Shown: positions 1-64,000 of the stretch, piece after piece | Numbering within the stretch: position 1 is the stretch's first letter | Layout of the letters: every line of letters begins with the position of its first letter | Assembly (NCBI GenBank): GCA_038063055.1 | Contig: JBBTVY010000005.1 | Span: 2,444 to 66,443 of the forward strand | Length of the DNA stretch: 64,000 nucleotides | DNA from: Patescibacteria group bacterium | GTDB taxonomy: Bacteria > Patescibacteriota > Minisyncoccia > UBA6257 > 2-01-FULL-56-20 | Direction of reading: 5' to 3' | Program-made: the position numbers and the translations under genes | The notes under the pieces: model-generated | Told to the model about the DNA's origin: nothing | The model's database searches: none | The model's input: the letters and a program-made list of their open reading frames with translations, nothing else

Positions 1-124
1 TTGGATGTGGCGGGCTTGGCCAGATTATTCGGGAAAAGAAAATTTCTGGCATAGCCGTCGCTGACATCCTTCACTTCGAGGCGCTTTCCTATATTCCTGA
101 CGTCTTCGGTTAAAATAACTTTCA

Positions 125-1390
125 TTAAGATTTATTTGCTATTTCCTGCTTTATAATTTCCATGGCTTTGTCGAGCTGCGGGTCGCGTTTATTTTGAAAA
201 TCTTCGTCGGTCATTTTCACTTCAATGTCGGGATCCAGTCCCTCATTTTCAAGTATCTTTCCGTTCGGCAAAACCCAGTGCGCTATGGTCAGTTTTATCG
301 TCGAACCGTCAGCCAGCGATATCAGGCGCTGAACAGTGCCTTTTCCGAAACTTTTTTCGCCGATAAGTTTTATTCCCCTGTCGTCGTGAAGCGCTCCCGC
401 CAGAATTTCGGCGGCCGAAGCTGAACCGCCGTTTATGAGAACCACGACCGGAAAATCGGCCAGGGCGCCGTTTCCGTTCGCCCGTAATTCTTCAATATTC
501 CCGTCCCTGGATTCTTCCTTAACTATCAACGTGTTTTTCGGCAAGAACCAGCCGCCGAGATCAACGGCGACTTCCAGATACCCTCCCGGGTTGTTCCGCA
601 AATCCAAAATCATGCCTTTGGCGCCGCCCGAAAAAGCTTTCGAAGCCGCTTCGTAGAAAAGATATCCCGCGTTGGCGTTAAAGCTGTAAAGCTGAACATA
701 AGCGACTTCGCCGTCTTTCATCGCGAAGTCGAGTGTAGGCACGGTTATCGTCCCGCGGGTTATTTTAAAATCTTTCGGTTGGTCCCAGTCGTCACGCAAT
801 ATCGAAAGCGTTACTTCCGTGTTTTCCGGGCCGCGTATCATCCTAACGGCCTCGTCGACGGCCATTCCGTCCGTAGATGTGGAATTTACTTTAAGTATGA
901 TGTCGCCCGGTTTCAGGCCGGCTTTGCTGGCCGGAGTATCTTTTAGCGGAGCCACAATGACAATTTGATTTTTCTTTACGCCGATTTCGGCGCCGATGCC
1001 TCCGAAATTGCCCTGCACGTCTTGTTGAAATTTTTCGTTGTCGTTCGGGGAAAGAAAAATTGAATACGGGTCCTTGAGAGATTCTACAAGTCCGCTTATC
1101 GCGCCGTATACTTTATTCTGGGCGCCGATTTTGTCGGCTCTCAGATAATTATTATTAACCGCCTCCCAGGCCTGCCAGAAAGTTCCGAAATTTACGGCCG
1201 ACGGCTGTCCCGAAAAAGTATTGGTTAATTCTTTTACGATTATGGTTTGCGGAAACATCTCGCCTGACCTGAACCCTAGAGCGAAACCGCTGGCTATAAA
1301 AGCCGCGGCCGCTACGGCCGCCAAAACCCACCAAACTATTTTTTTGCCGGCATGGAGTTTCCTCTTTACGGAGTGGAGTATATTTTTCAT
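125..1390 (-). CDS. Carboxy-terminal processing (tail-specific) protease, S41 family, with PDZ domain
   Basis: N-terminal TM segment; PDZ-like '[40 protein letters not shown]'; S41 catalytic-region similarity '[13 protein letters not shown]'. Confidence 0.8.
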
Positions 1391-1492
1391 ATTGCTTAGT
1401 CAGTAAATTTTACAACCGACGCTCTTTTTTCGCAAATAAAAGACAGTATCAATATAAATTGAAATTTTCTGAAAATGCCTTAGAATGAAGCC

Positions 1493-1786
1493 GTGGCGCT
1501 TACGGAAGATTATATTAAAGAGCTCAGAAAAAGAGCCAGCCAATCCAAGGTTTACAGGAAATATCAGTTGGTGGGACTTGAAATATCCCAGCTTCTCGAA
1601 GACGAAGAACATAAGTCGCTATACATAAAGCTTGCAAAGCAAAACGACGCCGACAGGCTTCTTGCCATAGCAAAAGACATATCACAGAAAAAAAACGTCA
1701 AAAATAAAGGCGCTTATTTCATGAAAGTATGCCAGGCAGTGAAAATTCGACAGAAACAGCAATTACAAAATAAAGCAAAACTGTGA
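1493..1786 (+). CDS. Hypothetical lysine-rich small protein
   Basis: ORF only; no recognisable motif; start uncertain. Confidence 0.3.
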   Translation: MALTEDYIKELRKRASQSKVYRKYQLVGLEISQLLEDEEHKSLYIKLAKQNDADRLLAIAKDISQKKNVKNKGAYFMKVCQAVKIRQKQQLQNKAKL

Positions 1787-1926
1787 TTTAAAAATAATCG
1801 TCAGATAAATAAACAACATTAAAATACTAAGACACGAAAACAGTCGAATTCCTGTTGCCTGGTATGGTTCTGCCTGGTATGGTTTGATGCGACTCACCAT
1901 AAATGTTTCGATAAAACTCAACATAA

Positions 1927-2523
1927 ATGGAAGACAAAATCCTAATTGTAGAAAATAAAAAAGAGGAGAAATTTTTGCGGACAAAAATCCGGGAATTCGA
2001 TTTCAAAAAATTTACCAAGCGCGAAATAAACGACTTTGTCGGGCGGATGAAGAAAGCGATGAAACTGGCCAATGGAATCGGATTGAGCGCGAACCAGATT
2101 GGTCTGGATATGAGGGTTTTTGTCGCCCAAGTTCCTAAAACGCGGATTAACGCAGATGAAACGCAGATAGGCGCAGATGGTATCCGCGAAAATCCGCGTA
2201 AGCATCAGCGGGAATCAGCGTTTTACGCTATTTTCAATCCTGAAATAATAAAATTCTCCAAAGAAAAGACCCGACTGGAAGAAGGATGTTTGAGTATTCC
2301 GAAGGTTTACGGAAGCGTTGAACGCCCGGAAAAATTGACATTGGCCGGGTTCGACAAAAGCGGAAAAAAAATAAAAATAAAAGCATGGGGTCTTTTGGCC
2401 AAAGTTTTCCAGCATGAAATGGACCATTTGAACGGAAAACTTTTCATAGACAGAGCGGATAAAATATATCGCGTCCCCTCTTCCGAACGCCTGAAGGAAC
2501 GTCTCAAAGACCTCGAAAATTAA
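1927..2523 (+). CDS. def: Peptide deformylase
   Basis: The three PDF motifs 'GIGLSANQIG', 'EGCLSIP' and 'HEMDHLNG'. Contains an insertion between motifs 1 and 2. Confidence 0.85.
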   Translation: MEDKILIVENKKEEKFLRTKIREFDFKKFTKREINDFVGRMKKAMKLANGIGLSANQIGLDMRVFVAQVPKTRINADETQIGADGIRENPRKHQRESAFYAIFNPEIIKFSKEKTRLEEGCLSIPKVYGSVERPEKLTLAGFDKSGKKIKIKAWGLLAKVFQHEMDHLNGKLFIDRADKIYRVPSSERLKERLKDLEN

Positions 2524-2531
2524 AAACTAAT

Positions 2532-3383
2532 ATGAAGTACGTTTTCTTCGGCACGCCTGAATTTGCGGCCATTATAATTGAAAAGCTCGCGGATGCGGGT
2601 TTAATGCCGGCGGCCGTGATTTCAAACCCCGACAGACCCGCGGGAAGGAAAAAGATAATGACCCCTCCTCCGGCGAAGCTAATCGCAAACAGAAAGAACC
2701 TGAAAATTCTTCAGCCGGAAAATCCATCTTCGATAATCGAGGAATTATCGGAATTAAAAGCGGATTTTTTTGTCGTCGCGGCATACGCGAAAATACTTCC
2801 GAAAGAAATAATTGGTATCCCCCGACTTGGAACAATAGGCGTTCACCCTTCTCTTTTGCCGAAGTACCGGGGGGCTTCTCCAATTCAAAGCGTTATTCTG
2901 GCCGGAGAAACTGAAACTGGAGTTACCCTTTATCTAATGGACGAGAAAATGGACCATGGGCCAATTCTCGAAAATTCCAAATTCCAAATTCCAAATTCCA
3001 AAATTACTTACGAGAAATTGCTTAAGGAGTTGGCGGAGCTAGCCGGCAATTTGCTTGTCGAAACATTGCCAAAATTTTTAAGCGGAAAAATAAAGCCGGT
3101 GCCGCAAAACGAATCTGAGGCGACTTACACAAATAAAATATCCACCAAAGACGCCTTTGTGGACGAAAAAAAACTTGAGGAGGCGGTCGGCGGCAAAAAT
3201 ACCAAAGCCGCTCAAGAGATAGACAAAAAAATAAGAGCGCTTACGCCAGAGCCGGGTGTTTGGACCCTTCGACAAGCTCAGGGCAAGCAGCAAAGAGTAA
3301 AGCTTTTGGAGGCCGAATTTGCCGGCGGAAAATTAACTCTCAAAAAGATTCAAATCGAAGGCCAAAAGCCCAAAACCGCATAA
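2532..3383 (+). CDS. fmt: Methionyl-tRNA formyltransferase
   Basis: N-terminal 'VFFGTPEFA' and 'HPSLLPKYRGASPIQ' formyltransferase motifs; adjacent to def. Confidence 0.85.
   Translation: MKYVFFGTPEFAAIIIEKLADAGLMPAAVISNPDRPAGRKKIMTPPPAKLIANRKNLKILQPENPSSIIEELSELKADFFVVAAYAKILPKEIIGIPRLGTIGVHPSLLPKYRGASPIQSVILAGETETGVTLYLMDEKMDHGPILENSKFQIPNSKITYEKLLKELAELAGNLLVETLPKFLSGKIKPVPQNESEATYTNKISTKDAFVDEKKLEEAVGGKNTKAAQEIDKKIRALTPEPGVWTLRQAQGKQQRVKLLEAEFAGGKLTLKKIQIEGQKPKTA
2975..3003 (+). repeat. Tandem heptamer (CCAAATT)x3-4 inside fmt coding sequence
   Basis: 'ccaaattccaaattccaaattccaaaatt' is in frame and encodes 'KFQIPNSK'. Confidence 0.8.
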
Positions 3384-3458
3384 TTTTATTACCTGTCCAC
3401 AGAATATCTCTCCGACGGCGGTCGGCGGTGATACCGCGCCGCTCTGCGGCGCGGTTAT

Positions 3459-5579
3459 TCATTTTTCCGCGGATTCGGCTGTCTCCCAAATTTCTTTGTT
3501 CACATATTGACTTACAGTTTCAAGGTCATTGAGTAATTTCTCCTCGCGCATCTTTTCCTCCACGGAAAGTTCATTTTTGAGTTTGGCGCGGCGCATTAGG
3601 TCAAGTTCCAATTCTATATCCTTTCGCAGAACGGCGAAACCCCTCTTTATCGAATCCTCGGCGTCCTTGATTGCTTGTTTTAGGCGCTGGTTTTTGAGAC
3701 GGACATGGTAACCATGATAAAGCACGAATGCCAACAACCCCACGAAAGCAAGCGCGAAGATAATGAGTAAAAACAGGTAGAAATCCTCATAACTTAAGCG
3801 GGCGCCGCCTATCTGGATAGCTGTTTTGGCAACCAGGAGGTCGAATTTAGGGCTTGGGGGACTCACATCATTGGCAACTTTAAGCTGTGTCCAAGCAATG
3901 TAGCGGCTGGCTTCCAAAAATCGCGGGAAAGAGTAGAACCAAGCGCCGTTTTCATCGGTAACCGCCACCCGATTTTCCGTGGCTCCGGTGTCAATGTTTT
4001 GCAGATAGATTAAAACCTGGGCTTGGGGCACTCCGGCATTGCCGCCGATATAGAGAATTTCATCATTGGAAATTGACTTTGGGAAAAGAGTTACCACCGG
4101 AGGGTCCAGACGAACGTTGCTTAGAGAATCCTCGGCGGCTTGGGCGTGAAGGGTAAGAATACCGAAATTCACGACAAACATCAGATAAATAAGCATTAAA
4201 CCCTTATCCACGCCCCCTTCGCCGAAGCCAGGGCGAGGAGGCGAGCCGTAATCTTTTTGTTTTTCTTTGAGTTCGGCCAGCTTCCCGGAGATATTGGGAT
4301 GTTTCAAAATGTCCTTGACAAGGTATTTATCGATTTGCAGATGTCGTTTCCAGATCCATATCATTAAATAAACCATTAATCCTAAAAGAGCCAGGGCTAA
4401 AATCAAAACGTATGGCCACCCGAAGGTAACCCCGCCGACACTCAATCCCCCCGAATAGATAACTCCCAAGAAAGGCGCGGTTATTGTAAGTTTGCTCTCT
4501 GCTTGAAAGTAGTTGCCCGCCTGGTCGTAGGCGCGGACGACAATGTCGTATTTGCCTTGGTCTAAAACCCTTGAATATGGCGAATAAGCTTCGATAAAGA
4601 ACGGCGTGGTATTTTGGGCAACCAGGGCTTCCGGCAAATCCAAAGATATAATCTTCAGTTCATAGTGGTTTATCCCGGACACAACATCGGTTGTGACAAA
4701 ATCTATAATCGGGCGGTTGTTGGAAGTAATATGGCCTGGTGAAAAATTAAGTTTGAAAGCGGCAGGCGGCGTGTTATCAACTCGAATCACGTAATCGGTA
4801 ATGCCGCCCCAAGCGCCTTGCCGCAGACTTTTAATGTGGAAATAATAAACGCCGTCGGCAAGATTATTATAAACAACGCGATTTCGCGCTTCCTCCGATA
4901 TGTCATCGGGTTCGCCCCCTGGTTCCTGGTCCAGGACATAGCTGTATCCCTGTATATCGGGCGGCGCCGTCCATTCCAGCGTCACAGTTTTTGTGTTGTA
5001 CCACTTCTCCTGGTCAATGTTAGTGCGGGAAGTGACAGTCGGCCCCTGCGGCGGCGGCAGGGTGAGATAGTAAATCCCGTTCGTAGTTTGGCCCAACGTG
5101 TCAGTTCCGCGGCCGTCATTCAGAAGCACTTTCGAATCATCCAAGATTTTCAAAACGGCAGTACCGGTGCTTTTTACGCGAAAAGTAACGGTGGAAAGCA
5201 AACCGGCGTCGGTGTTGATGCCGGGAGTCGGAATAGTTCCCTGGAACTTAAGCGTGCCGTCGGTATTGGAATAGCTTGGTTGAACGACCCAAATCTGGAT
5301 TAAAGATTTTCCCGTTGTCGGTGAAACCACCTGAAGTTTATCCGCCGGAAAACTTAGGTCCGCCTCAATCGCGTTTATTGCCTGACCGCCGGTATTGACA
5401 TAGATTGAGACCGTAAAAGTGCCGCCTAAGGTAAAAGTTCCCGATGGCGGGGCCACGTAAAGAGAGGCGGCCGCCTCGGCGGAAACTCCGGAGAAAAACA
5501 TAAAAAACGCGGCAAGCAAAATAGCGGTCTTTGCCGCTATCTCGTGGATTTTCGCCAAGTAATTCATGCGTTCAAACAA
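3459..5579 (-). CDS. Membrane-anchored surface protein with N-terminal cohesin-like domain, Ig/FN3-like region, two TM helices and a cytoplasmic coiled-coil tail
   Basis: Signal/TM at N-terminus. Cohesin-like pattern 'LYVAPPSGTFTLGGTFTVSIYVNTGGQAINAIEADLSFPADKLQVVSP...GTDGTLKFQGTIP'. Hydrophobic helices 'YVLILALALLGLMVYLMIWIW' and 'LFLLIIFALAFVGLLAFVLY'. K/E-rich C-terminus. Confidence 0.6.
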   Translation of the reverse strand: MFERMNYLAKIHEIAAKTAILLAAFFMFFSGVSAEAAASLYVAPPSGTFTLGGTFTVSIYVNTGGQAINAIEADLSFPADKLQVVSPTTGKSLIQIWVVQPSYSNTDGTLKFQGTIPTPGINTDAGLLSTVTFRVKSTGTAVLKILDDSKVLLNDGRGTDTLGQTTNGIYYLTLPPPQGPTVTSRTNIDQEKWYNTKTVTLEWTAPPDIQGYSYVLDQEPGGEPDDISEEARNRVVYNNLADGVYYFHIKSLRQGAWGGITDYVIRVDNTPPAAFKLNFSPGHITSNNRPIIDFVTTDVVSGINHYELKIISLDLPEALVAQNTTPFFIEAYSPYSRVLDQGKYDIVVRAYDQAGNYFQAESKLTITAPFLGVIYSGGLSVGGVTFGWPYVLILALALLGLMVYLMIWIWKRHLQIDKYLVKDILKHPNISGKLAELKEKQKDYGSPPRPGFGEGGVDKGLMLIYLMFVVNFGILTLHAQAAEDSLSNVRLDPPVVTLFPKSISNDEILYIGGNAGVPQAQVLIYLQNIDTGATENRVAVTDENGAWFYSFPRFLEASRYIAWTQLKVANDVSPPSPKFDLLVAKTAIQIGGARLSYEDFYLFLLIIFALAFVGLLAFVLYHGYHVRLKNQRLKQAIKDAEDSIKRGFAVLRKDIELELDLMRRAKLKNELSVEEKMREEKLLNDLETVSQYVNKEIWETAESAEK

Positions 5580-6507
5580 GGCGTTTCTTTAAAAATATTA
5601 GTACTATCAACGACAATATTATTATAATCCAAATCAAATTCTGTTTATACCAAGGCTGTGGATACCGGGGCGGCAAAACCGATATTCTTGAATTTCCCGA
5701 TTTATCCACTGCTTTAACAGTTATATCTTTATCAAGCGATTGGTATTTCAAAAGATAGGGGCTTTCGGCGACAATAAAATGGTCGGCTCCTTCTTTTACC
5801 TCATAATGGTCTATGCCGCTTCCTTTGTCTTGGGCGTTGAACGCCAAAAACCATTTCCCATCAAGAACAGATTGGTCGTTGCTTACAATCGGGGAAAACG
5901 GGTCGGGCGGAATCGTATCGGCAGGCAAGAGAAGATTGTCTGCTACGGGTGCCTCGGATATCATAAAACTAAGTGCGGAAACTTTAGTTTTTGCGGCAGT
6001 TCCGAGTCCGTCGTTTAGAAACGCTTTCACGTCTTTCATCGAAATCAGTCCGTCCGTGACCCTATCCCCTTTTACAACGAAAGAAAATAGAAATCCTTTT
6101 ATGCCATTATATCCTCCAGGTATTATGCCGGAAAAGAAAATTTCTCCGTCGCCGGAAAGATGCGGCTTTTCCACCCACAAATTGACTATGGAATTGCCGT
6201 CGTGTATTTCCTTTAAATCGAGAATGTCGTGCGGGAACACAACTTTTCCCTGAACCGCATTTATTCTCTCATAATCGGAATTGAGGAAAACGGATACTTC
6301 GAAAAGCTGTCCCACTGCTGCGGTATTGGCCAGCGATGAAAATTCAAAAGTGGCGGCCCGGGCTGTTGATAATGTGCCAGCCGCGATAGACAAAGCAAGC
6401 AAAAAAGCAACAGCAATACGCAATGTCTGTGAATTTGAAATTTTGAATCTGGAATTTGGCATAAATGATTTATAATTAGAATTCTCTAGTTTTTTTAATA
6501 AAAGCAT
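5572..6507 (-). CDS. Cohesin-like domain protein with C-terminal TM anchor, paralogue of the adjacent gene
   Basis: Signal peptide. 'ATFEFSSLANTAAVGQLFEVSVFLNSDYERINAVQGKVVFPHDILDL' parallels the N-terminus of 3459..5579. C-terminal 'LIWIIIILSLIVLIFL'. 8-nt overlap with the downstream gene. Confidence 0.55.
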   Translation of the reverse strand: MLLLKKLENSNYKSFMPNSRFKISNSQTLRIAVAFLLALSIAAGTLSTARAATFEFSSLANTAAVGQLFEVSVFLNSDYERINAVQGKVVFPHDILDLKEIHDGNSIVNLWVEKPHLSGDGEIFFSGIIPGGYNGIKGFLFSFVVKGDRVTDGLISMKDVKAFLNDGLGTAAKTKVSALSFMISEAPVADNLLLPADTIPPDPFSPIVSNDQSVLDGKWFLAFNAQDKGSGIDHYEVKEGADHFIVAESPYLLKYQSLDKDITVKAVDKSGNSRISVLPPRYPQPWYKQNLIWIIIILSLIVLIFLKKRLV

Positions 6508-6853
6508 TTAGCAACTTATGAACGACAATTGACTGCTTCGAGAGATTGTCAAAATCTTCAGAATTAATATATTTAATGTCCCGCGCTATCAAAATTTGAT
6601 TTTGTAATTCTGTCAACGAGCCATGAGATATTGAATAGAATTGGATTTTCTCTTTCGCAGAATGTCTGGAAAACCCTTCGGCAATATTGGAAGTTATAGA
6701 AACCGCTGCGCGCCTAAGCTGTGAAATCAACCCAAAAGTTTCTTCTCTTGGAAAAGATTTAGTTAAACCATAAATCATTAAAACTAGTTTATGGGATTCT
6801 CTCCATACCTCTAAATCGGTAAATGATTTTATTTTGCTAATGCTATATTCCAT
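6476..6853 (-). CDS. Four-helix-bundle protein (23S rRNA intervening-sequence protein / Avd-like family)
   Basis: 125 aa. Motif 'EVWRESHKLVLMIYGLTKSFPREETFGLISQLRRAAVSITSNIAEGFSRHS' typical of TIGR02436/PF05635. Confidence 0.7.
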   Translation of the reverse strand: MEYSISKIKSFTDLEVWRESHKLVLMIYGLTKSFPREETFGLISQLRRAAVSITSNIAEGFSRHSAKEKIQFYSISHGSLTELQNQILIARDIKYINSEDFDNLSKQSIVVHKLLNAFIKKTREF

Positions 6854-6882
6854 ATTCTAAATTCTAAATTCCAGATTCCATA

Positions 6883-7986
6883 CTAACCTGTCCAGTAGAA
6901 CGCGAGTACGCTGAAATCGTCCAAATTAATCTTATTGTCGACTTTTAAGTCCAGACTGGATGGCGGATCCGAACGATTATACCAGTAGGCCAGTATCGAA
7001 AAATCGACAATGTTGATTTTGCAATCACCGTTCAGGTCCCTGAACAAGCTGGAACAGGAAACCTGCTGTTTGGCGGTCACATTTTTGGTTCCGACAATAA
7101 AGTTAACAATATTTCCGTAACCGCTGGCTTCAAGATTTCCTATGGAAGCTTTTGATTTCGCCGAGTACGAGCCATAATCGAGAACGGTCGTGTCGAAATT
7201 ATATAAATAAACTCCGTTCTTGTCCGAAATTGTCTTGCCAAAAAAATTTGGACTGGAAGATATCGTTATGACAATATCGGATTGCGGCGAACTTTGGCCG
7301 AAAATAATTATATCGTCCCCTCTTTTCACTTCCTCTTTGTCGACCTTGATTGTGGGCGCTATAAAAATACCGGTAACGTTCATGGTTATCCCATAAATCA
7401 CGCTGACCGGAAAAGCAAGGAGGCTGGAACGGACGTCGTTTTTGTCTTCGCCATAAAAAGAAAAAATATAATTTCCCGCGGAAATATTAGATAAGGTTAT
7501 CTGAAACAAAGCGTCGCTTCCGGCGATTGTCGTCGCCGCAACCTGAGCGTCTTTAAGAAGAGTCACTTCGCTTGAAGGATAGGCTCTTCCTGAAAAAACA
7601 ACTTGCGTCGGTGAGATAAAATATCCTCCCCCGCCACCAACGCCGACAACTCCACCACCGCCTCCGCCGCCAACGGTGCACGCGGAGGTGTCGAATGTGC
7701 AATCGACTTTACATCCTAAAATTCCTCCGCTAAATCCCTGACTGACGCAAGATTGTCCGCCAAGCGCGGCATCATCGCATTGCTCGCCTGCATCCAATAT
7801 CGCGTTTCCACACACTGAAGGAATCGAAGCGCTGATGTTTACGGAAGCCGCGAAAACAACTTGGTTATAATTTAGAAAATAGTCCGCCAAAGGCGTATCC
7901 GCTTCCGACGGAAAAACCAAAAATAAAATCGAGGCGAAAAATATTATCAGGGAAATCAATAAAAACCTGGAATAATTATTTGTCAT
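6883..7986 (-). CDS. Secreted/membrane-anchored Cys- and Gly-rich protein with C-terminal type-I dockerin module
   Basis: N-terminal TM. Cys-rich block 'CGNAILDAGEQCDD'; poly-Gly tract. Two dockerin Ca-binding repeats 'DLNGDCKINIVDFSILAYWY' and 'DLKVDNKINLDDFSVLAFYW'. Confidence 0.6.
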   Translation of the reverse strand: MTNNYSRFLLISLIIFFASILFLVFPSEADTPLADYFLNYNQVVFAASVNISASIPSVCGNAILDAGEQCDDAALGGQSCVSQGFSGGILGCKVDCTFDTSACTVGGGGGGGVVGVGGGGGYFISPTQVVFSGRAYPSSEVTLLKDAQVAATTIAGSDALFQITLSNISAGNYIFSFYGEDKNDVRSSLLAFPVSVIYGITMNVTGIFIAPTIKVDKEEVKRGDDIIIFGQSSPQSDIVITISSSPNFFGKTISDKNGVYLYNFDTTVLDYGSYSAKSKASIGNLEASGYGNIVNFIVGTKNVTAKQQVSCSSLFRDLNGDCKINIVDFSILAYWYNRSDPPSSLDLKVDNKINLDDFSVLAFYWTG

Positions 7987-8120
7987 TTATTTGTTGAATC
8001 TACGGGAATTAAAATTTTATGGGTTTCCATATCTTTTATTTTATTCCTTAATTTTCAAGATGCCAAAGCGCCCGCTTGATTAATCCGGACTTCTGAAAAT
8101 CGGTCATTCTTTCAAGATTT

Positions 8121-9092
8121 CTACTCCTTGTTTTCTATTTTCATATATCTCTCAATAACTCGCTGGTTATATTTTTTTACACCCCTCGTGGCTATCCAGA
8201 ATATCAAAAGCAACAGAAGCACGATGGGGACGATAATCTGCCAGGTCACCACGAAAAAACCGATTTCACCGTTAACCTGTTTATTCATGTTCCCGCCGTA
8301 ATTCAAAGACAAAACAGCCCTGTAAAAGCCGAATCCGAAGCCGCCCCATCCCGCTGATTCCGGAGTCGCTCTTATTTCTTTTTGGGAACGCGGGAGTATT
8401 TCCGCCCCATATCTGTTCACCGAAAGAATGGCGCTGGTTATTCCGAATACGTTTTTTATTACTATCTTTCCGCTCGGTTTAAGGTACACGTTGCCCGTGT
8501 TTTTAAAAACTATGTTGAAATTATCGGGTATTCGACTGAAAAGCCTGCTCCCGTCGGCGGTGTCGAATTTGTCTATCAGCGCGGTTTCCTGAATCTGGCC
8601 CGAAACATTCAGATAAACCAATATGCCCGCCCTGGTGACTATCGACGTGCCTCCGCCGCTGTTGTCGGGGGGTGAAGTTCCCCACCAGATGACCGCGAAA
8701 TGCCCGCCCGGCGGGGCGTCTTCGGGTATCTTTAAAATGTACGGCACGTCTTTGGATTCCCCGGTTTTTAGCGGCACGCCGTTTTCAATTTTAAACCAGG
8801 AACTCAAATCGGTGCGCTCGCCGGCCAAAAATTGTTTCTCGCCGTTCGTTTCCGTAAATTTTTCAAAAGAAGGATAAAGGGTCTGCTTTTCTCCTCCTTC
8901 GTTCATTAAAAAAAGTTTTCCTTCGATAACGCTCCCGGGGTCAAGACTGAATTCCATTTTAGCCGGGCCGACTGTCAGCGCCCTGGAAACATTCGGCAAA
9001 AAACCGGCGAACGCCAACAATGTCACGAAAATCGCCGAAAGAAACTTATTCTTCATTATGAAAAGAATACCACCCGCGAAGAGATTTTTCAA
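8121..9092 (-). CDS. Surface protein with signal peptide, Ig-like/PapD-like extracellular region and C-terminal TM anchor. Candidate assembly chaperone (DUF916-like)
   Basis: Signal 'FLSAIFVTLLAFAGFL'; beta-rich 'MEFSLDPGSVIEGKLFLMNEGGEKQTL'; C-terminal 'IIVPIVLLLLLIFWIA' followed by a basic tail. Confidence 0.45.
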   Translation of the reverse strand: MKNLFAGGILFIMKNKFLSAIFVTLLAFAGFLPNVSRALTVGPAKMEFSLDPGSVIEGKLFLMNEGGEKQTLYPSFEKFTETNGEKQFLAGERTDLSSWFKIENGVPLKTGESKDVPYILKIPEDAPPGGHFAVIWWGTSPPDNSGGGTSIVTRAGILVYLNVSGQIQETALIDKFDTADGSRLFSRIPDNFNIVFKNTGNVYLKPSGKIVIKNVFGITSAILSVNRYGAEILPRSQKEIRATPESAGWGGFGFGFYRAVLSLNYGGNMNKQVNGEIGFFVVTWQIIVPIVLLLLLIFWIATRGVKKYNQRVIERYMKIENKE

Positions 9093-9110
9093 CCGAACGA
9101 TTGAACTGGT

Positions 9111-9776
9111 TCAGTTAGCAAGGCAACTATAGGTGATAGTATCGACATACGTTGCGCCTGGAGTGGAAGAGGCAATGGCCGCGCCGTGAGTCACAATTAT
9201 TTCCCTGGCGCTTGTTGTGGCGCTCGTTGAGGCAAGAATTTGCGTGGTCGTAGTTAATCCTCCGAATATTAAAGTAGTTGTCGCGTAATTGTATCTTGGT
9301 CCCATTGAAAATTGTGCTCCCGCTCCGATGGTCGTTGTAGCCGACTGTACGCCGTATCCTTCCGTTCCTGCAGCGAGCGTTGCCGAAGCGTTAAAGGCCG
9401 CGTTAGGAGATTCGATAAGACTGTTACTGCTTGAAGAGTACAGTCCTCCGCCGGTCGTGCTGCTTCCGGTGTCGTTGATGCTCAAAGTGCAGCCGAGAGA
9501 ACTATTGGAGCAAGCCATCGTGCTGGAAACCTGTGGAGTTGAAGTCGAAATGCCGGTCAGGGTCCCGAACAAGGTGGTTGTCGTGCTGACGCTGCAGCTT
9601 ATGCTTACCGCCACCGAGGCGTTGACGTTCACGGCGGAAGAAGTGGCGGCGGTCGCGAATTCCGGCGAAATTGCCTGCCTGAGGAGGTCGCCGAACCAGC
9701 TTAAAACAACAAAAGCAAAAACCAAACCGATAGCCGACCAAAAACCGATGTTTTCTTTATTATTAAAACTCGTCAT
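9111..9776 (-). CDS. SCPU (spore coat protein U / Csu-type pilin) domain protein with N-terminal TM/signal
   Basis: 'ISCSVSTTTTLFG' (C..s....FG) and C-terminal 'GATYVDTITYSCLAN' (G.Y.DT.T motif). T/S/A-rich beta-protein. Confidence 0.55.
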   Translation of the reverse strand: MTSFNNKENIGFWSAIGLVFAFVVLSWFGDLLRQAISPEFATAATSSAVNVNASVAVSISCSVSTTTTLFGTLTGISTSTPQVSSTMACSNSSLGCTLSINDTGSSTTGGGLYSSSSNSLIESPNAAFNASATLAAGTEGYGVQSATTTIGAGAQFSMGPRYNYATTTLIFGGLTTTTQILASTSATTSAREIIVTHGAAIASSTPGATYVDTITYSCLAN

Positions 9777-9914
9777 TTGATTGAATTGATTTAATCAATG
9801 ATAATATGATGCTTTTCGACTTGGGTAGATTATAACATATGAGGTTTTAAGAAGATGTGGATAACTCCAACAGGGTAATAGGGTTTTAGGGGTTAGGGTA
9901 TAGAGTATGCGGAT

Positions 9915-10274
9915 TTAGCGTTTATTTTTTAGTTTTTTAATTAAAACAAACAACATTTTTTGAATCTCTGTAAGTAAATTTCCGGCTTTTAAAACATCAA
10001 CTTCGGGGTAAATGCTTTTGATGAGAATAATTTGTGTTTCTAATTCTGCGGCCGAAGCATCTGCAACACTCAAAAATTGTAAATATTCTCCTAACCCATG
10101 CCTTTTATAGCCTTCCGCAATATTTGATGGTACAGAAACAGCCGATCGTCTTATTTGACTAACCAATCCATAAATTTCACTTTTGGGAAGTTTATTGCTT
10201 AAATCGTAAACCTCTTTTACTAATAAAATAGATTTCTTCCAAACTTCTAATTCTTTATAAGATTTTAAATACAT
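9915..10274 (-). CDS. Four-helix-bundle protein (23S rRNA IVS protein / Avd-like), second copy
   Basis: 'ELEVWKKSILLVKEVYDLSNKLPKSEIYGLVSQIRRSAVSVPSNIAEGYKRHG' matches the PF05635/TIGR02436 pattern. Confidence 0.7.
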   Translation of the reverse strand: MYLKSYKELEVWKKSILLVKEVYDLSNKLPKSEIYGLVSQIRRSAVSVPSNIAEGYKRHGLGEYLQFLSVADASAAELETQIILIKSIYPEVDVLKAGNLLTEIQKMLFVLIKKLKNKR

Positions 10275-10324
10275 TTGTATTATACCCCCTACCCTTTTAC
10301 CCTACTACCCTATAACCCTATACC

Positions 10325-13114
10325 CTAGTTACTAACACAGCTAAACGTAATCGTGTCCGCATAGACCCCGCCGGTTGCGCTTGCTCCTACTGTGGCTTTG
10401 TGGGTAACCACTACTTCCCTGTTGGTTACGGCGGCAGTTGAAGAAGCGAGAATCACCGTAGTCGTGGCAAGGCCTCCCACCGTGTTGCCGCTTTGGAGAT
10501 AGCGGATATTCAGAGTAAGCGTTCCTCCGCTCCCGGCTGTTGTCGTGGCTCCCTGAATTCCGTAACCGTCGGTATTCGCGGCAAGGGTCGCGGTGGCGTT
10601 AAAAGCGGCATCCGGCGATTTGATTAAGTAGTTGATTGTCGTGGACGCGTACAATCCCCCGCCGGTGGTACTGCTGCCGTTATCGTTGACATAAAGAACA
10701 CAGCCAAGCGCTCCGTCGCAAGACATGGAAGTCGATGCGTTGGGAGAAGAAGTGAAGATGCCAGTCGTGTCTATCGTGCCGAAATCCGTGCTCGAAGCGC
10801 TGGCGGAACAGGAAACGGTTGCAGTCGGAGTGAAAGATGCGACTGCGTAAACGGAATAAGTCGTTAAACCCGTTCCGGCGTCGCTTACTCTGAAATAATA
10901 AGTCGCCGAAGAGGCGTTGGAAGTGGACATAATTGAATATTCAACTTCGGTAAATCGGATTCCGCTCAGAAGTTCGGAGTTCGCCTGATTTCTGCTTGTG
11001 GTCGCCACAACTTCGGCGGCGTTGAAAATTATGTTTTCGTCGGTCGTTCCTCCGGTGGAAGTGGCGATGTTCGTGGTTGCCGTGCCATCGGCAACCAAAC
11101 TCGACGTGGACATTTGCCACTCTCTCGTGCCTGCGGTCGAAGTCGCCAGTTGCGTCCACGTTCCGGAAGTAGAGTTGGCCTGATATTCTATTCTGAATTG
11201 GGCCGAACTGGTGGCATCGCCCTCGTTTGAAATTTCAAAACGCAGGCGCTTGACGGTTCCGATTCCTTGTATCGACAACGAAGTGTCTTCGCTGGCCGCC
11301 GCCGTCGAGGTCGCTTCACTGCCGTCGTCGTTGCGCCAATGGTAGTGGATTTGGGTCATGTTGGCGGCAAGGATGCTGGTTTGGCCGTATATGTTATAGC
11401 TGGCGTCGTTAATGCAGCTGCTTGTGCACCGGACTGAATTGACAACACTAGCCGAGAAGCCGGCCGACGAAGTGGCTGAAAAGGACTCGCCATAAGTATT
11501 TTCTAAGGTATTCGGGAAGCTGTAACTCGTGGTCGCGTTGTTTATACCCAATTCGAGAAATTGGGCCGCGACACCGTTGCCGGAGCTGCTGTCGTCGTAT
11601 TCGCCGTCAAGCCAGGCCCATTTGGCCGTGGTTGATGAGTCGGCGAGGGTTGTATTTATGCTTGTCGTTGCAAAACTGGTTCCGACCGACATATTCGATT
11701 GCGCCAAAAAAGAAAGATAATTGTTAAGGTTGGCGTTCGCCACCGGAGAGTTCGTATGGTCATAGCTCCAAAAAAGTTTCATGCCGCGTATGCTTGTGGC
11801 GCCAGAAGTGCTGAACGCCGAACAAACTATTTTGTCGCCGCCCGTTGTGGTCGCCAAATTGGCGGCAACGTTCCAAACAGGAGTTGCGTAACCGGTGGTG
11901 TCGTTGGCGGGCGGCGTTTCGGTTATGGCGGTTGTCGTCAGGTTTGTGCAGGGCGTGCCAGGGCCGAGAGTCGCGTTCATACCCGGATTCGCGGTTGCGG
12001 TGAAATTTGTCCTGCCTAAAAGAAACGCGTTAGTTGATGAAGGAGAGGTTTCTGGAATATTTATCGTGGTAGTCGCCAGCAGCGTAGCCGTACTCGCGGT
12101 GTTGGTATTTTGCATTAGCCAAACCTGGATGTTTTTGCGGAGTTTCGAACTTGCGTTGAAATTGAAAGTGTATGTGGCGACTGCGACTGCGTTGGGGTTG
12201 CTTAAAGAATTACTACTTATACTTTGCATTTTAAAAGTGTGATTGCCGGAAGGAGAAGCATCAGCGGTTGTCGGACTATTCAACATTAAAACGCTGTAAG
12301 AATCCCCTAATTGCGCGAAAGTAGCGGCGCTTGTCGCCTCCGAATCCCATCCTACGCCGACCGTTATCGCCGTCGTAGTCGAAATCCTCGCCCTGAATTC
12401 GGCCCAAAATTGGTTCGAGGAACTCGCGCCAACGGAAAAAGTCGTTGTGGCGCCGCTTTCCGGCAAACCGAAATTGAAATTCGCCGAAGTTACCAGCGCC
12501 TTGCCCATCTGCGAGCTGGTGGCGAACACGAATCTATAGTCGGTGTTTACCTGCGTGGGGGCAAACGGGTCATAGTCATAAGTAATAATAAGTTTTGCGC
12601 TTTCCGCGGACCGCGTGGGACCGGTAATTTTCGTGGTAAATATCATCGCGTAAGTTCCGCTGGCGTTGCCGATTAACGTTTGCATGGCGCTTGTCGCGTC
12701 AAGCCGAAAAGCAATCCATCTGTTCTCGGCGCTGTCGGTCAAAGTGCTCGGACAAGTCAAACTCTGGGCGATTCCGCCCTGAACGTTCAAAGTAAATGTA
12801 CAGGCCGAAATGCTTGCGGTGCTTGGGTGCGTATTATAAGAAATATACGCCGAACGGATTGGCTGGGAGGTGGGAACCATATCCGGAAGCGCGATGACAA
12901 ACGCGTAAGTCGACGTTACTCCGTTTGCGATGGGGGTCGTGGAAATAATCGAACCGATAAAAAACTCGATTGTCTTGGTTTTTGCGGCGGCTTCGGCGAC
13001 TTGAACCTGAAGAGTTAGGTCGCGCGATTTGAAACTCGATAAAAAATCAACCGGCGCGGGAATGGCGATAGTGGAAATCAAAAGCGCTACCAGAAATTTT
13101 CTTTTGGTATTCAT
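10325..13114 (-). CDS. Giant (929 aa) secreted T/S/A-rich adhesin-like protein ending in an SCPU/Csu-pilin-like domain
   Basis: Signal peptide 'LVALLISTIAIPAP'. C-terminus 'VSCSASASSTDFGTIDTTG...GGVYADTITFSCVSN' is paralogous to the C-terminus of 9111..9776. Confidence 0.6.
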   Translation of the reverse strand: MNTKRKFLVALLISTIAIPAPVDFLSSFKSRDLTLQVQVAEAAAKTKTIEFFIGSIISTTPIANGVTSTYAFVIALPDMVPTSQPIRSAYISYNTHPSTASISACTFTLNVQGGIAQSLTCPSTLTDSAENRWIAFRLDATSAMQTLIGNASGTYAMIFTTKITGPTRSAESAKLIITYDYDPFAPTQVNTDYRFVFATSSQMGKALVTSANFNFGLPESGATTTFSVGASSSNQFWAEFRARISTTTAITVGVGWDSEATSAATFAQLGDSYSVLMLNSPTTADASPSGNHTFKMQSISSNSLSNPNAVAVATYTFNFNASSKLRKNIQVWLMQNTNTASTATLLATTTINIPETSPSSTNAFLLGRTNFTATANPGMNATLGPGTPCTNLTTTAITETPPANDTTGYATPVWNVAANLATTTGGDKIVCSAFSTSGATSIRGMKLFWSYDHTNSPVANANLNNYLSFLAQSNMSVGTSFATTSINTTLADSSTTAKWAWLDGEYDDSSSGNGVAAQFLELGINNATTSYSFPNTLENTYGESFSATSSAGFSASVVNSVRCTSSCINDASYNIYGQTSILAANMTQIHYHWRNDDGSEATSTAAASEDTSLSIQGIGTVKRLRFEISNEGDATSSAQFRIEYQANSTSGTWTQLATSTAGTREWQMSTSSLVADGTATTNIATSTGGTTDENIIFNAAEVVATTSRNQANSELLSGIRFTEVEYSIMSTSNASSATYYFRVSDAGTGLTTYSVYAVASFTPTATVSCSASASSTDFGTIDTTGIFTSSPNASTSMSCDGALGCVLYVNDNGSSTTGGGLYASTTINYLIKSPDAAFNATATLAANTDGYGIQGATTTAGSGGTLTLNIRYLQSGNTVGGLATTTVILASSTAAVTNREVVVTHKATVGASATGGVYADTITFSCVSN

Positions 13115-13236
13115 CCCGTTAGAGACAGGCCGCCTTTAGACGGCCGTAAACCAGCGGCTATAACCGCAGCATACTTTTTTGATTTGCTACAAGAATATTT
13201 CATAAATTGTCATTGCTTAGTTGTCTCTAACGGGAT
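13113..13236 (-). promoter_or_regulatory. 15-bp perfect inverted repeat with a ~94-nt loop; the 3' arm covers the RBS region and AU of the start codon of 10325..13114. Contains a mini-uORF (MNPVRDN*)
   Basis: Arms 'atcccgttagagaca' at 13113..13127 and 'tgtctctaacgggat' at 13222..13236. Confidence 0.5.
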
Positions 13237-13310
13237 TCATCACAAACAATTCGGTCATATAATTTCCCCTTGTCGGCAATTCTATTTTTTATCTGCAAAT
13301 ACGTAGAGGT

Positions 13311-13649
13311 TCATTTCTTTTTCGCCGCCGCAAGCGCGAACCAGTCGAAATATGGCATAAGTCCGTTAAGCGTGCTTCCATAGAGCTTGCCGCCATAAAC
13401 CGCGTCCCCGAAAACTTCTCTGGCTCTGGCGATTTCCCGAAGCCGCCCTTTCCATCGAGGGTCATCGAGAGTCAAATCAAAAAGTTCAAAAGCGCGCTCC
13501 GCCGCCATTTGGAAATTTTCTTCGTTTTTGCCTTGCGCCGCGGCGGCGGCGCGAAAAACTTCACTACCGATATTGCCCATTTGTTCGGCCAAAGAAAGTT
13601 TCTGCCATTTCCCCGCGGCAAGTCCGCTATGAATAAATTTTTCGTTCAT
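13311..13649 (-). CDS. Hypothetical all-alpha protein, weakly MazG/HisE-like NTP pyrophosphatase
   Basis: 112 aa; weak match to the NTP-PPase helical pattern; 4-nt overlap with the upstream gene. Confidence 0.35.
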   Translation of the reverse strand: MNEKFIHSGLAAGKWQKLSLAEQMGNIGSEVFRAAAAAQGKNEENFQMAAERAFELFDLTLDDPRWKGRLREIARAREVFGDAVYGGKLYGSTLNGLMPYFDWFALAAAKKK

Positions 13650-14032
13650 TGTTTTATCAATTTTTTTACAACTTGTCTTATTTTTTCTTTCACAGCATCG
13701 CTTTCAACGTTCCGCGACCTGTTTCCGAAAGCGGGCTTCAAATTAATCATTGAATCAAATTCAATCCGTTCATCTTCCCTGCCTTCGCCAAGGCTTCGGA
13801 GGGCAGGCGGTTTTTTGGGATAGATATTTATTCCCCAAGTATTTTCCCGTTTCGAATTTTCTTGTTCCATAAGAATCGCTTCTTCGTCTGCGTGCAATTC
13901 GCCGCCAATGGCCATAATTTCTTGAGCTATATCCACCGCCGCTTTTACAAGGTCTCCAAATCCCTCGTTCGCCATCCGGAGAAGCTCTGAAATTTCAATC
14001 GGTTTTTCTGTTTTTATTATTCTGATATCCAT
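13646..14032 (-). CDS. Hypothetical conserved protein (DUF5674-like)
   Basis: 128 aa; 'IMAIGGELHADEEAILMEQENSKRENTWGINIYP...RIEFDSMINLKPAFGNRSR' resembles a conserved uncharacterised CPR/archaeal family. Confidence 0.4.
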   Translation of the reverse strand: MDIRIIKTEKPIEISELLRMANEGFGDLVKAAVDIAQEIMAIGGELHADEEAILMEQENSKRENTWGINIYPKKPPALRSLGEGREDERIEFDSMINLKPAFGNRSRNVESDAVKEKIRQVVKKLIKQ

Positions 14033-14044
14033 AATTTTGGTCTA

Positions 14045-15727
14045 TCACGGCCAATCGAACATCTGCGCCGGTATAAGATGCCGTGTCTGCGAATCGTAAT
14101 AAGCGGCGTCTACGGCGTATTTTCCAGGTATCATTTCAGATGTTTTTATCCCGTAATCAGGATTCGCGTCTGGAGCCACAATATCGAATTCCGCCTGCTT
14201 GGTAATCGGGTCGAAATCTTTCGCATAGAGCTGGGCAGAATCAAGAAATGACTTGTCTTGTACTCCGCCAAAGGAAAAGCCATTATCGGTGCCGTTTCTA
14301 TATAACTCGATATCGGCCGGGTAAAGGAAGACATTCAACGATTGTCCATAGAAATCACCGAGATACTGGATTTTAACGTGGACTGTGTCCGCTGTTTTCG
14401 TTATGGAAACGATTGTCGGCGGCGGAACGAACGGCGCGGGAACCGGCGGCGGGATTTCCATTGTCACATTCGGACTTACTTGTATTATCCGCGGCTGTTC
14501 CAGCTCGATATTTGCGGTGTTCGCGAAAGCCGGTGGCACGTCGTAATTGACCTTAAGAAGCATTCCGTCGAGGTATATAACCGGAACAGGGTTAAGGGAA
14601 GTCAGTATTATTTTTGCCTGGATTTGGAGCGTTTTCAACTCGTCCCATTTTGAAACCGGAATTGTCAGTTTAAGGTCGCGCCAGTTCTGCGGGCTAACTT
14701 TTTGAAGCTCAACCCAGTTCTGACCGTCCGTGCTGTAATTTATTTGAATAAAGTTTTCGTCCGGAATCGGAGCTTGAATTGGTATCGCGATGTCCGATTG
14801 CCCGCCCTGCTTGTCCCGAGTTATATCGAGGGGAGCCGCGTCGAAGGGCTCGCCCGAAGAAGATGATTTGGTTGAACTACCTGTTTCCGGAGAATTTTCC
14901 TGCGAAAATATGTTCAGTATGTTCGCGGATTCAAGAGAATCATTTTTTGCGTTTGGAGCTTGGCTCGGCGCGTCTGTTGTTGTAGCATCCGTTGTGTTTT
15001 CACTACTCGCAGAAACGGGTTGTTGCGTAGCCGTGTTGTCTTGCGGTGTTTGCCCGCCGGAAGTCGTTGAAGAAACTTCCTGCGCGAAGGCCTTGTTCAA
15101 AAATTTTGAAAATATATTAAAGAGAAAAGAAGTCGTAGAAGAAGAATTTTCGGGCGTCGAGGTTGGCGTTGTTTCCGGGACGACTGAATCGGAAGAACTT
15201 GGCGATGGCGCCGGCGGAGTTTCTCCGGACGAAATTATTTCTGTTTCGGATTGAACGTTCGTCTGAACGCTCTCCCCTATTTGCCAAACAAGCGACAACG
15301 CGACATTTTTGACATCTCCCTTAACCTCAAAATCGGAAGGAATAAAACTGCCGCAGAAGATAATTTTATCTCCCTCTGAATCAGATTGTCTGTAAACGGC
15401 GGAGTTCGATTCGTTAAACGAAGGGCTGACATTATCAATGGTTTCCGGAAGGCCTTGCGCGCCTGACGGATTTTGCCAGGTTCCAAGGCACGTTGCCGGA
15501 TAGAAATCCGCCAGTTCAGCTTTGGTAAGCACGTTGCGTATCATGAAAGTTCCGCCGATTACGATGGCCACAACCACGAGCAGAAACACGGGGCGATACT
15601 TTTCATAAAAAGAAGGTTTTAAGTTTACCGTAAAATCGTGAAATCGCCGGAAAATACCCCTTGATTTCGGCGCGGGATGGATATCCGAAAAACTGCGAGT
15701 CTGCTTCGCTTTTCCTGAAGCTTTCAT
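14045..15727 (-). CDS. Membrane-anchored protein with long S/T/P-rich low-complexity linker and C-terminal globular domain
   Basis: TM 'VFLLVVVAIVIGGTFMI'; about 150 aa of S/T/P/E-rich sequence. Confidence 0.5.
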   Translation of the reverse strand: MKASGKAKQTRSFSDIHPAPKSRGIFRRFHDFTVNLKPSFYEKYRPVFLLVVVAIVIGGTFMIRNVLTKAELADFYPATCLGTWQNPSGAQGLPETIDNVSPSFNESNSAVYRQSDSEGDKIIFCGSFIPSDFEVKGDVKNVALSLVWQIGESVQTNVQSETEIISSGETPPAPSPSSSDSVVPETTPTSTPENSSSTTSFLFNIFSKFLNKAFAQEVSSTTSGGQTPQDNTATQQPVSASSENTTDATTTDAPSQAPNAKNDSLESANILNIFSQENSPETGSSTKSSSSGEPFDAAPLDITRDKQGGQSDIAIPIQAPIPDENFIQINYSTDGQNWVELQKVSPQNWRDLKLTIPVSKWDELKTLQIQAKIILTSLNPVPVIYLDGMLLKVNYDVPPAFANTANIELEQPRIIQVSPNVTMEIPPPVPAPFVPPPTIVSITKTADTVHVKIQYLGDFYGQSLNVFLYPADIELYRNGTDNGFSFGGVQDKSFLDSAQLYAKDFDPITKQAEFDIVAPDANPDYGIKTSEMIPGKYAVDAAYYDSQTRHLIPAQMFDWP

Positions 15728-15887
15728 ACGTTAAATTATAACACCTGAAGACGGAATATCTCCAAAAAAAATTGTGGAAAAACGGCATATCCGTTTAACA
15801 TAATGATAACGATGCGAAACCCTATGCGAATAACGCAAAATTTTTTCGCATAATTCGCACGGTTAATTCGATAATTTCGCATTATGT

Positions 15888-15992
15888 CTAACGAAGAGGT
15901 ATGTTGGATATTCCGAGAAAACCGACAGCCACCACTATTATCAGCATTACCAGAATGGCCACGACAATTATCTTTTTGCCTTTCTTTGCCAT
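15888..15992 (-). CDS. Small single-TM membrane protein (34 aa; internal start preferred)
   Basis: 'MAKKGKKIIVVAILVMLIIVVAVGFLGISNIPLR'; the listed 62-aa ORF has an implausible N-terminal extension. Confidence 0.25.
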   Translation of the reverse strand: MAKKGKKIIVVAILVMLIIVVAVGFLGISNIPLR

Positions 15993-16126
15993 TTCCGTTA
16001 AATTATAAACGACATTTTGCCTGCCTGCTATTATATCCCGCTTATAACTGGGAGGTTGTCTAACTCGCCCCGCCAAATATAATATGAATTGCCGCCTTTA
16101 ACATATAAGAAACTTCTGCGCATTGC

Positions 16127-16197
16127 TGCGGGATCGTCTAATGGTAGGACACCGGCCTTTGAAGCCGGGTATGATGGTTCGAATCCATCTCCCGCAG
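16127..16197 (+). tRNA. tRNA-Gln (anticodon UUG)
   Basis: Cloverleaf with U1:A72, 7-bp acceptor TGCGGGA/TCCCGCA, anticodon loop CTTTGAA, T-loop TTCGAAT, G73. CCA not encoded. Confidence 0.75.
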
Positions 16198-16357
16198 CAA
16201 TGCGCAGAAGCTCGGGGCAGGAAAAGCTACTTATCCGGATAACACTGCTTGCAGTATTTATAGTTATCGGAGTCGGGCGAGCCGACATAGAAACAACTTG
16301 GAGTGGAAGCGAAAGCGGGAGCGCCGCCTGCCTGTCGGCAGGCAGGTATCCAGAGAA

Positions 16358-16396
16358 GAAAAACCGCTGATTAACTTCAGCGGTTTTTCTTTTGTG
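16358..16396. terminator. Rho-independent (bidirectional) terminator hairpin
   Basis: 'aaaaaccgctga ttaac ttcagcggttttt' flanked by A- and T-runs. A second hairpin 'gcctgcctgtcggcaggcagg' lies just upstream. Confidence 0.65.
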
Positions 16397-16417
16397 AAGA
16401 TTAAACGAGCCAGACTC

Positions 16418-19213
16418 TTATCGAATTCCTAATAACGGCCCAAAGGCACTTAACACTTGGGCGAAAAATCCCTGATTAACCGGTTCAATCATTGAACCCG
16501 GGCCGAACTGCTGGCATGCCGGATCCTGATAATTTTGCATGCAGTAGGCCTGGCATTCTTCGGGAGTTTTGCAGCCGCCTGGTCCAGTAAAATCAGCGCC
16601 ACCATCTCCCGATGTCGGCGTTTGCGATTGATATGCAGTACAACGAGAGTCACCTATATTGGCCTTACAAAATTCTTCCCATGAAGAGTATCCCTGCGGA
16701 ATCGCCGACTGGTCCCCGCCTTGTTGCTGTTGTACCCCACTATCTCCGCCCTTGGGCTGGCAGGACTGAAATTTAGCTTGAACAGACGGGTCGGGTGTTC
16801 CCTGCTGTTGTTCTCCGTCGCCACCGCCACCGCCTAAAGAATTAAGGCAGGCCTGAAATTCACCGCATGATTTAGTAAGACACGCGTTAACTTTTTCTTT
16901 TTGGCAGGCCTGGACTTTCGCATTAACTTTTGGATCGGGCGTACCTTGCGCTTGTGGCTGGCCGCTCGGCGCTTGATCGCCACCTTGCTGGAGAGACTTC
17001 ATGCAGGCGTCAAATTCCGAGCAAGAAAACGCAAGGCAAATATCTATCTTCTCCCGAAGACAGGATAACGCTCTTGCCTGTACTTTTTTCCCGCTTTCGT
17101 CCTGTGGTCCTTCTTGTCCGGATGATTGCTGATTGCCCTTAGGCAAAGCGTCAAAACACGAGTTGAACTCGGCACAGGTGGCTTTACTTAAACAGACCTC
17201 AATTTCTTTACGGATATCCTGACCCATCAAGCTCTCGCATTTTCTCTGTGCTGTTTCTAAGGCGGGTGACTTTGCTTCTGATTGTGTTATTTTTCCGGCC
17301 TTGAATCGTCCAAAAAAAGAGGGACCCAATTCTTTCTCCATGCAGGCAAGCCACTCTGGAGGAGCTTTATCAAGTGATGTCATAAACTTACGCTGTTCTT
17401 CAATGTTTTTAAGATCTTCTTCGCTGAGCATGCCGTGGTCCTTAGCCCAGTTAAAGCAGGTGTCCTGGTTAATGACACAGAATGCCTCACAGTCGGCTTT
17501 GCTCTTGCAACCGCCGGGGCCCGAGGTGATTTTAAATTTTTTGGCCATTTCCGCTTCTTCTTTTGAGATAAAGCCGGCGCGCACCGCAAAATCCACACAC
17601 TCATCAATGTGCGCTTCACTTTTGCAGTAACTGTCACACGCCTCTCGCGACCTGCAATTCCCCGGACCCTTACCGCCGGTTTTCTTCACGATATCGGCTT
17701 CCTCTCTTGTCATAAAACCAACTTTCACTGCAAAATCAATGCACTCATTAGTGTGAGTGTCGCTCGCGCAATAGGCATCGCATGATTCTTTTGTCGTGCA
17801 TCCGCCGGGCAACTTTCCGCCGCTCTTAAGATACGGGAGTATTTTATTGACCGCCTCGGCGTCTTCTTTTGGTATAAATCCGGCTTTCTGGGCAAATTCC
17901 ATGCACACAACCGCATTAGCCGAGTTTTCACAATACTTCAAACAACTTTCTTTGGTTTTGCAGTTTCCCGGAAACGCCACGCCCGCCTTTTTAACATCGG
18001 TTATCTTGCGTATTTCTTTTAATTCGTCGGCACTGGCCAATTTAAACTTTTCCACAAAATTGACGCATTCCTCCAGGTGGTCAATGTCTTCGCAGTATGT
18101 TCGGCAGGCAACCTCATCTTTGCACTGGCCGGGACTTTCTCCTTTTTCCATTGCCGCAAAAACACCTTTTTTCTCCTCAGGCACTTCTATCGTTAATCCG
18201 ACTTTTTTGGCAAATGTGACACATTTTGAGTAATTGCTTGATACACTGCAGTAGGTTTTGCAATCTTCTTGGCTACCACAACTCCCCAACTCTACTACCG
18301 GGTATGCAATGGCCACTGGTTCAGGTATTAACATTCCCCGTGGTTCAGATGTCTGTGGTTCAGACCCTAGATACGACTGACACCTGCTATCGTTGCCCAC
18401 ATTGAATGTGGACACAATTTCTGATTGACTCAACGTCCTGTTGTATACGGAAACCCCACCGATCACGCCGAAGAAAGGTTCGGCAGCGCCACCCCGGTCC
18501 CATGCCCCGAGCGTGAATGGCGCCTCGCTTGTGGTGTTGGCGCCCGGAGCTTCGGCGGTTCCTTTCAGCTTGCCATCTACATATAATTTCATGGTACCGG
18601 AGCCGTCTCTCGTAGCAACGACATGGTACCAAGTATCCGTGTTAATAGTCGTAGTGATTTTACCTCGGGATTCGCCAGAGATACCGGCGGATTCTCCTGC
18701 AAAAAACTCCAACATTCGATCATCCCCGCCCGCTTTCAGCCAATATCCATACCCGGGACCTCTCACTGGATAATTTGACTTTCTGATGATGTTACCTGCG
18801 GGTATTCCACTGCCGCGGAGCCCCAAACGAAACCAAACTTCCAATGAAAACGGGCCTGTTCCAAAATTTAAACTCTTGGAATTTTCCATCCTGATATATC
18901 CGCTGGATCCATCAGGATGAAAATTATTCCCATTTTCCCAAGAACGAATAGTGACTCCGCCATGGATCGTTCCATTATTTCTCGCCTTCATATCCGCGAC
19001 GGTTTTCATCTCCGAGGCGGTTTTCCCCGTAACCGTATCTCCATTCCACCGACTAACCAAACCAGAAGGGGGTTCTGGGCAAATCTTTCCAGATAGTGAG
19101 GTCTGTCCAATTCCTTCTCCTTCGTTTTGAGCAAAAACGATATAAGTGCTGACTAAAAACAACAAGACTATTATTGATGGGAATATAAAAGTTTTCTTCG
19201 GAGAGATTGGCAT
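16418..19213 (-). CDS. Large secreted protein: N-terminal signal, LamG/concanavalin-like domain, about 8 tandem Cys-containing ~45-aa repeats, C-terminal Cys-rich Q/G-rich region
   Basis: 'MPISPKKTFIFPSIIVLLFLVSTYIVFA' signal (internal start preferred over the listed 19429 start). 'WYHVVATRDGSGTMKLYVDGKL' LamG hallmark. Repeats of 'C..YC......C..FA.K.G....E'. Confidence 0.6.
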   Translation of the reverse strand: MPISPKKTFIFPSIIVLLFLVSTYIVFAQNEGEGIGQTSLSGKICPEPPSGLVSRWNGDTVTGKTASEMKTVADMKARNNGTIHGGVTIRSWENGNNFHPDGSSGYIRMENSKSLNFGTGPFSLEVWFRLGLRGSGIPAGNIIRKSNYPVRGPGYGYWLKAGGDDRMLEFFAGESAGISGESRGKITTTINTDTWYHVVATRDGSGTMKLYVDGKLKGTAEAPGANTTSEAPFTLGAWDRGGAAEPFFGVIGGVSVYNRTLSQSEIVSTFNVGNDSRCQSYLGSEPQTSEPRGMLIPEPVAIAYPVVELGSCGSQEDCKTYCSVSSNYSKCVTFAKKVGLTIEVPEEKKGVFAAMEKGESPGQCKDEVACRTYCEDIDHLEECVNFVEKFKLASADELKEIRKITDVKKAGVAFPGNCKTKESCLKYCENSANAVVCMEFAQKAGFIPKEDAEAVNKILPYLKSGGKLPGGCTTKESCDAYCASDTHTNECIDFAVKVGFMTREEADIVKKTGGKGPGNCRSREACDSYCKSEAHIDECVDFAVRAGFISKEEAEMAKKFKITSGPGGCKSKADCEAFCVINQDTCFNWAKDHGMLSEEDLKNIEEQRKFMTSLDKAPPEWLACMEKELGPSFFGRFKAGKITQSEAKSPALETAQRKCESLMGQDIRKEIEVCLSKATCAEFNSCFDALPKGNQQSSGQEGPQDESGKKVQARALSCLREKIDICLAFSCSEFDACMKSLQQGGDQAPSGQPQAQGTPDPKVNAKVQACQKEKVNACLTKSCGEFQACLNSLGGGGGDGEQQQGTPDPSVQAKFQSCQPKGGDSGVQQQQGGDQSAIPQGYSSWEEFCKANIGDSRCTAYQSQTPTSGDGGADFTGPGGCKTPEECQAYCMQNYQDPACQQFGPGSMIEPVNQGFFAQVLSAFGPLLGIR

Positions 19214-19214
19214 A

Positions 19215-19454
19215 TTATTCAAAAGGGTTTTTATAAATTGTATCAAAGGGATTTTTTTGTTCTTTGAAGGGATTAGTATCCGGCACCTGACCCTGAAGTT
19301 GGTTTTGTGTCTTGTCAAAAATTTCGCTCCCCAGCGAAGGAACTCCTTCCGAAGACGGGGCTTGCTTACTCTTTGACCAATACCAAAAACCGACCCCGCC
19401 GACCGCGAGAACCAATACAGCGACAACAATAGAGATGAGTTTCTTATTACCCAC
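19215..19454 (-). CDS. Small single-TM membrane protein
   Basis: 'LISIVVAVLVLAVGGVGFWYW' TM; abuts the start of the large protein. Confidence 0.4.
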   Translation of the reverse strand: MGNKKLISIVVAVLVLAVGGVGFWYWSKSKQAPSSEGVPSLGSEIFDKTQNQLQGQVPDTNPFKEQKNPFDTIYKNPFE

Positions 19455-19662
19455 AGTTATTATTTTATTATATTTTAATTATACCTTATTATACCTTATA
19501 CCAAAATTATCGACGCGAGAGGCACAACCCAAACTTGGAGGCCCGCTAATAACGATTTTATCGAGAGGCCGAATAGCCCTGAAAACGCTCAATAAACGCT
19601 CAATAAACCGATTTATTTCACCGACTTGACAGACCGCTGATTTCGGCCTACCGTTAAAACAT

Positions 19663-20904
19663 ATGAAAAAAATACTTTTCCTTACTCTTATTGCGGTCAT
19701 CGCGCTGGTTTCCGTAAGCGCGGTCTTGGTCGCCTCAAGCGCCAGCGACCGTTTACCCGGGCAGGTGCTCGTCAAATTTAAAGAAGGTACGCCCGCGCAT
19801 ACAGTTGAAGCGGTTATTAATTCCGGCAGAGGAAAAATTGCCGATAGAATCGAAGCGCTCGGCGTTTTGGTGGTAAGCGTTCCGGCGGCTCAAGAAGAGA
19901 GAGTCGTCGCCGCGCTTTCCCGCAATCCGCACGTTGAGTACGCGGAGTTGGATTATCTCGCCTTCGCCGTGCTTACTCCAAACGACCCATCTTTTGCGCC
20001 GAATCAGTGGGGATTGGAAAACACGGGACAGAGTATAGGAGGACAGGAGGGTTCGGTGGATGCTGATATTGATGCTCCCACTGCCTGGAATACGACTCTG
20101 GGTAGCAGTAGCGTGCGGATAGCCATTCTCGATTCCGGTATTGACCAAGACCATGAGGACCTCTCCGCTAAAATTGTTGTTCATCGGAATTTTACGACTT
20201 CTACCACAACTGACGACCTCTACGGTCATGGCACTCATGTAGGAGGAATAGCGGCGGCTATAACCAATAATGGAATTGGAGTTGCCGGGGGCTGTCCGAA
20301 TTGCGTTTTAATGAACGGGAAGGTGCTGGGCGATAACGGCTCCGGAGCATACTCGTGGATAACCAATGGAATCATCTGGGTGGCTGACAACGGCGCCAAA
20401 GTGATTAACTTGAGCCTCGGCGGAACCTCTCCTTCCAAGACACTGGAGAGAGCGGTGAATTATGCCTGGAACAAGGGCGTGGTGGTAGTGGCAGCGGCAG
20501 GAAACTGCGGCTGCAGGCAGAAAATTTATCCCGCCGCATATAAGAACGTGATTGCGGTTGCCGCAACCAACAATCTGGATAAAAAAGCGTCTTTCTCGAG
20601 TTATGACGCGCGCTGGGTGGATATAGCGGCGCCCGGAGAAAACATCTTCTCGACTTTTCCGAACCACGCATTTTACATCCAGACACTATACGGCCGCTCC
20701 CAGAACTACGATTTTGCGAACGGGACCTCCATGGCTTCCCCAATGACTGCCGCCGCAGCCGCGCTTGTTTGGTCAACCCCTTACGGGACATCGGCCGCGG
20801 CAGTGCGGTCGCGCTTGGAACAAACAGCCGACAAGATTGGCGGCACCGGAACATATTGGTTCTCGGGACGGGTCAACGCCGGCGCGGCGGTTGCGCCTCA
20901 ATAA
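19663..20904 (+). CDS. Subtilisin-like serine protease (S8) with signal peptide and propeptide
   Basis: Asp/His/Ser triad motifs 'DSGIDQDHEDL', 'HGTHVGGIAAA' and 'GTSMASP'. Confidence 0.85.
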   Translation: MKKILFLTLIAVIALVSVSAVLVASSASDRLPGQVLVKFKEGTPAHTVEAVINSGRGKIADRIEALGVLVVSVPAAQEERVVAALSRNPHVEYAELDYLAFAVLTPNDPSFAPNQWGLENTGQSIGGQEGSVDADIDAPTAWNTTLGSSSVRIAILDSGIDQDHEDLSAKIVVHRNFTTSTTTDDLYGHGTHVGGIAAAITNNGIGVAGGCPNCVLMNGKVLGDNGSGAYSWITNGIIWVADNGAKVINLSLGGTSPSKTLERAVNYAWNKGVVVVAAAGNCGCRQKIYPAAYKNVIAVAATNNLDKKASFSSYDARWVDIAAPGENIFSTFPNHAFYIQTLYGRSQNYDFANGTSMASPMTAAAAALVWSTPYGTSAAAVRSRLEQTADKIGGTGTYWFSGRVNAGAAVAPQ

Positions 20905-20926
20905 GCCGACTAAACGCTGATTTCCA

Positions 20927-20965
20927 AAACAAATAGCGCCTAACGGCGCTATTTGTTTTTATTTT
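20927..20965. terminator. Bidirectional rho-independent terminator between convergent genes
   Basis: 'aaacaaatagcgcc taac ggcgctatttgttttt'. Confidence 0.65.
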
Positions 20966-20995
20966 TCCGGCCGCAGATAACTCGCTCCTTTGAAT

Positions 20996-22258
20996 TTACC
21001 TTCTCCTCCATTTCGGGGGATTGAATCGGCGCTGTTGCGGGCGTCCCTGGTATCGGCTGAAACTGGAACCGGGACGGCCGCGGCCCGGAACGGGACGCCT
21101 TGCCCCGGCGTAAGACGGAGCGGAAGATGTCATCATTCGCGCCGGAGGAAGTTCGGGAAGTTTTGAAAGCGGCAGGACGGAACGGATAAGGCGCTCAATG
21201 TCGCGGACGTCGCCTTTCTGGCTGGGCATGGCGAATGAAATTGCGTGACCGGCGCCGCCCGCGCGCGCGGTCCGCCCGATGCGATGGACGTAATCTTCCG
21301 AGCTTTGCGGAAGGTCGTAATTAAGAACGAGTTCTATTCCCTTCACGTCTATGCCTCTCGCGGCAATGTCGGTCGCGACAAGAATGCGGTATTTGCCGTT
21401 GCGAAATCCTTCAAGCGCCTCTTTCCGCTGTCCGAGCGAGCGATTGGAGTGCAATTCGGCGGATGAATATCCGAGTGAGCGGATTCCGGCGGCAAGTTTT
21501 TTGGCTCCGTGTTTAGTTCGGGAAAAAACGAGCGCCGAACCGCGGTATTCCCCCAATATTTTTTCCAAAAGCCGCGACTTGTCATGTTTCTCCACAAAGA
21601 AAAGTTCCTGGGTGACTTTCTCGACAGTAGTGCCGGAAGGAGCGATTTCTATTCGCACGGGGAGTTTCATGTAACCCCTCGCTATCGCGACGATTGCCTG
21701 GGGCATCGTCGCCGAAAAAAGCATTGTCTGCCGTTCGCGGGGAAGAACGTTCAATATCCGTTTCAGTTGCGGAGCGAAACCCATATCGAGCATCCGGTCG
21801 GCTTCATCGAGCACGAGAATGGCCACCGACTTCAAAGAAACCGTCTTTTGTTCCATATGGTCGATGATTCTTCCCGGCGTTCCGATAACGATTTGCGGAT
21901 TTTTGCGGAGCGCTTGAATCTGGCGGCCGATTGGTTCGCCGCCTATCAAAACCGCGGCCCTTACCCCGAGAGTCGTTCCAACTTTATGAAAAACATCGTG
22001 TACTTGAAGGGCAAGTTCCCGGGTCGGCAGGATAACAAGTCCCTGCTTCCCGCTAAGAGCCATCTGAAGCATGGGTACTCCGAAAGCCAGGGTTTTTCCG
22101 GTTCCCGTTTGCGCGACGCCTATGAGGTCTTTCCCTTCGATTGCCGGAGGAATCGATTTTTCCTGAATAGGGGTGGGAATCTTAAAGTGAAGGCGGTCGA
22201 GCACCCCCAAAATATTCGGCGCGATGCCCAGATTATGGAAACCGGAATGTTGGTTCAT
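20996..22258 (-). CDS. DEAD-box ATP-dependent RNA helicase with Arg-rich C-terminal tail
   Basis: 'AQTGTGKT', 'DEAD', 'SAT', 'HRIGRTARAG'. Confidence 0.85.
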   Translation of the reverse strand: MNQHSGFHNLGIAPNILGVLDRLHFKIPTPIQEKSIPPAIEGKDLIGVAQTGTGKTLAFGVPMLQMALSGKQGLVILPTRELALQVHDVFHKVGTTLGVRAAVLIGGEPIGRQIQALRKNPQIVIGTPGRIIDHMEQKTVSLKSVAILVLDEADRMLDMGFAPQLKRILNVLPRERQTMLFSATMPQAIVAIARGYMKLPVRIEIAPSGTTVEKVTQELFFVEKHDKSRLLEKILGEYRGSALVFSRTKHGAKKLAAGIRSLGYSSAELHSNRSLGQRKEALEGFRNGKYRILVATDIAARGIDVKGIELVLNYDLPQSSEDYVHRIGRTARAGGAGHAISFAMPSQKGDVRDIERLIRSVLPLSKLPELPPARMMTSSAPSYAGARRPVPGRGRPGSSFSRYQGRPQQRRFNPPKWRRR

Positions 22259-22345
22259 ATTATGAATACCATAACATAAAATCCCCGACCGAAAATAATG
22301 TCAGAAATCAGAACGCAAAAAAGTTTCATCGTGACAATTCCATAA

Positions 22346-23362
22346 TTATAGAATTTTTATTTGGGACAAAGAAACATACTGGTTGATGAGTAAAATGCCG
22401 ACAACAAGAAGAAGAATTAGAAGTCCATTCATTATAAGGCGCGCGTGCTGAACTTCTATTTTTACGAATATATTAAGCGCAAGGGCGATAATGGTGAGGA
22501 GTCCGGCCGCATAAAATAGGTAATTTAAAGTTTTTCTCGGAGATGCCGTAATTGATTCTATGCTTCCCGTCTTATCCGAAACGCCCGCTATGGTTCCGGG
22601 CCTTGAAACCGAAGAAGAATCAGCCGCAACTTCATCTCCTTTTACGGCAACAAACCCCGCGGAACCGGAAGTACCGGCAACTGTTTCATCTTTTATGATT
22701 GAAAGCTGGGCAGGATAACCGGCAGCCGATGTCTGTTTTATTCCCGGCAACGGCGCTTCGGCGGCATAGGACTTTGCCGGTCTGCCGAAAAACTGCACAA
22801 CAAAATTTGCCTCCCGTCCCTTATAGATTCCCTTAGCGGCGGCAACGCCTATTTCGGTAAAATTGACGCTTAAAACATTTTCCCTGTGCGACGGCGAACT
22901 CATCCACGCGTTTACCACGTCGCTTGAATCAATGAAATTAACCGCCAAATTTTCCCCGGCGTAAGAAAACTTGTAGCCGACATCCGCGAACCAATACCAT
23001 GGCGCAACGCCGTCAGGACTTGTATGCGCGAAATACCCTTTTTCGGCCATATCTTTGACCTTTTCCATCGCAGCCGCATCAAGGAGAGAATTTCTTTTAA
23101 GCGAAGTTAGATTATAAAGCTCCCTGCTTGTATTTGTTTCATCGACAATCGCGCCGGGCATTATAAGCCCAAAAAATCTCGAATCCGGGAGAATAAAAAA
23201 CGCGCCCAGCAAAAACATGATTTCCGCGCCGGCAAGGATAATTGCCAGAAAAAGCACCGATTTGCTTCTCAAAATATGCGGTTGGTCGTCGTTTTCCTCA
23301 TGAGGAATGAAATATTTTTTGAACCAGGCGAACACGTCCGCATTATACAATACAACAAACAA
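22346..23362 (-). CDS. Membrane-anchored CAP (SCP/PR-1-like) domain protein
   Basis: N- and C-terminal TM segments. 'HTSPDG...GENLA...WMSSPSHRENVL' CAP-domain signature. Confidence 0.6.
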   Translation of the reverse strand: MFVVLYNADVFAWFKKYFIPHEENDDQPHILRSKSVLFLAIILAGAEIMFLLGAFFILPDSRFFGLIMPGAIVDETNTSRELYNLTSLKRNSLLDAAAMEKVKDMAEKGYFAHTSPDGVAPWYWFADVGYKFSYAGENLAVNFIDSSDVVNAWMSSPSHRENVLSVNFTEIGVAAAKGIYKGREANFVVQFFGRPAKSYAAEAPLPGIKQTSAAGYPAQLSIIKDETVAGTSGSAGFVAVKGDEVAADSSSVSRPGTIAGVSDKTGSIESITASPRKTLNYLFYAAGLLTIIALALNIFVKIEVQHARLIMNGLLILLLVVGILLINQYVSLSQIKIL

Positions 23363-23433
23363 AAATTCAACCCCGTGTATTTCCGGGGCTGAATCGAGGT
23401 TTTCGCGCCGCTGTCTTTCGGGACTCCCGTTTT

Positions 23434-26400
23434 TTATCCGGGAACTTGAGACCTAAGAATTTCGGACAATTGCTGCAACAGGCCGAGAAGCTTGACTTGT
23501 AGCGCCAAAACTTGGGCGTTGAGAGCTTCTCGGCTGGCCGAGGTCGTGCTGGCTCCGGCAACCTGACTGCCGTTCAGTCGCGCTCGGGTAAGCGGGCCGA
23601 CAAATCCAGTAGCGGAAATGCCGTATTTTTGCTGATAGGCCTTTACTCCTTTTTCGGTCAGCGGGCCGAAGTATCCCGTAACTCCTCCGGAATAAATTCC
23701 CTCTTCCGCGAGCCGTTTTTGAAGCTCCTCGACATCTGAACCGCGCGAGCCGACTTTAAGGTTTTGAGTGAACTGGAAGACAGAAACTCCGAGTACTTGT
23801 CCGGATGGCAAGGCGGAAGCAGGAACTGGAGTTGGGGCTTCTTGCGTCTGGATAAAACCACCGCCTCCGCCTCCTCCAGTGCCGCCACCGCCGCTATTGG
23901 CCGGAGGACCGCCTACCACCGGTCCTTGAGTGTATGTAGTGAAACTGGTGAAGTGCTTGGTCCAAATTACCAGGTCGGAACCAACGTCAATCTTGCAGTC
24001 CCCCGCCGTTCCAAGCTGGGCATCAACCGCCGCTTGGTTGTCCGCATCGCAAACGGTGGTTATGTTCGTGAACGCGCCACCGCGGGAATAACCCGCATAT
24101 TTGCCCGCCTGTCCCGCTATAAGAATTCTCACGGCTTTGCTAAAGAGCAATTCGGTGTCCCCATAACCAATTTCTATAACCGAGGATACATCAGCGGTGT
24201 TGCCGGGCAGAGGTACGGGGTTTACGCTTGAATTTGCTTTGACCTGCGGAAGGTTCACGATGCCTGTCCATTCGGAACCGCTCGGCGCAGTGATAGTCGT
24301 ACCGGACGAAATGGCTACACTGACATTCCCCACAGTTGTATCGGAATTCACGGTAATGGCAACTGGAAGAGTTGCCGAATCGCCGCTTTGAAGCGCGGCA
24401 ACATTGAGAGTTGCGTCATTAACATCTTCCGGCACCGTGATTGTTGAGTCGCCGACAACAGAACCGTCCACAACGGCTTCCGTAAAAGTTACATCGAGAG
24501 TCGTGCTGGGAGCAAGAATTACTTGGTCTTCTAAGAGAACATTAACAGTCACCGTATGCGTTCCCACCACCAAATTGTCAGCGGTATCCACCAGTTCGTA
24601 TGTAATGGTGTAGGAGCCGGCCGGTGCGTTGGAGTTGAATTTGATTTTGTCTGCGTTGGTGAAGACGTCGTTTGTAACCAATGAAAATCCGATATCGGTA
24701 GTGCAAGTATTGGGATCATCATGACCGCTCGGGAGTACCGCATCGCAGGAGCCGGTAGCGACTAAATCATTGCCAACTGCCGCAAGCGGATAATGATATG
24801 CGTCGGTTAAGGAATCAGTTTGATCTTTCCAACCGACTTCATCCAAGTCCACCATGTCGGCGGTAAGAGCCGATGGCCCGTTAACCGTCACTTTCCATTT
24901 GATGGTTTCGGGGTCTCCAGTTCCAATCGCAGGGCCGGTATAAGTTGTGGCGCGGCCGATGTATGCGTCACTGCCACGGGCAAGAGTTGAACCGATTTGA
25001 GGAGAAAAATCCACGTTGACATCAGCTGGGTCAGCGAGAGTGATGACAGAGGTAATAACCTCAACCGTTACCACATGCGTTCCCACCACCGAATTGTCAG
25101 CGGTATCCACCAGTTCGTATGTAATGGTGTAGGAGCCGGCCGGTGCGTTGGAGTTGAATTTGATTTTGTCTGCGTTGGTGAAGACGTCGTTCGCATCAAG
25201 CGAGAAGCCAACCAGAGTGGCGCAACCATTGTCGTGCAAGTCGGCGACATCGCAAGAGCCAGTTACGATAAGATTGACGCCCACTTGTGTAAATGGATAA
25301 TGGAATGTGCTCGCGACTATTCCGGCGCCGTCAGGGTCATTGAACCCGACTTCGTCTAAATCCACCATGTTCGGTGTAAGAACCCCAGGCCCGCTAACCG
25401 TCACTTTCCATTTGATGGAGTCAGTGTCTGCTCCGAGAACAGGGCCTGTGTAGGTCGTGGCGCGGCCGATGTATGCGTCACTGCCACGGGCAAGAGTGGT
25501 GTCGATTTGAGGAATGAAAATTTCACTGACTACAGTCGGATTCGCAATGGTGATGATGGCGGGATAAACAACTTCAATCGTTGCAGCGGTAAGTTCGTTG
25601 GAAACTGGACCGCTACCATTTGCATATACTAATTGGCGTTTAATTGTGTAAGTGCCGAGAGGCGCTAAGTTCGTAAATCTTATTCTATCTACATTGGTAA
25701 AATTATCATTAAGGTCAACCCCAAAGGAATCTACTGCTCCTCCTCCATGATCAGGTGTAGATTCAGAACCTTGCGCTACTAAAGTGCCGCTTCCCGTAAA
25801 TGGGTAATGGAAAGTTTCAATATTAGTGGTAACTAAATCTTTCCAACCAATCTCGTCTAAATCCACCATGCTGGAGACGAATCCCGCTGGACCTTCTATT
25901 GTAATTTTCCATTGAACACCTGGAATGATTTCAGCAAAACTTGAAACTGAATTAATGCTATAATAAGCATTTATGTTTTGAGCTAAGGGACTTTCAAGCG
26001 CCGGTTCAAATGTTGTAGCGTTAATTGTAAGATCATCAGGACTCGGTCGTGTTAGGGTAACTTCTCCCGTAACGTTCACATTTACGACGTAGGCATTACT
26101 TAATACAAAATCTGGGTCTGGAGATGTATTTACAAGTTCGTAGGTAATAATGTAATTACCCAGCGAAGCATTGGAATTGAATTTAATTTTGTCGGCGTTG
26201 GTGAAGACATCGTTTTCATCAAGCGAGAAGCCAATATCGGTCGCGCAATCGGTATGGTCGGTCATATCAACCGTATCGTCGCAGGAGCCGGTGGCAACAA
26301 GACTGCCATCCTCTTGTTCCATAAATGGATAATGGAATACATCGGTTGGGGCGGAGGAATCGGTTTGGTCAGTCCAACCAACCTCGTCCAAATCCACCAT

Positions 26401-27105
26401 GTCAGAGGTGAGAGCGGAAGGCCCGTTAACCGTCACTTTCCATTTGATGGAATCGGTCTCTGCTCCAAGAACAGGACCTATGTAGTTCGTGGTGCGGCCG
26501 AGATACGCTTCACTGCCCCGGGCAAGAGTGGTGTCGATTTGAGGAATGAAATCTTCATTGACATCAGCTGGATCGGCGGAAGCGATGGAGGCAACATACC
26601 CCTTTGTAGGTGTAGAAGTTATAGACCAAGAAGTGCCGTCGAAGACCGCGGACTGAACTACAGATGGCGCGGAAACGTCTACCCCGGGATCACTGCCGTA
26701 GCTAACGCTGTGAATGGGAGTGTCAGTGTCATCAAATATAGTAATCGTTTCCGTATCGGGAGTATTATTCAGCCAGCCGGAGGCGTGCTCAAAAACGACA
26801 ATGCCATTCGCTGGGATAGTGCCGAGGTCGGAAAGTAATTGAGGATTAGCTAAATCCTGAATAGTCCATCCAGTCAAATCAACCGGACTTGCGGTTGTAT
26901 TCAATAACTCCACCCATTCCGGGTCAGAAGCCGATGAAAATTCATTGATAACGACATCGCCATCGCCGGGGCTTACGGCAAAAACAGGCGTGTAAAAAAA
27001 GCCGCTCATTGCCACCAATGCCACGGCTGTAAAAATTAAAGCCGACTTTTTAATCTTGCTACCCCCCACTAATACGACACGAAACGCAGATTCAATCTGG
27101 TTCAT
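23434..27105 (-). CDS. Giant (1223 aa) cell-surface protein: signal peptide, lamin-tail domain, four ~175-aa tandem repeats, Gly-rich linker, PG_binding_1 domain, C-terminal coiled coil
   Basis: 'VVINEFSSASDPEWVELLNTTASPVDLTGWTIQD' is LTD-like. Repeats begin 'DFIPQIDTTLARGS.AY.GR'. 'GYFGPLTEKGVKAYQQKYGISATGFVGPLTRARL' is a peptidoglycan-binding domain. Confidence 0.7.
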   Translation of the reverse strand: MNQIESAFRVVLVGGSKIKKSALIFTAVALVAMSGFFYTPVFAVSPGDGDVVINEFSSASDPEWVELLNTTASPVDLTGWTIQDLANPQLLSDLGTIPANGIVVFEHASGWLNNTPDTETITIFDDTDTPIHSVSYGSDPGVDVSAPSVVQSAVFDGTSWSITSTPTKGYVASIASADPADVNEDFIPQIDTTLARGSEAYLGRTTNYIGPVLGAETDSIKWKVTVNGPSALTSDMVDLDEVGWTDQTDSSAPTDVFHYPFMEQEDGSLVATGSCDDTVDMTDHTDCATDIGFSLDENDVFTNADKIKFNSNASLGNYIITYELVNTSPDPDFVLSNAYVVNVNVTGEVTLTRPSPDDLTINATTFEPALESPLAQNINAYYSINSVSSFAEIIPGVQWKITIEGPAGFVSSMVDLDEIGWKDLVTTNIETFHYPFTGSGTLVAQGSESTPDHGGGAVDSFGVDLNDNFTNVDRIRFTNLAPLGTYTIKRQLVYANGSGPVSNELTAATIEVVYPAIITIANPTVVSEIFIPQIDTTLARGSDAYIGRATTYTGPVLGADTDSIKWKVTVSGPGVLTPNMVDLDEVGFNDPDGAGIVASTFHYPFTQVGVNLIVTGSCDVADLHDNGCATLVGFSLDANDVFTNADKIKFNSNAPAGSYTITYELVDTADNSVVGTHVVTVEVITSVITLADPADVNVDFSPQIGSTLARGSDAYIGRATTYTGPAIGTGDPETIKWKVTVNGPSALTADMVDLDEVGWKDQTDSLTDAYHYPLAAVGNDLVATGSCDAVLPSGHDDPNTCTTDIGFSLVTNDVFTNADKIKFNSNAPAGSYTITYELVDTADNLVVGTHTVTVNVLLEDQVILAPSTTLDVTFTEAVVDGSVVGDSTITVPEDVNDATLNVAALQSGDSATLPVAITVNSDTTVGNVSVAISSGTTITAPSGSEWTGIVNLPQVKANSSVNPVPLPGNTADVSSVIEIGYGDTELLFSKAVRILIAGQAGKYAGYSRGGAFTNITTVCDADNQAAVDAQLGTAGDCKIDVGSDLVIWTKHFTSFTTYTQGPVVGGPPANSGGGGTGGGGGGGFIQTQEAPTPVPASALPSGQVLGVSVFQFTQNLKVGSRGSDVEELQKRLAEEGIYSGGVTGYFGPLTEKGVKAYQQKYGISATGFVGPLTRARLNGSQVAGASTTSASREALNAQVLALQVKLLGLLQQLSEILRSQVPG
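24400..26560. repeat. Four tandem ~530-bp coding repeats inside the giant surface-protein gene
   Basis: Near-identical stretches, e.g. 'gtgaagacgtcgtt...ggtgtaggagccggccggtgcgttggagttgaatttgattttgtctgcgttggtgaagacgtcgtt', recur around 24600 and 25130 and more diverged around 26170. Confidence 0.7.
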
Positions 27106-27290
27106 ATAAATTTACTTATGGTTTATTATTGGCCTTTGCGTGAGAATACCCCCCCTAAAAGCCTGTCAAGGGAAAAGTGGTATAAGGGGTGTATAATTTG
27201 TGCATTAGTAAAACGCTTTTGAGATTCTGACAATAGGACTGATAGCGCAACAATACCTAATTTAAAATCCAATTTGGTATAATATTACGG

Positions 27291-27755
27291 ATGGTTAAAA
27301 AAGATATTATTATCGCTGCGGCGGCGATTGTCATCGTCGGAGCCGGCTGGCTGTTTTATTCCGGCCAGCGGCAGTTTGTTCAACAGGCAATAACCCAGCA
27401 AACGACGGATGTGTCGGCAAGTGCCGCGCAAGCTAAAAACTTAATAATAGGCCAGTTTAACGTAGCGATGGTGACTTATACCGATAAAGGCTTTTCGCCT
27501 TCGGTCGCTACGATACCAAAAGGAGGGGTGGTTATCTTCGGGAATTTTTCTTCAAAAAATCTGCGAATGGCTTCAAATCCGCACCCCTCGCACGAAGGAT
27601 ATCCGACCACGAACGGCTGCGTCGGAAGCACATTCGATTCATGTAGCAACATTCCTCCAAAAGTTTCCTGGTCGTTTATTTTCAACGTTACCGGCGCCTG
27701 GGGTTATCACAATCATTTAAATCCGGGCATGAGCGGGATAGTTGTGGTTGAATAG
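27291..27755 (+). CDS. Membrane-anchored cupredoxin-like domain protein (possibly degenerate copper site)
   Basis: N-terminal TM; 'FSPSVATIPKGGVVIFGNFS...NPHPSH' and C-terminal 'YHNHLNPGMSGIVVV' resemble a plastocyanin-like fold. Confidence 0.4.
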   Translation: MVKKDIIIAAAAIVIVGAGWLFYSGQRQFVQQAITQQTTDVSASAAQAKNLIIGQFNVAMVTYTDKGFSPSVATIPKGGVVIFGNFSSKNLRMASNPHPSHEGYPTTNGCVGSTFDSCSNIPPKVSWSFIFNVTGAWGYHNHLNPGMSGIVVVE

Positions 27756-27782
27756 CTGATTTTTAAAATTTTTGCGGCAAAG

Positions 27783-27815
27783 AAAAACGTTCCGACATCA
27801 GTCGGAACGTTTTTC
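27783..27815. terminator. Bidirectional rho-independent terminator
   Basis: 'aaaaacgttccgac atcag tcggaacgttttt'. Confidence 0.65.
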
Positions 27816-27838
27816 ACAATCAAGCTTGTTTATCCTGA

Positions 27839-28285
27839 TTAGCGCGTAATCGAAATGCTCTGTCCGAGTTCGGCCGCCGGCGCGTCAACAGTCACGCGGC
27901 TGGTGCTGCTGGACACAAAAACATTATAGCCCGCGTCGTAATCAGTAACGCTCGTCCAGTGGGCTCCGCTGGCCGACGGGTCGAAAGGCATGCTTGGCAA
28001 GTACGTTGGAACCAGACACCCGGCAATGTCATAAGTGCTTGTGGACATCTTAGTCGTGCTTGACGGAAGCGATCCGGCTGAGCACGTGAAAATTCCCCTG
28101 TTGTCGGCCATATTCTGCCCAATGCCGTTAAGTATGGCGAGAACGTTGGCCTGTCTTTGCGTGTTCCTGGCCTGGGCGAACTGTCTTGCCGGGTTCAAGG
28201 CAACGATAACTATCGCGGCCAGAATGGCGATAATTCCGATTACGACGAGAAGCTCTATCAAAGTAAAACCTTTTCTTGAATTCAT
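27839..28285 (-). CDS. Type IV pilin (candidate major pilin)
   Basis: Class III signal 'MNSRKG|FTLIELLVVIGIIAILAAIVIVALNPA'; internal start at 28285 preferred over the listed 28357. Confidence 0.7.
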   Translation of the reverse strand: MNSRKGFTLIELLVVIGIIAILAAIVIVALNPARQFAQARNTQRQANVLAILNGIGQNMADNRGIFTCSAGSLPSSTTKMSTSTYDIAGCLVPTYLPSMPFDPSASGAHWTSVTDYDAGYNVFVSSSTSRVTVDAPAAELGQSISITR

Positions 28286-28369
28286 AAAATTATCGAAATC
28301 TTTTGCGACCTTTTTATTAAGTGAATTATAACAAAAAAGCGGATAATTTTTATCCACAAGCCGCCATTT

Positions 28370-28771
28370 TCAGAAATTCGGCAATTCCTCCCACGATACG
28401 ATGGAAAGAGTGCTGGAATTGACGGCTACGCGAAGATTGGTGAATGAACTTTGAATTTGAGCCTGCGTCGAAATTACCTTCTGGGCCGTGCCGCTCGCGA
28501 CCACGGAAATTATCCGGCATGTGTCGCTCGCGACCGCGATTGTTTCGTTTCCGGAGTAAGAAGGATTCTGGGCGAGATTGAAAAAGGTTTTCTGGACGCA
28601 AGCCCTGGCAAGCGAATAACTCATTTCCTTGAAAGAACCCGTTGAAATGTTCAATCTGGCCAAAAAAGAACCCATGCTGATTACCAAAACAATCACGAAG
28701 AGCATAATGCTGATGAGAATTGCGGCGGTCACGGCGATATAACCTTTTTTGTTTTTTAAAAAATAAATCAC
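28370..28771 (-). CDS. Pilin-like/minor pseudopilin membrane protein
   Basis: N-terminal hydrophobic helix within the pilin operon; lacks the canonical G-F-T-L-I-E motif. Confidence 0.4.
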   Translation of the reverse strand: MIYFLKNKKGYIAVTAAILISIMLFVIVLVISMGSFLARLNISTGSFKEMSYSLARACVQKTFFNLAQNPSYSGNETIAVASDTCRIISVVASGTAQKVISTQAQIQSSFTNLRVAVNSSTLSIVSWEELPNF

Positions 28772-29304
28772 GGCAAGTAGATGGTGTTTTGGAGAGTTGT
28801 CGAAGCTTTTCTGATGTTTTCCGAAGTGGAAGCGACAATTGATATTGAAATCCGGACTGCCTCCGTTTGCGAACCGGACGGCGGAAAATGAGAAAAAAGC
28901 AGCTGGCTTACCGTCACGCTGCCGTTGGTCAGAGAAACAGGGGTTCCTGCGGCGCGGCTCAGCCGCGCCGTTCCCGAATACGCGTCGAACGTCAACGGAT
29001 TTTGCGAAAAGCCGTATTTATTCAAAGTCAAAACAGACGAAGTGGCGCCGACCGCGGGTTGAGAAACGCTTTGCGCGGAAGACAAAGCCCAGGTTATTTT
29101 TCTCATAAGGAAATCCGCTTCCGTCTCGACTTCGCGTCTCGCTCTGTTTTGCGATTCCGAAGAAAGAACCTGATAAAAAATTATTATGGAAAAACCGATT
29201 ACCATTGAGAACAAAGCCGAATAAAGCAAAGTTTCGATAAGAGTAAATCCGGCGGTTGGCGGAAAATTTTTAGCGTAGCCCCGGAGAATCCCGTTTTTTT
29301 TCAT
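28768..29304 (-). CDS. Type IV minor pilin
   Basis: 'PTAG|FTLIETLLYSALFSMVIGF' prepilin signal. Confidence 0.6.
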   Translation of the reverse strand: MKKNGILRGYAKNFPPTAGFTLIETLLYSALFSMVIGFSIIIFYQVLSSESQNRARREVETEADFLMRKITWALSSAQSVSQPAVGATSSVLTLNKYGFSQNPLTFDAYSGTARLSRAAGTPVSLTNGSVTVSQLLFSHFPPSGSQTEAVRISISIVASTSENIRKASTTLQNTIYLP

Positions 29305-29305
29305 T

Positions 29306-30727
<1,422 letters not shown>

Positions 30728-30804
30728 ATTTCCCCTAAATTATAAGACTTTTTTAATATTTTCAAATTCTATTTTCTATTTGCTACTTTCTAGATTCTAG
30801 TTTT

Positions 30805-31278
30805 TCACCAATCTATTCTGCCTTCCGAATTAACGCCGATGTCCAGCGACTTTATGCCGTTTGAAACGGAAATTGTTCCGGAAACGCTGGAGCCGGCGTC
30901 CAATGAAGAAAAGGTCAGCTCGTCCGGCCCGGTGAGATTCATGCCGCCCGTCCTGCTGAATATCTCGTCATAGGCGTTGTTTCTTGACGCATAGGTGTTG
31001 CCCTGGAAAATTACGTAACTTAAAGACAGGCCGAAATACACGCCGTGGTTCGATTGATTAACGTTATTTTGGGCTTCGTTGCGGGCTCTTTTAAGGACGG
31101 CCGCTATTGTTTCCCTTTCTGCCCCCAAAATCTTTTGTCTGTAAAAATCCATGCTGAAAATAAGGCCTAAAGAAAACAAAATGCCCATCAATCCGATGGC
31201 TATTAAAATTTCCCACAAAGTGAATCCCCCGCATAAATTCGTTATGTGGGGGATAAACCCCCTTTTATTCTTATCCAT
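30805..31278 (-). CDS. Pseudopilin (GspH/FimT-like minor pilin)
   Basis: 'GG|FTLWEILIAIGLMGILFSL'; start at 31278 (MDKNKRGF) or 31299. Confidence 0.55.
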   Translation of the reverse strand: MDKNKRGFIPHITNLCGGFTLWEILIAIGLMGILFSLGLIFSMDFYRQKILGAERETIAAVLKRARNEAQNNVNQSNHGVYFGLSLSYVIFQGNTYASRNNAYDEIFSRTGGMNLTGPDELTFSSLDAGSSVSGTISVSNGIKSLDIGVNSEGRIDW

Positions 31279-32356
31279 GTACGCCGGAAGTAACTTCATA
31301 AATCGGAGTGATAATCGAAAGAGCCACGAAACCGACGATTATTCCCATAACCAGAAGAAGAAGCGGTTCCAGAAGGCTCGTAAGGTTGCTGACCGTGATT
31401 CCGACTTCCTCGGAGTAGTATTCGGAAAGGTAAAAAAGATTGTCTTCGAGATTACCGGTGCTTTCCCCTATTTCGATGAGGCTTGAAAGAATCACCGGAA
31501 AAAGTTTTTTATCTTTGGAGATAAGGGCAACGAATTGCTCGCCTCGGCCCACGCTGTCGGCGGCATCAAGAAGAATTTTCCGGTAAACAAGATTGTCCAT
31601 CGTATAAGCGGTTACCTTAATGGCTTCAACTATTCTGACTCCGCTTTTCAGAAGCACGCCCATTGTCCTGGTGAAATTGGACATGGCGATGTTTATCGTC
31701 ATGGAAGAAATGACTGGGATGTAAAACAGAAACTTATGGAAAAAATATTTTATCGGCTGAAAGCGTATGGAAATCCTGAAGAGCGCGAAAACCGCCGCGA
31801 AACCGAGCGCCATAATCAACCAATAATTAAGCATGAAGTTGAAGACGGCGATGAGTATTTTTGTCGTCAGCGGCAATTCTATCCTGAGGCTCGAAAATAT
31901 CGGCAGGACTTTCGGGAAAATGGAAAACGTCAGAAGAGCCGTTATGCCGATTGTGGCCAGGAAAATTATTACCGGATAAACCATCGCGGAACGAATTTTA
32001 GTTTTAAGATCCTTGGATTTTTTCATTTCTTCGGACAAGTAAAGAAGATTCTGCGGAAGGGTGCCGCTTTGTTCGCCGATACGCACGATACTTACGAAAA
32101 AATCGTTGAAAATGTTTTTGTGTTTTTCAAGCACCTGCGCCAAAAATTGCCCGTTTTCCACGCCATCCATAAGGTCGCCGATTACCGCGTCCAGCGTTTT
32201 CGACTGGGTTTGCTTTTTCATTATCCTGAGAGCATCCATCAGAGGCAACCCGGCCCTGATGGTAAGGGAAAGATGGCGCGCGAAATTTATCTTTTCCTGG
32301 TCCGAAACGCGGCTGAAAATCCGGCTCCAGAAAAATTTTCCCCGTTTTTTATTCAT
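31271..32356 (-). CDS. pilC: Type IV pilus assembly platform protein PilC (GspF family)
   Basis: Two T2SSF-like halves and three TM regions; adjacent to pilB. Confidence 0.8.
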   Translation of the reverse strand: MNKKRGKFFWSRIFSRVSDQEKINFARHLSLTIRAGLPLMDALRIMKKQTQSKTLDAVIGDLMDGVENGQFLAQVLEKHKNIFNDFFVSIVRIGEQSGTLPQNLLYLSEEMKKSKDLKTKIRSAMVYPVIIFLATIGITALLTFSIFPKVLPIFSSLRIELPLTTKILIAVFNFMLNYWLIMALGFAAVFALFRISIRFQPIKYFFHKFLFYIPVISSMTINIAMSNFTRTMGVLLKSGVRIVEAIKVTAYTMDNLVYRKILLDAADSVGRGEQFVALISKDKKLFPVILSSLIEIGESTGNLEDNLFYLSEYYSEEVGITVSNLTSLLEPLLLLVMGIIVGFVALSIITPIYEVTSGVHG

Positions 32357-33578
32357 GTATTATTCTCAGAACTTCTTCTATCGTCGTGATTCCCTGTTTC
32401 GCTTTTTCAAGGCCATCTTGCAGCATCGTTGTCATTCCGGCGCGTACGGCTGCCTCCTTTATCTGCTGGGAGCTGGCGCGCGACATTATAAGGTCGCGTA
32501 TTTTTTCGTCTATTTCCAGAACTTCGCGTATGCCTATTCTACCCTCATAACCCGTATTGCCGCATTTATCGCAGCCAACGCCAACATAAAAAGTTTTCGT
32601 GTCGCCGATTTCCGGAATTATCTCTTTAAGGCTGGATAATTCCTCTTTGTTCATTGAGCGCCCGCTTTTACATTTCTGGCAAATAGTTCTGACAAGGCGC
32701 TGACCCATGGCGATGTTGACCGTCGAGGCCGCGAGAAACGGCGGAACACCCATGTCGATGAGGCGCGGAAAAGTAGTGGCGGCGTCGTTGGTGTGAAGAG
32801 TCGAAAGAACAAGGTGTCCGGTTAAAGAAGCGTTGACGGCGATATCGGCCGTTTCCTGGTCGCGGATTTCGCCGACCATAACCACGTTCGGGTCCTGGCG
32901 GAGAATGGAACGGAGGCCGTTGGCGAAGGTCAGCCCGACTTTATTGTCAACCTGAATCTGGGTCGTCCCCTCCAGTGAATATTCAATGGGGTCTTCTATG
33001 GTGATTATGGAAACTTCCGGGCTGTTAAGTTTTTTTAAAATCGTGTAGAGCGTTGTCGTTTTTCCGGAACCGGTCGGGCCGTTGGCGAGAATCATTCCGT
33101 ACGGCTTGGTCATTTCGCGTTTCACTTTTTCCAAATCTTTTTTGGCGAATCCCAAATCTTCAATGCTGAACGAGCTGGTTTCGGCAAGAATTCTGAGAAT
33201 GGCGTTTTCGCCGTAGTAAGTCGGCATTATGGAAACCCGGACATCAACGTTGCCAAATCCCTCTATTTCCACCCTGAAGCGGCCATCCTGCGGCAAAAGA
33301 TGTTCGTCGGTGCGAAGCCCCGACAGAACTTTGATGCGGCTGATAAACTCCTGATGGATGATTTTAGGAATCCCCTTTTCCAAAATGTCGCGGAGTATTC
33401 CGTCTATTCTGAAACGGAGCCGGACGGTTTCCGCCGTCGGTTCTATGTGTATGTCGGAAGCGCGCGAGCTGTAGGCGTATTCTATGAACAAATCTACGAC
33501 TTCAACCACGGAAACATCTTCGGCTTTGCCGGAGAGTTTCTTTTCAATCAACGTCCTGATAGTTTTTATGTCACGCAT
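32349..33578 (-). CDS. pilB: Type IV pilus assembly ATPase PilB/GspE (core only, no N-terminal GSPII domains)
   Basis: Walker A 'GPTGSGKTT'; His box; C-terminal tetra-Cys 'CQKC...CDKC'. Confidence 0.85.
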   Translation of the reverse strand: MRDIKTIRTLIEKKLSGKAEDVSVVEVVDLFIEYAYSSRASDIHIEPTAETVRLRFRIDGILRDILEKGIPKIIHQEFISRIKVLSGLRTDEHLLPQDGRFRVEIEGFGNVDVRVSIMPTYYGENAILRILAETSSFSIEDLGFAKKDLEKVKREMTKPYGMILANGPTGSGKTTTLYTILKKLNSPEVSIITIEDPIEYSLEGTTQIQVDNKVGLTFANGLRSILRQDPNVVMVGEIRDQETADIAVNASLTGHLVLSTLHTNDAATTFPRLIDMGVPPFLAASTVNIAMGQRLVRTICQKCKSGRSMNKEELSSLKEIIPEIGDTKTFYVGVGCDKCGNTGYEGRIGIREVLEIDEKIRDLIMSRASSQQIKEAAVRAGMTTMLQDGLEKAKQGITTIEEVLRIIHE

Positions 33579-33624
33579 TGGATTTTGTTAAGTTTATTAT
33601 AACACACAAAGAGGACAAAAAGAG

Positions 33625-33652
33625 CCCGATGTCGGGGCTTTTTAAAAATTCG
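33625..33652 (-). terminator. Possible terminator hairpin between ftsX and pilB
   Basis: 'gagcccgatgtcggggcttttt'. Confidence 0.4.
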
Positions 33653-33672
33653 ACGCGATTTTGGCGGCAAAA

Positions 33673-34581
33673 TCAGTTTTTAAGATAGCGCCTTACCGCT
33701 ATGAAACTCGAAAGTCCGCCTATCACGGCCGCGAGAAGAACCTGGTACATCGTCAGCCTAAAAACGCTTGAAGCAAAATAATTGAAAACATTAAGCTGCG
33801 GTATGAAGGAATTAAGATATGGCGAAGCCAAATAAATAATCGGCGCTGAAATTATCACGCTGGAAAGCGCGGCTATGACTCCGCCGACCACTCCCTCGAC
33901 TATATACGGACCGCGCACGAGGCCGTTGGAAGCCCCGACCGACCGCATTATGCCTATTTCATCGCGGTTCGAATATATGGCCAGGCGTATCGTGTTGAAA
34001 ACGACAAGTCCGGCCACCAGCGCTATGGTTATCGTCAAAACGATTCCGCCGCGGCTGACGTTCTGGATAATGGCGTTAAGCCTTTCTATAGCCAGCTGGT
34101 TTTTGGCGTAGCTGACGCTGTCCACGAATTTTTTCAAATCGGGAGCGTTGAAATAATCCGCGATAGCCGCGTACTGGTTCGGCTTCTTCGCCCTTATATT
34201 AAGAGAGGCCTCCAATGGATTGCTGTTAAGTTCGCTGATGGCCTGACTGATGGTCTGGTCGTCGCTGTGCTTGCTTTTGAAAATCTCCAGCGCCTGGTCG
34301 CTCGACACGTATTCGACGTTTTTAACTTCCGCCATGTTTTCAAGCGAATTTTTTATGTTAAGTATCTCGTCTTCCGGCGCGTTGGTTTTGAAATAAACGC
34401 TGATGTCTATTTTGTCCTGAATGGAAACCAGCGCCTCCTGCGTCACAAAATTGAAAATAATCAAGCCCATCGAGACGAGCAGCGCCAAAATCATGATTGC
34501 GACCGTGGCCGCGGACAGCCAGCCGTTCCTCCAGAAGTTTTTCATCCCGTATTGAAATATTCTTGAAATGACAGTGAACAT
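33673..34581 (-). CDS. ftsX: Cell-division ABC transporter permease FtsX
   Basis: 4-TM FtsX topology with a large extracellular loop; follows ftsE. Confidence 0.75.
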   Translation of the reverse strand: MFTVISRIFQYGMKNFWRNGWLSAATVAIMILALLVSMGLIIFNFVTQEALVSIQDKIDISVYFKTNAPEDEILNIKNSLENMAEVKNVEYVSSDQALEIFKSKHSDDQTISQAISELNSNPLEASLNIRAKKPNQYAAIADYFNAPDLKKFVDSVSYAKNQLAIERLNAIIQNVSRGGIVLTITIALVAGLVVFNTIRLAIYSNRDEIGIMRSVGASNGLVRGPYIVEGVVGGVIAALSSVIISAPIIYLASPYLNSFIPQLNVFNYFASSVFRLTMYQVLLAAVIGGLSSFIAVRRYLKN

Positions 34582-34630
34582 TAATTTAACAATTAGTTAA
34601 TTGAGCAATTGCGCAATTGCTTCTCTTTTA

Positions 34631-35314
34631 TTATACCAATATGTATTTTCCTTTTTCCTCGTCCCTTATTATTCTGCCTCTGTCTATCGTCACGACGCGC
34701 TTGCCGAGGTCGTTGATTATGTCTTTGTCGTGGGTCGCGAGAATCAGCGTCGTCCCGAGTTCATTTATCTTCTTCAGAAGCGCGATAATTTCGGATGTGT
34801 GAAAAGGGTCGAGATTTCCCGTCGGCTCGTCGGCGATGATAACTTCAGGCCGGTTGACCATGGCGCGCGCGATGGCGACCCTCTGCTGTTCGCCGCCTGA
34901 AAGTTCGTGCGGGAAGTTTTTAAACTTGTCGCTGAGGCCGACCATCTCGAGAACCTGCGGCACCATTTCTTTTATTTCGCTCTGCAGCCTGCCTGCGGCT
35001 TCCATGGCGAAAGCGACGTTTTCGTAGGTATTCTTGTTTGACAAAAGCCGGAAATCCTGGAAGACGACTCCGATATGACGCCTGAAAAGCGGAAGTTTAT
35101 GGTCGTCAAGTTTGTTCACTTCGTACTGTCCGAAAAATATGCGGCCGCGAGTCGGTTTTTCTTCGCCTATCAATAGCTTGATGGCTGTGGATTTTCCGGC
35201 CCCGGAACGTCCAACTAAACAAACAAATTCCCCCGGATTTATCCTGAGATTGAAGTCTTCAAGGGCCACCGAGTGGCTGTTATAGATTTTAAATATCGAT
35301 TGAAAGGCAATCAT
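34631..35314 (-). CDS. ftsE: Cell-division ABC transporter ATPase FtsE
   Basis: 'GRSGAGKST', '[14 protein letters not shown]', '[11 protein letters not shown]'. Confidence 0.85.
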
Positions 35315-35405
35315 AATGGGCGAGAATCTAGAAGCTAGAAAATGGAATCTAGAAACGATTTAACTCTCGTATTATAACCTAATTCAGATAAATTTATCAA
35401 CTTGA

Positions 35406-36460
35406 TTACAATTTTTCCACTTCTGCCTCGATAAAAACGTCTAAATTGCCGTTTAGCACTTCGTCCACCTGCGTCGTTTCGGCCTCCGTCCTGTGGTCTT
35501 TTACGAGCTTATACGGATTCATCACATAAGAGCGTATCTGGCTGCCCCATTCGGGTTTGACGTTGACGCGGAGGTTGGCCAGTTCTTCAACCTTGTGCTT
35601 TTCCATAAGTTGCGAGAGTTTGGATTTCAATAAGCTCAAGGCGCGCTGGCGGTTTTGTTCCTGCGAGCGTTCCGCGCGCGAACCAGCCGACAATCCCGTC
35701 GGAATATGGACTATTCTGACGGCGGTTTCAACTTTGTTGACGTTCTGTCCGCCTGGGCCCCCGGAACGTGAAAATTCCAGCTTCAAATCCTTTTCAGGAA
35801 TTTCTATTTTAGATTCTTCCACCGCGGGAAGTTCAGGCGTCACTTCAACCAGAGCGAAAGAAGTGTGCCGCAATTGTTTTGACGAAAACGGCGAAACTCT
35901 TACCAGCCGGTGGACGCCTGATTCGCCTTTCAAATATCCGAAAGCGTACTCCCCTTTTATTTCGAGCGTCCGCCGATTCGGCGTGTCGTCCAAAACTTCG
36001 GCTTTCCATCCGCGCCTGACCGCGTAGCTCTTGTACATATCAAAAAGCATCAAAGCCCAGTCGCCGGCGTCCTCTCCTCCCGCGCCGGGATAAACCGAGA
36101 CTACCGCCGTTTCTTTGTCGTACTTGCCCTTGAAAAGTTCCACGAGTTCCAGCTGCCTGAATTTTCTTTTGGCTTCGTGAAATTTATTTATGGTAAGCGG
36201 AGTCGAACCACTTTTGTTCAATTCCTTCTCGAGTTCTTCGATTAAATTTTCCACTTCGCGGTGACGCTTTATCAAAGCATCGAGCTCGCCGAAAGTTTTT
36301 ATTTTTTCGTCCGCCGTTTGCCTGTTCAGCCAAAAATCAGGCCGCGACATTCCGGCTTCGATTTCGTTCTTCAGTTTTTCTTTTCCGGCGACGTCAAAGC
36401 CGGCCGCCTAAACGGCGGCATTCGGTTTTAAGCTCCTGTAATTCTTGTTTGATATCCATG
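35406..36460 (-). CDS. prfB: Peptide chain release factor 2 with programmed +1 ribosomal frameshift (CUU UGA C) at about 36393..36399
   Basis: Frame 0 '[21 protein letters not shown]' then UGA. The +1 frame continues '[22 protein letters not shown]...' into the listed ORF. 'SPF' and 'GGQ' motifs present. Confidence 0.85.
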
Positions 36461-36466
36461 GGGAGA

Positions 36467-36712
36467 TTATAGTTCTTTTTTAATTTGATTCCAATCAACT
36501 TCGCTTATCTCTTCTAATTCTTTGAGTACATATTTTAAAGTTTGTTTGGGCAGATAAAAAGGAATAGTTACGGATTTCTGATTTCTCGGCCATATTGCTT
36601 TAAAATGGCTTCCGTTTCCGCCAACTTTATTAATTTCAAAACCTACCCTTTGCAGGGCTTTACAAAAACGATTCTGCTTAATTTCTCCAGGTAATTCACT
36701 AAGCGAGGGCAT
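36467..36712 (-). CDS. hicA: HicA-family mRNA interferase toxin
   Basis: YcfA/HicA-like 'LQRVGFEINKVGGNGSHFKAIWP...VTIPF'. Confidence 0.6.
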   Translation of the reverse strand: MPSLSELPGEIKQNRFCKALQRVGFEINKVGGNGSHFKAIWPRNQKSVTIPFYLPKQTLKYVLKELEEISEVDWNQIKKEL

Positions 36713-37025
36713 AGGCGTTCTGCCGTTCCCCTTCCCTAATTATTGCTGCCTCTTTTTTGTAAGAAGAAGGAACTTCGAATGAAGTCAAAATCGCATCTCT
36801 CACGTTTTTATCGAGTTCTTCCAAATTACGCCCATGGGCAATTATGCTGCCGTATTTAAAATTAGTACTAACAGAAACTATAAGACCATCGTCTTTATGA
36901 TTTTTGAATTCAATCGCGCCATACTGCCTGAAATATTTATTAAGCTCATAAAGCCCGCTGGGAACGACCGCCTTCCCCAACAAAACCTTTATCGCCTTGT
37001 CTTTTGCTACTTTAATTAAGTTCAT
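36699..37025 (-). CDS. hicB: HicB-family antitoxin (RNase H-like N-terminal domain)
   Basis: UPF0150-like 'YGAIEFKNHKDDGLIVSVSTNFKYGSIIAHGRNLEELDKNVRDAI'; 14-nt overlap with hicA. Confidence 0.5.
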   Translation of the reverse strand: MNLIKVAKDKAIKVLLGKAVVPSGLYELNKYFRQYGAIEFKNHKDDGLIVSVSTNFKYGSIIAHGRNLEELDKNVRDAILTSFEVPSSYKKEAAIIREGERQNAYALA

Positions 37026-37235
37026 TTATGGTGAGCTATGTCGAACTATTAGATGCTCTTTAATACGACCTAATTTAATATATGTCAATGCAATTTCTAT
37101 TTATTTTAAATTATAGCATATTCTATTCGCTTAGTCCTTGCTTGAGGTCCATGGGGAGATTATACATAAATTGTTGGATTTTGAAAGTTATAAAAATGAA
37201 GCAGGCATTGCCGAGTTCAGATATCTCGGTCAGAT

Positions 37236-37994
37236 TTAATTTTGAACCTTATAATCGTGGATGACGGCATCATCTGGCAAGGAAGAAATATCAAAGCCCG
37301 CTTCATTATAAGTTATAATTCTTTGTAGTTCTGTTTTATCAATGGGCTTTTTTTGGATTATTTTTCCAAAAATAATGCAGTTTGGATGCCAAACTCCCGG
37401 ATCACCATTTGTCACTTGTAAATGTAGGGCGATGGCGTGGTGATTTTTTTCAGCTTTTACGGTTTTGACAGCGATGCTCTGAGGCAAAATTTCTGATACT
37501 CTAGTAAAATCAAGTTCTACCGAAAGCTCGTAAAAACTGATTTGTGGGCATTGCACACTTTCCCATTCGAAAATTATCAAATCCTCACTTTCCCTTTTTG
37601 TTGCCAAATTATATTTAGGCAGATATTCACGTGGAGCTGGGGTAAAAACACAATGCAGGCGAAACCCATGCTCGTTAAATGGTTGAGGCTCGACTTCTTC
37701 TATCAGGTGTTCTTCCTTGCTTCCAATGCTTCTCCTTTTTAAATAAAGACGTTTTGGGTGAATAGAAAGGTGAATTTCCTCACCATTTTCGACTACCCGT
37801 TTTTTTAATTTGTTTGTAGAAAAATCGCCGAAAGATCTCAATAAATGAAACGGTTCAGCAACGTCGAGCGGAGTTTTTTCGTCTGCGAGATGGTTATATA
37901 AGAAATAACTTCCGTCCTTTCCTGAATAAAAAATGGACAAAAACTTGTAATAATCTTTTTTGGTTTTTAGGAGAACGATTATTCTTTTTCTCAT
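37236..37994 (-). CDS. Hypothetical protein (252 aa) between tRNA-Ile and hicAB
   Basis: ORF only; no recognisable motif. Confidence 0.45.
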   Translation of the reverse strand: MRKRIIVLLKTKKDYYKFLSIFYSGKDGSYFLYNHLADEKTPLDVAEPFHLLRSFGDFSTNKLKKRVVENGEEIHLSIHPKRLYLKRRSIGSKEEHLIEEVEPQPFNEHGFRLHCVFTPAPREYLPKYNLATKRESEDLIIFEWESVQCPQISFYELSVELDFTRVSEILPQSIAVKTVKAEKNHHAIALHLQVTNGDPGVWHPNCIIFGKIIQKKPIDKTELQRIITYNEAGFDISSLPDDAVIHDYKVQN

Positions 37995-38061
37995 AATAGT
38001 AGCATGGTCAGTTTCATAATATCCTAGAGTGGAAATGGTATCTCGATGAAAATATCGTTTG

Positions 38062-38134
38062 TGGGCCAGGAAGGACTCGAACCTTCGATCCTCAAGGTAT
38101 AAGCTTGATGCTTTAGCCGCTAAGCTACTGGCCC
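38062..38134 (-). tRNA. tRNA-Ile with UAU anticodon (reads AUA)
   Basis: Clean cloverleaf GGGCCAG/CTGGCCC, anticodon stem TCAAG/CTTGA, loop CTTATAC (U33, A37), T-loop TTCGAGT, A73. Confidence 0.7.
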
Positions 38135-38144
38135 AAAACTGAGA

Positions 38145-39980
<1,836 letters not shown>

Positions 39981-40162
39981 TTATTTAAAAAGTTTGGGTT
40001 AAATGAAACAGTAAGATTTTAACTTAATTTATGGACGCCGTCAAAAAAAGCAGTAGTCCGCTCCGGGCGGATCACTTATCGGAAAAAACAATGGCTCTTC
40101 GCGGAAAACTTCCCGCGAAGAGCCGGAACATACTGGCGCCCCAAACAGGTAAAGGGCTTGCC

Positions 40163-40576
40163 TTACTGCCCGACAAACACCGGGGTGTTGTAGGCCTTCT
40201 GGGCAAGCTGATGGCCTCGAACCGTAGCCACTTCTTCGCAAACGGCATCATAAAAAACGAGTCCGACGCCGAAATTGATTGCCTGAGCGATAAGTCCGCC
40301 ACCGGGAACAGAAAAACCCCACGTCTCCGTTACGGACAGTATGCCAATGACCGCGCAGAACACGAAGCATAGTTCGCTTACCAGGAAATACAATGCGGGC
40401 AAGTTCTTGTTGATAGTGCCCCCGCCGATATCCAGGAGGATTTTGAACGTTGACTCCGGCCGGAATTTTTCGTCCGGCGCGAAAAAGAGCAGCCACGACG
40501 CAAGAGCGATTGACGCCAAAATCAGCGCCGGACTGGCCAAAAAAGCCAGCAACAGCAAAAACTCATTCATATTCAT
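40163..40576 (-). CDS. Hypothetical membrane protein
   Basis: Hydrophobic ORF; competing ORFs on the same span judged less plausible. Confidence 0.35.
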   Translation of the reverse strand: MNMNEFLLLLAFLASPALILASIALASWLLFFAPDEKFRPESTFKILLDIGGGTINKNLPALYFLVSELCFVFCAVIGILSVTETWGFSVPGGGLIAQAINFGVGLVFYDAVCEEVATVRGHQLAQKAYNTPVFVGQ

Positions 40577-40856
40577 GATATTATTCCCTTTTCAAGTTTC
40601 TGTTTCTGTTCTCCACGGTAGAATTACCGCGAAGGCTATCCTTCAATGACCATAAAAAATACAACTTTTATTATGAAAAGTCAATTCTTCGACCTTGCTC
40701 AGGATTGACACTGAGCTTACTTGTGGTGAGCTTGCCCGCAGTGAGCTTGTCGAACCTGTCGAACCCATCGAATGTATCAAAAAAACGAGCACCTGGTGGA
40801 AAAACCATAGTGCTCGGCTGATTAAAATATTCCTGAAGCGCGGGGAATGTCCTTGT

Positions 40857-41555
40857 TTATTCGTTTTTGTTTTTGACGGCCGCCGCCAAAATTCGAAGCA
40901 GGAAAACGAGAATTATAAATAACGAAGATATCAAAGTAATGGAAATCAATCCGTACTGGTAGCTTGCCGGGTCGAACCATCCCTTGAAGCCCATGATGGC
41001 GACATGGAGAAGTGTGAAAAAATAAGCAAGATAACCCAGCCGTTGGACTGATTTCCAATGTCCGGGTTTCATTCTTTCTTCAATCGCCGGAACGGAAGCA
41101 ATGGAAACAGCGGAAAAAACAAGGAAAGCCAAAACTCCGAAAAGAAGAGAAGTTTCTCCGATAAAGTTCATTTTCCCGCCCAAATCGAAAAATCTCGGAT
41201 AGTAAGCCGGGCTAAGAATCGCGAGCGAAATGAGTGAATGCAGGGCGGCCGTGCCGAACCCCAGAACACCGAGCGGTTTCCTTAAATAAAGCTTTGAATC
41301 AAAAATTTGCGGCCAGAACCGCGCCAGTGGGCCAAGAACAAACGACAAACCGATAATTATTAAAGCGGAAAGTGCGATAGCTTTATTGGCTATGAAAAGC
41401 GGAATCTGCTCTAATGGAACATTGCGTACGATATTATATCGCACGAACGCATATAAAAAAGACAAGCCGAAAACCAGCAAAGAAATAAAAAATCCTTTTT
41501 TCCATCCCCCTGTCTGCGCAGGCAGGCCGGACTGATTTGGGTTCGTTACGTCCAT
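40857..41555 (-). CDS. Ferric-reductase-like transmembrane domain protein (YedZ/MsrQ-like, 6 TM, conserved His)
   Basis: Six predicted TM helices with His in 'AALHSLISL' and 'LLHVAIMG'. Confidence 0.4.
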   Translation of the reverse strand: MDVTNPNQSGLPAQTGGWKKGFFISLLVFGLSFLYAFVRYNIVRNVPLEQIPLFIANKAIALSALIIIGLSFVLGPLARFWPQIFDSKLYLRKPLGVLGFGTAALHSLISLAILSPAYYPRFFDLGGKMNFIGETSLLFGVLAFLVFSAVSIASVPAIEERMKPGHWKSVQRLGYLAYFFTLLHVAIMGFKGWFDPASYQYGLISITLISSLFIILVFLLRILAAAVKNKNE

Positions 41556-41606
41556 AAGATTATTTCTTGATGCGTTATAACAAATTTCTCGTAAGCGCGT
41601 CAGGAA

Positions 41607-41867
41607 TTATATTGCTGCCGTAAAGGCAGTTATTATTCCCAAAACAACGGCAGGCACGTTGCAGACGATAATCGGCCAAGATTTTTTTTCCAAGAAAGAG
41701 CCGTAGGTTGTCCACGCGGCTCCGTTTATCGCCGCAATAATCGGCAAAATGAGTGAGCCGGGATGTCCGGATAAATTCAATCTTATCTGGTCTATAAACG
41801 AAAAATACATGGCAATCGCCATCATGGAAGCGAACCATCCGATTCTTTCCACTATTTTTTGGTCCAT
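41607..41867 (-). CDS. SemiSWEET-like (PQ-loop/MtN3 family) small 3-TM transporter
   Basis: 86 aa; 'FIDQIRLNLSGHPGSLILPIIAAINGAAWTTYG' parallels the SemiSWEET 'Q.IK..R.......S......L.G...W..YG' pattern. Confidence 0.45.
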   Translation of the reverse strand: MDQKIVERIGWFASMMAIAMYFSFIDQIRLNLSGHPGSLILPIIAAINGAAWTTYGSFLEKKSWPIIVCNVPAVVLGIITAFTAAI

Positions 41868-41881
41868 AATCTTAAAGGATT

Positions 41882-42289
41882 TTATTTTCCTCTCTTAGCG
41901 TCCAAGCTCCACTGTCCGGCACCGGCCGCCGAGAAATAAAGGAATATGAAAGCGTAAAGAACCGCGGCGACTCCCCCGTTCATAACGGGCCAGAAACCGC
42001 CCGGGAAATGAAACTGGAAATAAGCCACGGCCATCATGCCGGAGAGAATAAACGCAACCGGGCGCGTAAAGAGCCCTAGGATTAGTAAAACGCCGCCGAC
42101 TACTTCAAGAATTCCAGCTATTCCCATCTGGGACATTAATTCCACGGTTCCGCCTGCCGGCGGGATTCCCGCCGGAAAAGCAAACAGTTTCATCGTGCCC
42201 GCGAGCAGGAACATGAATGCCGCGACTATCCTCAAAACGCTCTGGAAATAAGGGCTCCAGGAAACCCATTTTGATGTGATGTTGTTCAT
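41882..42289 (-). CDS. DoxX-family membrane protein
   Basis: 'LRIVAAFMFLLAGTMKL...GILEVVGGVLLILGLFTRPVAFIL' DoxX pattern. Confidence 0.65.
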   Translation of the reverse strand: MNNITSKWVSWSPYFQSVLRIVAAFMFLLAGTMKLFAFPAGIPPAGGTVELMSQMGIAGILEVVGGVLLILGLFTRPVAFILSGMMAVAYFQFHFPGGFWPVMNGGVAAVLYAFIFLYFSAAGAGQWSLDAKRGK

Positions 42290-42296
42290 GTCTGTA

Positions 42297-42536
42297 TTAT
42301 AGCAAATGCTTATTTCTAAACGCTATACCAGAACCAGTTTTGAGATATGATTCAAATTCCAGCGCTTGGCTCTTTTTAGGAAAAGCGCAGAACCAAACAA
42401 GTTTAAATGGATAGCGAGCTCGAGAATATCTTTGAGTGCCGGAGTTATGCTCATCTAATCGTCTGCGCAAATCACTTGTGATGCCAGTATAATAACTCTT
42501 GTCTTTTTCGCTGCGTAAAAGATATGTAAAATACAT
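42297..42536 (-). CDS. GIY-YIG nuclease-domain small protein
   Basis: 'FTYLLRSEKDKSYYTGITSDLRRRLDEHNSG'. Confidence 0.7.
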   Translation of the reverse strand: MYFTYLLRSEKDKSYYTGITSDLRRRLDEHNSGTQRYSRARYPFKLVWFCAFPKKSQALEFESYLKTGSGIAFRNKHLL

Positions 42537-42716
42537 TATAAATATAATAAAGCCCTCCTTCGCATAAAGCTATGGAGGACTACTTCGCTACCCAAAACAC
42601 AGGCTTTTGGTGAATGTTGCTAAAGAATCATAATGTAAGCGTGTGCTTAGCACTACGAAGCTTTAGCGAAGTAGTGCGTCGGGCAGGAATCTCACTACTG
42701 ACTATGCTGCTTGAGA

Positions 42717-42804
42717 TGGTGCGTGGGGCAGGATTCGAACCTGCGTAGCCCATTGGGCGTCAGATTTACAGTCTGATGCGATTGGCCGCTCCGCCACCCA
42801 CGCA
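42717..42804 (-). tRNA. tRNA-Tyr (anticodon GUA), long variable arm, CCA encoded
   Basis: GCGTGGG/CCCACGC acceptor, anticodon loop CTGTAAA, 16-nt variable arm, T-loop TTCGAAT. Confidence 0.8.
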
Positions 42805-42813
42805 CCATCTCAA

Positions 42814-43056
42814 TCAACGGTTTATTAATTTTTTAAAGGCTTCTCCGCCTTTGTATGCTTTTATTTCTCTTTCACGCCCAACTGCCCGGGCGCGAGTTCT
42901 AAAATTCTCTGCATACACTACCTTATATGGCGTACGCGACCTTGTAAAGCGGGAATGGCCTGCGTTGTGTCTTTTTAATCTAGATTTTAAATCACTAGTA
43001 GAACCGATATAATGCGAGCCGTCTTTAAGGCTCTTAATGATATAAACAAGGTACAT
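42814..43056 (-). CDS. GIY-YIG nuclease-domain small protein (second copy)
   Basis: 'MYLVYIIKSLKDGSHYIGSTSDLKSRLKRHNAGHS'; the listed N-terminal extension runs over a tRNA-fragment repeat, so the internal start is preferred. Confidence 0.65.
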   Translation of the reverse strand: MYLVYIIKSLKDGSHYIGSTSDLKSRLKRHNAGHSRFTRSRTPYKVVYAENFRTRARAVGREREIKAYKGGEAFKKLINR

Positions 43057-43091
43057 TTCAATAGCCAATTTGGGCGTCCCGCCAGCGGCGG

Positions 43092-43125
43092 GATGCGATT
43101 GGCCGCTCCGCCACCGACGCATTCA
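43092..43125. repeat. Partial direct repeat (~31 bp, 2-3 mismatches) of the tRNA-Tyr 5' half (42775..42806)
   Basis: 'gatgcgattggccgctccgccaccgacgca' versus 'gatgcgattggccgctccgccacccacgca'. Confidence 0.75.
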
Positions 43126-43208
43126 CGCCAATGATAATACTGATATCTATATTCGTCAAAAAACCTTATCAAAAATCAATATGTTCCTGTTCGAAAATAC
43201 GCAGAAAA

Positions 43209-43571
43209 CTAATTGTTTTCAGAACCAGATATCTTTTCCTTCTTTTCCTCGATTGCGGACGGAGAATCTTCAGCCAAATCTTTGAAATCTATCTTTGGTT
43301 TGCCGTTGCCATTAGGCGAAACTTTTTTGAGCTTGTCGTTGATGAAATTGTCCACCTTCATAAGAACGACTTTCATTTTCCGCAGGAATTTAGTCAAAAA
43401 ACCGTTGAAAGCGGCGTCTATTTTTTCCGGAATTTCCGAAGAAGAAAAACGTTCAAAAAAATCAGGTTTGTCCGAAAATTCTTCATCGACGCGCGGTAGC
43501 GAACGGACAACAAGATAAAGCATCGTTCCGAGAGACGCCATCAAAATCGTTGTTAAAATGAATTGGAGCAT
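43209..43571 (-). CDS. Hypothetical small membrane protein
   Basis: N-terminal TM 'ILTTILMASLGTMLYLVV'. Confidence 0.4.
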   Translation of the reverse strand: MLQFILTTILMASLGTMLYLVVRSLPRVDEEFSDKPDFFERFSSSEIPEKIDAAFNGFLTKFLRKMKVVLMKVDNFINDKLKKVSPNGNGKPKIDFKDLAEDSPSAIEEKKEKISGSENN

Positions 43572-43704
43572 GATTACTAAAATTTCTAAGCACTAATATC
43601 TAATTTCTAAATAAATTCCAATGTCTTAAAATTACAAATGTTTGAGAAATTGAAATTTGTGACTTTGTTTAGAATTTCGCGATTAGAATTTAGGATTTTA
43701 TAAA

Positions 43705-44151
43705 TTATAACTCCAATCTGGAAAAAGCTTTAACTTTTATATTTTCACCGACTTGGGCGATGGTCAGCTTTATAAGTTCGTCTATCGTTTTGGACTCGTC
43801 TTTAATATACGGCTGTTTCAAAAGTTCTTCAACATTGGCTGGGCCAATGGCCGCTATTTGCATGGCAAGTTCGTGGGCCAGTTTCCGGAACGGTTCGGAG
43901 CGAACCACGAAGTCCGTCTCCGCGCGGACATCAAGAACAACTCCTATACGCTCGTTATGCACATAAGATTCTATCAGGCCGGCTCCGGCTTCTCTGCCCG
44001 CTCTTTTTTCCACTTTTGCCAAACCGCGTTCGTGTATTATTTTGACAGCCGCGTCTAAATCGCCTTTGCTTTCCGCGAAAGCCCGCTTGCACTCCATTAC
44101 TCCCGCTCCCGTCATGTCGCGCAATTTTTTTATGGAATCAACGGCTGTCAT
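43705..44151 (-). CDS. tsf: Elongation factor Ts (short form)
   Basis: 'IKKLRDMTGAGVMECKRAF' UBA-like N-terminus; internal start preferred; downstream of rpsB. Confidence 0.8.
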   Translation of the reverse strand: MTAVDSIKKLRDMTGAGVMECKRAFAESKGDLDAAVKIIHERGLAKVEKRAGREAGAGLIESYVHNERIGVVLDVRAETDFVVRSEPFRKLAHELAMQIAAIGPANVEELLKQPYIKDESKTIDELIKLTIAQVGENIKVKAFSRLEL

Positions 44152-44164
44152 AAAATATATCGAT

Positions 44165-44938
44165 TCAACTTGTTTTTGTTTCCGAAACCGCTTCAGCCGG
44201 TTCCTTCGGCTGGGCAACCACTGCGGCCCTGCCTTCTTTAATCGTTTCACTCATTTTACCCAAAAACCAAATGATGCTTTTTCTCGCCTTTGTGTTTCCG
44301 ACAATCGGGTACTCAACGATTCCAGGGTCTATATCGGTGTTTACGTAAGCGACAACCGGAATTCCGGCACGGTTGGCTTCGAGGACGGCAGTCATGTGCT
44401 GAGTCGTGTCAATGACAATAAGAACTTCCGGAAGGGCGGCGTAATTTTCAAGTCCGCCGAAAAGTTCCTCAAGGCGCCGTAATTCTTTTTCAAAACCAAG
44501 CTGTTCTTTTTTGGTGTATTTCCCCAGGGCGCCGCTTTTAAGTTCCGATTTTAATTTCCTGTAATATTCTATCCTTTTTGAAAGCACTTTGAAATTGGTT
44601 ATAAGCCCGCCGAGCCAGCGCACGTTGACGTACAGCAGATTCAGTTCTTTGGCGAAATCCGTCACCGCGTCGGACGCCTGAGGCTGCGTTCCGACAATCA
44701 TAACCGTTCCCCCGTTCCTGACTTTTTCTTTTACGAATGCGGACGCTTTTTCGAGTCCGTCAACGGTCTTTTGGAGGTTGATTATTTCTATTTCGTTACG
44801 CGTCGTCAGAATGTAGGGCTTCATCCGCGGATGCGTTTTTGTTTTTTTGCGTCCGAGAAAAACGCCCGCCTCGGTCAGGTCTTTGAACGCTCCTTCCGGG
44901 TAAAGGTCGGTTAAATTGTCCTGTTTTGTTTCTTCCAT
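44165..44938 (-). CDS. rpsB: 30S ribosomal protein S2
   Basis: 'LTEAGVFLGRKKTKTHPRMKPYI' S2 signature. Confidence 0.9.
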   Translation of the reverse strand: MEETKQDNLTDLYPEGAFKDLTEAGVFLGRKKTKTHPRMKPYILTTRNEIEIINLQKTVDGLEKASAFVKEKVRNGGTVMIVGTQPQASDAVTDFAKELNLLYVNVRWLGGLITNFKVLSKRIEYYRKLKSELKSGALGKYTKKEQLGFEKELRRLEELFGGLENYAALPEVLIVIDTTQHMTAVLEANRAGIPVVAYVNTDIDPGIVEYPIVGNTKARKSIIWFLGKMSETIKEGRAAVVAQPKEPAEAVSETKTS

Positions 44939-44985
44939 TGGTTACTAATTTACAGATTTTTACGAATATACGAATAGATTTTATT
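44939..44985. repeat. Truncated copy of the 78-bp palindromic 5'-UTR element, directly upstream of the rpsB start
   Basis: 'ggttactaatttacagatttttacgaatatacgaata' has 2 mismatches against 50621..50657. Confidence 0.7.
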
Positions 44986-45081
44986 TACTCATTACGTAAA
45001 ATCGCGCATTGTTATTTGGGGTTTATTGAGATTACGGTTAATAATTGTAAGCGATAACGGCTTTTTTTGCAAATCATTTTT

Positions 45082-45609
45082 TCAGAACTCTATTCCGTAT
45101 TTCGCGAGCTCGCCGTCGTTGAAGGGATGTTTTATTTCCTTCATTTCGGTCACCAGATTGGCAATATCAACGAATTCCTGCGGTGCGTTCCGTCCGCTCA
45201 AAATGAGCAAATTTTCTTTTGGATAATCCTTTATGGCCTCGAGAACACGCTCAGCATTGAGAATCCCGATTGAAACGGCGACATTGATTTCGTCAAGAAC
45301 TATCAACTGCCATTTTCCCGAAGCCGCCTCTTTTTTAAAAAACTCCAGCGCTTTTTCCGCCGCCTTCCGGTGTTCTTCGCGGGGCAATTTGTCGCCGAGT
45401 ATTCCGACGAACCCAAGACCCATTTTTACAATCTTAAATCTTAAATCATCAATCTTAAATCTTTCTCCGAACTCGTCTTCGCCTGAACGCCACGGACCCT
45501 TGATGAACTGAATCATCAAGGCGTTTTTGCCTCTGCCGATAACACGCACCATCTGCCCCAATGAAGCGGTCGTTTTTCCTTTACCATTCCCTGTAAATAA
45601 TAAAATCAT
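45082..45609 (-). CDS. ATP:cob(I)alamin adenosyltransferase (CobO/BtuR family)
   Basis: 'FTGNGKGKTTAS', 'QFIKG', 'GE', 'LDE', 'SGR', 'KHPF' in E. coli BtuR order. Contains an in-frame (AATCTTAAATC)x3 mini-repeat. Confidence 0.75.
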   Translation of the reverse strand: MILLFTGNGKGKTTASLGQMVRVIGRGKNALMIQFIKGPWRSGEDEFGERFKIDDLRFKIVKMGLGFVGILGDKLPREEHRKAAEKALEFFKKEAASGKWQLIVLDEINVAVSIGILNAERVLEAIKDYPKENLLILSGRNAPQEFVDIANLVTEMKEIKHPFNDGELAKYGIEF

Positions 45610-45610
45610 T

Positions 45611-46849
45611 TTATTTTATTACTCCACCACCGAGCACTTCCATGTCCTCCGTAGCCTCGGCGAAGGAGGAACTTGATTTCGAACCCGCCGTCGTTAAAGC
45701 TTTGGCGGGCACGTAGAATACCGCGGACTGGCCTGCGGCAACGAATTTTTGGGGCTTGTCGAAAACAAGCTTCAGTTCTCTGCCTTTTTCAAATTCGAGC
45801 GACGCTCTAAAAAGCGGCTGACGGTAGCGGACTCTGGCAAATACGGAAATCGGCAATTTGTCATCGGTTATTTGGTTGATGAAATTCAAATCCGTCAGCC
45901 CAACTTCTTCCCTGAAAAGCGATTCGTCGCTTTCGCCTTCGGCAACTACTAAGGTGTTATTGCGGACGTTTTTGCCAGAAACGTAAAACGGCTTGTTCCC
46001 TTCGTCAGTCCTTTTCCAGTCGCCAGAATAAAGCCCATGCCTTTGTCCAATGGTATAGAAATGCGCGCCGGAATGTTTTCCTATTTTCTTTCCGGAGACG
46101 TTTAAAACAACTCCCTTTTTGACCGGCAAATAATTTCTCAAAAAATCAGAGAGGGTCACTTTGCCGAGAAAACAAATTCCCTGCGAATCTTTCTTTTCGG
46201 CCGTGGGTAAGCCGGCTTTTTTAGCGATTGCTCTGACTTCCGGTTTTAAGTAATCGCCTATTGGAAAAAGACAATGCTTAAGCTGCTCCTGGTTCAAAGT
46301 CCACAAAAAATAACTCTGGTCCTTGCTCTTGTCTTTGGCTGCATAAAGCGAAAAACGGCCGTTTTTTTCTTTGATTCTTACGTAATGTCCGGTAGCCACG
46401 TAATCCGCTCCGAACTTCAGCGCTTTTTCAAGAAACAGGCCGAATTTTATTTCTTTGTTGCACATTACGTCCGGATTCGGGGTGAGCCCGCGGCGGTAGC
46501 CGTCAACCATGTAATCGACGACTTTCTTTTTATATTCCTCCTCGAAATCCCAGACATAGAAAGGAATGCCGAGTTTTCCGGCGACGCGGCGCGCGTCTTC
46601 CGCGTCGGTTTCGGCGCAGTTTACCCCGAGCGATTTATCCCGAGCCGCGTCGAGGGAAGTCGAGGGGCCGTTATCGCTTCCCAAGCAACGCATAAAAACG
46701 CCGATTACGTCGTAACCTTTTTTTTTGAGCAAAAGGGCGGCCACCGACGAATCAACGCCTCCCGACATGGCGACAAAAACCAATTTCTTTTTTGAAACTG
46801 ATTTGCGCTTGGACATTCCGACAAATACGTTTTCTCCTTTAGACATCAA
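45611..46849 (-). CDS. mnmA: tRNA 2-thiouridylase MnmA
   Basis: PP-loop 'SGGVDSS'; length and motifs typical of MnmA. Confidence 0.85.
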   Translation of the reverse strand: MMSKGENVFVGMSKRKSVSKKKLVFVAMSGGVDSSVAALLLKKKGYDVIGVFMRCLGSDNGPSTSLDAARDKSLGVNCAETDAEDARRVAGKLGIPFYVWDFEEEYKKKVVDYMVDGYRRGLTPNPDVMCNKEIKFGLFLEKALKFGADYVATGHYVRIKEKNGRFSLYAAKDKSKDQSYFLWTLNQEQLKHCLFPIGDYLKPEVRAIAKKAGLPTAEKKDSQGICFLGKVTLSDFLRNYLPVKKGVVLNVSGKKIGKHSGAHFYTIGQRHGLYSGDWKRTDEGNKPFYVSGKNVRNNTLVVAEGESDESLFREEVGLTDLNFINQITDDKLPISVFARVRYRQPLFRASLEFEKGRELKLVFDKPQKFVAAGQSAVFYVPAKALTTAGSKSSSSFAEATEDMEVLGGGVIK

Positions 46850-48117
46850 TCTTTGCCTTCATATTCCCTCGCCAGAAGCTGAGAATCAATCTGCCGCATC
46901 ATATCGAGAACAACCGCGACGACGATAAGAAGCGCCGTTCCGCTTACGTTCAAAACAGATATTTTGGTGAACGCCTGAACCACCAGCGGCAAAATCGCTA
47001 TCGTCCCGAGAGCCACCGCTCCGAGAAAAGTAACCCTGCCAATCAGCTTGGAAAAATAATTTGCCGTCGCTTCGCCCGGCCTGATGCCCGGCACGAAACC
47101 GCCGCTCCTCTGAAGATTTTTTGAAACTTCTTCCGGATTGAAAGTTATCGCCGTGTAAAAATACGTGAAAAGAACAACCAGCAAAAAGTAAAAAATTCCG
47201 TAAAAAAGTGTATTGTTCAAAAAACCGGTAACCAGGTCGTTGAGTTTCAACGCCAAATTAACTGAAAAAATAGACGTTATCTGGGCCAAAAACTGGGGAA
47301 ACAGAAGGACGGAAATGGCGAATATAAGCGGAATCATTCCGGCCTGGTTGACTTTAAGCGGGAGATAGCTTTGCACTCCTCCGAACATTTTCATTCCCCT
47401 GACACGCCTGGCGTAAGCCACGGGAACTTTTCTCTGGCCTTCGTTCAGATAAACGACGCCCGCCACCAAAAACAACGTTACTAAAATGAAACCGATGTAA
47501 GTAGGCAGAGCGGACGGAGTATACGACAAAAGCGCCTGCTGAACCCCGACGGGCAAACTGCTTACGATGCCCGCTAAAATTATAAGGGAAACTCCGTTGC
47601 CGATTTTCTGTTCGCTTATGAGTTCGCCGAACCAGAGAGCTATCATGGAACCGGCGGTAATCGCGAGAACGTTTCCTATCATGTCGAAAGCGCTCGGTCG
47701 CTGAATGATATTTTGCGAAATCAGGAGGCTCAAAAAACCGTAGGCCTGAAGAAAGGCGAGCGGGACGGTCAACATGCGCGAATACTGGTTGAATTTGGCC
47801 TGTCCTCTGGCGCCTTCTTCGTACATCATTTCTTTGAGGCGCGGAAAAATAATCGTTAAAAGCTGCATTATGATTGTCGCCGTGATGTAGGGGCCAACTC
47901 CCAACATCGCCACCGACAGTGTGGATAAACCGCCGCCGGAGAAAATATTAAGAAAACCGAAAAGCTGGTTAGACGAGAAAAACTGTTCAAGGCGCAACGC
48001 GTCTATTCCAGGAATCGGCACCGCGGCCAAAACACGGAAAGAAACCAGAAGCCCGAGAACTACGAGAATTTTCTTCCGCAAATCCTTGATTTTAAATATC
48101 TGCAAGAAACGGTTCAT
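46846..48117 (-). CDS. secY: Preprotein translocase subunit SecY
   Basis: 10-TM SecY pattern; positioned after rplO. Confidence 0.9.
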   Translation of the reverse strand: MNRFLQIFKIKDLRKKILVVLGLLVSFRVLAAVPIPGIDALRLEQFFSSNQLFGFLNIFSGGGLSTLSVAMLGVGPYITATIIMQLLTIIFPRLKEMMYEEGARGQAKFNQYSRMLTVPLAFLQAYGFLSLLISQNIIQRPSAFDMIGNVLAITAGSMIALWFGELISEQKIGNGVSLIILAGIVSSLPVGVQQALLSYTPSALPTYIGFILVTLFLVAGVVYLNEGQRKVPVAYARRVRGMKMFGGVQSYLPLKVNQAGMIPLIFAISVLLFPQFLAQITSIFSVNLALKLNDLVTGFLNNTLFYGIFYFLLVVLFTYFYTAITFNPEEVSKNLQRSGGFVPGIRPGEATANYFSKLIGRVTFLGAVALGTIAILPLVVQAFTKISVLNVSGTALLIVVAVVLDMMRQIDSQLLAREYEGKD

Positions 48118-48141
48118 TTAAAAAATATCAAAAAGAATTTT

Positions 48142-48630
48142 TTACTTTTTGGACTTTGATTTTTCATTTTTTATTTCGGCCTTTGGACTTTGAATTTCCA
48201 GTTTACCGCCGGCTTTTTCTATCTTTTCGCCGGCCGACTTGGAAAAATGAATCCCCTTGATTGAAACGGGAGAATCTATGTTGCCGCCCAAAATCTTGAC
48301 TTCTCCCCGATAATACATCGGCAAAATTCCTATTTCTTTCAGAAAGTTCCTGTCGATTTCAACTATTTTCTTTTCTTTGGAAAAGATACCGATTTTTTTG
48401 GATAATTCAGAAAGACCGACAATGAACGGCTTTTCCGAAACCGGCCGGTTCTGGTATCCGCGCCTTTTCGGCAGGCGGAGAATAAGATCCCTTATCGCCG
48501 GCCTTATTCTGCGGCCAGCCCTGGATTTTTGCCCCTTCGTTCCGCGTCCGGAAAAGGTTCCACGTTTGCCGCCTCGGCCGATGCGCTTCTTGGATTTTTT
48601 ATTTCTAGGAATTAAATTATGGAGCTGCAT
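48142..48630 (-). CDS. rplO: 50S ribosomal protein L15
   Basis: 'RIGRGGKRGTFSGRGTKGQKSRAG'. Confidence 0.9.
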   Translation of the reverse strand: MQLHNLIPRNKKSKKRIGRGGKRGTFSGRGTKGQKSRAGRRIRPAIRDLILRLPKRRGYQNRPVSEKPFIVGLSELSKKIGIFSKEKKIVEIDRNFLKEIGILPMYYRGEVKILGGNIDSPVSIKGIHFSKSAGEKIEKAGGKLEIQSPKAEIKNEKSKSKK

Positions 48631-48640
48631 GATTTTATTT

Positions 48641-49123
48641 TTATTGCATCGCTTTGCCCGGCGCTTCGGATCTCAGTTTCTTCAAGGCTTCAATCGTAGC
48701 CATAGCATTGGTAAGTTTGTTTGATGTGCGGCCCAAACATTTGGCGGTTGCGTCACGAACGCCGGAAAGCGCCAAAACCGAACGCACCGCTCCCCCGGCT
48801 TTTAACCCGTGTCCCGCAACCGCCGGTTTTATCAAAACTTTCGCGGCGCTGTATTTGGCATCGACTTCATGCGGAATAGTCCTGTTGTCTTTGAGATGGA
48901 TAAAAATAATCTTTTTCTTGGCGGCCGTTTTCGCCTTTTCAACCGAGCTTTGAACATCAAGTCCCTTAGCTACACCCACGCCGATTCTTCCCTTTTCGTC
49001 GCCTATAACTACGGTCGCCCTGAAACGGAAACGCTTTCCGCCGGCGACAACGCGAGTTACCCTCCGAATGTCGAGCACTTTTTCCTTAAATTCTTCTTTT
49101 TTTACGTATCTTTCTCTTCTCAT
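48641..49123 (-). CDS. rpsE: 30S ribosomal protein S5
   Basis: 'RVTRVVAGGKRFRFRATVVIGDEKGRIGVGVAKG'; directly abuts rplO with no L30 gene. Confidence 0.9.
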   Translation of the reverse strand: MRRERYVKKEEFKEKVLDIRRVTRVVAGGKRFRFRATVVIGDEKGRIGVGVAKGLDVQSSVEKAKTAAKKKIIFIHLKDNRTIPHEVDAKYSAAKVLIKPAVAGHGLKAGGAVRSVLALSGVRDATAKCLGRTSNKLTNAMATIEALKKLRSEAPGKAMQ

Positions 49124-49240
49124 GCCAATTTTATTTGTGAAAACAAGTTTAACTCATTAACTCAGTTTGAGCAAGCATAAAATTGAGCACCATGTTAGAT
49201 AGAAAATTCTTCGCTTTCAGCTCTAATTTTTTAACAAACT

Positions 49241-49603
49241 CTAAATTTTTAAGCCGCCTTTTTTTGCTCCTTCGGCGATTGCCTTAACGCGGCCGTGATA
49301 TTTGTACGAACCACGGTCAAAAATTGCCTGCTTGACTCCCGCGGCCATGGCTTTTTTCGCGAGTTCTTCTCCGACGCGCGAAGCCTGCGCCGTTTTCGAA
49401 TCCTTATGCGCCGATTTTTTTATTCCGGGCGCCGAAACACCCGCCAGAGTACGACCCTTTTCATCGTCGATCAGCTGCGCATAAACATACCGGTTGCTCC
49501 TAAAAACTGAAAGTCTCGGTTTTTGCGCTGTTCCGAAAATTTTAGCCCTTGTTCTTCTTTGTCGCCGCGTTTTTATTTCATTTAATATTTTTTTCTGATT
49601 CAT
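49241..49603 (-). CDS. rplR: 50S ribosomal protein L18
   Basis: 'RLSVFRSNRYVYAQLIDDEKGRTLAG'. Confidence 0.9.
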   Translation of the reverse strand: MNQKKILNEIKTRRQRRTRAKIFGTAQKPRLSVFRSNRYVYAQLIDDEKGRTLAGVSAPGIKKSAHKDSKTAQASRVGEELAKKAMAAGVKQAIFDRGSYKYHGRVKAIAEGAKKGGLKI

Positions 49604-49609
49604 GTTTCT

Positions 49610-50155
49610 TTATGCCGCGGCTGTGGCTACTTTCTTGCCGGCCTTTCTTCTGATGACTTCATTTTTATAACGGATGCCTTTGCCCTTGTAAGGTTCCGGT
49701 TTTTTAAGCTGTCTTATTTTAGCCGCCGTTTCTCCCACGAGTTGCTTGTCCATCCCGGACACCGTGATTACGTTTTTTTCGACGGTTATCGAAATGCCCT
49801 CCGGAACCTCGAATTTTACCGGTTTTACGTATCCGAGCGACAGCATGAGATTTTTGCCTTCTGTGTTCGCGCGATAACCTATTCCCTCTATTTCAAGAAT
49901 TTTAGAAAAGCCGGCTGAAACTCCCTGCGAGGCGTTTTTAACAAGAGACCACATTGTGCCGGCGTTGGCGCGCGCCTGTCTGACATTATTGGTCTGTGAA
50001 ATTTCCGCCAAGCCGCCATCGGTCTTTATTTTCAAAAAAGGCAGAATAGAAACCTTCAATTCGCCTTTCGGCCCCTTTAAAAACAAAATTCCGGATTCCT
50101 CCCTAACCGTCACTCCTTCGGGCAATATTACTGGTTTTTTTGCTAGTCTGCTCAT
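49610..50155 (-). CDS. rplF: 50S ribosomal protein L6
   Basis: 'MSRLAKKPVILPEGVTV'; internal start preferred. Confidence 0.85.
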   Translation of the reverse strand: MSRLAKKPVILPEGVTVREESGILFLKGPKGELKVSILPFLKIKTDGGLAEISQTNNVRQARANAGTMWSLVKNASQGVSAGFSKILEIEGIGYRANTEGKNLMLSLGYVKPVKFEVPEGISITVEKNVITVSGMDKQLVGETAAKIRQLKKPEPYKGKGIRYKNEVIRRKAGKKVATAAA

Positions 50156-50237
50156 GAATCGTTTCTGCAAATGGTGCGGGGTAAGGTTTGGCAACCAATC
50201 GCACTGCGCTTATTGCTTGCGCTCTTGGGCCAAGCCC

Positions 50238-50618
50238 TTACCATATTTCGAACAAATATTCCCCGCCGACTTTTTTCTTGCGCGCGTCGCGGTCCGCCAA
50301 AATTCCCTGGGTCGTGGAAAACATGCCAAGCCCGTATCCCTGCTTCACTTTCCTGACTTCTCCGCTTCTGACGTAAATATGGCGGCTTGGACGGCTTATT
50401 ATTTTAAAATCGTTGAATGATGAAGAATTGTTTTTGTAATTAATTTTTATTTCGATGAAATTTCTGTTTCCCACCGTTTTTTTCTGGACATCCTTCAAAT
50501 ATCCGTTGGCGGCGAGAATTTTTGCCACCTCGAAATCAAAATTAGAAAAAGGAGTTGAAAAATTTTCCTTTTTCGCGTTGACTGCGTTTTTAATTTTTGC
50601 CAAAAGGTCGTAGTACAT
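50238..50618 (-). CDS. rpsH: 30S ribosomal protein S8
   Basis: S8 family pattern and operon position. Confidence 0.9.
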   Translation of the reverse strand: MYYDLLAKIKNAVNAKKENFSTPFSNFDFEVAKILAANGYLKDVQKKTVGNRNFIEIKINYKNNSSSFNDFKIISRPSRHIYVRSGEVRKVKQGYGLGMFSTTQGILADRDARKKKVGGEYLFEIW

Positions 50619-50625
50619 TGGGTTA

Positions 50626-50703
50626 CTAATTTACAGATTTTTATGAATATACGAATAAAAATTTTGTTTATTTATAAAATTCGTATATTCGTACTGATTC
50701 GTA
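50626..50703. repeat. 78-bp palindromic element in the rpsH 5' UTR, identical to 53996..54073
   Basis: 'ctaatttacagatttttatgaatatacgaataaaaattttgtttatttataaaattcgtatattcgtactgattcgta' contains the inverted repeat gaatatacgaata/tattcgtatattc. Confidence 0.85.
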
Positions 50704-50713
50704 CTTCGTAAAA

Positions 50714-50899
50714 TCACCATGAAGCTTTTTTAACGCCCGGTATCTCGCCCCGGCTGGCCATTTCCCTGAAACAAATCCTGCACAGGCCAAAAGTTCTCAT
50801 ATATCCCCTTTTTCGTCCGCACCGAAAACAGCGCCTTACGGACCTTGTGGAAAATTTTGGAGTTTTTTTGCTCCGGGCTATTACTGAAAGTTTTGCCAT
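50714..50899 (-). CDS. rpsN: 30S ribosomal protein S14 (type Z, zinc-binding)
   Basis: 61 aa with '[23 protein letters not shown]'. Confidence 0.9.
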
Positions 50900-50900
50900 T

Positions 50901-51422
50901 TTATTTTTTCAGCGGCACGCCAAGACGGCGATATTCGCCTATTGCTTCTTCGCGGTTTTTTTTCTTCGGCACGACGTTGATTCCAAAAGAAAAAATGATT
51001 GGCGATTCTTCCGGGTTTATTTCCGGAAACACCATTTGCTCCGGAAAACCGAGGTTAAGCGTTCCTACCTTGTCTATAAAATCCTGATCAACGCCCCTGA
51101 AATCGCGCACGCGGGGCAATACTATTGTAATCAGGCGCTCAAAAAAATCAACCATTTTATGGCGACGCAGGGTTACCTTGATTCCGACAATTTGCCCTTC
51201 CCTGACTTTGAATCCGGCGATTGATTTTTTCGCTTTTGCCGTTTCTGGTCTCTGCCCTGCGATCGCCGAAATATCACGGATTAACTGCGGCAGGATCTTT
51301 TCGTCAAAATTCGGCTGTTGGCTCAAACGGCCAACGCCGGCGTTGATTACTATCTTTTCCAGAAACTTGGAAATTTCTGGTTTGCGTCCTGTTTTTATTT
51401 TTGAAACGTTAATTTTGGTCAT
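50901..51422 (-). CDS. rplE: 50S ribosomal protein L5
   Basis: L5 family pattern and operon position. Confidence 0.9.
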
Positions 51423-51454
51423 CTTGTGGTGAGTTTTATCGAACCATTTTTATT

Positions 51455-51772
51455 TCAGATTTTGGCTCCGCATTTTTTGCAGTGGCGCGTTTTTAGTCCG
51501 CCGCCCGACGAACCTTCAATTTGGAAACCGACGCGGGTATGCTTTTTGCAGTTCGGGCAGATAATCATCGCGTTTGAAGACGAAAACGGCCTGGAGACCA
51601 TTACCGTTTCTCCTTTTTCTCCCTGGCGGCGGGGTTTTACCCGCTTTTTGTAGATATTGACTCCCTCCACGGTTATTCTGGATTCCTCCGGAAAAACGCG
51701 GATAACGGCCCCGGTTTTGCCGCGGTCTTTCCCGCTGATTATTTTAACTTGGTCTCCTTTTTTTATTTTCAT
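51455..51772 (-). CDS. rplX: 50S ribosomal protein L24 with C-terminal zinc-ribbon extension
   Basis: KOW 'KIKKGDQVKIISGKDRGKTGAV' followed by 'CPNCKKH...CKKCGAKI'. Confidence 0.85.
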   Translation of the reverse strand: MKIKKGDQVKIISGKDRGKTGAVIRVFPEESRITVEGVNIYKKRVKPRRQGEKGETVMVSRPFSSSNAMIICPNCKKHTRVGFQIEGSSGGGLKTRHCKKCGAKI

Positions 51773-51818
51773 GTTAGTTTTTCTTAACGAACGTAAGTGA
51801 GTTTAGAAACAACTTACA

Positions 51819-51929
51819 CCCCGCACCTTTGCTGCAAAAATTCAGAATGCGACCCAAAATAAAGCGGAGCGATTCGCCTGCGGCTTTGTTTTGATTTGTT
51901 TTCATAATCTTTGCCATAAAGGTGCGGGG
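51819..51929 (-). repeat. 12-bp perfect inverted repeat with an 87-nt loop in the rplN-rplX spacer (long structured 5' UTR of rplX)
   Basis: 'ccccgcaccttt' at 51819..51830 pairs with 'aaaggtgcgggg' at 51918..51929; the 193-bp spacer is otherwise atypical in this compact operon. Confidence 0.55.
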
Positions 51930-51965
51930 TTTAGAACTTGTAATTCGCTTCGCTCATAACAATTT

Positions 51966-52334
51966 CTAAACTATTTCTTCGGCCATCGTCATTATTTTTT
52001 CAAAACCCCTGCCTTTCAGTTCCCGCGGCAAAGGCCCGAAAATTCTGGTTGCCACGGGTTCTTTTTTGGCGTCGACAATAACGGCGGCGTTTTCGTCAAA
52101 GCGTACATAGGAACCGTCCGCTCTTCTGTACGGCTTTCTGCTTCTCACAAGAACCGCCCTGACAATGTCTTTATTTTTTATGTTTTTTCTTGGTTCGGCT
52201 TCCTGTACGGACGCTATGAAAATATCTCCGATTCCGGCATAGCGGCGTCTGGTTCCCCCCAAAATGCGGAAACAGCGTATTTTTTTCGCACCGCTGTTAT
52301 CAGCGACTTTTAATATTGAACGTTCCTGAATCAT
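51966..52334 (-). CDS. rplN: 50S ribosomal protein L14
   Basis: 'MIQERSILKVADNSGAKK'. Confidence 0.9.
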   Translation of the reverse strand: MIQERSILKVADNSGAKKIRCFRILGGTRRRYAGIGDIFIASVQEAEPRKNIKNKDIVRAVLVRSRKPYRRADGSYVRFDENAAVIVDAKKEPVATRIFGPLPRELKGRGFEKIMTMAEEIV

Positions 52335-52338
52335 TTTA

Positions 52339-52623
52339 TTATTCCGATTCTTTTCTTTTTTCCGACAGACCGATAATCGTCCACCTTTTATCCTTTGACA
52401 GCGGCCTGGTTTCCTCGATAACGACTTTATCGCCGGCGCGGTATTCGTTTTTTTCGTCGTGCGCCTTGAATTTGGCGGTGACTTTATAGTACTTCAGATA
52501 TTTCGGATGTTTTTTCAGGCGGGTAACCGCAATCACCCGGGTCTTTTGCATTTTGTCCGAAACAATCATGCCGGTTAATCTCCTTTTTCTTTTTTGGGTT
52601 TCTTTAGTCATTTTGATATTCAT
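52339..52623 (-). CDS. rpsQ: 30S ribosomal protein S17
   Basis: S17 family pattern and operon position. Confidence 0.85.
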
Positions 52624-52829
52624 ATTTTCCCGCCGTCCGATTTACCTTTAATGAAAGTGATGGTTCTGGCAATGTCTTTTTTAAGAGAGCGGAGGTCCTT
52701 CACGTTTTTAACTTTGCCTGCAGCCAGATCGAATTTTAAAACGCGGAGCTTCTCCCTGGAATCTTTGACGAATTTTTCCAATTCCGCGAGCGGTTTGTTT
52801 TTTAATTCTGTTATTTCTTTTCTTTTCAT
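52620..52829 (-). CDS. rpmC: 50S ribosomal protein L29
   Basis: 69 aa helical; operon position. Confidence 0.85.
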
Positions 52830-52842
52830 GTTTTCCCGGTTA

Positions 52843-53262
52843 TTAAGCTTTTGGTTTTGAAACCACGCGGCTCTTGAACGGCAGCTTGTGGGCGGCCCGG
52901 CGAAGCGCTTCGCGAGCCACTTCTTCTCCGACTCCGTCCACCTCGAGAATTATCCTTCCCGGCCTGACTGGGAAAACATAATGGTCGACGCTACCCTTGC
53001 CTCCGCCCATCGTGGTTTCCGGCGGACGCTTGGTAATCGGCTTGTCCGGAAAAACCCTTATCCAAAGCCTGCCTTGTCTCTTAAGAAAATGGGTGACGGC
53101 GCGGCGCGCGGCTTCTATTTGCCGAGAAGTAAGCCAAGCCGCTTCCGTGGCCTTCAATCCGAATTCACCGTAATTAATGAGCACCCCTCTTCCTTCTTTA
53201 AGGCGGCCGCGAGACCTGCCTTTTTGCCATTTCCTGTGTTTTACTTTTTTTGGTATAAGCAT
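52843..53262 (-). CDS. rplP: 50S ribosomal protein L16
   Basis: '[16 protein letters not shown]'. Confidence 0.9.
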
Positions 53263-53304
53263 GTTAGTTTCTAAATTTGTAAGGTTAATTTATAATTTAT
53301 AACT

Positions 53305-53988
53305 TTATGAACTTTTAACTTTTGAAAATACTTCGCCCTTATATATCCAAACTTTTATTCCGATGGTTCCGTAAGTGGTAAAAGCTGTTGCCGTCCCGTA
53401 ATCAATATCGGCGCGAAGATTTTGCAAAGGCAAAGCGCCTTTCTTCAGCGATTCGTCTCTGGCGATTTCAGCGCCGCCAAGGCGGCCCGCCAAAAGAATC
53501 TTTGCTCCCTTTACTTCCCTGTTCTGCACCATCTGCTCCATATATTTTTTCATGGTCCTGCGGAAAGGCATGCGTTTTTCCAAATCCCAGGCTATTTGTT
53601 GAGCCACGTAAGGCGCTGCGATTTCAGACCTCTTGAGTTCTTCAATATTGACGCTCACGTTGACCCGACCCTTGGCTTCTTTTCCTTTTTTGAGAGAATC
53701 TTCCAAAGCTTTCGTGAACTCTTCGATTCCTTTTCCGCCGCGTCCGATTATGAATCCGGGCCGCGCCGCCTTGATGAAAACTTTCAGGTTGTTTATGGTT
53801 CTTTCTATTTCAACCGAAGCGATGCCGGCCATATTCAGTTTCTCGCGTATAAGTTTTCTGATTATCTCGTCTTCGGCGAGATATTTTGGGTAAGTGGAAC
53901 GTCCTCCCTTGTCCGGCAAAAACCAGCGAACCGGCCAGTTCTTTATTATTCCTAAACGAAAAGATTGTGGATTTATTTTCTGTCCCAT
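53305..53988 (-). CDS. rpsC: 30S ribosomal protein S3
   Basis: 'MGQKINPQSFRLGI' and KH domain. Confidence 0.9.
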   Translation of the reverse strand: MGQKINPQSFRLGIIKNWPVRWFLPDKGGRSTYPKYLAEDEIIRKLIREKLNMAGIASVEIERTINNLKVFIKAARPGFIIGRGGKGIEEFTKALEDSLKKGKEAKGRVNVSVNIEELKRSEIAAPYVAQQIAWDLEKRMPFRRTMKKYMEQMVQNREVKGAKILLAGRLGGAEIARDESLKKGALPLQNLRADIDYGTATAFTTYGTIGIKVWIYKGEVFSKVKSS

Positions 53989-53995
53989 GGTGTTG

Positions 53996-54073
53996 CTAAT
54001 TTACAGATTTTTATGAATATACGAATAAAAATTTTGTTTATTTATAAAATTCGTATATTCGTACTGATTCGTA
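53996..54073. repeat. 78-bp palindromic element in the rpsC 5' UTR, identical to 50626..50703
   Basis: Exact 78/78 match by eye. Confidence 0.85.
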
Positions 54074-54083
54074 ATTTCGCATA

Positions 54084-54614
54084 CTAAACTGATTTTCTTC
54101 TGAAAATCTTTTTGAAGAAACCCGGTTTCTGGTGGGTGGCCTGTTCCGCCGACTTTCTTTCTGCAGAAAGTTTCTTTTCTTTTTTTGGTTCTTCCTGCGC
54201 GGTTTTTTTGGTTTTTTTCCTGATTTCCATCCTGAAGCGGGCTTTCTTTAATTCGGGATTTTCGGACAAAACAAGGGTAACATGACTCATTTTCTTTTGG
54301 ATAGGGGTGGCTATTCCTTTCGCCCGCGGCAGTATTCTTTTGAGCATCGGGCCCTGGTCGACGCGAATGCTTTCAATGTAAAGTTTGTCCGGACTGGATT
54401 TGAAATTACGTACGGCTCCGGCAACCGCAGAACGCAGCAATTTCAAAATCGGCTTGGCGGCCCGTCTGTTTTGAACGACAAGCTGAGCTTCGGCTTCGTT
54501 TACCGTCAAGCCCTTCAACAAACCGGCAATGGCTCTTGCTTTTCGTGGCGCCATCCGCAGATAACTCAAACGGGCCGTTTCTTTCATTTTTTTGTCGGCA
54601 GTTTGTTCGGTCAT
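54084..54614 (-). CDS. rplV: 50S ribosomal protein L22 with Lys-rich C-terminal extension
   Basis: 'RMAPRKARAIAGLLKGLTVNEAEAQL'. Confidence 0.85.
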   Translation of the reverse strand: MTEQTADKKMKETARLSYLRMAPRKARAIAGLLKGLTVNEAEAQLVVQNRRAAKPILKLLRSAVAGAVRNFKSSPDKLYIESIRVDQGPMLKRILPRAKGIATPIQKKMSHVTLVLSENPELKKARFRMEIRKKTKKTAQEEPKKEKKLSAERKSAEQATHQKPGFFKKIFRRKSV

Positions 54615-54617
54615 GTT

Positions 54618-54935
54618 TTAAGAAGTTTTAGCCGCCGGTTTTTGGGCTGTTTCGGTCTTTTGTTCCAATTCTTTCTGCATCTTTCCGCCGTGCCTCACGA
54701 ACTTTCTTGTCGGAGAAAATTCTCCGAGACGGTGCCCGACCATATCTTCGTTTACCCTGACCTCAATGAAATTTTTTCCGTTGTGGACGGAAAAAACATA
54801 CCCGACCATTTCTGGCGAAATTTCCGAAGCGCGCGACCAGGTTTTTATGGGACTTCCCTCGCCGGCTTTTTGGCGGGAAATTTTTTTCAGAATATCAGAC
54901 GCCACGTAGGGCGGTTTTTTTGATGAACGCGACAT
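54618..54935 (-). CDS. rpsS: 30S ribosomal protein S19
   Basis: '[16 protein letters not shown]...[13 protein letters not shown]'. Confidence 0.9.
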
Positions 54936-55031
54936 AATCGTTTTGTGGTATCGATACCAATATACGTAATGATGCTAATTATACAAATACAATTCGTATC
55001 ATTAGTAAATTAGTATATTCGCATCGATACA

Positions 55032-55853
55032 TTACTTTCTTCGTTTAATTATCATCTTACTCGACCACTTTTTCTTATTTCTGGTTTTTCTTCCGCCGGT
55101 AATTTTACCCCAAAGCGTTTTCGGGCGGCGCGTGCCTCGCGGCTGTCTGCCTTCGCCTCCGCCGTACGGATGGTCAACCGGGTTCATGGCCGTGCCTCTT
55201 ACCGTCGGCCTGATGCCGAGCCAGCGTGAACGCCCTGCTTTGCCGATAACCGTAAGATTGTGCTCGGAATTCGAAACTTTTCCCAACGAAGCATAGCCGC
55301 CCCACTGGACGCGTCTTATTTCACCGGAAGAAAGCTTAAGGTCGGTGTATCCGCCGTCGTTGGCCAGAACTTCCGCGAAAGAACCGGCCGACCTGGCCAT
55401 TTGGCCGCCGCGGCCCGGAGTAAGCTCAACGTTGTGAACCTGATATCCAACTGGTATGTTTTTCAGCATCAGCCTGTTGCCGGTTTTCAGCGGCGCCGAT
55501 TCGGCCGAAATTATTTCGGAGCCGATTTCGAGCCCACTCGGAGCAAGAACGTAGCGGCGTTCTCCGTCTTTGTATTTCAACAGGACTATGAAAGCGGTGC
55601 GATACGGGTCATATTCCAATGTTTCCACCCTGGCCGATTGATTGAACTTGTTCTGCCTGAAATCTATATCGCGATAAAGCTTTTTGTGTCCGCCGGATTG
55701 ATGGCGCGTCGTTATTCTGCCCTGGCTGTTCCGGCCGGCGTGCGCCTTAAGCCGCCTAGTAAGCTGTTTTCGCGGTTTTGTTTTTGAAAGACCGGAATAA
55801 TCCGGATGGGTGGTTTGCCGCCTGGAAGGGGTTGTCGGTGAATAAGTTTTCAT
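55032..55853 (-). CDS. rplB: 50S ribosomal protein L2
   Basis: 'GGGEGRQ' and L2 family pattern. Confidence 0.9.
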   Translation of the reverse strand: MKTYSPTTPSRRQTTHPDYSGLSKTKPRKQLTRRLKAHAGRNSQGRITTRHQSGGHKKLYRDIDFRQNKFNQSARVETLEYDPYRTAFIVLLKYKDGERRYVLAPSGLEIGSEIISAESAPLKTGNRLMLKNIPVGYQVHNVELTPGRGGQMARSAGSFAEVLANDGGYTDLKLSSGEIRRVQWGGYASLGKVSNSEHNLTVIGKAGRSRWLGIRPTVRGTAMNPVDHPYGGGEGRQPRGTRRPKTLWGKITGGRKTRNKKKWSSKMIIKRRK

Positions 55854-55854
55854 T

Positions 55855-56130
55855 TTAGTTTATTTCTATTTTTTGTCCTTCCTTAAGGGTTACGATGGCT
55901 TTCTTGTGGCCGGACCTGGCGCCTGCTTTGTTCCGGAATTTCTTTACTTTCGGATGACGCGTCACTGTCTTGATTTTCACGACATCGATTCCATAAATCT
56001 TTTTAAGCGCTTTTTTTATTTCGTTTTTTGTGGACGAAAGTTCTACCATAAAAACATATTTTCCGGCTTTGCTCAAATCAGTGGCTTTCTCGGTGATATG
56101 CGGCTTTTTTATGACAAATGAGCTTTTCAT
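55855..56130 (-). CDS. rplW: 50S ribosomal protein L23
   Basis: Operon position and L23 pattern. Confidence 0.85.
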   Translation of the reverse strand: MKSSFVIKKPHITEKATDLSKAGKYVFMVELSSTKNEIKKALKKIYGIDVVKIKTVTRHPKVKKFRNKAGARSGHKKAIVTLKEGQKIEIN

Positions 56131-56194
56131 TTTAGTTTGTAATTAAACTTTTGTTTAATCAATCGGTTCGCTCGGCTAAAATTAAAATAGAATT

Positions 56195-56854
56195 TCATTT
56201 TACTCCTCGCTGCCGATTGTAATGCTTGGTTATCGACGGAACGGCTTTCTGGTCTATGAAAACGTTTTTGTGTTTCATTATTTCGTAAACATTAAGCGAT
56301 TCCGGACTTATTACTCCTGCCTTTTGAAGGTTAGCGGCCGCCCTGAAAATTTTTTTATTCTCCATATCCGGAACGAAAAGAATGTCGTACTTATTTGAAT
56401 TTTTCCGGAGTTTAACGAGATTTTTCAAAAGCTCCGCGAGGATTTTTGTTTTAGCCGATTCTATTTCCAGCGTTTCAAAAAATTTGACTTCGCCGTCATT
56501 GAGTTTTTTCGAAAGAAGGCTCATAAGCGCGATGCGGCGCATTTTTTTGTTCACTTTTTGCGAATAATCCCTCTCCTTGCTCGGTCCGTGGGCTTTGCCG
56601 CCGCCCTTCCAGAGCGGAGAGCGTATTGAGCCGTGACGGGCGCGTCCGGTTCCTTTTTGCCTCCACGGTTTCTTGCCTCCTCCTCTGACTTCGCCTCTTC
56701 CTTTGGCGTGCGCCCAGGGACGGCGCAAATTGGCGAGTTGCGCGCTGAGAATCTGGGCGATGAGAGATGCTTTCCACGGCGCGCCGAAAACCTTCTCCGG
56801 CAAATCTATCTCGCCGACTTTTTCATTTTTCCAGTTGTAGATATTCGTTTTCAT
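56195..56854 (-). CDS. rplD: 50S ribosomal protein L4
   Basis: L4 family pattern; start at 56854 (MKTNIYNW) preferred over the listed 56917, which would run into a palindromic spacer. Confidence 0.8.
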   Translation of the reverse strand: MKTNIYNWKNEKVGEIDLPEKVFGAPWKASLIAQILSAQLANLRRPWAHAKGRGEVRGGGKKPWRQKGTGRARHGSIRSPLWKGGGKAHGPSKERDYSQKVNKKMRRIALMSLLSKKLNDGEVKFFETLEIESAKTKILAELLKNLVKLRKNSNKYDILFVPDMENKKIFRAAANLQKAGVISPESLNVYEIMKHKNVFIDQKAVPSITKHYNRQRGVK

Positions 56855-56929
56855 GAAAATTGATTTATGATTTAAGATTTTGGATTTAAGAATAATTATT
56901 TCGTGTTCATAATTCATAAATCATAATTC

Positions 56930-57502
56930 TTAAATCTTTTGTATCTCAAGTAGTCCTCCGCGGGCTCCCGGAACGGCTCCTTTTATCATTAAAATGTTTT
57001 TATCCACGTCGACTCCGGCTACGGTGAGATTTTTGACGGTAACGCGGTCGCCGCCCATCCGTCCGGCCATTTTCCTTCCCGGAAAAACTTTTTGCGGAGC
57101 GGTTGAACCTATCGAACCGGGGGCGCGCAAGCGGTTCTTCTGCCCGTGCGTTTTTGGACCACCATGGAAACCGTGCCTTTTGACTACGCCCTGGAATCCG
57201 CGCCCCTTGGAAACTCCGCTTACTCTGACAATGTCGCCTTCCTTGAAAACGGAAATGTTAACAGCATCGTCAACTTTGAACTTTTCCGCCAGAGGCGGAT
57301 CCGCCTTCGGCGGAGAACTTTGAACTTTGAACTCTCGCTTTCGTTTGCCGAAAGCGAGCTGGACGGCTTCATAACCGTCTTTTTCTTTTGTGCGGACGAG
57401 AGTTACCTTGTTTTTGGAAACTTCAACCAAAGTCACCGGAATGACCTTGTCTTCTTTCCAAATCTGGCTCATGTTCAGTTTTTTGCCCAATATGAAAGAC
57501 AT
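56930..57502 (-). CDS. rplC: 50S ribosomal protein L3
   Basis: 'MSFILGKKLNMSQIW'; internal start preferred. Confidence 0.85.
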   Translation of the reverse strand: MSFILGKKLNMSQIWKEDKVIPVTLVEVSKNKVTLVRTKEKDGYEAVQLAFGKRKREFKVQSSPPKADPPLAEKFKVDDAVNISVFKEGDIVRVSGVSKGRGFQGVVKRHGFHGGPKTHGQKNRLRAPGSIGSTAPQKVFPGRKMAGRMGGDRVTVKNLTVAGVDVDKNILMIKGAVPGARGGLLEIQKI

Positions 57503-57590
57503 CTTGGTTTTCTGCGAAAATCGGTATGTATACGATTTGGCGCATGCCGGAATATTGTATACAAACAAACGGCTCCCGTCAATATGGGTA

Positions 57591-57634
57591 ATAAAAAAAA
57601 TGAATCGCCGGGCTTCCCGAAGGAAGTCCCGGCT
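57591..57634 (-). terminator. Rho-independent terminator on the minus strand, downstream of the inserted 107-aa gene
   Basis: 'gccgggacttccttcgggaagcccggc' followed by 'gattcatttttttt' on the minus strand. Confidence 0.7.
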
Positions 57635-57722
57635 TGATGCTTGGAGATATGTTGATGTACTATAGTATGTCGACTCAATGCCCTCCTCGCTTTTGCATTA
57701 GCCCTTTTTGCCGGATGCTATC

Positions 57723-58046
57723 TTAGAAAGCGTCGATGGCACGAGCTTTTTTCCTTCTCGCCTCCTGGTATTCAGAGGTGCACCGGGTTTTTTCGGCAGC
57801 GATATGGGTGAATAAGTTTTCCCGCCCAGGCAGACCTTGATCCCTGAATTTTTGCTCGAACACATTATGAATGGCGTCATGATTTGCCGGAATGACGGAT
57901 GACTGAACAATGTCCGCCAATGCTGAAAGCACAGCCACATCAATCGTTCTTGTGTTGTGGTCTCTTCTGCCGGATTGGTTGACCCAGTTCGACGTGCTGT
58001 TGACTTGTAACACTATTGCTTCGTGAAACGGTTTCGGCGCTGACAT
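57723..58046 (-). CDS. Hypothetical 107-aa protein inserted between rpsJ and rplC; atypical composition; candidate autoregulated DNA-binding protein
   Basis: Not lysine-rich. Preceded by a canonical AGGAG Shine-Dalgarno (58056..58060) that native genes lack, and by the 18-bp palindrome 'catggcgaatttgccatg' (58069..58086). Has its own terminator. Confidence 0.5.
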   Translation of the reverse strand: MSAPKPFHEAIVLQVNSTSNWVNQSGRRDHNTRTIDVAVLSALADIVQSSVIPANHDAIHNVFEQKFRDQGLPGRENLFTHIAAEKTRCTSEYQEARRKKARAIDAF

Positions 58047-58125
58047 AGCAGGAAACTCCTAATATTCACATGGCGAATTTGCCATGATTATTAAAACACT
58101 AGAAACTAAAAACTACAAGCGTAGA

Positions 58126-58250
58126 TTTTCGGTTTAAGAGAAGCTATCGCAGACACAAAAAGCTTGGTCTCGCGGAGCGAGTTTTTGTGTCGAGATGCAA
58201 GAATGCCCATCCGCTGGAGATGGGCAATTCTGGTTCTCTTAAACCGAAAA
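58126..58250 (-). other. Structured non-coding leader: 17-bp perfect inverted repeat enclosing two nested hairpins
   Basis: 'ttttcggtttaagagaa' at 58126..58142 pairs with 'ttctcttaaaccgaaaa' at 58234..58250. Inner stems gcccat/atgggc and gacacaaaaa/tttttgtgtc. Confidence 0.55.
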
Positions 58251-58262
58251 TTGGAGCCCCCT

Positions 58263-58592
58263 TTAAGCCATTTTTATCTCTATATCAACACCGGCGGGAA
58301 GATTCAGGTTCGAGAGCGATTCTATTATCTTCTGGTTTGGATTGGAGATGTCTATCAGGCGCTTATGTATTCTCAGCTCGAATTGTTCGCGGGAGTCCTT
58401 ATGGACGAAAGTCGAGCGGTTGACGGTAAATCTTTTTATTTCCGTCGGAAGAGGAATCGGGCCGGTAATTTTGGCATCGTTTCTTTCGGCGGCTTCTATA
58501 ATCTGGCGCGCCGAATTGTCTATGAGCTTGTGGTCGTAGGACTTCAAGCGTAAGCGGAGTTTCTGGGGAAGCTCGTTGTCTTTCTTGGCCAT
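58263..58592 (-). CDS. rpsJ: 30S ribosomal protein S10
   Basis: S10 family pattern; follows tuf. Confidence 0.9.
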
Positions 58593-58704
58593 GTTCGTTT
58601 TACTTCATCAGCGAATAACGAATAATTTTCGAATTTACGAATGGATTTCGACTTTGCTCATCATAAATTCGTATATTCGTAATGGATTCGTTATTCGTTG
58701 ATGG

Positions 58705-59904
58705 TTACTTCAATATTTTGGTTACGACACCGGCGCCCACTGTTTTTCCTCCTTCCCTGATTGCGAATCTCTGTTTTTCTTCAAGGGCAACCGGGGAAAT
58801 AAGCTTGCCGGTTACGTTGACTGTGTCTCCGGGCATTACCATTTCCGTTCCTTGAGGGAGAGTCACGTCGCCGGTTACGTCAGTGGTCCTGATGTAGAAC
58901 TGCGGCTTGTATCCCGTGAAAAACGGAGTGTGTCGTCCGCCTTCCTCTTTGCTGAGCACGTAAACTTCGGCTTCGAATTCGGTGTGCGGAGTCACGCTGC
59001 CGGGTTTCGCGATAACTTGTCCCCTCTCGACGTCCTCTTTCTTTAGTCCGCGGAGTAGGATTCCGACGTTGTCGCCCGCGAGCCCTTCATCGAGAAGCTT
59101 GTTGAACATTTCGATTCCCGTGACGACGGTCTTCTGGGTCGGTTTCAGTCCGATTACTTCCACTTCTTCGTTGACTTTTATCCTACCGCGCTCGGCCCTG
59201 CCGGTGACAACCGTACCTCGGCCTTCGATTGAGAAAATGTCTTCAACCGGCATAAGAAAAGGTTTGTCGAGTTCGCGGACCGGCTCGGGGATGTAATCGT
59301 CAAGGGCTTTTACCAAATCCAAAATCGGTTTCGCGTCCGGGTCGTCGGGGGACTTTGCATTCAAGGCCTTAAGTGCCGAACCGCGTATGACCGGGGTGGC
59401 GTCGCCGTCATAGTTGTATTTTTTCAAAAGCTCCCTTACTTCCGATTCAACGAGGTCAATCAGTTCTTTGTCCTCGACCTGGTCTACCTTGTTCAAAAAC
59501 ACGACGATTTTAGGCACGCCTACCTGATAAGCGAGCAGAATGTGCTCTCTTGTCTGAGGCATCGGGCCGTCGGTGGCCGCGACCACGAGAATCGCGCCGT
59601 CCATCTGGGCGGCGCCCGTTATCATGTTTTTGATGTAGTCCGCGTGTCCCGGAGCGTCGATGTGCGCGTAGTGGCGCTTCTCCGATTCGTATTCGGAGTG
59701 GTGAAGGGCGATAGTGATGCCGCGCGCTTTTTCTTCTGGCGCGTTGTCAATCTGATCGATGCCTTCCTCTTTTTTCGCCAGACCCTTCATAAAAAGGATG
59801 TGGGTCATCGCCGCGGTCAATGTGGTTTTGCCGTGGTCGACATGACCTATGGTGCCGACGTTTACGTGCGGCTTGCCTCTTGTAAACTTTTCTTTTTCAG
59901 CCAT
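58705..59904 (-). CDS. tuf: Elongation factor Tu
   Basis: '[10 protein letters not shown]', 'DAPGHADY', 'NKVD'. Confidence 0.95.
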
Positions 59905-59969
59905 TTTTTAAAATTTATACTTTTTTATTTATTCCTAAGTTTTTCGACCTAGTTTTCGACAGTTCGGTA

Positions 59970-59997
59970 ATTTTAACGCCAAACCGAGAATTGTCAA
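59970..59997 (-). promoter_or_regulatory. Candidate sigma70-type promoter for tuf in the fusA-tuf spacer
   Basis: Minus-strand TTGACA (59992..59997), 16-nt spacer, TAAAAT (59970..59975). Confidence 0.5.
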
Positions 59998-60029
59998 CCC
60001 CCGTGCCATAACGGCGATGGGACATACCG

Positions 60030-62135
60030 CTACTTCCTTTTACCCTCGATTATTAATTGCGCGATATTGTTTGGTGTGGGTTCATAACTGCTAAATTCCA
60101 TGCTAAAACTGCCTCGTCCCTGCGTCAGCGAGCGGAGCGCCGTGGCGTAACCGAACATTTCCGACAGCGGGACTTTGGCGTCTATAACTTTGATATTGGC
60201 CCTGTCGCCGATGGTTTCTATTTTGCCGCGCCTGGAATTTATATCCCCCGTTGTTTCTCCGAGAAAGTCCTGCGGGATTATTACCTGTGTTTTCATTATC
60301 GGTTCGAGAATAACGGCTTTGGCGCGCTTGGCGGCTTCCTGAAAAGCCATTGAACCGGCGATTTTGAAAGCGGCCTCCGAAGAGTCCACTTCATGAAATG
60401 AACCGTCGTAGAGCGACACTTCGACGTCAACCACCGGATAGTGCGCGAGCACGCCTCTGTCCAGCGCTTCCTTTACTCCTTTCTCGACGGCGGGAATGAA
60501 TTCGTTCGGGATTATTCCTCCTCTAATCTTGTTAACGAAAACAAAACCCTGTCCGCGCTCGAGCGGCTTTACTTTCAGCCAGACATGGCCGTACTGGCCG
60601 CGGCCGCCGGACTGGCGGATATATTTGCCTTCGGCTTCGGCTTCGCCGCTGATTGTTTCCTTGTATGCGACCTGCGGGCGGCCGACATTGGCTTCGACGC
60701 CGAATTCCCTTTTCATTCTGTCAACGATTATTTCCAAGTGAAGTTCGCCCATGCCGGAAATTATCGTCTCTCCGGTTTCAGGGTCGCCGGCGACGCGGAA
60801 AGTCGGGTCTTCGTCGGCCAGGCGGTGCAACGCGGTACCCATTTTTTCCTGGTCGGCTTTTGTCTTGGGTTCGATTCTGATGCCGATAACCGGTTCCGGA
60901 AATATTATTCTTTCCAGAATTATCGGGGAATCTGGATTGCATATGGTGTCGCCCGTACCCGTGTTTTTCAATCCGACTATGGCGGCTATTTCTCCGGCGT
61001 AAACTTCTTCCACTTCTTCGCGCTGGTTGGCGTGCATCCTTACGATACGCCCGACGCGCTCCTGCTCGCCTTTTGTGGCGTTCAAAACGTAAGAGCCGCG
61101 CTTAATAACCCCCGCGTAATTCCTGAAATAAGTCAGACTGCCGACGTAAGGGTCGTTCGCTATCTTGAAAGCGAGAGCGGTGAACGGTTCTCCGTCATCC
61201 GCCTTTCTGAAAATTTCTTCTCCTGTTTTTAAATCGATTCCCTTGACCGGTGGCAAATCCGAAGGCGAAGGAAGATAATCGACTACCGCGTCCAGAACCA
61301 GCTGAACTCCTTTATTCTTCAGCGCCGAACCGGTGAACACCGGAATTATTTTGTTTTCGATAGTCGCTTTTCTCAGGGCGCGCCTCAGGTCGTCGATGTG
61401 AATTTCTTCTCCGGCAAGATATTTTTCCATGAGCGCGTTGTCGTTGTCGACAACTGCTTCAATCAGTTTCCGGCGATATTTTTCCATATCCGCTTTCATT
61501 TCTTCCGGAATCGGTATTTCAACGACGCGCTCGCCGTGTTCTCCCTGGAATTCGAAAGCTTTCTTTTGCAATAAATCGACGAGCCCGCGGAAATTTGATT
61601 CCGAGCCGATTGGCAGCTGGACTGGAAAAGCGCAGTTGGTCAGGCGCTCTTTTATGGAAGCCAGGCTTTTTTCGAAACTCGCGCCCATGCGGTCCAGTTT
61701 GTTTATGAAGCAGACCCTCGGAACTTTGTATTCTTCGGCGTAATGCCAGTTCGTTTCCGACTGCGGCTCCACGCCGGCGACGCCGTCGAAAACCACCACG
61801 GCTCCGTCGAGAACGCGCAACGAACGCTTTACTTCAACGGTGAAATCGATGTGACCCGGAGTGTCTATGAGGTTTATGCGGTATTCGAAATTTTTGTCGC
61901 CGTCGCGGTAAGTGGGAACCCAGAAAGCGGTTGTGGCCGCGGCGGTAATGGTAATGCCGCGTTCCCTTTCCTGCTCCATCCAGTCCATGACCGTGTCGCC
62001 CTCATGCACTTCTCCGATTTTGTGCGAAACGCCGGTGTAAAAAAGAACGCGTTCGCTGACGGTGGTTTTTCCCGCGTCAATGTGGGCGATTATTCCTATA
62101 TTCCTTGTTTTTTCGATGGGATATTGTCTGGGCAT
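60030..62135 (-). CDS. fusA: Elongation factor G
   Basis: 'AHIDAGKTT', 'DTPGHIDF' and EF-G domains. Confidence 0.95.
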
Positions 62136-62228
62136 AATCTTAAAGAATCTAGAATCTAGAAAATAGAATCTAGTAGGATTTTTTTAAAACTAATCTGAAT
62201 TCTGGATTCTAGTTTCTGATTTCTGAAT

Positions 62229-62696
62229 TTACCTGGCGAAATGCGCGAAAGCTCTGTTGGCTTCGGCCTGGCGGTGCATGTCCTGTTTTTTCTTGACCGC
62301 GTCTCCTTCGTTTTTGGACGCGGCAATTATTTCGGTTGCCAGCTTATCGGCTATCGGCTTTCCCTTTTTTGCTCTGGCGGCCTGGATTATCCAGCGCACC
62401 CCCAAAATGAAACGCCGCTCCGGTCTGACCTCGCGCGGCACCTGATAATTGGCTCCTCCTACGCGCTTCGAAAAAACCTCGAGCATCGGCGAAGCGTTGG
62501 CCAGCGCCTGTTCGAAAATTTCCATCGGTTCTTTTTTGGTTTCTTTCTTTATTTTTTCAAAAGCTCCATAAACGGCTTTACGCGCGATAGTTTTCTCGCC
62601 TTTCCGCATTACGTAATTTATGAAACGCCCGACGTCCACCCGGTTATATTTAGAATCCGCCTGATGATATTTTTTGTAAACTCGTTTCTTCCTCAT
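62229..62696 (-). CDS. rpsG: 30S ribosomal protein S7
   Basis: S7 family pattern; str operon position. Confidence 0.9.
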   Translation of the reverse strand: MRKKRVYKKYHQADSKYNRVDVGRFINYVMRKGEKTIARKAVYGAFEKIKKETKKEPMEIFEQALANASPMLEVFSKRVGGANYQVPREVRPERRFILGVRWIIQAARAKKGKPIADKLATEIIAASKNEGDAVKKKQDMHRQAEANRAFAHFAR

Positions 62697-62796
62697 AAGA
62701 TTAAAATTCGAAATTACAATATCGAAATTCTAAACAATATTTAAATTACAATTATTCAAACGTTTAAAATTTGAGATTTGAAACATTGGAATTTGT

Positions 62797-63231
62797 TTAG
62801 GATTTAGAATTTCGTGCTTCGGATTTCGGCCGTTTTGCTCCATACTTTGACCTCTGCTGCTTTCTACCTTCGACGCCTGTCGTGTCGAGGACGCCGCGAA
62901 CTATATGATAGCGGATTCCCGGCAGGTCTTTTACGCGTCCGCCGCGGATAACAACGATTGAGTGCTCCTGCAACTGATGGCCTTCACCGGGAATATAAGC
63001 GGTCACTTCCATGCCGTTTGTCAGCCGCACGCGGGCGACCTTCCGGAGAGCCGAGTTCGGCTTCTTCGGAGTGGTGGTGAAAACTTTCAGGCAAACCCCT
63101 CTTTTGAACGGCGAGCTGGAATATACGGGACGATTATCAATGGTATTGAAATAATACGACAAAGCGGGCGATTTCGTTTTTGATTTCGTCTTTTTTCTGC
63201 CTTTCTTTATGAGTTGGGTTACTGTCGGCAT
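62797..63231 (-). CDS. rpsL: 30S ribosomal protein S12
   Basis: '[12 protein letters not shown]...'; short basic C-terminal extension. Confidence 0.9.
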
Positions 63232-63290
63232 TTATTTTTAGTTGTAATTAAATGATTAACAAAATAAGCTGCGGGTCGCAGCCGATGAAA

Positions 63291-63320
63291 ATTTTAAACC
63301 AATAGGCATCCCTATGTCAA
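63291..63320 (-). promoter_or_regulatory. Candidate str-operon promoter upstream of rpsL
   Basis: Minus-strand TTGACA (63315..63320), 18-nt spacer, TAAAAT (63291..63296); 5'-UTR hairpin gctgcg/cgcagc. Confidence 0.5.
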
Positions 63321-63346
63321 ACTTGAGTTTGCTAAAAGGTCGTTCG

Positions 63347-63988
63347 CTAAAAACCGGTAATTATCTTAAAAATCCAGTGAATTATAGGCGCTATAAGACC
63401 GAATCCAAAAAATATAAAAATCAGAAGAAAAAATAAACCGTAACGCTCAAGAAAAATTATCAGTCGCAAGCTTGTTTCGCCCGGCGGCAACAGCGAAAAA
63501 AGAACTTTAGAACCGTCGAGCGGCGGCAGGGGCACAAAATTAAAAACGGCAAGAAGAATGTTTATGTAAACGATTGAGCCAAAAAAGACGTAAAGCGTCG
63601 AATCGGCCGGATATCCGAACAGCGGCATAATCCGCAAAAGAATTCCGAATGTCGCGGCGATTATCAGATTGCTGACGGGTCCGGCTAACGCTATTTTGCC
63701 TCCGCCTGTTTTCGGATTCTTCAGATAAGCCGGGTTGTATGGCACCGGTTTCGCCCAACCGAAAATAATTGACGATTGTCCAAAAAAAATCGGGATTGAA
63801 AGAATTAACGGCAATATCACGGAACCGAAAGGGTCGATGTGCTTCGCCGGATTAAGCGTCAGCCGCCCCGCCAGGCGCGCCGTCGGGTCTCCGAGATGCT
63901 CGGCGACGTATCCGTGAGAAATCTCGTGGAGCATCACCGAAAAAATCAGAACAGCGAGCTGGAAAATAAGAAAAGTTATTTGGTCCAT
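63347..63988 (-). CDS. Site-2 protease family (peptidase M50-like) membrane metalloprotease
   Basis: 'HEISHG' HExxH in a TM helix; multiple TM segments; 213 aa. Confidence 0.65.
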   Translation of the reverse strand: MDQITFLIFQLAVLIFSVMLHEISHGYVAEHLGDPTARLAGRLTLNPAKHIDPFGSVILPLILSIPIFFGQSSIIFGWAKPVPYNPAYLKNPKTGGGKIALAGPVSNLIIAATFGILLRIMPLFGYPADSTLYVFFGSIVYINILLAVFNFVPLPPLDGSKVLFSLLPPGETSLRLIIFLERYGLFFLLIFIFFGFGLIAPIIHWIFKIITGF

Positions 63989-64000
63989 AGTTAAATAATA

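Follow-up and report, generated by a model that had tools for sequence, protein, structure and literature searches.

An inverted repeat at a start codon in a Patescibacteria genome: probable ends of a miniature derivative of a GIY-YIG nuclease cassette

The locus and its inverted repeat

The window, by which we mean the whole 64-kb stretch of DNA that was analysed, carries on its minus strand a gene for a 929-aa protein, at the start of which lie two complementary arms, a short ORF and two hairpins (Table 1). The N-terminus of this protein is signal-peptide-like, in agreement with its homologues. The label of SCPU adhesin that an earlier note on this DNA had given to it was not confirmed: Pfam detected no domain in the full 929-aa protein, SCPU included, and no SCPU match at E<=10 in its C-terminal 191 aa.

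Table 1. Features at the start of the gene for the 929-aa protein (positions in the window)
Feature	Positions	Strand	Remarks
Host gene, 929-aa secreted or surface protein	10325..13114	-	ATG at 13114-13112; the start codon is the insertion site
Direct-repeat copy ATGAAT, gene side	13109..13114	-	first two codons of the 929-aa ORF (start codon at 13114-13112)
3' arm (gene sense) UGUCUCUAACGGGAU	13113..13127	-	contains the first two bases (A, U) of the host AUG; codes LSLTG-stop in full-length elements
Body of the ~120-bp element	13115..13234	-	between 13-bp terminal inverted repeats CCCGTTAGAGACA; 13113-13236 if read as a 15-bp inverted repeat
Hairpin 1	13128..13145	-	7 bp including one G-U (gene sense), loop UAAA; adjoins the 3' arm; in the MFE fold
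Hairpin 2, weak, GCGG..CCGC core	13151..13174	-	preceded by an A-run; in alignment, falls on decayed 5' coding sequence of the nuclease gene
7-codon vestigial ORF MNPVRDN* (ATG AAT CCC GTT AGA GAC AAC TAA)	13217..13240 (start 13240)	-	full-length copies read MNPVRDNQFYYVYVL...
5' arm (gene sense) AUCCCGUUAGAGACA	13222..13236	-	codes (N)PVRD of the nuclease in full-length elements
Direct-repeat copy ATGAAT, upstream	13235..13240	-	opens the vestigial ORF

The perfect inverted repeat described in the earlier note is borne out, the arms ATCCCGTTAGAGACA (13113-13127) and TGTCTCTAACGGGAT (13222-13236) being complementary over 15 of 15 bp and separated by 94 nt; when the pairing is prolonged to 25 nt, complementarity is 84%. 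A chance origin was rejected: for perfect inverted repeats of 15 bp or longer whose loop does not exceed 300 nt, Markov-1 shuffling of the window predicts 0.03 per shuffle, and any at all appeared in 4 of 200 shuffles. The mini-ORF that had been pointed out at the upstream arm is present as well. Concerning the RNA folding that had been proposed as a check, a 181-nt fold contains the 15-bp stem in both its minimum free energy (MFE) and its centroid structures (-56.9 kcal/mol, z = -4.8). In this fold, the A and the U of the host AUG lie inside the stem, which also pairs the 13 nt preceding the AUG with the segment 94 nt upstream.

Short copies across Patescibacteria

The window contains a single copy of this element; with this one counted, the exact-arm search returned at least 119 short copies, spread over some 50 or more Patescibacteria (CPR) genomes, and several copies per MAG at different genes are common. 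These statistics describe a selected sample, since both collection scans demanded perfect 12-nt arms. Among 2.9 M viral contigs, no match was obtained for either the short or the long size class. The arms are identical in all family members of the exact-arm scan, and the window copy shares 72-78% identity over its full length with short copies elsewhere.

Hairpin 1 recurs in 121 of the 127 short copies; its stem takes 63 different sequences, with compensatory pairs. In these stems, G-U pairs exceed A-C on the sense strand (23 vs 9), also at the outermost pair (GU 7 vs AC 1), and the U-G pair of the window's own hairpin 1 corresponds to an A-C mismatch on the opposite strand. The upstream ORF ranges from 7 to 29 or more codons among the short copies, and 52 of the 127 have no upstream ATG at all.

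Long copies encode a GIY-YIG nuclease

In 107 metagenome stretches, the same arms lie 235-265 nt apart and delimit long copies of about 275-290 bp. An intact ORF ending in ...KRFLSLTG is present in about 100 of 115 long copies; this sole gene of the long copy encodes a predicted nuclease of 87-95 aa that matches the Pfam GIY-YIG family over residues 3-70 (E = 1e-17). The arms are part of the coding sequence, the first codons, (M)NPVRD, being the 5' arm and the last ones, LSLTG-stop, the 3' arm. The upstream ATG copy opens the nuclease ORF in about a third of the long copies, and in 84 of them the nuclease stop codon TGA overlaps the following ATG in the form ATGA. Besides, an inner stem of 8-14 bp, whose topology is like that of hairpin 1, was found in 83 of 96 long copies.

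The window copy can be read as a remnant of such a cassette: it retains the two arms, a stump of the ORF, decayed 5' coding sequence, and the GC hairpin next to the 3' arm. The seven residues MNPVRDN all match the nuclease N-terminus (7/7, tblastn), so that the upstream ORF, which had been considered as regulatory, is rather a vestige of the nuclease gene whose length varies among the short copies. More generally, nhmmer matches between short interiors and the long coding region are collinear but weak (E = 0.006-5).

The nuclease matches 4913 protein clusters at E<=1e-10, whose annotations go no further than GIY-YIG nuclease, 'excinuclease ABC subunit C' or putative endonuclease. In a protein-based sample, which is independent of the DNA arm pattern, the two ends of the nuclease co-vary, with PVRD/LSLTG in 64 cases, PVRA/LALTG in 6, PVRN/LFLTG in 4, and PVRG/LPLTG in 3. 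Since the variant arms are also compensatory at the DNA level, the pairing of the arms appears to be under selection.

Location at start codons of unrelated genes

An ATG directly follows the 3' arm in 170 of 225 unique copies, and 145 of those open a long ORF, whereas a long ORF on the opposite strand abutting the 5' arm was detected in only 3 of the 225. Only about 27% of the tolerated ATGAA sites are gene starts. The host ORFs (n=121) match 115 Pfam families, rplB, secY, and ftsZ among them. Filled and empty versions of the same site are available: secY is empty in the window but preceded by a short copy in one locus (L131) and by a long copy in another (L218), while rplB, also empty in the window, is filled in three loci (L048, L050, and L089).

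The hexamers on both sides of the element co-vary. Where the 5' pentamer differs from ATGAA (130 copies), the 3' side repeats it exactly in 28 cases, compared to permutations that gave 2.2 on average and never more than 8; in addition, tandem copies have the hexamer in common. Flank logos reveal nothing conserved beyond ATGAA, with no Shine-Dalgarno or leaderless-promoter signal upstream of the 5' repeat copy. The two ATG AAT copies, in which the earlier note saw a mirroring of the start of the gene, both exist, but they form a flanking direct repeat that, judged from the sequences, looks like a target-site duplication.

The family thereby combines the features of miniature inverted-repeat elements (MITEs), namely terminal repeats, a flanking repeat, a small non-coding size (120 bp in the window copy, whose coding capacity is the 7-codon stump only), unrelated sites with presence and absence, and a longer coding element with the same ends. 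We therefore consider that the inverted repeat very probably represents the terminal repeats of a ~120-bp non-autonomous (MITE) derivative of a tiny CPR GIY-YIG cassette. The RNA stem at the AUG would then be a by-product and not a gene-specific regulator, because the stem consists of the ends of the element. The latter is apparently undescribed: the literature, whose coverage here is incomplete, yielded no description of either the element or its arm sequence.

Other explanations of the stem

The MITE could have been exapted, its transcribed stem lowering or conditioning the translation or the mRNA stability of the 929-aa gene through AUG occlusion or RNase III cleavage. This addition, which is compatible with the MITE origin, is possible though rather unlikely. 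Co-transcription of both arms is plausible, as a consensus scan of 12900-13500, which takes in the stretch between the upstream gene and the element, gave no promoter-like or terminator-like site and did not support candidates picked by eye, and copies internal to operons, such as those before rplB and secY, must be transcribed. The sense-strand excess of G-U pairs, in which hairpin 1 of the window takes part, points in the same direction, and together with the start-codon bias it indicates that the transcribed structure could have a function of its own. Nevertheless, the element is tolerated before essential and highly expressed genes, which argues that the stem is not strongly inhibitory.

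In the reading of the earlier note, attenuation or riboregulation of a costly protein, the stem would have evolved to sequester the AUG of the surface-protein mRNA, and the 7-codon uORF would gate its opening. As the origin of the stem, such dedicated control is largely refuted, and we hold it to be very unlikely. The strong predicted stem over the A and U of the AUG agrees with it, as does the uORF, which runs over the 5' arm and ends one codon past it. However, identical arms and architecture stand at the starts of genes from the 115 families, and the arms are missing at all nine loci (L006-L014) that encode homologues with 47-53% identity to the 929-aa protein, in most of which the gene overlaps its upstream neighbour. 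The decayed nuclease N-terminus that makes up the uORF, so variable or even lacking its ATG elsewhere, also speaks against a gating device, and so does Rfam, in which no family fits the element (at the gathering threshold, the whole window returned three tRNAs only; at E<=10, positions 12950-13400 returned snoRNA noise only). The occlusion of the start codon is hence retained as a predicted pairing, but not as a purpose-built switch. The covariation that had been suggested as a check is seen family-wide, as compensatory changes in the arms and in hairpin 1, which are equally expected for a structure serving DNA mobility.

It is scarcely probable that the stem serves RNA processing, as a site for a double-strand-specific RNase trimming the mRNA to the AUG or nearby. 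The end of the stem coincides exactly with the AUG, and the tRNA-Gln and tRNA-Tyr of the window are themselves framed by perfect inverted repeats (21 bp and 17-20 bp). Processing would, however, require pairing only and not a kept sequence, whereas the arms show the same sequence in distant genomes and are coding in the long copies, and the tRNA-flanking stems have no sequence in common with the arms. A tRNA-like stem was rejected too, the segment holding no tRNA and the arms being unrelated to the tRNA-Gln and tRNA-Tyr repeats.

Finally, a phase-variable inverton, in which a recombinase would flip the 94-bp segment and so turn the surface protein on or off, is most improbable. The inverted repeats do surround a short segment directly 5' of the gene, and its interior is asymmetric, a T-run coming after the hairpins on the plus strand. 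Yet the locus is 100% identical and in the same orientation in four independent assemblies of the population, and with respect to the host gene the two orientations stand at 145:3 in the family. A Pfam scan of the 30 larger ORFs of the window revealed no recombinase, and a segment of 94 bp is very short for recombinase synapsis. Inversion accounts neither for the direct repeat at the flanks nor for the full-length relatives that are coding.

Comparison with known systems

The closest known system is Ssn/NTS, in which SsnA of Neisseria meningitidis, a GIY-YIG nuclease of a family characterised by sequence-specific cutting of single-stranded DNA beside a hairpin, goes together with NTS/SRM hairpin repeats, and whose authors remark on an IS-like architecture (Chenal et al. 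2025, PMC11893778). The main text of PMC11893778 has no terms for start-codon insertion, flanking direct repeats or ATGA overlap with a host gene, and CPR or Patescibacteria are not mentioned there. In both systems the GIY-YIG protein consists of one domain and has about 90-95 aa, and the nuclease gene is bracketed in an IS-like manner by hairpin-forming inverted repeats, many solo repeats adjoining genes. The outer ends of the element (ATCCCG..CGGGAT) also recall dRS3 (ATTCCC..GGGAAT). Unlike in Ssn, the flanking repeats of the element pair across the gene and belong to its coding sequence; the nearest solved structure to its nuclease is the UPF0213 protein 1zg2 (nearest PDB chain, E = 4e-9), so that a place in cd10448 (GIY-YIG_unchar_3), the CDD clade of the Ssn proteins, is no more than putative. 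The element repeats do not qualify as the published SRM, as the motif HGTCWYN(0-2)YYVSBRHN(0-5)WNVSBRGN(0-2)RNCYNB matched 1 of 225 elements with flanks, whereas the NTS test sequences were recovered.

Correia/CREE of Neisseria, ERIC/IRU, and RUP are MITEs of 100-150 bp with terminal repeats and short target duplications, which are co-transcribed and form long RNA hairpins. The element resembles them in size, terminal repeats, duplications, number of copies, adjacency to genes, and RNA hairpin. These MITEs derive from, or are moved by, DDE-type IS transposases and use generic targets such as TA; they are without the start-codon precision and the gene-sense bias of the element, whose only coding relative is a GIY-YIG nuclease.

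In REP/REPIN-RAYT and IS200/IS605, which PMC11893778 cites, HUH enzymes act on hairpin repeats in single-stranded form. The likeness to the element lies in the compensatory stems, the small nuclease gene between repeats, and the non-autonomous hairpin derivatives, while the covalent-tyrosine HUH chemistry and the lack of both target duplication and start-codon targeting set these systems apart from it. GIY-YIG chemistry, unlike that of HUH enzymes, involves no covalent tyrosine intermediate.

The seg genes of phage T4 encode free-standing GIY-YIG homing endonucleases, which are larger, have separate DNA-binding domains, and spread to the cognate allele by repair. As in the element, a selfish GIY-YIG gene sits there between host genes and uses host expression signals; unlike the element, genes of the seg type have no terminal inverted repeats, duplications or miniature derivatives. 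With ermC-type leaders, the element shares a short upstream ORF overlapping one strand of a stem that occludes downstream initiation. Such attenuators are conserved with their gene and have defined stalling peptides and alternative pairings, whereas the ORF of the element is vestigial, variable, and common to unrelated genes.

Proposed mode of insertion and significance

For the MITE and its cassette, the following model can be proposed. Before insertion, the empty site at the window locus would have read ...TTGTTTGTG ATGAAT ACC..., and a staggered cut at ATGAA would have led to a duplication of 5-6 bp; the flanking repeat might also stem from microhomology-guided integration and not from a staggered cut. 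By analogy with the Ssn nucleases, mobility may rely on the recognition by the nuclease of a folded single strand made of the outer 15-bp stem and the inner stem. In long copies, translation of the host gene would be kept by termination-reinitiation, while in short copies ribosomes on the stump ORF could open the stem, or initiation may simply tolerate it.

Going further, and as a tentative proposal to which we give less than even weight, the long copies might constitute a new class of minimal autonomous element of ~290 bp, whose sole gene, for an Ssn/UPF0213-like nuclease of ~90 aa, would form with its own coding sequence the two-stem hairpin recognised by this nuclease. Such an element would insert precisely at the ATGAA of start codons, capture the host start codon and initiation signals, and hand translation back through ATGA, being near-harmless even before rplB, secY, and ftsZ, and it would leave MITE relics behind. 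We know of no GIY-YIG enzyme that is an established transposase, and this proposal, if true, would add GIY-YIG as a new one to the transposase chemistries of prokaryotes.

In terms of annotation, the MITE interpretation removes a riboswitch-like leader from the locus and explains why the uORF mirrors the gene start. Thousands of small CPR ORFs that bear the names 'GIY-YIG nuclease' or 'excinuclease ABC subunit C' are apparently selfish cassettes, which would point to a systematic cause of wrongly annotated start codons and small ORFs in Patescibacteria. The economy of the cassette would be such that its coding sequence is also its terminal repeats, that it takes over and restores the start codon of the host gene, and that translation is coupled back to the host, which would give a mechanism by which streamlined genomes of ~1 Mb tolerate mobile DNA within operons. 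The Ssn story, with no known mobility so far, would be widened to a case with clear insertion signatures, and natural nuclease/hairpin pairs would be supplied for single-stranded-DNA tools.

Further observations

Two other inverted repeats of the window (58125/58234 and 51818/51918) received no repeat-family support in 1.7 Mb of fetched loci. Compared by eye with known recombination sites and transposon ends, the arms do not correspond to an integron attC, their GTTRRRY-like cores being in reversed order, nor to a Tn5/IS4 end, the match to CTGTCTCT lying at the inner and not at the outer arm end, nor to a Tn3 end, as the outer end starts with CCCG and not GGGG. In some copies of the element, TATAAT or TATACT is seen 6-10 nt upstream.

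The inverted repeat in the window

The earlier note had interpreted a perfect 15-bp inverted repeat and a 7-codon upstream ORF, located at the start of a gene for an 'SCPU adhesin', as an attenuator or riboregulator sequestering the start codon. Both features are real. Only 0.03 perfect repeats of such length and spacing are expected per shuffled window, and the arms still display 84% complementarity when extended to 25 nt. Since the host ATG overlaps the 3' arm, the first two bases of the start codon (A and U) lie inside the stem, and RNA folding of the region (-56.9 kcal/mol, z = -4.8) places this stem in both the MFE and the centroid structures. The 'SCPU' label finds no support in Pfam, whether the entire protein or only the C-terminal 191 aa is searched; the N-terminus of the protein is a signal-peptide-like leader that aligns with its homologues.

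The layout of the locus is ATTCAT-(CCCGTTAGAGACA ... TGTCTCTAACGGG)-ATTCAT, in which 6-bp direct repeats enclose 120 bp bounded by 13-bp terminal inverted repeats. The direct repeat reads ATGAAT on the gene strand, and the 'uORF' therefore mirrors the ATG AAT of the gene. The window resembles a Patescibacteria (CPR) genome. In the source population, from groundwater (Hainich H43), the intergenic region is 100% identical and in one orientation in 4 independent assemblies. No Rfam family matches the inverted-repeat region. A consensus scan of the stretch from the upstream gene to the element detected nothing resembling a promoter or terminator, which makes it plausible that both arms are co-transcribed.

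Features of the window
Feature	Position	Strand	Remarks
Inverted repeat, perfect 15 bp	13113-13127 (ATCCCGTTAGAGACA) and 13222-13236		Arms 94 nt apart
Host gene, 929 aa	10325..13114	minus	ATG at 13114-13112
7-codon ORF	13240-13217		ATG AAT CCC GTT AGA GAC AAC TAA (MNPVRDN*)
tRNA-Gln	16127-16198	+	Within perfect 21-bp inverted repeat, 16113-16210
tRNA-Tyr	42717-42803	-	Within 17-20-bp inverted repeat, 42708-42816
Two stand-alone small GIY-YIG genes	42297-42536 and 42814-43059	-	Pfam E = 7e-19 and 2e-14
Inverted repeat, perfect 18 bp, 91-nt loop	58125-58251		Intergenic gap, ribosomal-protein region
Inverted repeat, 13 bp, 87-nt loop	51818-51930		Intergenic gap, ribosomal-protein region
Two 23S_rRNA_IVP / bAvd-like four-helix-bundle genes	9915-10274 and 6476-6853	-	
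tRNA-Ile, anticodon TAT	38061-38134	-	

A repeat family adjacent to start codons

Scanning one genome per prokaryotic species with the pattern CCGTTAGAGACA-N79-109-TGTCTCTAACGG returned at least 119 stretches, and among the matches listed nearly all lie in Patescibacteria MAGs, often several per assembly (Yanofsky-, Harrison-, Jorgensen-, Lipton-, Wolfe-, Levybacteria and others). Copies from other genomes are 72-78% identical to the window copy over the full length. Once oriented by the GC hairpin abutting one arm, the copies have the consensus ATGAAT-CCCGTTAGAGACA ... TGTCTCTAACGGG-ATGAA, and their flanking hexamers co-vary (ATGGAT/ATGGAT, ATGAGT/ATGAGA, ATGCAT/ATGCAT). A 5' pentamer other than ATGAA is found in 130 copies, and 28 of these carry the same pentamer on the 3' side, compared to 2.2 expected by chance and a maximum of 8 in 2000 permutations; tandem copies have a hexamer in common. 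Neither side is conserved beyond ATGAA, and no Shine-Dalgarno signal was found upstream of the copies.

An ATG immediately follows the hairpin-side arm in 170 of 225 unique copies and opens a long ORF in 145 of these 170, whereas a long ORF abuts the other arm, on the opposite strand, in only 3/225, an orientation bias. Over the same 1.58 Mb, gene starts make up only about 27% of the non-genic-plus-start ATGAA sites, and the elements themselves inflate this figure. For the host ORFs, 121 of which were tested, the matches span 115 different Pfam families, including ribosomal protein L2, SecY, FtsZ, SSB, topoisomerase, RNA polymerase and glycosyltransferases: the host genes form no regulon, and essential-gene fronts and operon interiors tolerate the element.

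Orthologues differ in the presence of the element. The secY gene of the window is empty (it starts ATGAACCGT), whereas its counterparts carry a short copy at locus L131 and a long one at L218; rplB, empty in the window, is filled at L048, L050 and L089, and L102 and L122 form a further empty/filled pair. In all these cases, the host ORF alignment begins at the ATG after the 3' arm. No match to the element, in either size class, was found among 2.9 M viral contigs.

Several loci (L220 6082-6637, L101 5262-5660, L127 4380-4777, L036, L091, L120) hold tandem arrays, long+long, long+short or short+short, with a single flanking hexamer in common, that of L120 being a partial head-to-tail duplication. 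In four genomes, the same host gene (67-71% DNA identity) has the element at its start codon, as a short copy at L033, L034 and L039 and a long one at L208, which points to an old, vertically inherited and since decayed insertion or else to independent insertions at one and the same start codon. A sub-family with ends ACCCCG...CGGGGT (L021, L047, L060, L062, L115, L121, L124, L125) has flanking repeats GTNAAC, not ATGAAT, lies mostly away from start codons, and comes from bins labelled Elusimicrobiota, Omnitrophota and others.

Long copies encode a GIY-YIG nuclease

At some loci, the same arms stand about 250 nt apart, and a metagenome scan at this spacing yielded 107 stretches. In approximately 100 of 115 long copies, the ORF is intact, is 87-95 aa long and has a Pfam GIY-YIG domain (E = 1e-17), and all of these ORFs end in ...GMGKRYLKNRLKRFLSLTG, the 3' arm coding for LSLTG. 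The TGA stop overlaps the next ATG (ATGA) in 84/115. In 31 of 96 long copies, the reading frame opens at the upstream duplicated ATG and continues through the 5' arm (MNPVRD...), and in the others its start is an internal ATG situated just within the arm; the peptide of the window uORF exactly matches the first seven residues of the nuclease. A protein search returned 4913 clusters at E<=1e-10, most of 94 or 87 aa, whose only annotations are 'GIY-YIG nuclease family protein', 'excinuclease ABC subunit C' or 'putative endonuclease', the nearest solved structure being a UPF0213 protein.

A common stem architecture

The two protein ends co-vary (PVRD/LSLTG 64, PVRA/LALTG 6, PVRN/LFLTG 4, PVRG/LPLTG 3), as base pairing predicts, in a protein sample independent of the DNA arm pattern. 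PVRD/LFLTG, the exception seen most often (3 cases), would correspond, judging from its codons, to a G-T pair on the gene strand. At the DNA level, arm variants are compensatory, and the gene strand has somewhat more G-T pairs (23 vs 9; for the outermost pair, 7 GU vs 1 AC).

A hairpin of at least 6 bp abuts the 3' arm in 121/127 short copies, with 63 different stems in which RNAalifold detects many double changes. In 83 of 96 long copies, the KRFL codons abutting the 3' arm pair with LRKRF codons 70-79 nt after the 5' arm, forming an inner stem of 8-14 bp perfect pairing in 42 sequence variants. Both forms therefore have one topology, consisting of an outer stem, a ~75-nt 5' bulge and an inner stem. 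A profile of short interiors matches long interiors collinearly over nt 6-75 but weakly (E 0.006-5; none in shuffles), so that short copies are likely, from this sequence comparison, to be deletion derivatives of the long form.

Attenuator or relic

At nine loci, the homologues of the 929-aa protein (47-53% identity) all lack the arms, and most of them overlap an upstream beta-lactamase-fold gene. uORF fates are heterogeneous among the 127 short copies: 52 lack an upstream ATG, 45 reach an early stop (at codon 7 in 15 of them, as in the window), 19 terminate within the 3' arm, and 10 extend over the host ATG. A gene-specific attenuator is therefore unsupported. The stem and the uORF exist as first described, but the purpose-built mechanism gives way to the better-supported mobile-element reading: the stem represents the ends, and the uORF the stump, of a relic left by a mobile element, and as a relic the locus is an ordinary one. 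A side effect of the modelled stem on translation or mRNA stability of the host gene is possible.

At the loci of the homologues (L006-L014), the gene preceding the 929-aa homologue, usually overlapping it, is the ~300-aa beta-lactamase-fold gene, with a ~540-567-aa gene further upstream; in the window (compared at 13311-14032), its place is taken by DUF5674 together with a 112-aa ORF and a 196-nt gap.

Proposed mechanism and comparison with known systems

Insertion would follow a staggered cut at ATGAA, the nuclease presumably acting on a folded single strand. In long copies, termination-reinitiation would keep the host gene translated; in short ones, ribosomes would open the stem, or initiation would simply tolerate it. 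Selection may underlie the orientation bias; in reverse orientation, the T-run after the hairpins could terminate transcription.

Correia and ERIC MITEs and REP-RAYT systems are functional analogues of the element. Among described systems, the Ssn family comes closest: its N. meningitidis member SsnA, a 94-aa single-domain GIY-YIG enzyme, cuts single-stranded DNA beside NTS hairpin repeats; these often bracket the ssnA gene, a layout termed IS-like by the authors (PMC11893778). The published SRM motif of this family matches only 1/225 elements, and the terms Patescibacteria, Candidatus, 'start codon' and 'duplication' are all absent from the main text of that paper (PMC11893778). No description of the element was found in the literature searched. 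Its family seems to represent a variant of the IS-like GIY-YIG/Ssn cassettes that has not been described before and that behaves unusually at start codons.

Other features of the window

Of the remaining long perfect inverted repeats in the window, some enclose tRNA-Gln and tRNA-Tyr and the others are terminator-like hairpins. Around tRNA-Gln, 14 bp of flank pairing extend beyond the acceptor stem, and such long precursor stems round the two tRNAs are unusual for bacteria. The two stand-alone GIY-YIG genes, which flank tRNA-Tyr, are 33-45% identical to the element nucleases (tblastn), have neither CCCGTTAGAGACA arms nor the LSLTG end, and could be trans-acting partners or another cassette type. 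The repeats at 58125-58251 and 51818-51930 have the geometry of the element with unrelated sequence, and no repeat family was recovered for them in 1.7 Mb of CPR loci. In the same ribosomal-protein region, 50645-50690 and 54015-54060 bear identical 12-nt hairpin arms (GAATATACGAAT / ATTCGTATATTC) with a 22-nt loop. Finally, each 23S_rRNA_IVP / bAvd-like gene lies just downstream of a large surface-protein gene.

What the first reader, a model, noticed from the sequence alone, without database searches (positions are those of the whole stretch)
27839..33578. Type IV pilus operon with a pilin fused to an LVIVD beta-propeller
pilB and pilC are followed by five pilin or pseudopilin genes. One (29306..30727) has a prepilin-like N-terminus followed by at least four LVIVD repeats, a propeller typical of surface adhesins. 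This candidate tip adhesin carries the heptamer tract at its 5' end. No PilD, PilT or PilMNO gene is in the window. FtsEX and prfB lie immediately upstream. CPR bacteria are thought to use type IV pili for host attachment and DNA uptake.
Basis: partly seen in the sequence, partly recalled or inferred. Interest (0 to 1): 0.5.

Follow-up and report, generated by a model that had tools for sequence, protein, structure and literature searches.

The report
Pilus operon with propeller-bearing minor pilin
A groundwater ultra-small (CPR) bacterium carries a compact seven-gene type IV pilus cassette in which one minor pilin has a seven-bladed LVIVD beta-propeller, most likely shown at the pilus tip; the protein family is large and conserved but unstudied, and the design itself is already known.

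Summary
On the minus strand, 33578..27839 encodes PilB, PilC, four minor pilins and one major pilin. The 473-aa protein (30727..29306) has these parts:
- a 20-residue leader ending in Gly
- a mature end QSALE with Glu5
- a Gly-rich linker

Gene order is the same in all related loci (79 species) that reach far enough, all Paceibacteria-type CPR genomes. The fourth minor pilin never has Glu5 (0/51), as in the cap subunit GspK.

Best reading: an H-I-J-K-like priming and tip complex whose "I" subunit carries a ligand-binding propeller. The ligand is unknown. Strong conservation of the propeller argues for a conserved ligand.

The design is known. LVIVD-bearing pilins were catalogued in 2021, and a propeller-bearing minor pilin of Saccharibacteria is needed for efficient host binding. 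I file this as a new member of a known kind.

No PilD, PilT or PilMNO gene lies in the window.

The heptamer tract is the 3' arm of a hairpin that brackets the start codon. It is one of many heptamer-periodic junction hairpins in these genomes, a feature I found no paper describing. I found no evidence of phase variation.

The parts
32349..33578 (-). pilB: assembly ATPase of the GspE/PilB family, short form of 409 aa
   Evidence: Pfam T2SSE, E 5.5e-124, residues 19-405. TIGR02533 and TIGR02538 match only from their positions 98 and 171 onward, so the usual N-terminal region of GspE/PilB is absent. Both scores fall below the equivalog cut-offs.
31271..32356 (-). pilC: platform protein, 361 aa
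   Evidence: Pfam T2SSF, two stretches, E 1.5e-46. GspF TIGR02120 E 4.2e-81. It overlaps pilB by 8 nt.
30805..31278 (-). Minor pilin 1 (157 aa), weak GspH/FimU-like hits, G|FTLWE
   Evidence: TIGR02532 19.5 bits against a cut-off of 16.3. Weak GspH (TIGR01708, 1.7e-4) and PRK10506 (9e-5) hits. The start is as called on the source contig. Orthologues carry G|FTLIE.
30767..30806 (-). 5' arm of the hairpin: five degenerate heptamers (cTAGAAt cTAGAAa gTAGCAa aTAGAAa aTAGAAt), starting at the stop codon of minor pilin 1
   Evidence: TRF period 7, 5.3 copies. Inverted repeat I4: 36 nt, 81% complementary to 30679..30714.
29306..30727 (-). LVIVD pilin, 473 aa. Leader 1-20 (30727..30668), GspI/PilV-class pilin module 21-131 (30667..30335), Gly-rich linker 132-150 (30334..30278), seven-bladed LVIVD propeller 151-473 (30277..29309).
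30680..30711 (-). 3' arm of the hairpin: perfect tandem heptamer (TTCTACT/CTACTTT), 4.6 copies, translated as leader residues 6-16 (ILLSTFYFLLS)
   Evidence: TRF 100% matches, score 64. Zero of 100 shuffles give a match. It pairs with 30767..30806 in the minimum-energy fold: -33.4 kcal/mol, z -3.4.
28768..29304 (-). Minor pilin 3 (178 aa), G|FTLIE, at the position of GspJ/PilW
   Evidence: N_methyl is weak here (18.3 bits) but hits 43 of 50 orthologues. Glu5 is present in 50/50. hhalign against E. coli GspJ matches only the N-terminal helix.
28370..28771 (-). Minor pilin 4 (133 aa), G|YIAVT, no Glu5: candidate cap subunit in the manner of GspK/PilX
   Evidence: Gly-1 in 51/51. Position +5 is never acidic (0/51). 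Two Cys are invariant. PilX_N is hit in only 2 of 51 orthologues. hhalign against E. coli GspK is not significant.
28325..28357 (-). Terminator-like hairpin (28357..28339, then a T run) followed by an extended -10-like TGTTATAAT (28333..28325), just ahead of the major pilin gene
   Evidence: The hairpin is listed. The -10 motif is read directly from the sequence. That the major pilin has its own promoter is an inference.
27839..28285 (-). Major pilin (148 aa), MNSRKG|FTLIELLVVIGIIAILAA
   Evidence: N_methyl 36.6 bits, E 2.8e-9. TIGR02532 33.9 bits. It sits at the end of the cassette in all loci.
27783..27814 (-). Intrinsic-terminator-like hairpin after the major pilin gene (AAAACGTTCCGAC-TGAT-GTCGGAACGTTTTTCTTT)
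   Evidence: Read directly from the sequence. The scan did not list it, probably because A-T pairs extend the stem into the T run.

Best explanation
This is a self-contained type IV filament cassette of a Paceibacteria-type CPR bacterium from groundwater. It holds PilB (motor), PilC (platform), four minor pilins and one major pilin.

**Proposed mechanism (inferred).** The four minor pilins correspond by gene order to the H-I-J-K (FimU-PilV-PilW-PilX) set. That set primes assembly on the platform and then sits at the filament tip.
- The second minor pilin is a GspI/PilV-class pilin module. A flexible Gly-rich linker ties it to a seven-bladed LVIVD beta-propeller.
- After a prepilin peptidase encoded elsewhere cleaves at Gly20, this pilin would join the Glu5-less 133-aa cap subunit and the other two minor pilins in the priming complex.
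- Polymerisation of the separately promoted major pilin underneath would push this complex outward. The propeller would then be displayed at or near the tip as the ligand-binding module.

**What it binds.** This is unknown. Because the propeller is so conserved, I expect a widely shared ligand such as a cell-wall glycan or other envelope polymer of host cells, or DNA, rather than a strain-specific receptor.

**Shown:** gene content, domain architecture, folds, signal motif, synteny. **Inferred:** incorporation into the filament, tip position, binding function.
For: **Machinery and pilins.**

**Class III signal.**
- Gly-1 28/30, Gln+1 28/30, Glu/Asp5 29/30.
- Distant orthologues have the canonical G|F(S/T)TLE.

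**Folds.**

**Synteny.** The order pilB-pilC-minor-LVIVD-minor-minor-major is the same in every one of the 79 loci that has enough flank.

**Glu5 pattern.** The 133-aa pilin has Gly-1 in 51/51 and never an acidic +5, while the 178-aa pilin has Glu5 in 50/50. By my own knowledge this matches GspK, the Glu5-less cap of the GspI-J-K tip complex.

**Separate expression of the major pilin.** A terminator-like hairpin plus an extended -10 motif precede its gene.

**Precedents.**
- TM7x PilX2, a minor pilin with a seven-bladed propeller, is needed for efficient host binding but not for filament extrusion (PMC11623550).
- Modular pilins are argued to be tip-exposed (PMC8179133).
Against: - No experiment or co-fold places this protein in a filament.
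- The H/I/J/K assignment of the other three minor pilins rests on gene order, the Glu5 pattern and weak hits only. hhalign against E. coli GspJ and GspK matches at most the N-terminal helix.
- The window protein itself fails the N_methyl cut-off (14.4 against 21.2 bits) and the PilV cut-off (22.2 against 52.2 bits).
- Gln at +1 is unusual.
- No prepilin peptidase, PilT or PilMNO was found in the window, in 10 kb beyond its start, or near the related loci.
- The propeller is the most conserved part: mean 59% identity against 48-52% for the pilin module. The whole protein is about as conserved as PilC. This is unlike typical fast-evolving adhesins.
Confidence: 0.6

Rival explanations
1. The cassette builds a DNA-uptake (competence-type) or other short pseudopilus rather than an adhesive pilus. 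The conserved propeller would bind DNA or a cell-wall polymer of the cell itself.
For: - No pilT lies in or near the cassette, in the window or in the related loci except L050.
- PilB is a short form of 409 aa.
- The propeller is highly conserved across orders whose hosts presumably differ.
Against: - The precomputed Pfam calls show no ComEA or ComEC-type family next to the cassette in the window or in L002, L005 and L008.
- ComGA and ComGB models score much lower than GspE/PilB and GspF/PilC models.
- In TM7x the propeller-bearing pilus did not contribute to competence (PMC11623550).
- The YncE similarity is the generic seven-blade fold.
Confidence: 0.2
2. The class III signal serves only as an export and membrane-anchor device. 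The propeller is then a cell-surface protein that is never polymerised into a filament, as with the sugar-binding proteins of the archaeal bindosome.
For: - LVIVD propellers occur with many different anchors.
- There is a weak match to the 'choice-of-anchor B' model TIGR04312 (34.4 bits, cut-off 100).
- The profile also hits thousands of non-pilin LVIVD surface proteins, up to about 7,000 aa long.
Against: - The gene sits at a fixed position between two minor pilin genes in all 79 loci.
- The module has a GspI-like fold.
- Glu5, which matters for subunit packing in filaments, is conserved.
Confidence: 0.1
3. The in-frame perfect heptamer tract makes the gene phase-variable. Gain or loss of one 7-nt unit by slipped-strand mispairing would shift the frame and switch the tip protein off and on.
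For: - The tract has 4.6 perfect copies of a unit that is not a multiple of three, inside the ORF.
- Period-7 arrays are the dominant tandem repeat in these genomes, so expansion does happen: 18 arrays against 0-4 for every other period from 4 to 14.
- By my own knowledge, 7-bp repeats control the HMW adhesins of Haemophilus influenzae.
Against: - The copy number is the same in every assembly found: four contigs with the identical protein, plus one contig from another sample.
- Orthologous arrays are mostly degenerate, which is poor substrate for slippage.
- A similar perfect array sits inside the fmt gene at 2970..3005, which is unlikely to be a contingency locus.
- Four copies is short for efficient slippage.
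- The tract has a complementary partner upstream, which points to a structural role.
Confidence: 0.1

Closest known systems
PilX2 of Nanosynbacter lyticus TM7x (Saccharibacteria), PMC11623550
   Same: It is a CPR minor pilin with a C-terminal seven-bladed beta-propeller and a non-canonical signal. It is encoded among other minor pilins next to a small major pilin. It is needed for efficient host binding but not for filament extrusion.
   Different: Its propeller has RCC1 repeats. Here the repeats are LVIVD, and no RCC1 family appears at E 0.1 or better. The TM7x pilin locus is separate from its pilB/pilC locus, whereas here all seven genes form one cassette. I could not obtain the PilX2 sequence, so homology was not tested.
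Modular type IV pilins (S. sanguinis PilB with vWA, PilC with a lectin), including the IPR012902-IPR013211 architecture in Dataset S1 of PMC8179133
   Same: [quoted passage not shown] Dataset S1 lists 30 pilins with one or more IPR013211 repeats, including a Falkowbacteria protein. IPR013211 is the LVIVD repeat (PMC10210494).
   Different: That catalogue required a recognised IPR012902 motif. The G|QSxLE subfamity found here scores below the N_methyl threshold and would largely be missed. The paper called the motif 'of unknown function' and did not analyse fold, gene context or pilin class.
GspI/EpsI/XcpV within the GspI-GspJ-GspK tip complex of type II secretion; PilV of type IVa pili
   Different: GspI and PilV are small single-module proteins. 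Sequence models fall below their cut-offs (PilV 22.2 against 52.2 bits). There is no secretin or other type II secretion gene here.
PilY1 (Pseudomonas, Myxococcus) and PilC1/PilC2 (Neisseria)
   Same: A seven-bladed propeller shown at the pilus tip through the core minor pilins. It acts as adhesin and priming factor (my own knowledge; also discussed in PMC8179133 and PMC11623550).
For the heptamer element: intergenic repeat hairpins of the REP/BIME type, and 7-bp repeat phase switches such as the hmw promoters of H. influenzae (both from my own knowledge)
   Same: Imperfect hairpins at gene junctions, present many times per genome, some as near-identical copies. Tandem 7-nt units.
   Different: The arms are built of tandem heptamers, and the unit differs between junctions and between species while the two arms stay complementary. 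One arm can lie inside a coding region, namely a prepilin leader. No copy-number variation was seen.

Membership tests
Type IV pilin (class III signal peptide) | Leader peptide ending in Gly at -1 | tested here: met
   MKKPNILLSTFYFLLSRRFG|Q. Gly is present in 28 of 30 aligned homologues.
Type IV pilin (class III signal peptide) | Glu at +5 of the mature protein, followed by about 20 hydrophobic residues | tested here: met
   QSALEILVAIGILAISLSAAIIVI. Glu or Asp at +5 in 29/30. Distant orthologues have G|F(S/T)TLE.
Type IV pilin (class III signal peptide) | Long N-terminal helix packed on an antiparallel sheet | tested here: met
Type IV pilin (class III signal peptide) | Curated sequence model (PF07963 N_methyl / TIGR02532) above its cut-off | tested here: not met
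   N_methyl scores 14.4 bits against a cut-off of 21.2, and TIGR02532 is not listed. The likely reason is Gln in place of Phe at +1. One homologue (P0099) has PF07963 on record.
Type IV pilin (class III signal peptide) | Cleavage and N-methylation by a prepilin peptidase (PilD, Peptidase_A24) | not testable with these tools
   No A24 peptidase appears in the window, in 10 kb beyond its start, or within 10 kb of the related loci. The rest of the genome could not be read.
LVIVD repeat beta-propeller (PF08309 / IPR013211) | Pfam model above the gathering score | tested here: met
   67.3 bits against 20.2, with 4 stretches. Six motif strands are found by pattern, and I read a seventh at 464-472.
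LVIVD repeat beta-propeller (PF08309 / IPR013211) | Beta-propeller fold | tested here: met
Core minor pilin of the GspI/PilV class | Fold closest to GspI/EpsI/XcpV | tested here: met
Core minor pilin of the GspI/PilV class | Equivalog sequence model (TIGR02523 PilV, TIGR01707 GspI) above its cut-off | tested here: not met
   PilV scores 22.2 bits against a cut-off of 52.2. GspI is not listed.
Core minor pilin of the GspI/PilV class | Encoded within a set of four minor pilin genes in H-I-J-K order, the last lacking Glu5 | tested here: inconclusive
   The order and the Glu5 pattern fit. The identities of the H, J and K partners rest on weak hits: GspH 1.7e-4, and PilX_N in 2 of 51 orthologues. 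hhalign against GspJ and GspK matches only the N-terminal helix or nothing.
PilY1/PilC tip adhesin family | PilY1/PilC-type C-terminal propeller domain (IPR008707) | tested here: not met
Complete type IVa pilus machinery | PilB and PilC plus PilM/N/O, PilT and PilD | tested here: not met
   Only PilB and PilC are present in the window and next to the related cassettes. This says nothing about the rest of the genome.
Phase-variable simple-sequence contingency locus | Repeat-number differences between closely related genomes or reads | tested here: inconclusive
   All five assemblies found carry four full copies. These are consensus assemblies, and four were found through the identical protein, so minority alleles would not be seen.

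The most novel reading that the evidence does not exclude
The heptamer tract may be one instance of an undescribed class of elements in Paceibacteria. These are hairpins at gene junctions whose two arms are complementary arrays of tandem heptamers.

- The unit sequence drifts between junctions and between species, but the arms stay complementary.
- The 3' arm is often translated, and it appears repeatedly in the dispensable leader peptides of prepilin genes.
- If functional, the elements could set the relative expression of cistrons through translational coupling, or through RNA processing or stability.
- At this gene they could tune, or through 7-nt slippage switch, production of the propeller-bearing tip pilin.
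Probability: 0.3. Interest if true: 0.6.

Novelty: new member of a known kind. Interest (0 to 1): 0.4.

Why it matters
CPR bacteria are thought to live attached to other cells, and pili are their best candidate for first contact. For the very large Paceibacteria (Parcubacteria) branch there is no genetic system and no named adhesin.

This work defines a conserved seven-gene cassette. It singles out one conserved, soluble, well-modelled domain (residues 151-473) that can be expressed and tested on glycans, cell walls or DNA. The same domain could serve as a bait or label to find hosts.

The strong conservation of the propeller suggests a ligand shared across many hosts.

Separately, the heptamer-periodic junction hairpins are a genome-wide feature for which my literature search found no description. 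They may bear on how these small genomes regulate genes within operons.

Tried and rejected
- **Copy-number variants of the tract.** I scanned metagenome contigs with the two flanks and a variable gap. It returned one further contig with the same four copies, so there is no sign of slippage.
- **Naming the other minor pilins.** hhalign of the 178-aa and 133-aa families against E. coli GspJ and GspK matched only the N-terminal helix or nothing. Pfam scans of 50-51 orthologues gave N_methyl and two weak PilX_N hits.
- **Missing machinery.** tblastn with E. coli GspO, GspL and GspM against the window and all loci gave no hits. A second GspE-like gene appeared only in L050. The query is distant, so sensitivity is limited. 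A look-up with the EF-G-sized protein at the far end of the window found nothing on record.
- **Rfam.** At gathering scores it found only three tRNAs in the window and nothing at the hairpins.
- **Invertible promoter of the fimS type.** I considered this for the inverted arms and rejected it. Only about 55 bp lie between the arms, the arms are 81% complementary, no family in the precomputed Pfam calls nearby looks like a recombinase, and the same kind of hairpin sits at ribosomal-protein junctions.
- **HutP-like protein reading UAG every 7 nt.** The 5' arm in the window fits that pattern. I rejected it as a general explanation because other species use unrelated units such as GCGAAGA, AGCTTAT and AACATAG.
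- **Literature.** No paper in the library joins LVIVD with pilins in a relevant way. None joins heptamer repeats with CPR.


Full report
**1. Source and setting**

The window is the reverse complement of part of a 194,945-bp contig from Hainich groundwater (ENA ERZ1292629, Hain_H43_01um_R1_12). The 473-aa protein is identical to an NCBI entry named 'hypothetical protein AAB536_01310 [Patescibacteria group bacterium]'. Its closest named relatives are Candidatus Liptonbacteria, at 69% identity.

**2. Observation check**

Seven genes run head to tail on the minus strand from 33578 to 27839.
- PilB (409 aa): T2SSE, E 5.5e-124.
- PilC (361 aa): two T2SSF stretches, E 1.5e-46.
- Five genes with prepilin-type N-termini follow: 157 aa (G|FTLWE), 473 aa (G|QSALE), 178 aa (G|FTLIE), 133 aa (G|YIAVT) and 148 aa (MNSRKG|FTLIELLVVIGIIAILAA; N_methyl 36.6 bits).

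The last gene starts at ATG 28285, not at the GTG of the longest ORF.

LVIVD (PF08309) is well above threshold in the 473-aa protein: 67.3 against 20.2 bits, with 4 stretches.

ftsX, ftsE and prfB lie directly upstream.

Precomputed Pfam calls for window 325..58117 list no prepilin peptidase, no second T2SSE ATPase and no PilM/N/O. The remaining 6 kb looks like the rpsL-rpsG-fusA-tuf region by ORF size and order; no family search was run on it, but tblastn covered it. tblastn with E. coli GspO, GspL and GspM finds nothing in the window or in any related locus. Nothing relevant lies in the 10 kb of contig beyond the window start.

**3. Anatomy of the 473-aa protein**

*Start and leader.* ATG 30727 is preceded by AGGGGA at a 4-nt spacing. 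No other in-frame start lies before the cleavage motif. Residues 1-20 (MKKPNILLSTFYFLLSRRFG) form the leader.

*Signal motif.* In 30 aligned homologues Gly-1 is kept in 28, Gln+1 in 28 and Glu/Asp+5 in 29. More distant orthologues, at 30-35% identity and in the same gene position, have the textbook G|F(S/T)TLE. This is therefore a true class III signal in which one subfamily has replaced Phe+1 by Gln. That replacement is probably why the N_methyl model scores only 14.4 bits here.

*Full-length model (AF2 with a 30-sequence alignment, mean pLDDT 85.4).*
- Helix 23-77.
- A four-stranded sheet, 85-131.
- A low-confidence Gly-rich linker (conserved GGDTGGGG).
- 28 strands from 151 to 472, which make seven four-stranded blades. 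Most of this region has pLDDT above 90.

*Motif strands.* Six blades carry a recognisable LVIVD-type strand (ADFFIVNAT, AQLQIMDIT, PEFHIVDVS, GELMIFDVS, SDFVIINVS, KEFQIWNIS). I read DAVRIITSA at 464-472 as the seventh.

**4. Family and synteny**

- The word-indexed search found 403 homologues. The best 120 are all full-length, 47-100% identical, and nearly all unnamed.
- An exhaustive profile search found 7,445 representatives at E 1e-30 or better. Many of these are giant multi-propeller LVIVD surface proteins. Roughly 100 of the best 150 are full-length pilin-LVIVD proteins of 430-590 aa.
- A scan of one genome per species returned 79 loci. Those carrying a taxon name are Lipton-, Jorgensen-, Wolfe-, Brenner-, Azam-, Falkow-, Uhr-, Veblen-, Adler- and Nomurabacteria.
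- In every locus with enough flank the order is pilB, pilC, minor pilin, LVIVD pilin, minor pilin, minor pilin, major pilin.
- Identity to the window runs 50-83% for PilB, 36-74% for PilC and 28-75% for the LVIVD pilin. It is lower for the other minor pilins.
- Within the LVIVD pilin the propeller is the best conserved part: mean 59% identity, against 48-52% for the pilin module and 26% for the leader.
- The 178-aa family has Glu5 in 50/50. The 133-aa family has Gly-1 in 51/51, never an acidic residue at +5, and two invariant Cys.

**5. Most likely mechanism**

The four minor pilins sit in the order of the H-I-J-K (FimU-PilV-PilW-PilX) set.
- The first gives weak GspH hits.
- The second is structurally GspI-like.
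- The fourth lacks Glu5. By my own knowledge this is the hallmark of GspK, the subunit that caps the GspI-J-K tip complex and has no subunit above it to pair with.

I infer that these four proteins form the priming complex on PilC. Major pilin subunits then polymerise beneath it, and the propeller, on its flexible linker, ends up at or near the filament tip.

The major pilin gene is set apart by a terminator-like hairpin (28357..28339) and an extended -10-like TGTTATAAT (28333..28325). A strong terminator-like hairpin follows it (27814..27783). This fits high, separate expression of the major subunit.

The ligand is unknown. The high conservation argues for something widely shared, such as a glycan or other envelope polymer, or DNA, rather than a strain-specific receptor.

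Rivals:
- A DNA-uptake or other pseudopilus (0.2).
- A pilin-type signal used only as an anchor (0.1).
- A phase-variable adhesin (0.1).

**6. The heptamer tract**

*In the window.* The perfect period-7 array at 30680..30711 is complementary to five degenerate heptamers at 30767..30806. Those begin at the stop codon of the upstream gene. The inverted repeat is 36 nt long, 81% complementary, with 56 nt between the arms. The predicted RNA hairpin (-33.4 kcal/mol, z -3.4) leaves the Shine-Dalgarno sequence and the AUG in its loop.

*In the orthologues.*
- In 47 of 63 loci the upstream stop and the cleavage-site codon are 50 nt apart or less, so there is no room for such an element.
- In 16 loci, the window included, the distance is 88-184 nt (529 nt in one).
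- Of those 16, eight fold with z of -3 or lower, and ten show period-7 signal of at least 16/21.
- The unit differs between species, for example GCGAAGA paired with TCCTCGC in L028. AGCTTAT, AACATAG, GGTAAGT and ATTATGA occur elsewhere. The arms stay complementary throughout.

*Across the genomes.*
- Over 1.17 Mb of related loci, period 7 accounts for 18 tandem arrays, against 0-4 for every other period from 4 to 14.
- At a looser threshold there are 35 arrays. Of these, 46% have a complementary partner within 200 nt, against 1% of random segments.
- Many arrays lie in or just before the leaders of the other prepilin genes of the cassette.

*Elsewhere in the window.*
- The same kind of hairpin sits at ribosomal-protein gene junctions. 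At the junction of the S7-sized and EF-G-sized ORFs it uses the same NTAGAAN unit.
- A repeated hairpin built on ACGAATATACGAAT occurs at four places.
- A perfect array lies inside fmt.

*Reading.* The tract is therefore not special to this gene. It is one copy of a genome-wide class of junction hairpins, tolerated here because the leader peptide is cleaved off. Both perfect coding arrays have about 4.5 copies, which is one unit plus a 21-nt in-frame expansion. I found no copy-number variation, no Rfam family and no paper describing such elements in CPR. A role in translational coupling or in RNA processing or stability is a hypothesis only.

**7. Comparison with what is known**

- Modular pilins, meaning a pilin module plus a grafted functional module, were defined by Raynaud et al. 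(PMC8179133). Their Dataset S1 lists 30 proteins with IPR012902 followed by one or more IPR013211 repeats. IPR013211 is the LVIVD repeat (PMC10210494). They mention a Falkowbacteria case and call the motif of unknown function.
- In Saccharibacteria TM7x, the minor pilin PilX2 carries a seven-bladed RCC1 propeller. It has a non-canonical signal and is needed for efficient host binding, but not for filament extrusion (PMC11623550).
- PilY1 and PilC are tip-associated propeller proteins but are not pilins. No PilY1/PilC-type family matches here.

The present locus is thus a new, well-defined member of a known kind. The additions made here are:
- the GspI/PilV class of the carrier module
- the seven-blade count
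- the G|QSxLE signal variant, which escapes the standard model
- the invariant seven-gene cassette across Paceibacteria
- the Glu5-less fourth pilin

**8. Verdict**

- Observation: confirmed.
- Interpretation: supported, with 'tip adhesin' remaining an inference.
- Novelty: new member of a known kind.
- Interest: 0.4. This is carried partly by the usable prediction (a conserved, expressible candidate binding domain for an uncultured major lineage) and partly by the unexplained heptamer-periodic hairpins.

Noticed in passing
window 62135..62229, 56862..56936, 53994..54081, 51815..51933, 58606..58703, 62709..62828, 6839..6882: Long imperfect hairpins fill the spacers between ribosomal-protein and translation-factor-sized genes, and one sits ahead of a bAvd-like gene. 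Several have arms made of tandem heptamers. At the junction of the S7-sized and EF-G-sized ORFs the unit is NTAGAAN, the same as at the LVIVD pilin gene.
   Followed up: partly
window 44962..44975, 50643..50692, 54013..54062, 58629..58680: A repeated intergenic hairpin built on ACGAATATACGAAT...ATTCGTATATTC occurs at four places. Two copies share about 80 nt almost exactly. The core gives 9 matches against 0.8 expected. It looks like a REP-type or miniature mobile element.
   Followed up: partly
window 2970..3005 and 45430..45463: A perfect heptamer array (AAATTCC, 4.4 copies) lies in frame inside the fmt gene (methionyl-tRNA formyltransferase), coding ENSKFQIPNSKI. An 85%-matching array lies inside a CobA/CobO/BtuR-family gene. 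The same AAATTC unit appears in pilin leaders of other species (L010, L016).
   Followed up: partly
L013, L016, L017, L025, L028, L032, L052, L066, L019 (coordinates): In several species heptamer arrays lie in or next to the leader-coding parts of the other prepilin genes of the cassette. This gives repetitive leader peptides, for example MLLKFLTGFIKLIKLTKLIKLMKLKTNKG| in L025.
   Followed up: partly
window 36459..35406: prfB has the classical programmed +1 frameshift. ATG is at 36459 and there are 21 codons before CTT TGA C at 36399..36393. The 314-aa ORF listed mechanically is the downstream part only.
   Followed up: yes
window 6476..6853 and 9915..10274: Two small genes match the 23S_rRNA_IVP/bAvd families, which are accessory proteins of diversity-generating retroelements. 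They sit next to large surface-protein genes, including a 702-aa Cohesin-domain protein. No family in the precomputed Pfam calls for the window looks like a reverse transcriptase. A similar gene lies near the cassette in L002.
   Followed up: no
window 16418..27105: The cassette is followed by a run of predicted surface or secreted proteins. These are a 1,223-aa protein with a lamin-tail domain, internal long repeats and a C-terminal peptidoglycan-binding domain; a CAP-domain protein; an S8 peptidase; and a 931-aa Laminin_G_3 protein. One cytoplasmic DEAD-box helicase gene is interspersed.
   Followed up: no
window 36467..37025: A small gene pair lies between prfB and the next gene. The downstream member is a HicA-type toxin (81 aa). 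The overlapping 108-aa upstream partner has no family hit.
   Followed up: no
window 38061..38134: A tRNA-Ile with anticodon TAT (UAU), which by my own knowledge is uncommon in bacteria.
   Followed up: no
L033 9596..11410 (protein P0111, 604 aa): In one Jorgensenbacteria genome a response-regulator receiver domain is in frame with the LVIVD pilin with no stop between them, and the source names the product 'response regulator'. This is either a real fusion or a lost stop codon. A separate receiver gene follows the cassette in L002.
   Followed up: no
L010, L013, L014 and many other loci: Many MAG records titled 'uncultured Candidatus Saccharibacteria bacterium' or 'uncultured Gammaproteobacteria bacterium' carry this cassette, at up to 75% identity to the window and with the same gene order as the Liptonbacteria loci. 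The titles look like placeholder names and should not be read as taxonomy.
   Followed up: no

Follow-up and report, generated by a model that had tools for sequence, protein, structure and literature searches.

Organization of the prfB start region

The window analysed here is a 64-kb stretch of a contig originating from Hainich groundwater; PrfB relatives (63–80% identity) come from MAGs labelled Paceibacterota, Liptonbacteria or Parcubacteria. On the minus strand, prfB consists of a frame-0 open reading frame of 21 codons (36394..36459), which ends at the +1 frameshift site CTT TGA C (36399-36393), and a +1 frame (35406..36395) that encodes the PCRF and RF-1 domains. The gene shows the features of programmed +1 frameshifting, i.e. 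an in-frame UGA that follows CUU and precedes C, and an RF2 body that is read in the +1 frame. A conserved GC hairpin, GCCGCC-GTTTA-GGCGGC (36403..36419, minus strand), ends 3 nt before the shift site, and its 3' arm forms the G-rich GGCGG stimulator, which lies 4–9 nt upstream of that site. In single-sequence folds, the hairpin pairing is kept among relatives despite register shifts and compensatory changes; RNAalifold found no consensus structure upstream of the frameshift site, the hairpin register being shifted between lineages. An Rfam scan of positions 35300-38300 returned tRNA only.

Upstream of prfB lies a 660-bp module, also on the minus strand, in which a hicB-like antitoxin gene (108 aa, 36699..37025) precedes and overlaps by 14 nt a hicA toxin gene (81 aa, 36467..36712). 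Residues 15-66 of HicA align with positions 3-56 of the 58 positions of the Pfam profile PF07927 (E = 1e-7; 32.4 bits, with a cut-off of 27), and inspection of the translation places a GSH motif at residues 34-36; phmmer found no match to HicA in the PDB, so the motif has no structural alignment partner. For the HicB-like protein and 30 homologues, there was no match to Pfam (E up to 5), NCBIfam or PADLOC models, and a profile built from these 30 homologues produced only chance-level matches among PDB sequences. However, when the predicted fold of this protein was compared with known structures, the best match was to the N-domains of HicB, and the model contains the partial RNase H / dsRBD-like beta-beta-beta-alpha fold expected at the N-terminus of HicB, together with two additional N-terminal helices. 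No C-terminal HTH or RHH domain, and thus no recognisable DNA-binding domain, was detected in the structure model or the HMM scans, which is consistent with classes 1 and 2 of hicBA modules, which lack such a domain (PMC10865869). The HicB-like family comprises 35 clusters, none with a Pfam annotation, and the few taxon-labelled ones belong to Patescibacteria/Liptonbacteria; the antitoxin family defined here is thus an unannotated one. The hicB-hicA operon pairing is retained in four related cassettes (L010, L078, L079 and L093). Taken together, these features suggest a divergent hicBA toxin-antitoxin module of a known kind, with putative toxin and antitoxin activities. The neighbouring orf252 has no family match.

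All 6 contigs encoding an identical PrfB carry hicBA, and a cassette-free variant sought among them was not found, which indicates that the cassette is fixed in this population.

A second copy of the prfB promoter and start upstream of the cassette

The 17-mer TCCATGGGGAGATTATA occurs in two exact copies in the 64-kb window, at 36455-36471 and 37148-37164, and no third copy was found in the window with up to 3 mismatches allowed (chance expectation 0.07). The first-pass annotation had reported this pair and had located the left copy correctly, but its position for the right copy (37147-37163) has to be shifted by +1. Beyond the 17-mer, the repeat covers 33 nt in total (36439-36471 and 37132-37164), with 28/33 identical positions (85%) and a spacing of 693 nt, and the two copies bracket the HicA-family gene and its overlapping HicB-like partner exactly, as had been proposed.

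On the minus strand, both copies read TATAAT-CTCCCC-ATGGA, so that the repeat unit is, as originally suggested, the promoter and start of prfB. The proximal copy (36439..36471), TATAAT-CTCCCC-ATGGATATCAAACAAGAATTA, includes the true prfB start: the TATAAT box (36471-36466) is followed by the discriminator CTCCCC, the prfB ATG (36459-36457) and the first 7 codons, a layout shared with prfB of the relatives, and hicA codons are located directly upstream. The distal copy (37132..37164), TATAAT-CTCCCC-ATGGACCTCAAGCAAGGACTA, with TATAAT at 37164-37159 and ATG at 37152-37150, opens a short reading frame, MDLKQGLSE* (37123..37152, minus strand; stop 37125-37123), which is a truncated prfB 5' end. It was described at the outset as a remnant, and the comparison with relatives bears this out: the stub appears non-functional and retains the ancestral upstream promoter context (37165..37200, minus strand), in which the −35 element is degraded (TTCAAA compared to TTGAAA in L008, L036, L037 and L038). 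The context 5' of the distal copy, CAATTTATGTATAAT, equals the prfB promoter context of L056, and from TATAAT to CAAG the distal copy is identical at 29/29 positions to the prfB promoter and start of L008 and L036 (cTATAATCTCCCC-ATGGACCTCAAGCAAGAA). Furthermore, all 16 coding bases after the ATG (ATGGACCTCAAGCAAG) match prfB and not ORF73, a small-gene family discussed below. When compared with individual genes, the window stub is closer to the prfB start of L008 (14/16) than to that of its own genome (11/16). Over its final 8-10 nt (AAGCGAAT), the stub resembles the ORF73 family and prfB about equally, so that the precise position of the left junction and the count of events appear ambiguous at the sequence level.

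Predicted promoters of the cassette and of prfB

Two predicted promoters lie within the cassette, upstream of hicB and on the same strand. P1 (37110..37118) is an extended −10 element, TGCTATAAT, of the form TGnTAYAAT, which is kept at the corresponding position in cassettes of other genomic contexts, and P2 (37060..37088), TTGACA-17-TATTAA, is located approximately 35 nt upstream of the hicB ATG, its TTGAC(A/G)-17-(−10) arrangement being conserved in L010, L078, L089, L091 and L093. The initial reading, in which the cassette reuses the prfB promoter, is therefore doubtful: the cassette has conserved promoters of its own, the ATG of the distal copy is lost in L078, where it is replaced by ATA so that the stub is not conserved as an open reading frame, and in L010 the place of the stub next to hicB is taken by the 5' end of a different gene, a member of the ORF73 family. 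The intact distal prfB promoter of the window may nonetheless still fire. Together with the present-day prfB promoter, this makes four candidate promoters in the region, the activity and relative use of which are predictions.

In approximately 20 relatives, the −10 box of prfB is located 6-7 nt before the ATG, and there is no Shine-Dalgarno sequence. The window prfB has the same arrangement (TATAAT, the 6 nt CTCCCC, ATG, no Shine-Dalgarno sequence), and this conservation makes the near-leaderless transcript suggested by the first-pass annotation a plausible prediction. Within the window, −10 boxes 4-9 nt before the start codon were found for about 8 of the 57 open reading frames. The predicted present-day prfB promoter (36466..36494, minus strand) combines a −35-like TTGGAA, embedded in the hicA codons for Asp-Trp-Asn, a 17-nt spacer, and the TATAAT box, which covers the Leu and stop codons of hicA, the stop codon (36469-36467) falling inside the box. 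This combination scored 10/12 in the promoter scan, and its sequence is kept in L010 and L078. However, the 3' end of hicA, which would contain this promoter, shows no higher conservation than the remaining cassette, so the role of this promoter in prfB transcription is inferred. No terminator was found between hicA and prfB, so that read-through from the hicBA promoters is possible; on such transcripts, the prfB AUG would be internal and would lack a Shine-Dalgarno sequence. Neither a leaderless prfB in CPR bacteria nor a toxin-antitoxin cassette with promoter duplication was found in a literature search of incomplete coverage, which is weak evidence.

Empty sites and the distribution of the cassette

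Relatives lacking hicAB, in which the first-pass annotation had proposed to look for an empty site, do contain one: five to six of them, including L008, L036, L037, L038 and L006, have a single promoter/start copy and no hicBA. Given these single-copy relatives and the ancestral context of the distal copy, insertion of the cassette at the prfB start, with a relic left upstream, is well supported.

A hicBA cassette in front of prfB is also present in L010 (92% amino acid identity) and in L077/L078 (89%), with an identical hicA/TATAAT junction. The stub of L078 reads TACAAT-CTCCCC-ATAAACCTCAAACAGG and contains a 21-nt in-frame insertion that is present in the functional prfB of L038 and absent from the prfB of L078 itself, so that the stub and the functional start in L078 represent distinct prfB alleles. 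The window and L078 agree in the sequence at which stub and cassette meet, ..AAGCGAAT(A/G)GA(A/T)TATGCTATAAT. In L010, the sequence adjoining hicB was considered as a decayed prfB stub, and this was rejected because it matches the 5' end, namely the first 12 codons, of the leaderless ORF73 gene family. A prfB-type stub is located further upstream in this genome, before an orf147 block which, in the sister lineage L036, directly precedes prfB.

The cassette-bearing lineages (window, L010 and L078) do not form a clade. The sister lineage of L010 is L036, which has no cassette (96% bootstrap), and L078 falls in a group with L033 and the cassette-free L037. In the three pairwise comparisons of the cassette-bearing lineages, hicBA shows dS of 0.64-0.84 and dN of 0.03-0.06, compared to dS of 1.25-1.5 and dN of 0.08-0.14 for prfB, ftsE and ftsH of the same genomes; the hicBA values for dS rest on approximately 120 synonymous sites, and host dS is near saturation, so that the conclusion of recombination-based capture is tentative. 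The cassette is patchily distributed, and these values suggest that it is younger than its hosts.

Related cassettes at other loci

Members of the same cassette family occur before metK (L079), between fusA and a YgjP-like gene (L082), in a pilus operon, where hicA is deleted (L085), before nusA (L091), and immediately 3' of a large serine recombinase gene (L093). Direct repeats flank the cassettes of L089 (58 nt at 88% identity) and L079 (20 nt at 95%). The length of the flanking duplication thus varies: it is 20, 33 and 58 nt at the three sites that have one, and three further sites show no detectable duplication. The repeats also differ in sequence from one cassette site to another.

In every context examined, hicA ends with Leu-stop, in the form of CTATAA, TTATAA, TTATAG or TTATGA (YTA-TRR). 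The CTATAA where hicA meets prfB thus belongs to the cassette itself and shares 6-7 nt with the target sequence cTATAAT, which makes this a microhomology junction.

Recurrent copying of the prfB start

Stubs of the prfB start were identified upstream of prfB in 4 of approximately 11 close lineages, with three different inserts, namely hicBA, ORF165 (L033) and the orf147 block (L010). In L033, the real prfB promoter/start is preceded, at a distance of approximately 1 kb, by a second one; the unrelated ORF165 lies in between, and hicBA is not involved. Neither ORF165 nor the small ORFs of L010 have a family match. In L037, an identical 17-mer, TATAATCTCCCCATGGA, heads ORF73. The first-pass annotation had named a wider dispersed repeat as an observation that would speak against its reading, and to this extent the repeat is indeed dispersed, which points to a recurrently copied unit rather than a one-off scar. 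The region from tRNA-Ile to prfB is, judging from these comparisons, a variable islet in which the promoter/start module appears to have been copied repeatedly.

Proposed origin of the duplication

The explanation that we consider the most probable, with moderate confidence, is that the cassette was captured at the prfB start by recombination and subsequently spread. A hicB-hicA type II module with two promoters of its own would have entered a leaderless prfB, approximately 22 nt into its 5' end, without a transposase, by recombination in which the end of hicA (..CTA TAA) was joined to the prfB −10 box (cTATAAT) via the 6-7-nt microhomology. A second copy of prfB positions −12 to about +22, supplied either by the incoming DNA or by the repair process, would have kept an intact promoter and start beside the presumably essential prfB, whereas the original copy, with its ancestral −35 element, would have been left upstream as a decaying stub. 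The prfB gene would now probably be expressed as a leaderless mRNA from the TATAAT located 6 nt before the AUG, with the −35 element (TTGGAA) provided by the hicA coding sequence. Recombination within the prfB sequences on either side may later have carried the unit of stub, cassette and promoter from one Parcubacteria lineage to related ones. Patescibacteria have been reported to possess homologous recombination genes and natural competence (PMC12455944).

Capture followed by spread is favoured over duplication of a target site and over vertical descent by the structure of the junctions, the mismatched alleles of L078, the host tree and the lower divergence of hicBA. An observation that runs against it is that the 17-nt core is still identical between the two copies in the window, whereas a neutral relic as old as the divergence of the cassettes would be expected to differ. 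The identity of the core would have to stem from an event in the recent past, from gene conversion, or from selection acting on the distal promoter.

The first-pass annotation had proposed a cassette insertion with target duplication; the empty relatives uphold the insertion, but a duplication of the transposition type does not agree with the remaining evidence. Under this alternative, a transposase or integrase would have made a staggered cut and produced a true 34-bp target-site duplication in situ, the copies of which have since diverged. The exact bracketing of the cassette by direct repeats, the direct repeats around related cassettes in two other contexts (L089 and L079) and the location of the L093 family member next to a large serine recombinase gene are all as such a mechanism would have it, and long direct repeats of variable length are known for some IS elements such as IS1634. 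However, only hicB and hicA are present between the repeats, with no transposase or integrase gene in the 660 bp, and the ends of the cassette lack terminal inverted repeats. Repeat length differs threefold between sites, the prfB-side junction is explained by microhomology with the native hicA end, the stub and the functional prfB start of L078 differ by the 21-nt indel, and the window stub is nearer to the prfB of another lineage than to its own. We consider a staggered-cut duplication improbable. A single ancient insertion in the ancestor of the clade, followed by strictly vertical inheritance and several precise losses via the flanking repeats, with no lateral transfer, appears somewhat less improbable, although still unlikely. 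The stub-cassette junction shared by the window and L078, together with their identical hicA/TATAAT junction, would be inherited in that case, the direct repeats would permit scarless deletion, and the different degrees of stub decay would be accommodated. Vertical descent alone is nevertheless difficult to reconcile with hicBA dS and dN values that are about half or less of those of the housekeeping genes in all three pairwise comparisons, with the almost undecayed stub in the window, and with the requirement for at least 4-5 independent precise losses on the host tree.

Finally, there might have been no duplication at this locus at all, if TATAATCTCCCCATGGA were a generic leaderless promoter/start module and the distal copy simply the promoter of a small gene or of the cassette. 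The same 17-mer does head an unrelated 74-aa gene, ORF73, in L037, hicB of L010 is adjoined by the 5' end of ORF73 rather than that of prfB, and −10 boxes close to start codons are present at several window ORFs, as noted above. However, the coding bases of the distal copy are those of prfB and not ORF73 throughout, the sequence upstream of it corresponds to orthologous prfB promoters, and the 64-kb window contains only two copies and no ORF73 homologue, which makes a generic module a very remote prospect.

Recombinational capture may also be one instance of a broader process, in which the leaderless 5' end of prfB would serve as a recurrent, enzyme-free gene-capture site in these Parcubacteria; we put this forward as a speculation that is, on balance, unlikely to hold. 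Each incoming gene would be joined a few codons into prfB, a fresh promoter and start would be regenerated beside prfB, and each promoter-bearing stub could drive, or fuse to, the captured gene, so that the stretch from tRNA-Ile to prfB could conceivably fill with lineage-specific genes punctuated by promoters. Such a process would accord with the three different inserts that accompany prfB-start stubs, with the 17-mer at the head of ORF73 in L037, and with the 20-58-nt duplications around hicBA relatives at other loci.

Implications and comparison with known systems

The architecture appears to be an unusual, recurrent insertion of a module of a known kind, in which the prfB start would have been split and regenerated repeatedly by different genes. 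A streamlined, probably competent ultra-small bacterium seems to have accepted a selfish toxin-antitoxin cassette in front of a presumably essential translation gene with the expression of the latter kept, via the duplicated promoter and start, and with the 3' end of the cassette doubling as predicted promoter sequence. The comparative evidence for a leaderless prfB across a Parcubacteria clade bears on translation initiation in these organisms, and the local hotspot of promoter/start copying, if general, would provide a simple route to enzyme-free gene capture with immediate expression.

Compared to classical prfB +1 frameshifting, which combines CUU UGA C with a Shine-Dalgarno-like stimulator, the window gene shares CTT TGA C after 21 codons and the GGCGG element; it differs in that its mRNA is apparently leaderless and the stimulator sits in the conserved GC hairpin. 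Among hicBA modules, Class 2 as defined by Gerdes in 2024 has a reversed gene order and a small HicB of 63-103 codons with no recognisable DNA-binding domain (PMC10865869). The window module resembles this class in its HicA_toxin domain protein of 81 aa, in the antitoxin gene that comes first and overlaps the toxin gene, and in a small antitoxin with a modelled HicB-type partial RNase H / dsRBD-like fold and neither HTH nor RHH domain. The antitoxin differs in being slightly longer than the class range (108 aa), in its two extra N-terminal helices, and in escaping Pfam, NCBIfam and PADLOC models. The antitoxin-first Class 2 is thus the closest described class.

Were prfB a capture site, the resulting array would be functionally reminiscent of cassette accretion in integrons, here without an integrase. 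Integrative elements that target gene ends, i.e. islands and phages in the ends of tRNA and protein genes, likewise interrupt an end, regenerate an intact one and leave a truncated duplicate on the far side, and their copies need not be identical from the start. The window element differs from these in that there is no integrase inside or adjoining it, in that the duplicate comprises the promoter and the 5' coding end rather than a 3' end, and in that related cassettes are found at different targets with different flanking repeats.

Homology-facilitated illegitimate recombination and microhomology-mediated template switching are known in naturally competent bacteria during the uptake of foreign DNA; in Patescibacteria, we infer such joining here from the junction sequences only. 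The likeness consists in one junction with extended homology (prfB) and the other with short microhomology, in flanking duplications of variable length, and in an insert that encodes no enzyme of its own.

Variable genes and relic starts upstream of prfB

In the window, a tRNA-Ile gene (anticodon TAT (UAU); 38061-38134, minus strand) sits between ftsH and the variable region, and between the tRNA gene and prfB, the release factor 2 gene, each relative has different lineage-specific ORFs. The window's own ORF between tRNA-Ile and the stub, i.e. the relic copy of the prfB promoter and first codons, is orf252 (37236-37994, minus strand), which had no match in Pfam, NCBIfam or PADLOC; none of the loci retrieved from relatives contains a homologue.

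Relic starts are present in this stretch in relatives as well. Locus L033 contains a second copy of the prfB promoter and start, TATAATCTCCCAATGGACATCAAGCAAGAATTACAAGAACTTA, together with a remnant of the prfB hairpin (2858-3010), some 1 kb upstream of prfB itself. ORF165 (3104-3601), which could not be annotated, lies between the two, and the stub and ORF165 are together flanked by another direct repeat, a terminator-like hairpin roughly 50 nt long (2737-2790 and 3645-3695). In L010, two relic leaderless starts occur in tandem (2432-2480 and 3202-3262; considered together with 3410-3850 in L036 and 1684-1920 in L037), in the order prfB-type stub, orf147 block, ORF73 5' end and hicBA, the toxin-antitoxin cassette. 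The ORF73 gene of L037 has TATAATCTCCCCATGGA at its head, identical to the 17-mer core of the repeat at the window's prfB start. In one lineage (L038 and L039), a hairpin-forming, in-frame insertion of 21 nt, for example CTCGTCTGCCGTTGAGGCAGG, follows prfB codon 5 and occupies codons 6-12; it recurs in the relic stubs of L078 and L010 (at 2444), which belong to other lineages.

Relatives of the cassette at other loci

Direct repeats also flank hicBA relatives at two other loci, as described from the occupied sites alone. In L089, the repeats (1636-1693 and 2470-2527; 58 nt, 88% identity) contain a long terminator-like hairpin, and in L079 (3484-3503 and 4193-4212; 20 nt, 95%), the repeat is AT-rich and promoter-like and precedes a metK leader resembling a SAM riboswitch. 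Within a type IV pilus operon in L085 (3827-3862), hicA is cut down to an in-frame remnant of 16 codons and the hicB-like gene is orphaned. In L093/L094, a gene for a 596-aa serine recombinase (L093 668-2458) is followed, after 43 nt, by the cassette.

Other repeats in the window

Three different ORFs are each immediately preceded by a leader, aatttttattcgtatattcataaaaatctgtaaattagtaacc, that is nearly identical among them over about 45 nt (approximately 44939-44983, 50619-50663 and 53989-54033, minus strand). The motif tctagattc(c/t)attttctag(c/a)ttctagattc is repeated directly 5' of ftsE and of a 701-aa ORF (60030-62135), at 35315-35359 and 62136-62180 on the minus strand, with looser copies at 62196-62240 (plus strand) and 6854-6898 (minus strand).

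A GC hairpin at the prfB frameshift site

In the window (36403-36419, minus strand) and at homologous positions in L006, L009, L012, L040 and L016, prfB contains a hairpin of 6-10 bp, all GC, that ends 3-4 nt 5' of the CUU UGA C shift site; its 3' arm is the G-rich, Shine-Dalgarno-like stimulator of frameshifting. Pairing is retained among relatives through compensatory changes (GCCGCC/GGCGGC, GCCCCGC/GCGGGGC and GCCCGCC/GGCGGGC), non-synonymous ones included, and through shifts of register. Single-sequence folds gave z-scores of −0.8 to −4.0; RNAalifold failed to give a consensus for this region of the relatives because of the register shifts. The hairpin may mask the internal Shine-Dalgarno-like sequence on a putatively leaderless prfB mRNA.

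Follow-up and report, generated by a model that had tools for sequence, protein, structure and literature searches.

A tRNA-Ile(UAU) gene conserved downstream of ftsH, and its probable part in lysidine-free reading of AUA in a lineage of Patescibacteria

Introduction

In the canonical system for distinguishing AUA from AUG, TilS converts the CAU anticodon of tRNA-Ile2 to LAU, and the enzyme is often encoded within a tilS-(hpt)-ftsH arrangement.

The tilS gene is present in ~98 % of annotated genomes (PMC12514573), with nine bacterial species described as being without it (PMC3575796) and TAT tRNAs recorded for 19 species in tRNADB-CE (PMC4013482). Bacteria lacking tilS are reported to possess either a type-1 isoleucyl-tRNA synthetase (IleRS) with a Trp-to-Arg/Lys change or an IleRS of eukaryote type (PMC3575796). 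No paper was found in the open-access literature that joins CPR, Patescibacteria or Parcubacteria with lysidine, TilS or the AUA codon. Herein, we describe a tRNA-Ile gene with a UAU anticodon from a 64,000 nt stretch of DNA (the window), which belongs to a 194,945 bp contig from a 0.1-µm-filtered Hainich groundwater metagenome, and compare its locus with those of related bacteria.

Results

Sequence and structure of the tRNA-Ile(UAU) gene

The gene lies on the minus strand, with anticodon residues U34-A35-U36 corresponding to window positions 38101-38099.

38062-38134, minus strand: tRNA-Ile, anticodon UAU (ARAGORN, Rfam RF00005, sequence and covariation)

ARAGORN predicts three tRNAs in the window, one of them being this minus-strand tRNA-Ile with anticodon tat, which it places at 38061-38134. 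In agreement, the sequence read from 38134 to 38062 matches Rfam family RF00005 across the full length of the model (1-71 of 71) at 72.0 bits (E = 9e-14), as compared with a gathering score of 29, and without any non-canonical pair being flagged; this is well outside chance expectation. On the minus strand, the 5′ part of the gene reads GGGCCAG UA GCUU AGCGGCUA AAGC A UCAAG CUUAUAC CUUGA and the 3′ part GGAUC GAAGG UUCGAGU CCUUC CUGGCCC A. These 73 nt comprise an acceptor stem of 7 bp (GGGCCAG/CUGGCCC), a D stem of 4 bp, an anticodon stem of 5 bp (UCAAG/CUUGA), a variable loop of 5 nt and a standard T arm. The anticodon loop is C32-U33-U34-A35-U36-A37-C38, the discriminator base is A73, and CCA is not encoded within the gene. 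A preceding sequence-only reading had described a clean cloverleaf with U33, A37, A73 and a UAU anticodon, each of which is borne out by the minus-strand sequence, by ARAGORN and by the Rfam score; its coordinates were also right, with the strand left unstated, and the ARAGORN run that it had proposed returned the same anticodon loop.

Genomic context

Upstream, the tRNA has ftsH as its conserved neighbour, and this gene ends in a TAA stop codon. The features of this region are as follows.

38135-38144, minus strand: spacer of 10 nt (UCUCAGUUUU) from the ftsH stop codon to tRNA position 1 (sequence, ORF coordinates)
38145-39980, minus strand: ftsH, 611 aa, with FtsH_ext, AAA, AAA_lid_3 and Peptidase_M41 domains (Pfam)
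38164-38191, minus strand: sigma-70-like promoter match TTTACA-16-TAAAAT, 10/12, within the 3′ end of ftsH (consensus match only)
40016-40044, minus strand: sigma-70-like promoter match TTGACG-17-TAAAAT, 10/12 (consensus match only)
40093-40124, minus strand: strong terminator-like hairpin with 14 pairs, 9 of them G-C, followed by a T-run (sequence)

At 10 nt, the spacer between ftsH and the tRNA is too short to accommodate a promoter. The promoter match within the 3′ end of ftsH finishes ~30 nt ahead of the tRNA and could possibly serve as a dedicated tRNA promoter, whilst the second match, sitting 36 nt upstream of the ftsH start, is likely to represent the beginning of an ftsH-tRNA transcription unit; seven promoter-like sites were found in the region, with 4.4 being expected by chance. 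The terminator-like hairpin closes the gene upstream of ftsH. The slot where other lineages carry tilS is occupied by this terminator and a 137 aa ORF without a family match.

The wider neighbourhood of the tRNA is one of housekeeping genes, including prfB, ftsE/ftsX, mnmA, secY and genes for a type IV pilus ATPase and platform, together with a nearby ribosomal-protein block, EF-Tu and EF-G.

A number of other elements were noted within the window. The prfB gene (35406-36458, minus strand) displays a classical programmed +1 frameshift, with CTTTGAC at 36399-36393: a short ORF from the ATG at 36458 ends in CTT TGA C, and the 314 aa body lies in the +1 frame, which implies termination at UGA in the source organism. 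Approximately 1 kb downstream of the tRNA, an 81 aa HicA-toxin ORF overlaps a 108 aa ORF without a family match (36467-37025, minus strand), the two likely constituting a HicAB toxin-antitoxin pair. A 102 aa ORF with a GIY-YIG nuclease domain (42814-43122) abuts a tRNA-Tyr(GUA) gene at 42717-42803, both on the minus strand. Two small minus-strand ORFs (6476-6853 and 9915-10274) match the 23S_rRNA_IVP and bAvd four-helix-bundle families and are situated amongst large ORFs without family matches (e.g. 929 aa at 10325-13114); they may be accessory to a diversity-generating retroelement or belong to a related system, with no reverse transcriptase seen. Finally, very large predicted surface proteins are encoded on the minus strand at 3459-5579, 16418-19429 and 23434-27105, with Cohesin, Laminin_G_3, LTD, collagen-binding and peptidoglycan-binding domains, which would fit an attached or episymbiotic lifestyle.

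Conservation amongst relatives

With the window FtsH protein as the query, 80 ftsH loci were collected from GTDB species representatives, each including flanking sequence of up to 10 kb per side. The closest FtsH proteins are 66-61 % identical and derive from Patescibacteria MAGs with titles such as Paceibacterota and Jorgensenbacteria. In 27 of the 80 loci ftsH is followed by a tRNA-Ile(tat) called by ARAGORN, at distances ranging from 11 nt to 5 kb, and in 14 of these 27 the gap is only 11-125 nt; the record titles of the group are Nomura-, Kaiser-, Taylor- and Jorgensenbacteria, Minisyncoccales and Paceibacterota. The FtsH proteins of these 27 species are 51-66 % identical to that of the window. 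The UAU tRNA is therefore the rule, and not the exception, in the source lineage. The sequence-only reading had called a genomic UAU tRNA-Ile rare, which stands with regard to the literature, but does not apply within the lineage from which this DNA derives.

In two neighbour-joining trees of FtsH the UAU loci form one group, the sole extra member being L034, for which the downstream flank extends for just 1.7 kb. This suggests a single origin of the UAU arrangement, which we do not claim as proven because the FtsH bootstrap for the group is weak (16/100 exactly, and 27/100 with L034 included). The nearest neighbours of the group in one of the trees are Moranbacteria-like loci (L008, L013, L014 and L037) that carry tilS-ftsH.

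An alignment of 26 tRNA-Ile(UAU) genes, taken from loci L003 to L080 and the window, shares one cloverleaf and reveals compensatory double changes in 17 of the 21 stem pairs, with the anticodon loop residues C32-U33-U34-A35-U36-A37 (CUUAUA) being invariant. The gene is thus kept under purifying selection. Position 38 is C in 19 of the tRNAs, A in five and U in two; the majority accordingly have a C32/C38 loop, unlike E. coli tRNA-Ile with its A38. A further variation concerns the first acceptor pair, which is C1-G72 in 10 of the 26 molecules (CCGCCC.../...GGGCGG). ARAGORN also reports a tRNA-Ser with an ACU anticodon (A34) beside tRNA-Ser(GCU) in two of the UAU-group loci (L045, 14169-14256; L074, 14871-14960); bacterial Ser anticodons beginning with A have been described as very rare (PMC4013482).

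Beyond these 80 genome loci, a generic tRNA-Ile(UAU) pattern returned at least 80 loci from metagenome contigs, with 79 of the 80 listed being called tRNA-Ile(tat) and 13 of those listed having FtsH nearby. Within 487 kb surrounding the 79 listed genes, a TilS HMM detected no tilS. Many of the genes listed are found in dense arrays of 9-11 tRNAs in <3.2 kb (L105, L120 and L150 have 9-11 tRNAs within 1.4-1.9 kb), and arrays of this kind are probably phage-borne.

Distribution of tilS and tRNA-Ile2(CAU)

A TilS HMM was built from the PP-loop ORFs of the 80 ftsH loci. In 15 other loci it identifies tilS as the gene immediately preceding ftsH, with six of these 15 ORFs also confirmed by Pfam (PF01171, with or without TilS and TilS_C domains). 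None of the 80 loci has both an upstream tilS and a downstream tRNA-Ile(UAU), and the slot upstream of ftsH in the window harbours no tilS. A six-frame search with the same HMM of 514 kb, comprising the 27 UAU loci and the window, found neither tilS nor a remnant of it; since a randomly placed tilS would be expected only ~0.6 times in this sample (27 loci, ~20 kb per relative), the zero count informs solely on the lost linkage between tilS and ftsH. Nor was tilS found in the ~77 kb of the source contig that was read, which includes the 64 kb window and a further 10 kb of the contig and compares with a probable genome size of 0.7-1 Mb. ORFs of TilS size that do lie upstream of ftsH in UAU loci were considered and rejected, as they encode S1-domain, patatin, peptidase M3 or unknown proteins and are not of the PP-loop type. 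The linkage is itself not universal, as many non-UAU CPR loci (Uhr-, Magasanik- and Falkowbacteria) are also without tilS beside ftsH.

In neither the window nor the 27 UAU-group loci does ARAGORN call any tRNA with a CAU anticodon. In contrast, the tRNA(CAU) genes close to ftsH in tilS-bearing CPR loci L043 and L008, and also in L066, match E. coli ileX in both the D arm and the anticodon arm, for which reason they are taken to be tRNA-Ile2; that of L043 lies 142 nt after ftsH. The anticodon arm of the window tRNA differs from the ileX-like GCGACUCAUAAUCGC arm of these three, its anticodon is UAU rather than CAU, and a derivation of its body from tRNA-Ile2(CAU) is not obvious. Nevertheless, because an ileX-like tRNA near ftsH and a downstream tRNA-Val are to be found in this context, the latter being common to both the UAU and the tilS arrangement, the comparison suggests that the UAU tRNA occupies a former tRNA-Ile2 position.

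Beyond the loci themselves, the incomplete annotation tables of Minisyncoccus archaeiphilus and PMX_810_sub, both of which are also without ftsH, list neither K04075 nor a true TilS. The one PMX_810_sub entry named by Prokka as a 'tRNA(Ile)-lysidine synthase' is an N-acetyl-sugar amidotransferase. When the TilS profile was compared with a set of 5.8 billion proteins, the best 120 matches were all Moranbacteria-like, a result that is uninformative on Paceibacteria. A possible loss of tilS, as suggested by the sequence-only reading, would fit its absence from the slot upstream of ftsH and from the ~77 kb of the contig that was read.

Usage and meaning of AUA

Isoleucine is encoded 1431 times in 75 ORFs of the window, 503 times (35 %) by ATA, which amounts to 26 ATA per 1000 codons; in the ribosomal-protein and elongation factor block the share of ATA is 37 %. 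Other NNA codons are disfavoured, the mean share of A-ending codons in six four-codon families being 13 % as opposed to 35 % for ATA. To assign a meaning to the codon, ATA positions in the ftsH genes of the UAU group were scored against columns conserved in the FtsH alignment of the other (non-UAU) lineages. The conserved residue at these positions is Ile in 65 % of cases, Val in 19 %, Leu in 13 % and Met in 1 %, a profile that is indistinguishable from that of ATT/ATC, whereas ATG differs (Met 63 %). Given this placement on Ile/Val/Leu columns and the high usage, AUA is a major Ile codon that has not been reassigned, and it is read as isoleucine in the source lineage.

The use of ATA as a marker for the UAU system was rejected, as low-GC CPR that bear tilS are also ATA-rich, and UAU and tilS loci are not cleanly separated by ATA usage once GC content is considered. 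Three Dehalococcoidia loci (L023, L053 and L076) display a similar ATA skew and have no UAU tRNA near ftsH.

Isoleucyl-tRNA synthetase

No IleRS gene is present in the window or at any of the loci, the matches obtained being LeuRS, ValRS and MetRS. The annotated IleRS of two Paceibacteria (M. archaeiphilus MNSC_03180 and PMX_810_sub_00382) does, however, carry PF19302, a domain found in the type-2 enzyme MupA and not in E. coli IleRS1, and which hence marks a type-2 IleRS. By analogy with these relatives, the tRNA-Ile(UAU) of the source organism is probably charged by a type-2 (eukaryote/archaeal-like) IleRS, and the two PF19302-bearing enzymes match the pattern of Bifidobacterium and Neorickettsia (PMC3575796).

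Discussion

We consider it likely that the window encodes a functional tRNA-Ile(UAU) that reads AUA directly in a bacterium of Paceibacteria/Parcubacteria type, within a lineage that is probably lysidine-free and where the UAU arrangement stands in place of tilS-ftsH(-tRNA-Ile2 CAU). The second part of this proposal follows from the fact that ftsH-tRNA-Ile(UAU) is common to all sampled members of the group, in the place of the tilS arrangement of neighbouring lineages. In mechanistic terms, the tRNA would be released from an ftsH-tRNA transcript, or from one that starts at a promoter inside the 3′ end of ftsH, followed by processing by RNase P and at the 3′ end, with CCA presumably being added afterwards. 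Charging would be by the type-2 IleRS seen in relatives, and AUA would then be read through a U34-A pairing that needs no lysidine. Misreading of AUG might be avoided by an unmodified U34 combined with discrimination by the ribosome, as in Mycoplasma mobile, by some modification of U34, or by tuning of the loop through C32/C38.

The principal alternative is that the UAU tRNA is a redundant decoder, acting as a second reader of AUA in a genome where tilS and tRNA-Ile2(CAU) are located elsewhere. The coexistence of both systems has been proposed for Lactobacillus casei/plantarum, Cyanothece and Ferrimonas (PMC3575796), the search for tilS in the source genome extended to ~77 kb, and those other CPR groups with no tilS beside ftsH are not known to be tilS-less overall. 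Set against this, a single locus retains the tRNA in all 27 members of the group under clear purifying selection, the codon that it serves is a major and not a rare one, the conserved tilS slot is empty, with no remnant in the 514 kb searched, and two related genomes are annotated with IleRS2, the type found in the tilS-less Bifidobacterium and Neorickettsia. On this evidence redundancy appears rather unlikely, although it retains appreciable weight.

Two further explanations carry far less weight. The gene might not be an Ile decoder at all, and instead represent a pseudogene, a tRNA of other identity with a chance UAU, or the reader of an AUA codon that has been reassigned (e.g. to Met, as in mitochondria). 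The isotype call does indeed come from the anticodon alone, and C38 and the A-U pair at 29-41 differ from E. coli tRNA-Ile. However, A73, C4-G69 and U12-A23 of the window tRNA agree with the identity elements of the E. coli molecule, the full-length match at 72 bits, the covariation and the anticodon loop that is invariant amongst homologues also argue against this explanation, and ATA codons match conserved Ile/Val/Leu columns rather than Met. This explanation is thus already largely refuted, and we regard it as very improbable. Similarly, the tRNA could be a mobile or phage-derived gene brought in to boost the reading of AUA, outside of the core translation set, a notion that draws on the many metagenomic tRNA-Ile(UAU) genes held in phage-type multi-tRNA arrays. 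The window gene is, by contrast, a single tRNA located 10 nt after ftsH amid housekeeping genes, its linkage to ftsH is kept across 27 species despite FtsH identities of only 51-66 %, and there is no integrase, tRNA array or break in composition nearby, nor is its presence patchy. A mobile origin is consequently scarcely plausible, and the window tRNA is an ordinary, conserved component of the translation system of this organism.

Direct reading of AUA by the UAU tRNA belongs to a class of mechanism already known from M. mobile, Bifidobacterium and Neorickettsia; what is probably added here is that it is apparently lineage-wide and tied to the ftsH locus. A broader reading, which we favour with slightly less assurance than the proposal for the source lineage, is that an entire species-rich branch of Patescibacteria, covering the record titles listed above (from Nomurabacteria to 'Paceibacterota'), gave up TilS and lysidine, with a UAU tRNA and a type-2 IleRS replacing tRNA-Ile2(CAU) at the old tilS-ftsH-tRNA locus. 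If true, lysidine-free decoding of AUA would be standard in a considerable part of bacterial diversity and not a curiosity of ~10-20 species, and estimates of the universality of lysidine would be skewed towards what holds in cultured organisms. In that case, neither tilS nor tRNA-Ile2(CAU) ought to be expected in these genomes by annotation pipelines or by marker sets for completeness. The branch would also offer natural variants (C, A or U at position 38, and C1-G72 acceptor ends) in which to examine how reading of AUG is avoided by a tRNA with U34, whilst the cultured M. archaeiphilus would make the mechanism of AUA/AUG discrimination testable.

Comparison with known systems

With the canonical TilS system the window locus shares the problem of AUA versus AUG and the ftsH neighbourhood, with tilS upstream and an ileX-like tRNA(CAU) being present in neighbouring lineages; it differs in that the anticodon is UAU and not CAU, and in that neither the locus nor the rest of the 77 kb read contains tilS. 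The tilS-suppressor of Bacillus subtilis, a G34-to-U change in tRNA-Ile1 (PMC3919564, PMC3575796), demonstrates that the function of TilS in a bacterium can be taken over by a UAU tRNA, although it is a laboratory derivative of tRNA-Ile(GAU), whereas the window gene is natural and conserved. The cytosolic tRNA-Ile(UAU) of eukaryotes, read as pseudouridine-A-pseudouridine, is likewise a case of a UAU-type anticodon accepted by IleRS2, which for the window is suggested by its relatives; the eukaryotic genes require an intron for pseudouridylation, whilst that of the window is intronless.

Closer similarity is seen with M. mobile (Taniguchi et al. 2013, PMC3575796), also a small-genome bacterium with a genomic UAU tRNA and AUA as Ile, in which the lysidine system is dispensable or absent, as is proposed for the lineage of the window. 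Differences between the two lie in the synthetase, which in M. mobile is of the bacterial type 1, with Arg in place of a Trp of the zinc-binding domain, and in the relatives of type 2; in U34, which has been shown to be unmodified in M. mobile only; and in distribution, as the M. mobile type is confined to few species and the trait described here appears to span a whole lineage. The best match to the two annotated Paceibacteria with PF19302 is provided by Bifidobacterium and Neorickettsia, which are tilS-less and combine a eukaryote-type IleRS with tRNA-Ile(UAU) (PMC3575796), but which belong to unrelated phyla and for which a linkage to ftsH is unreported.
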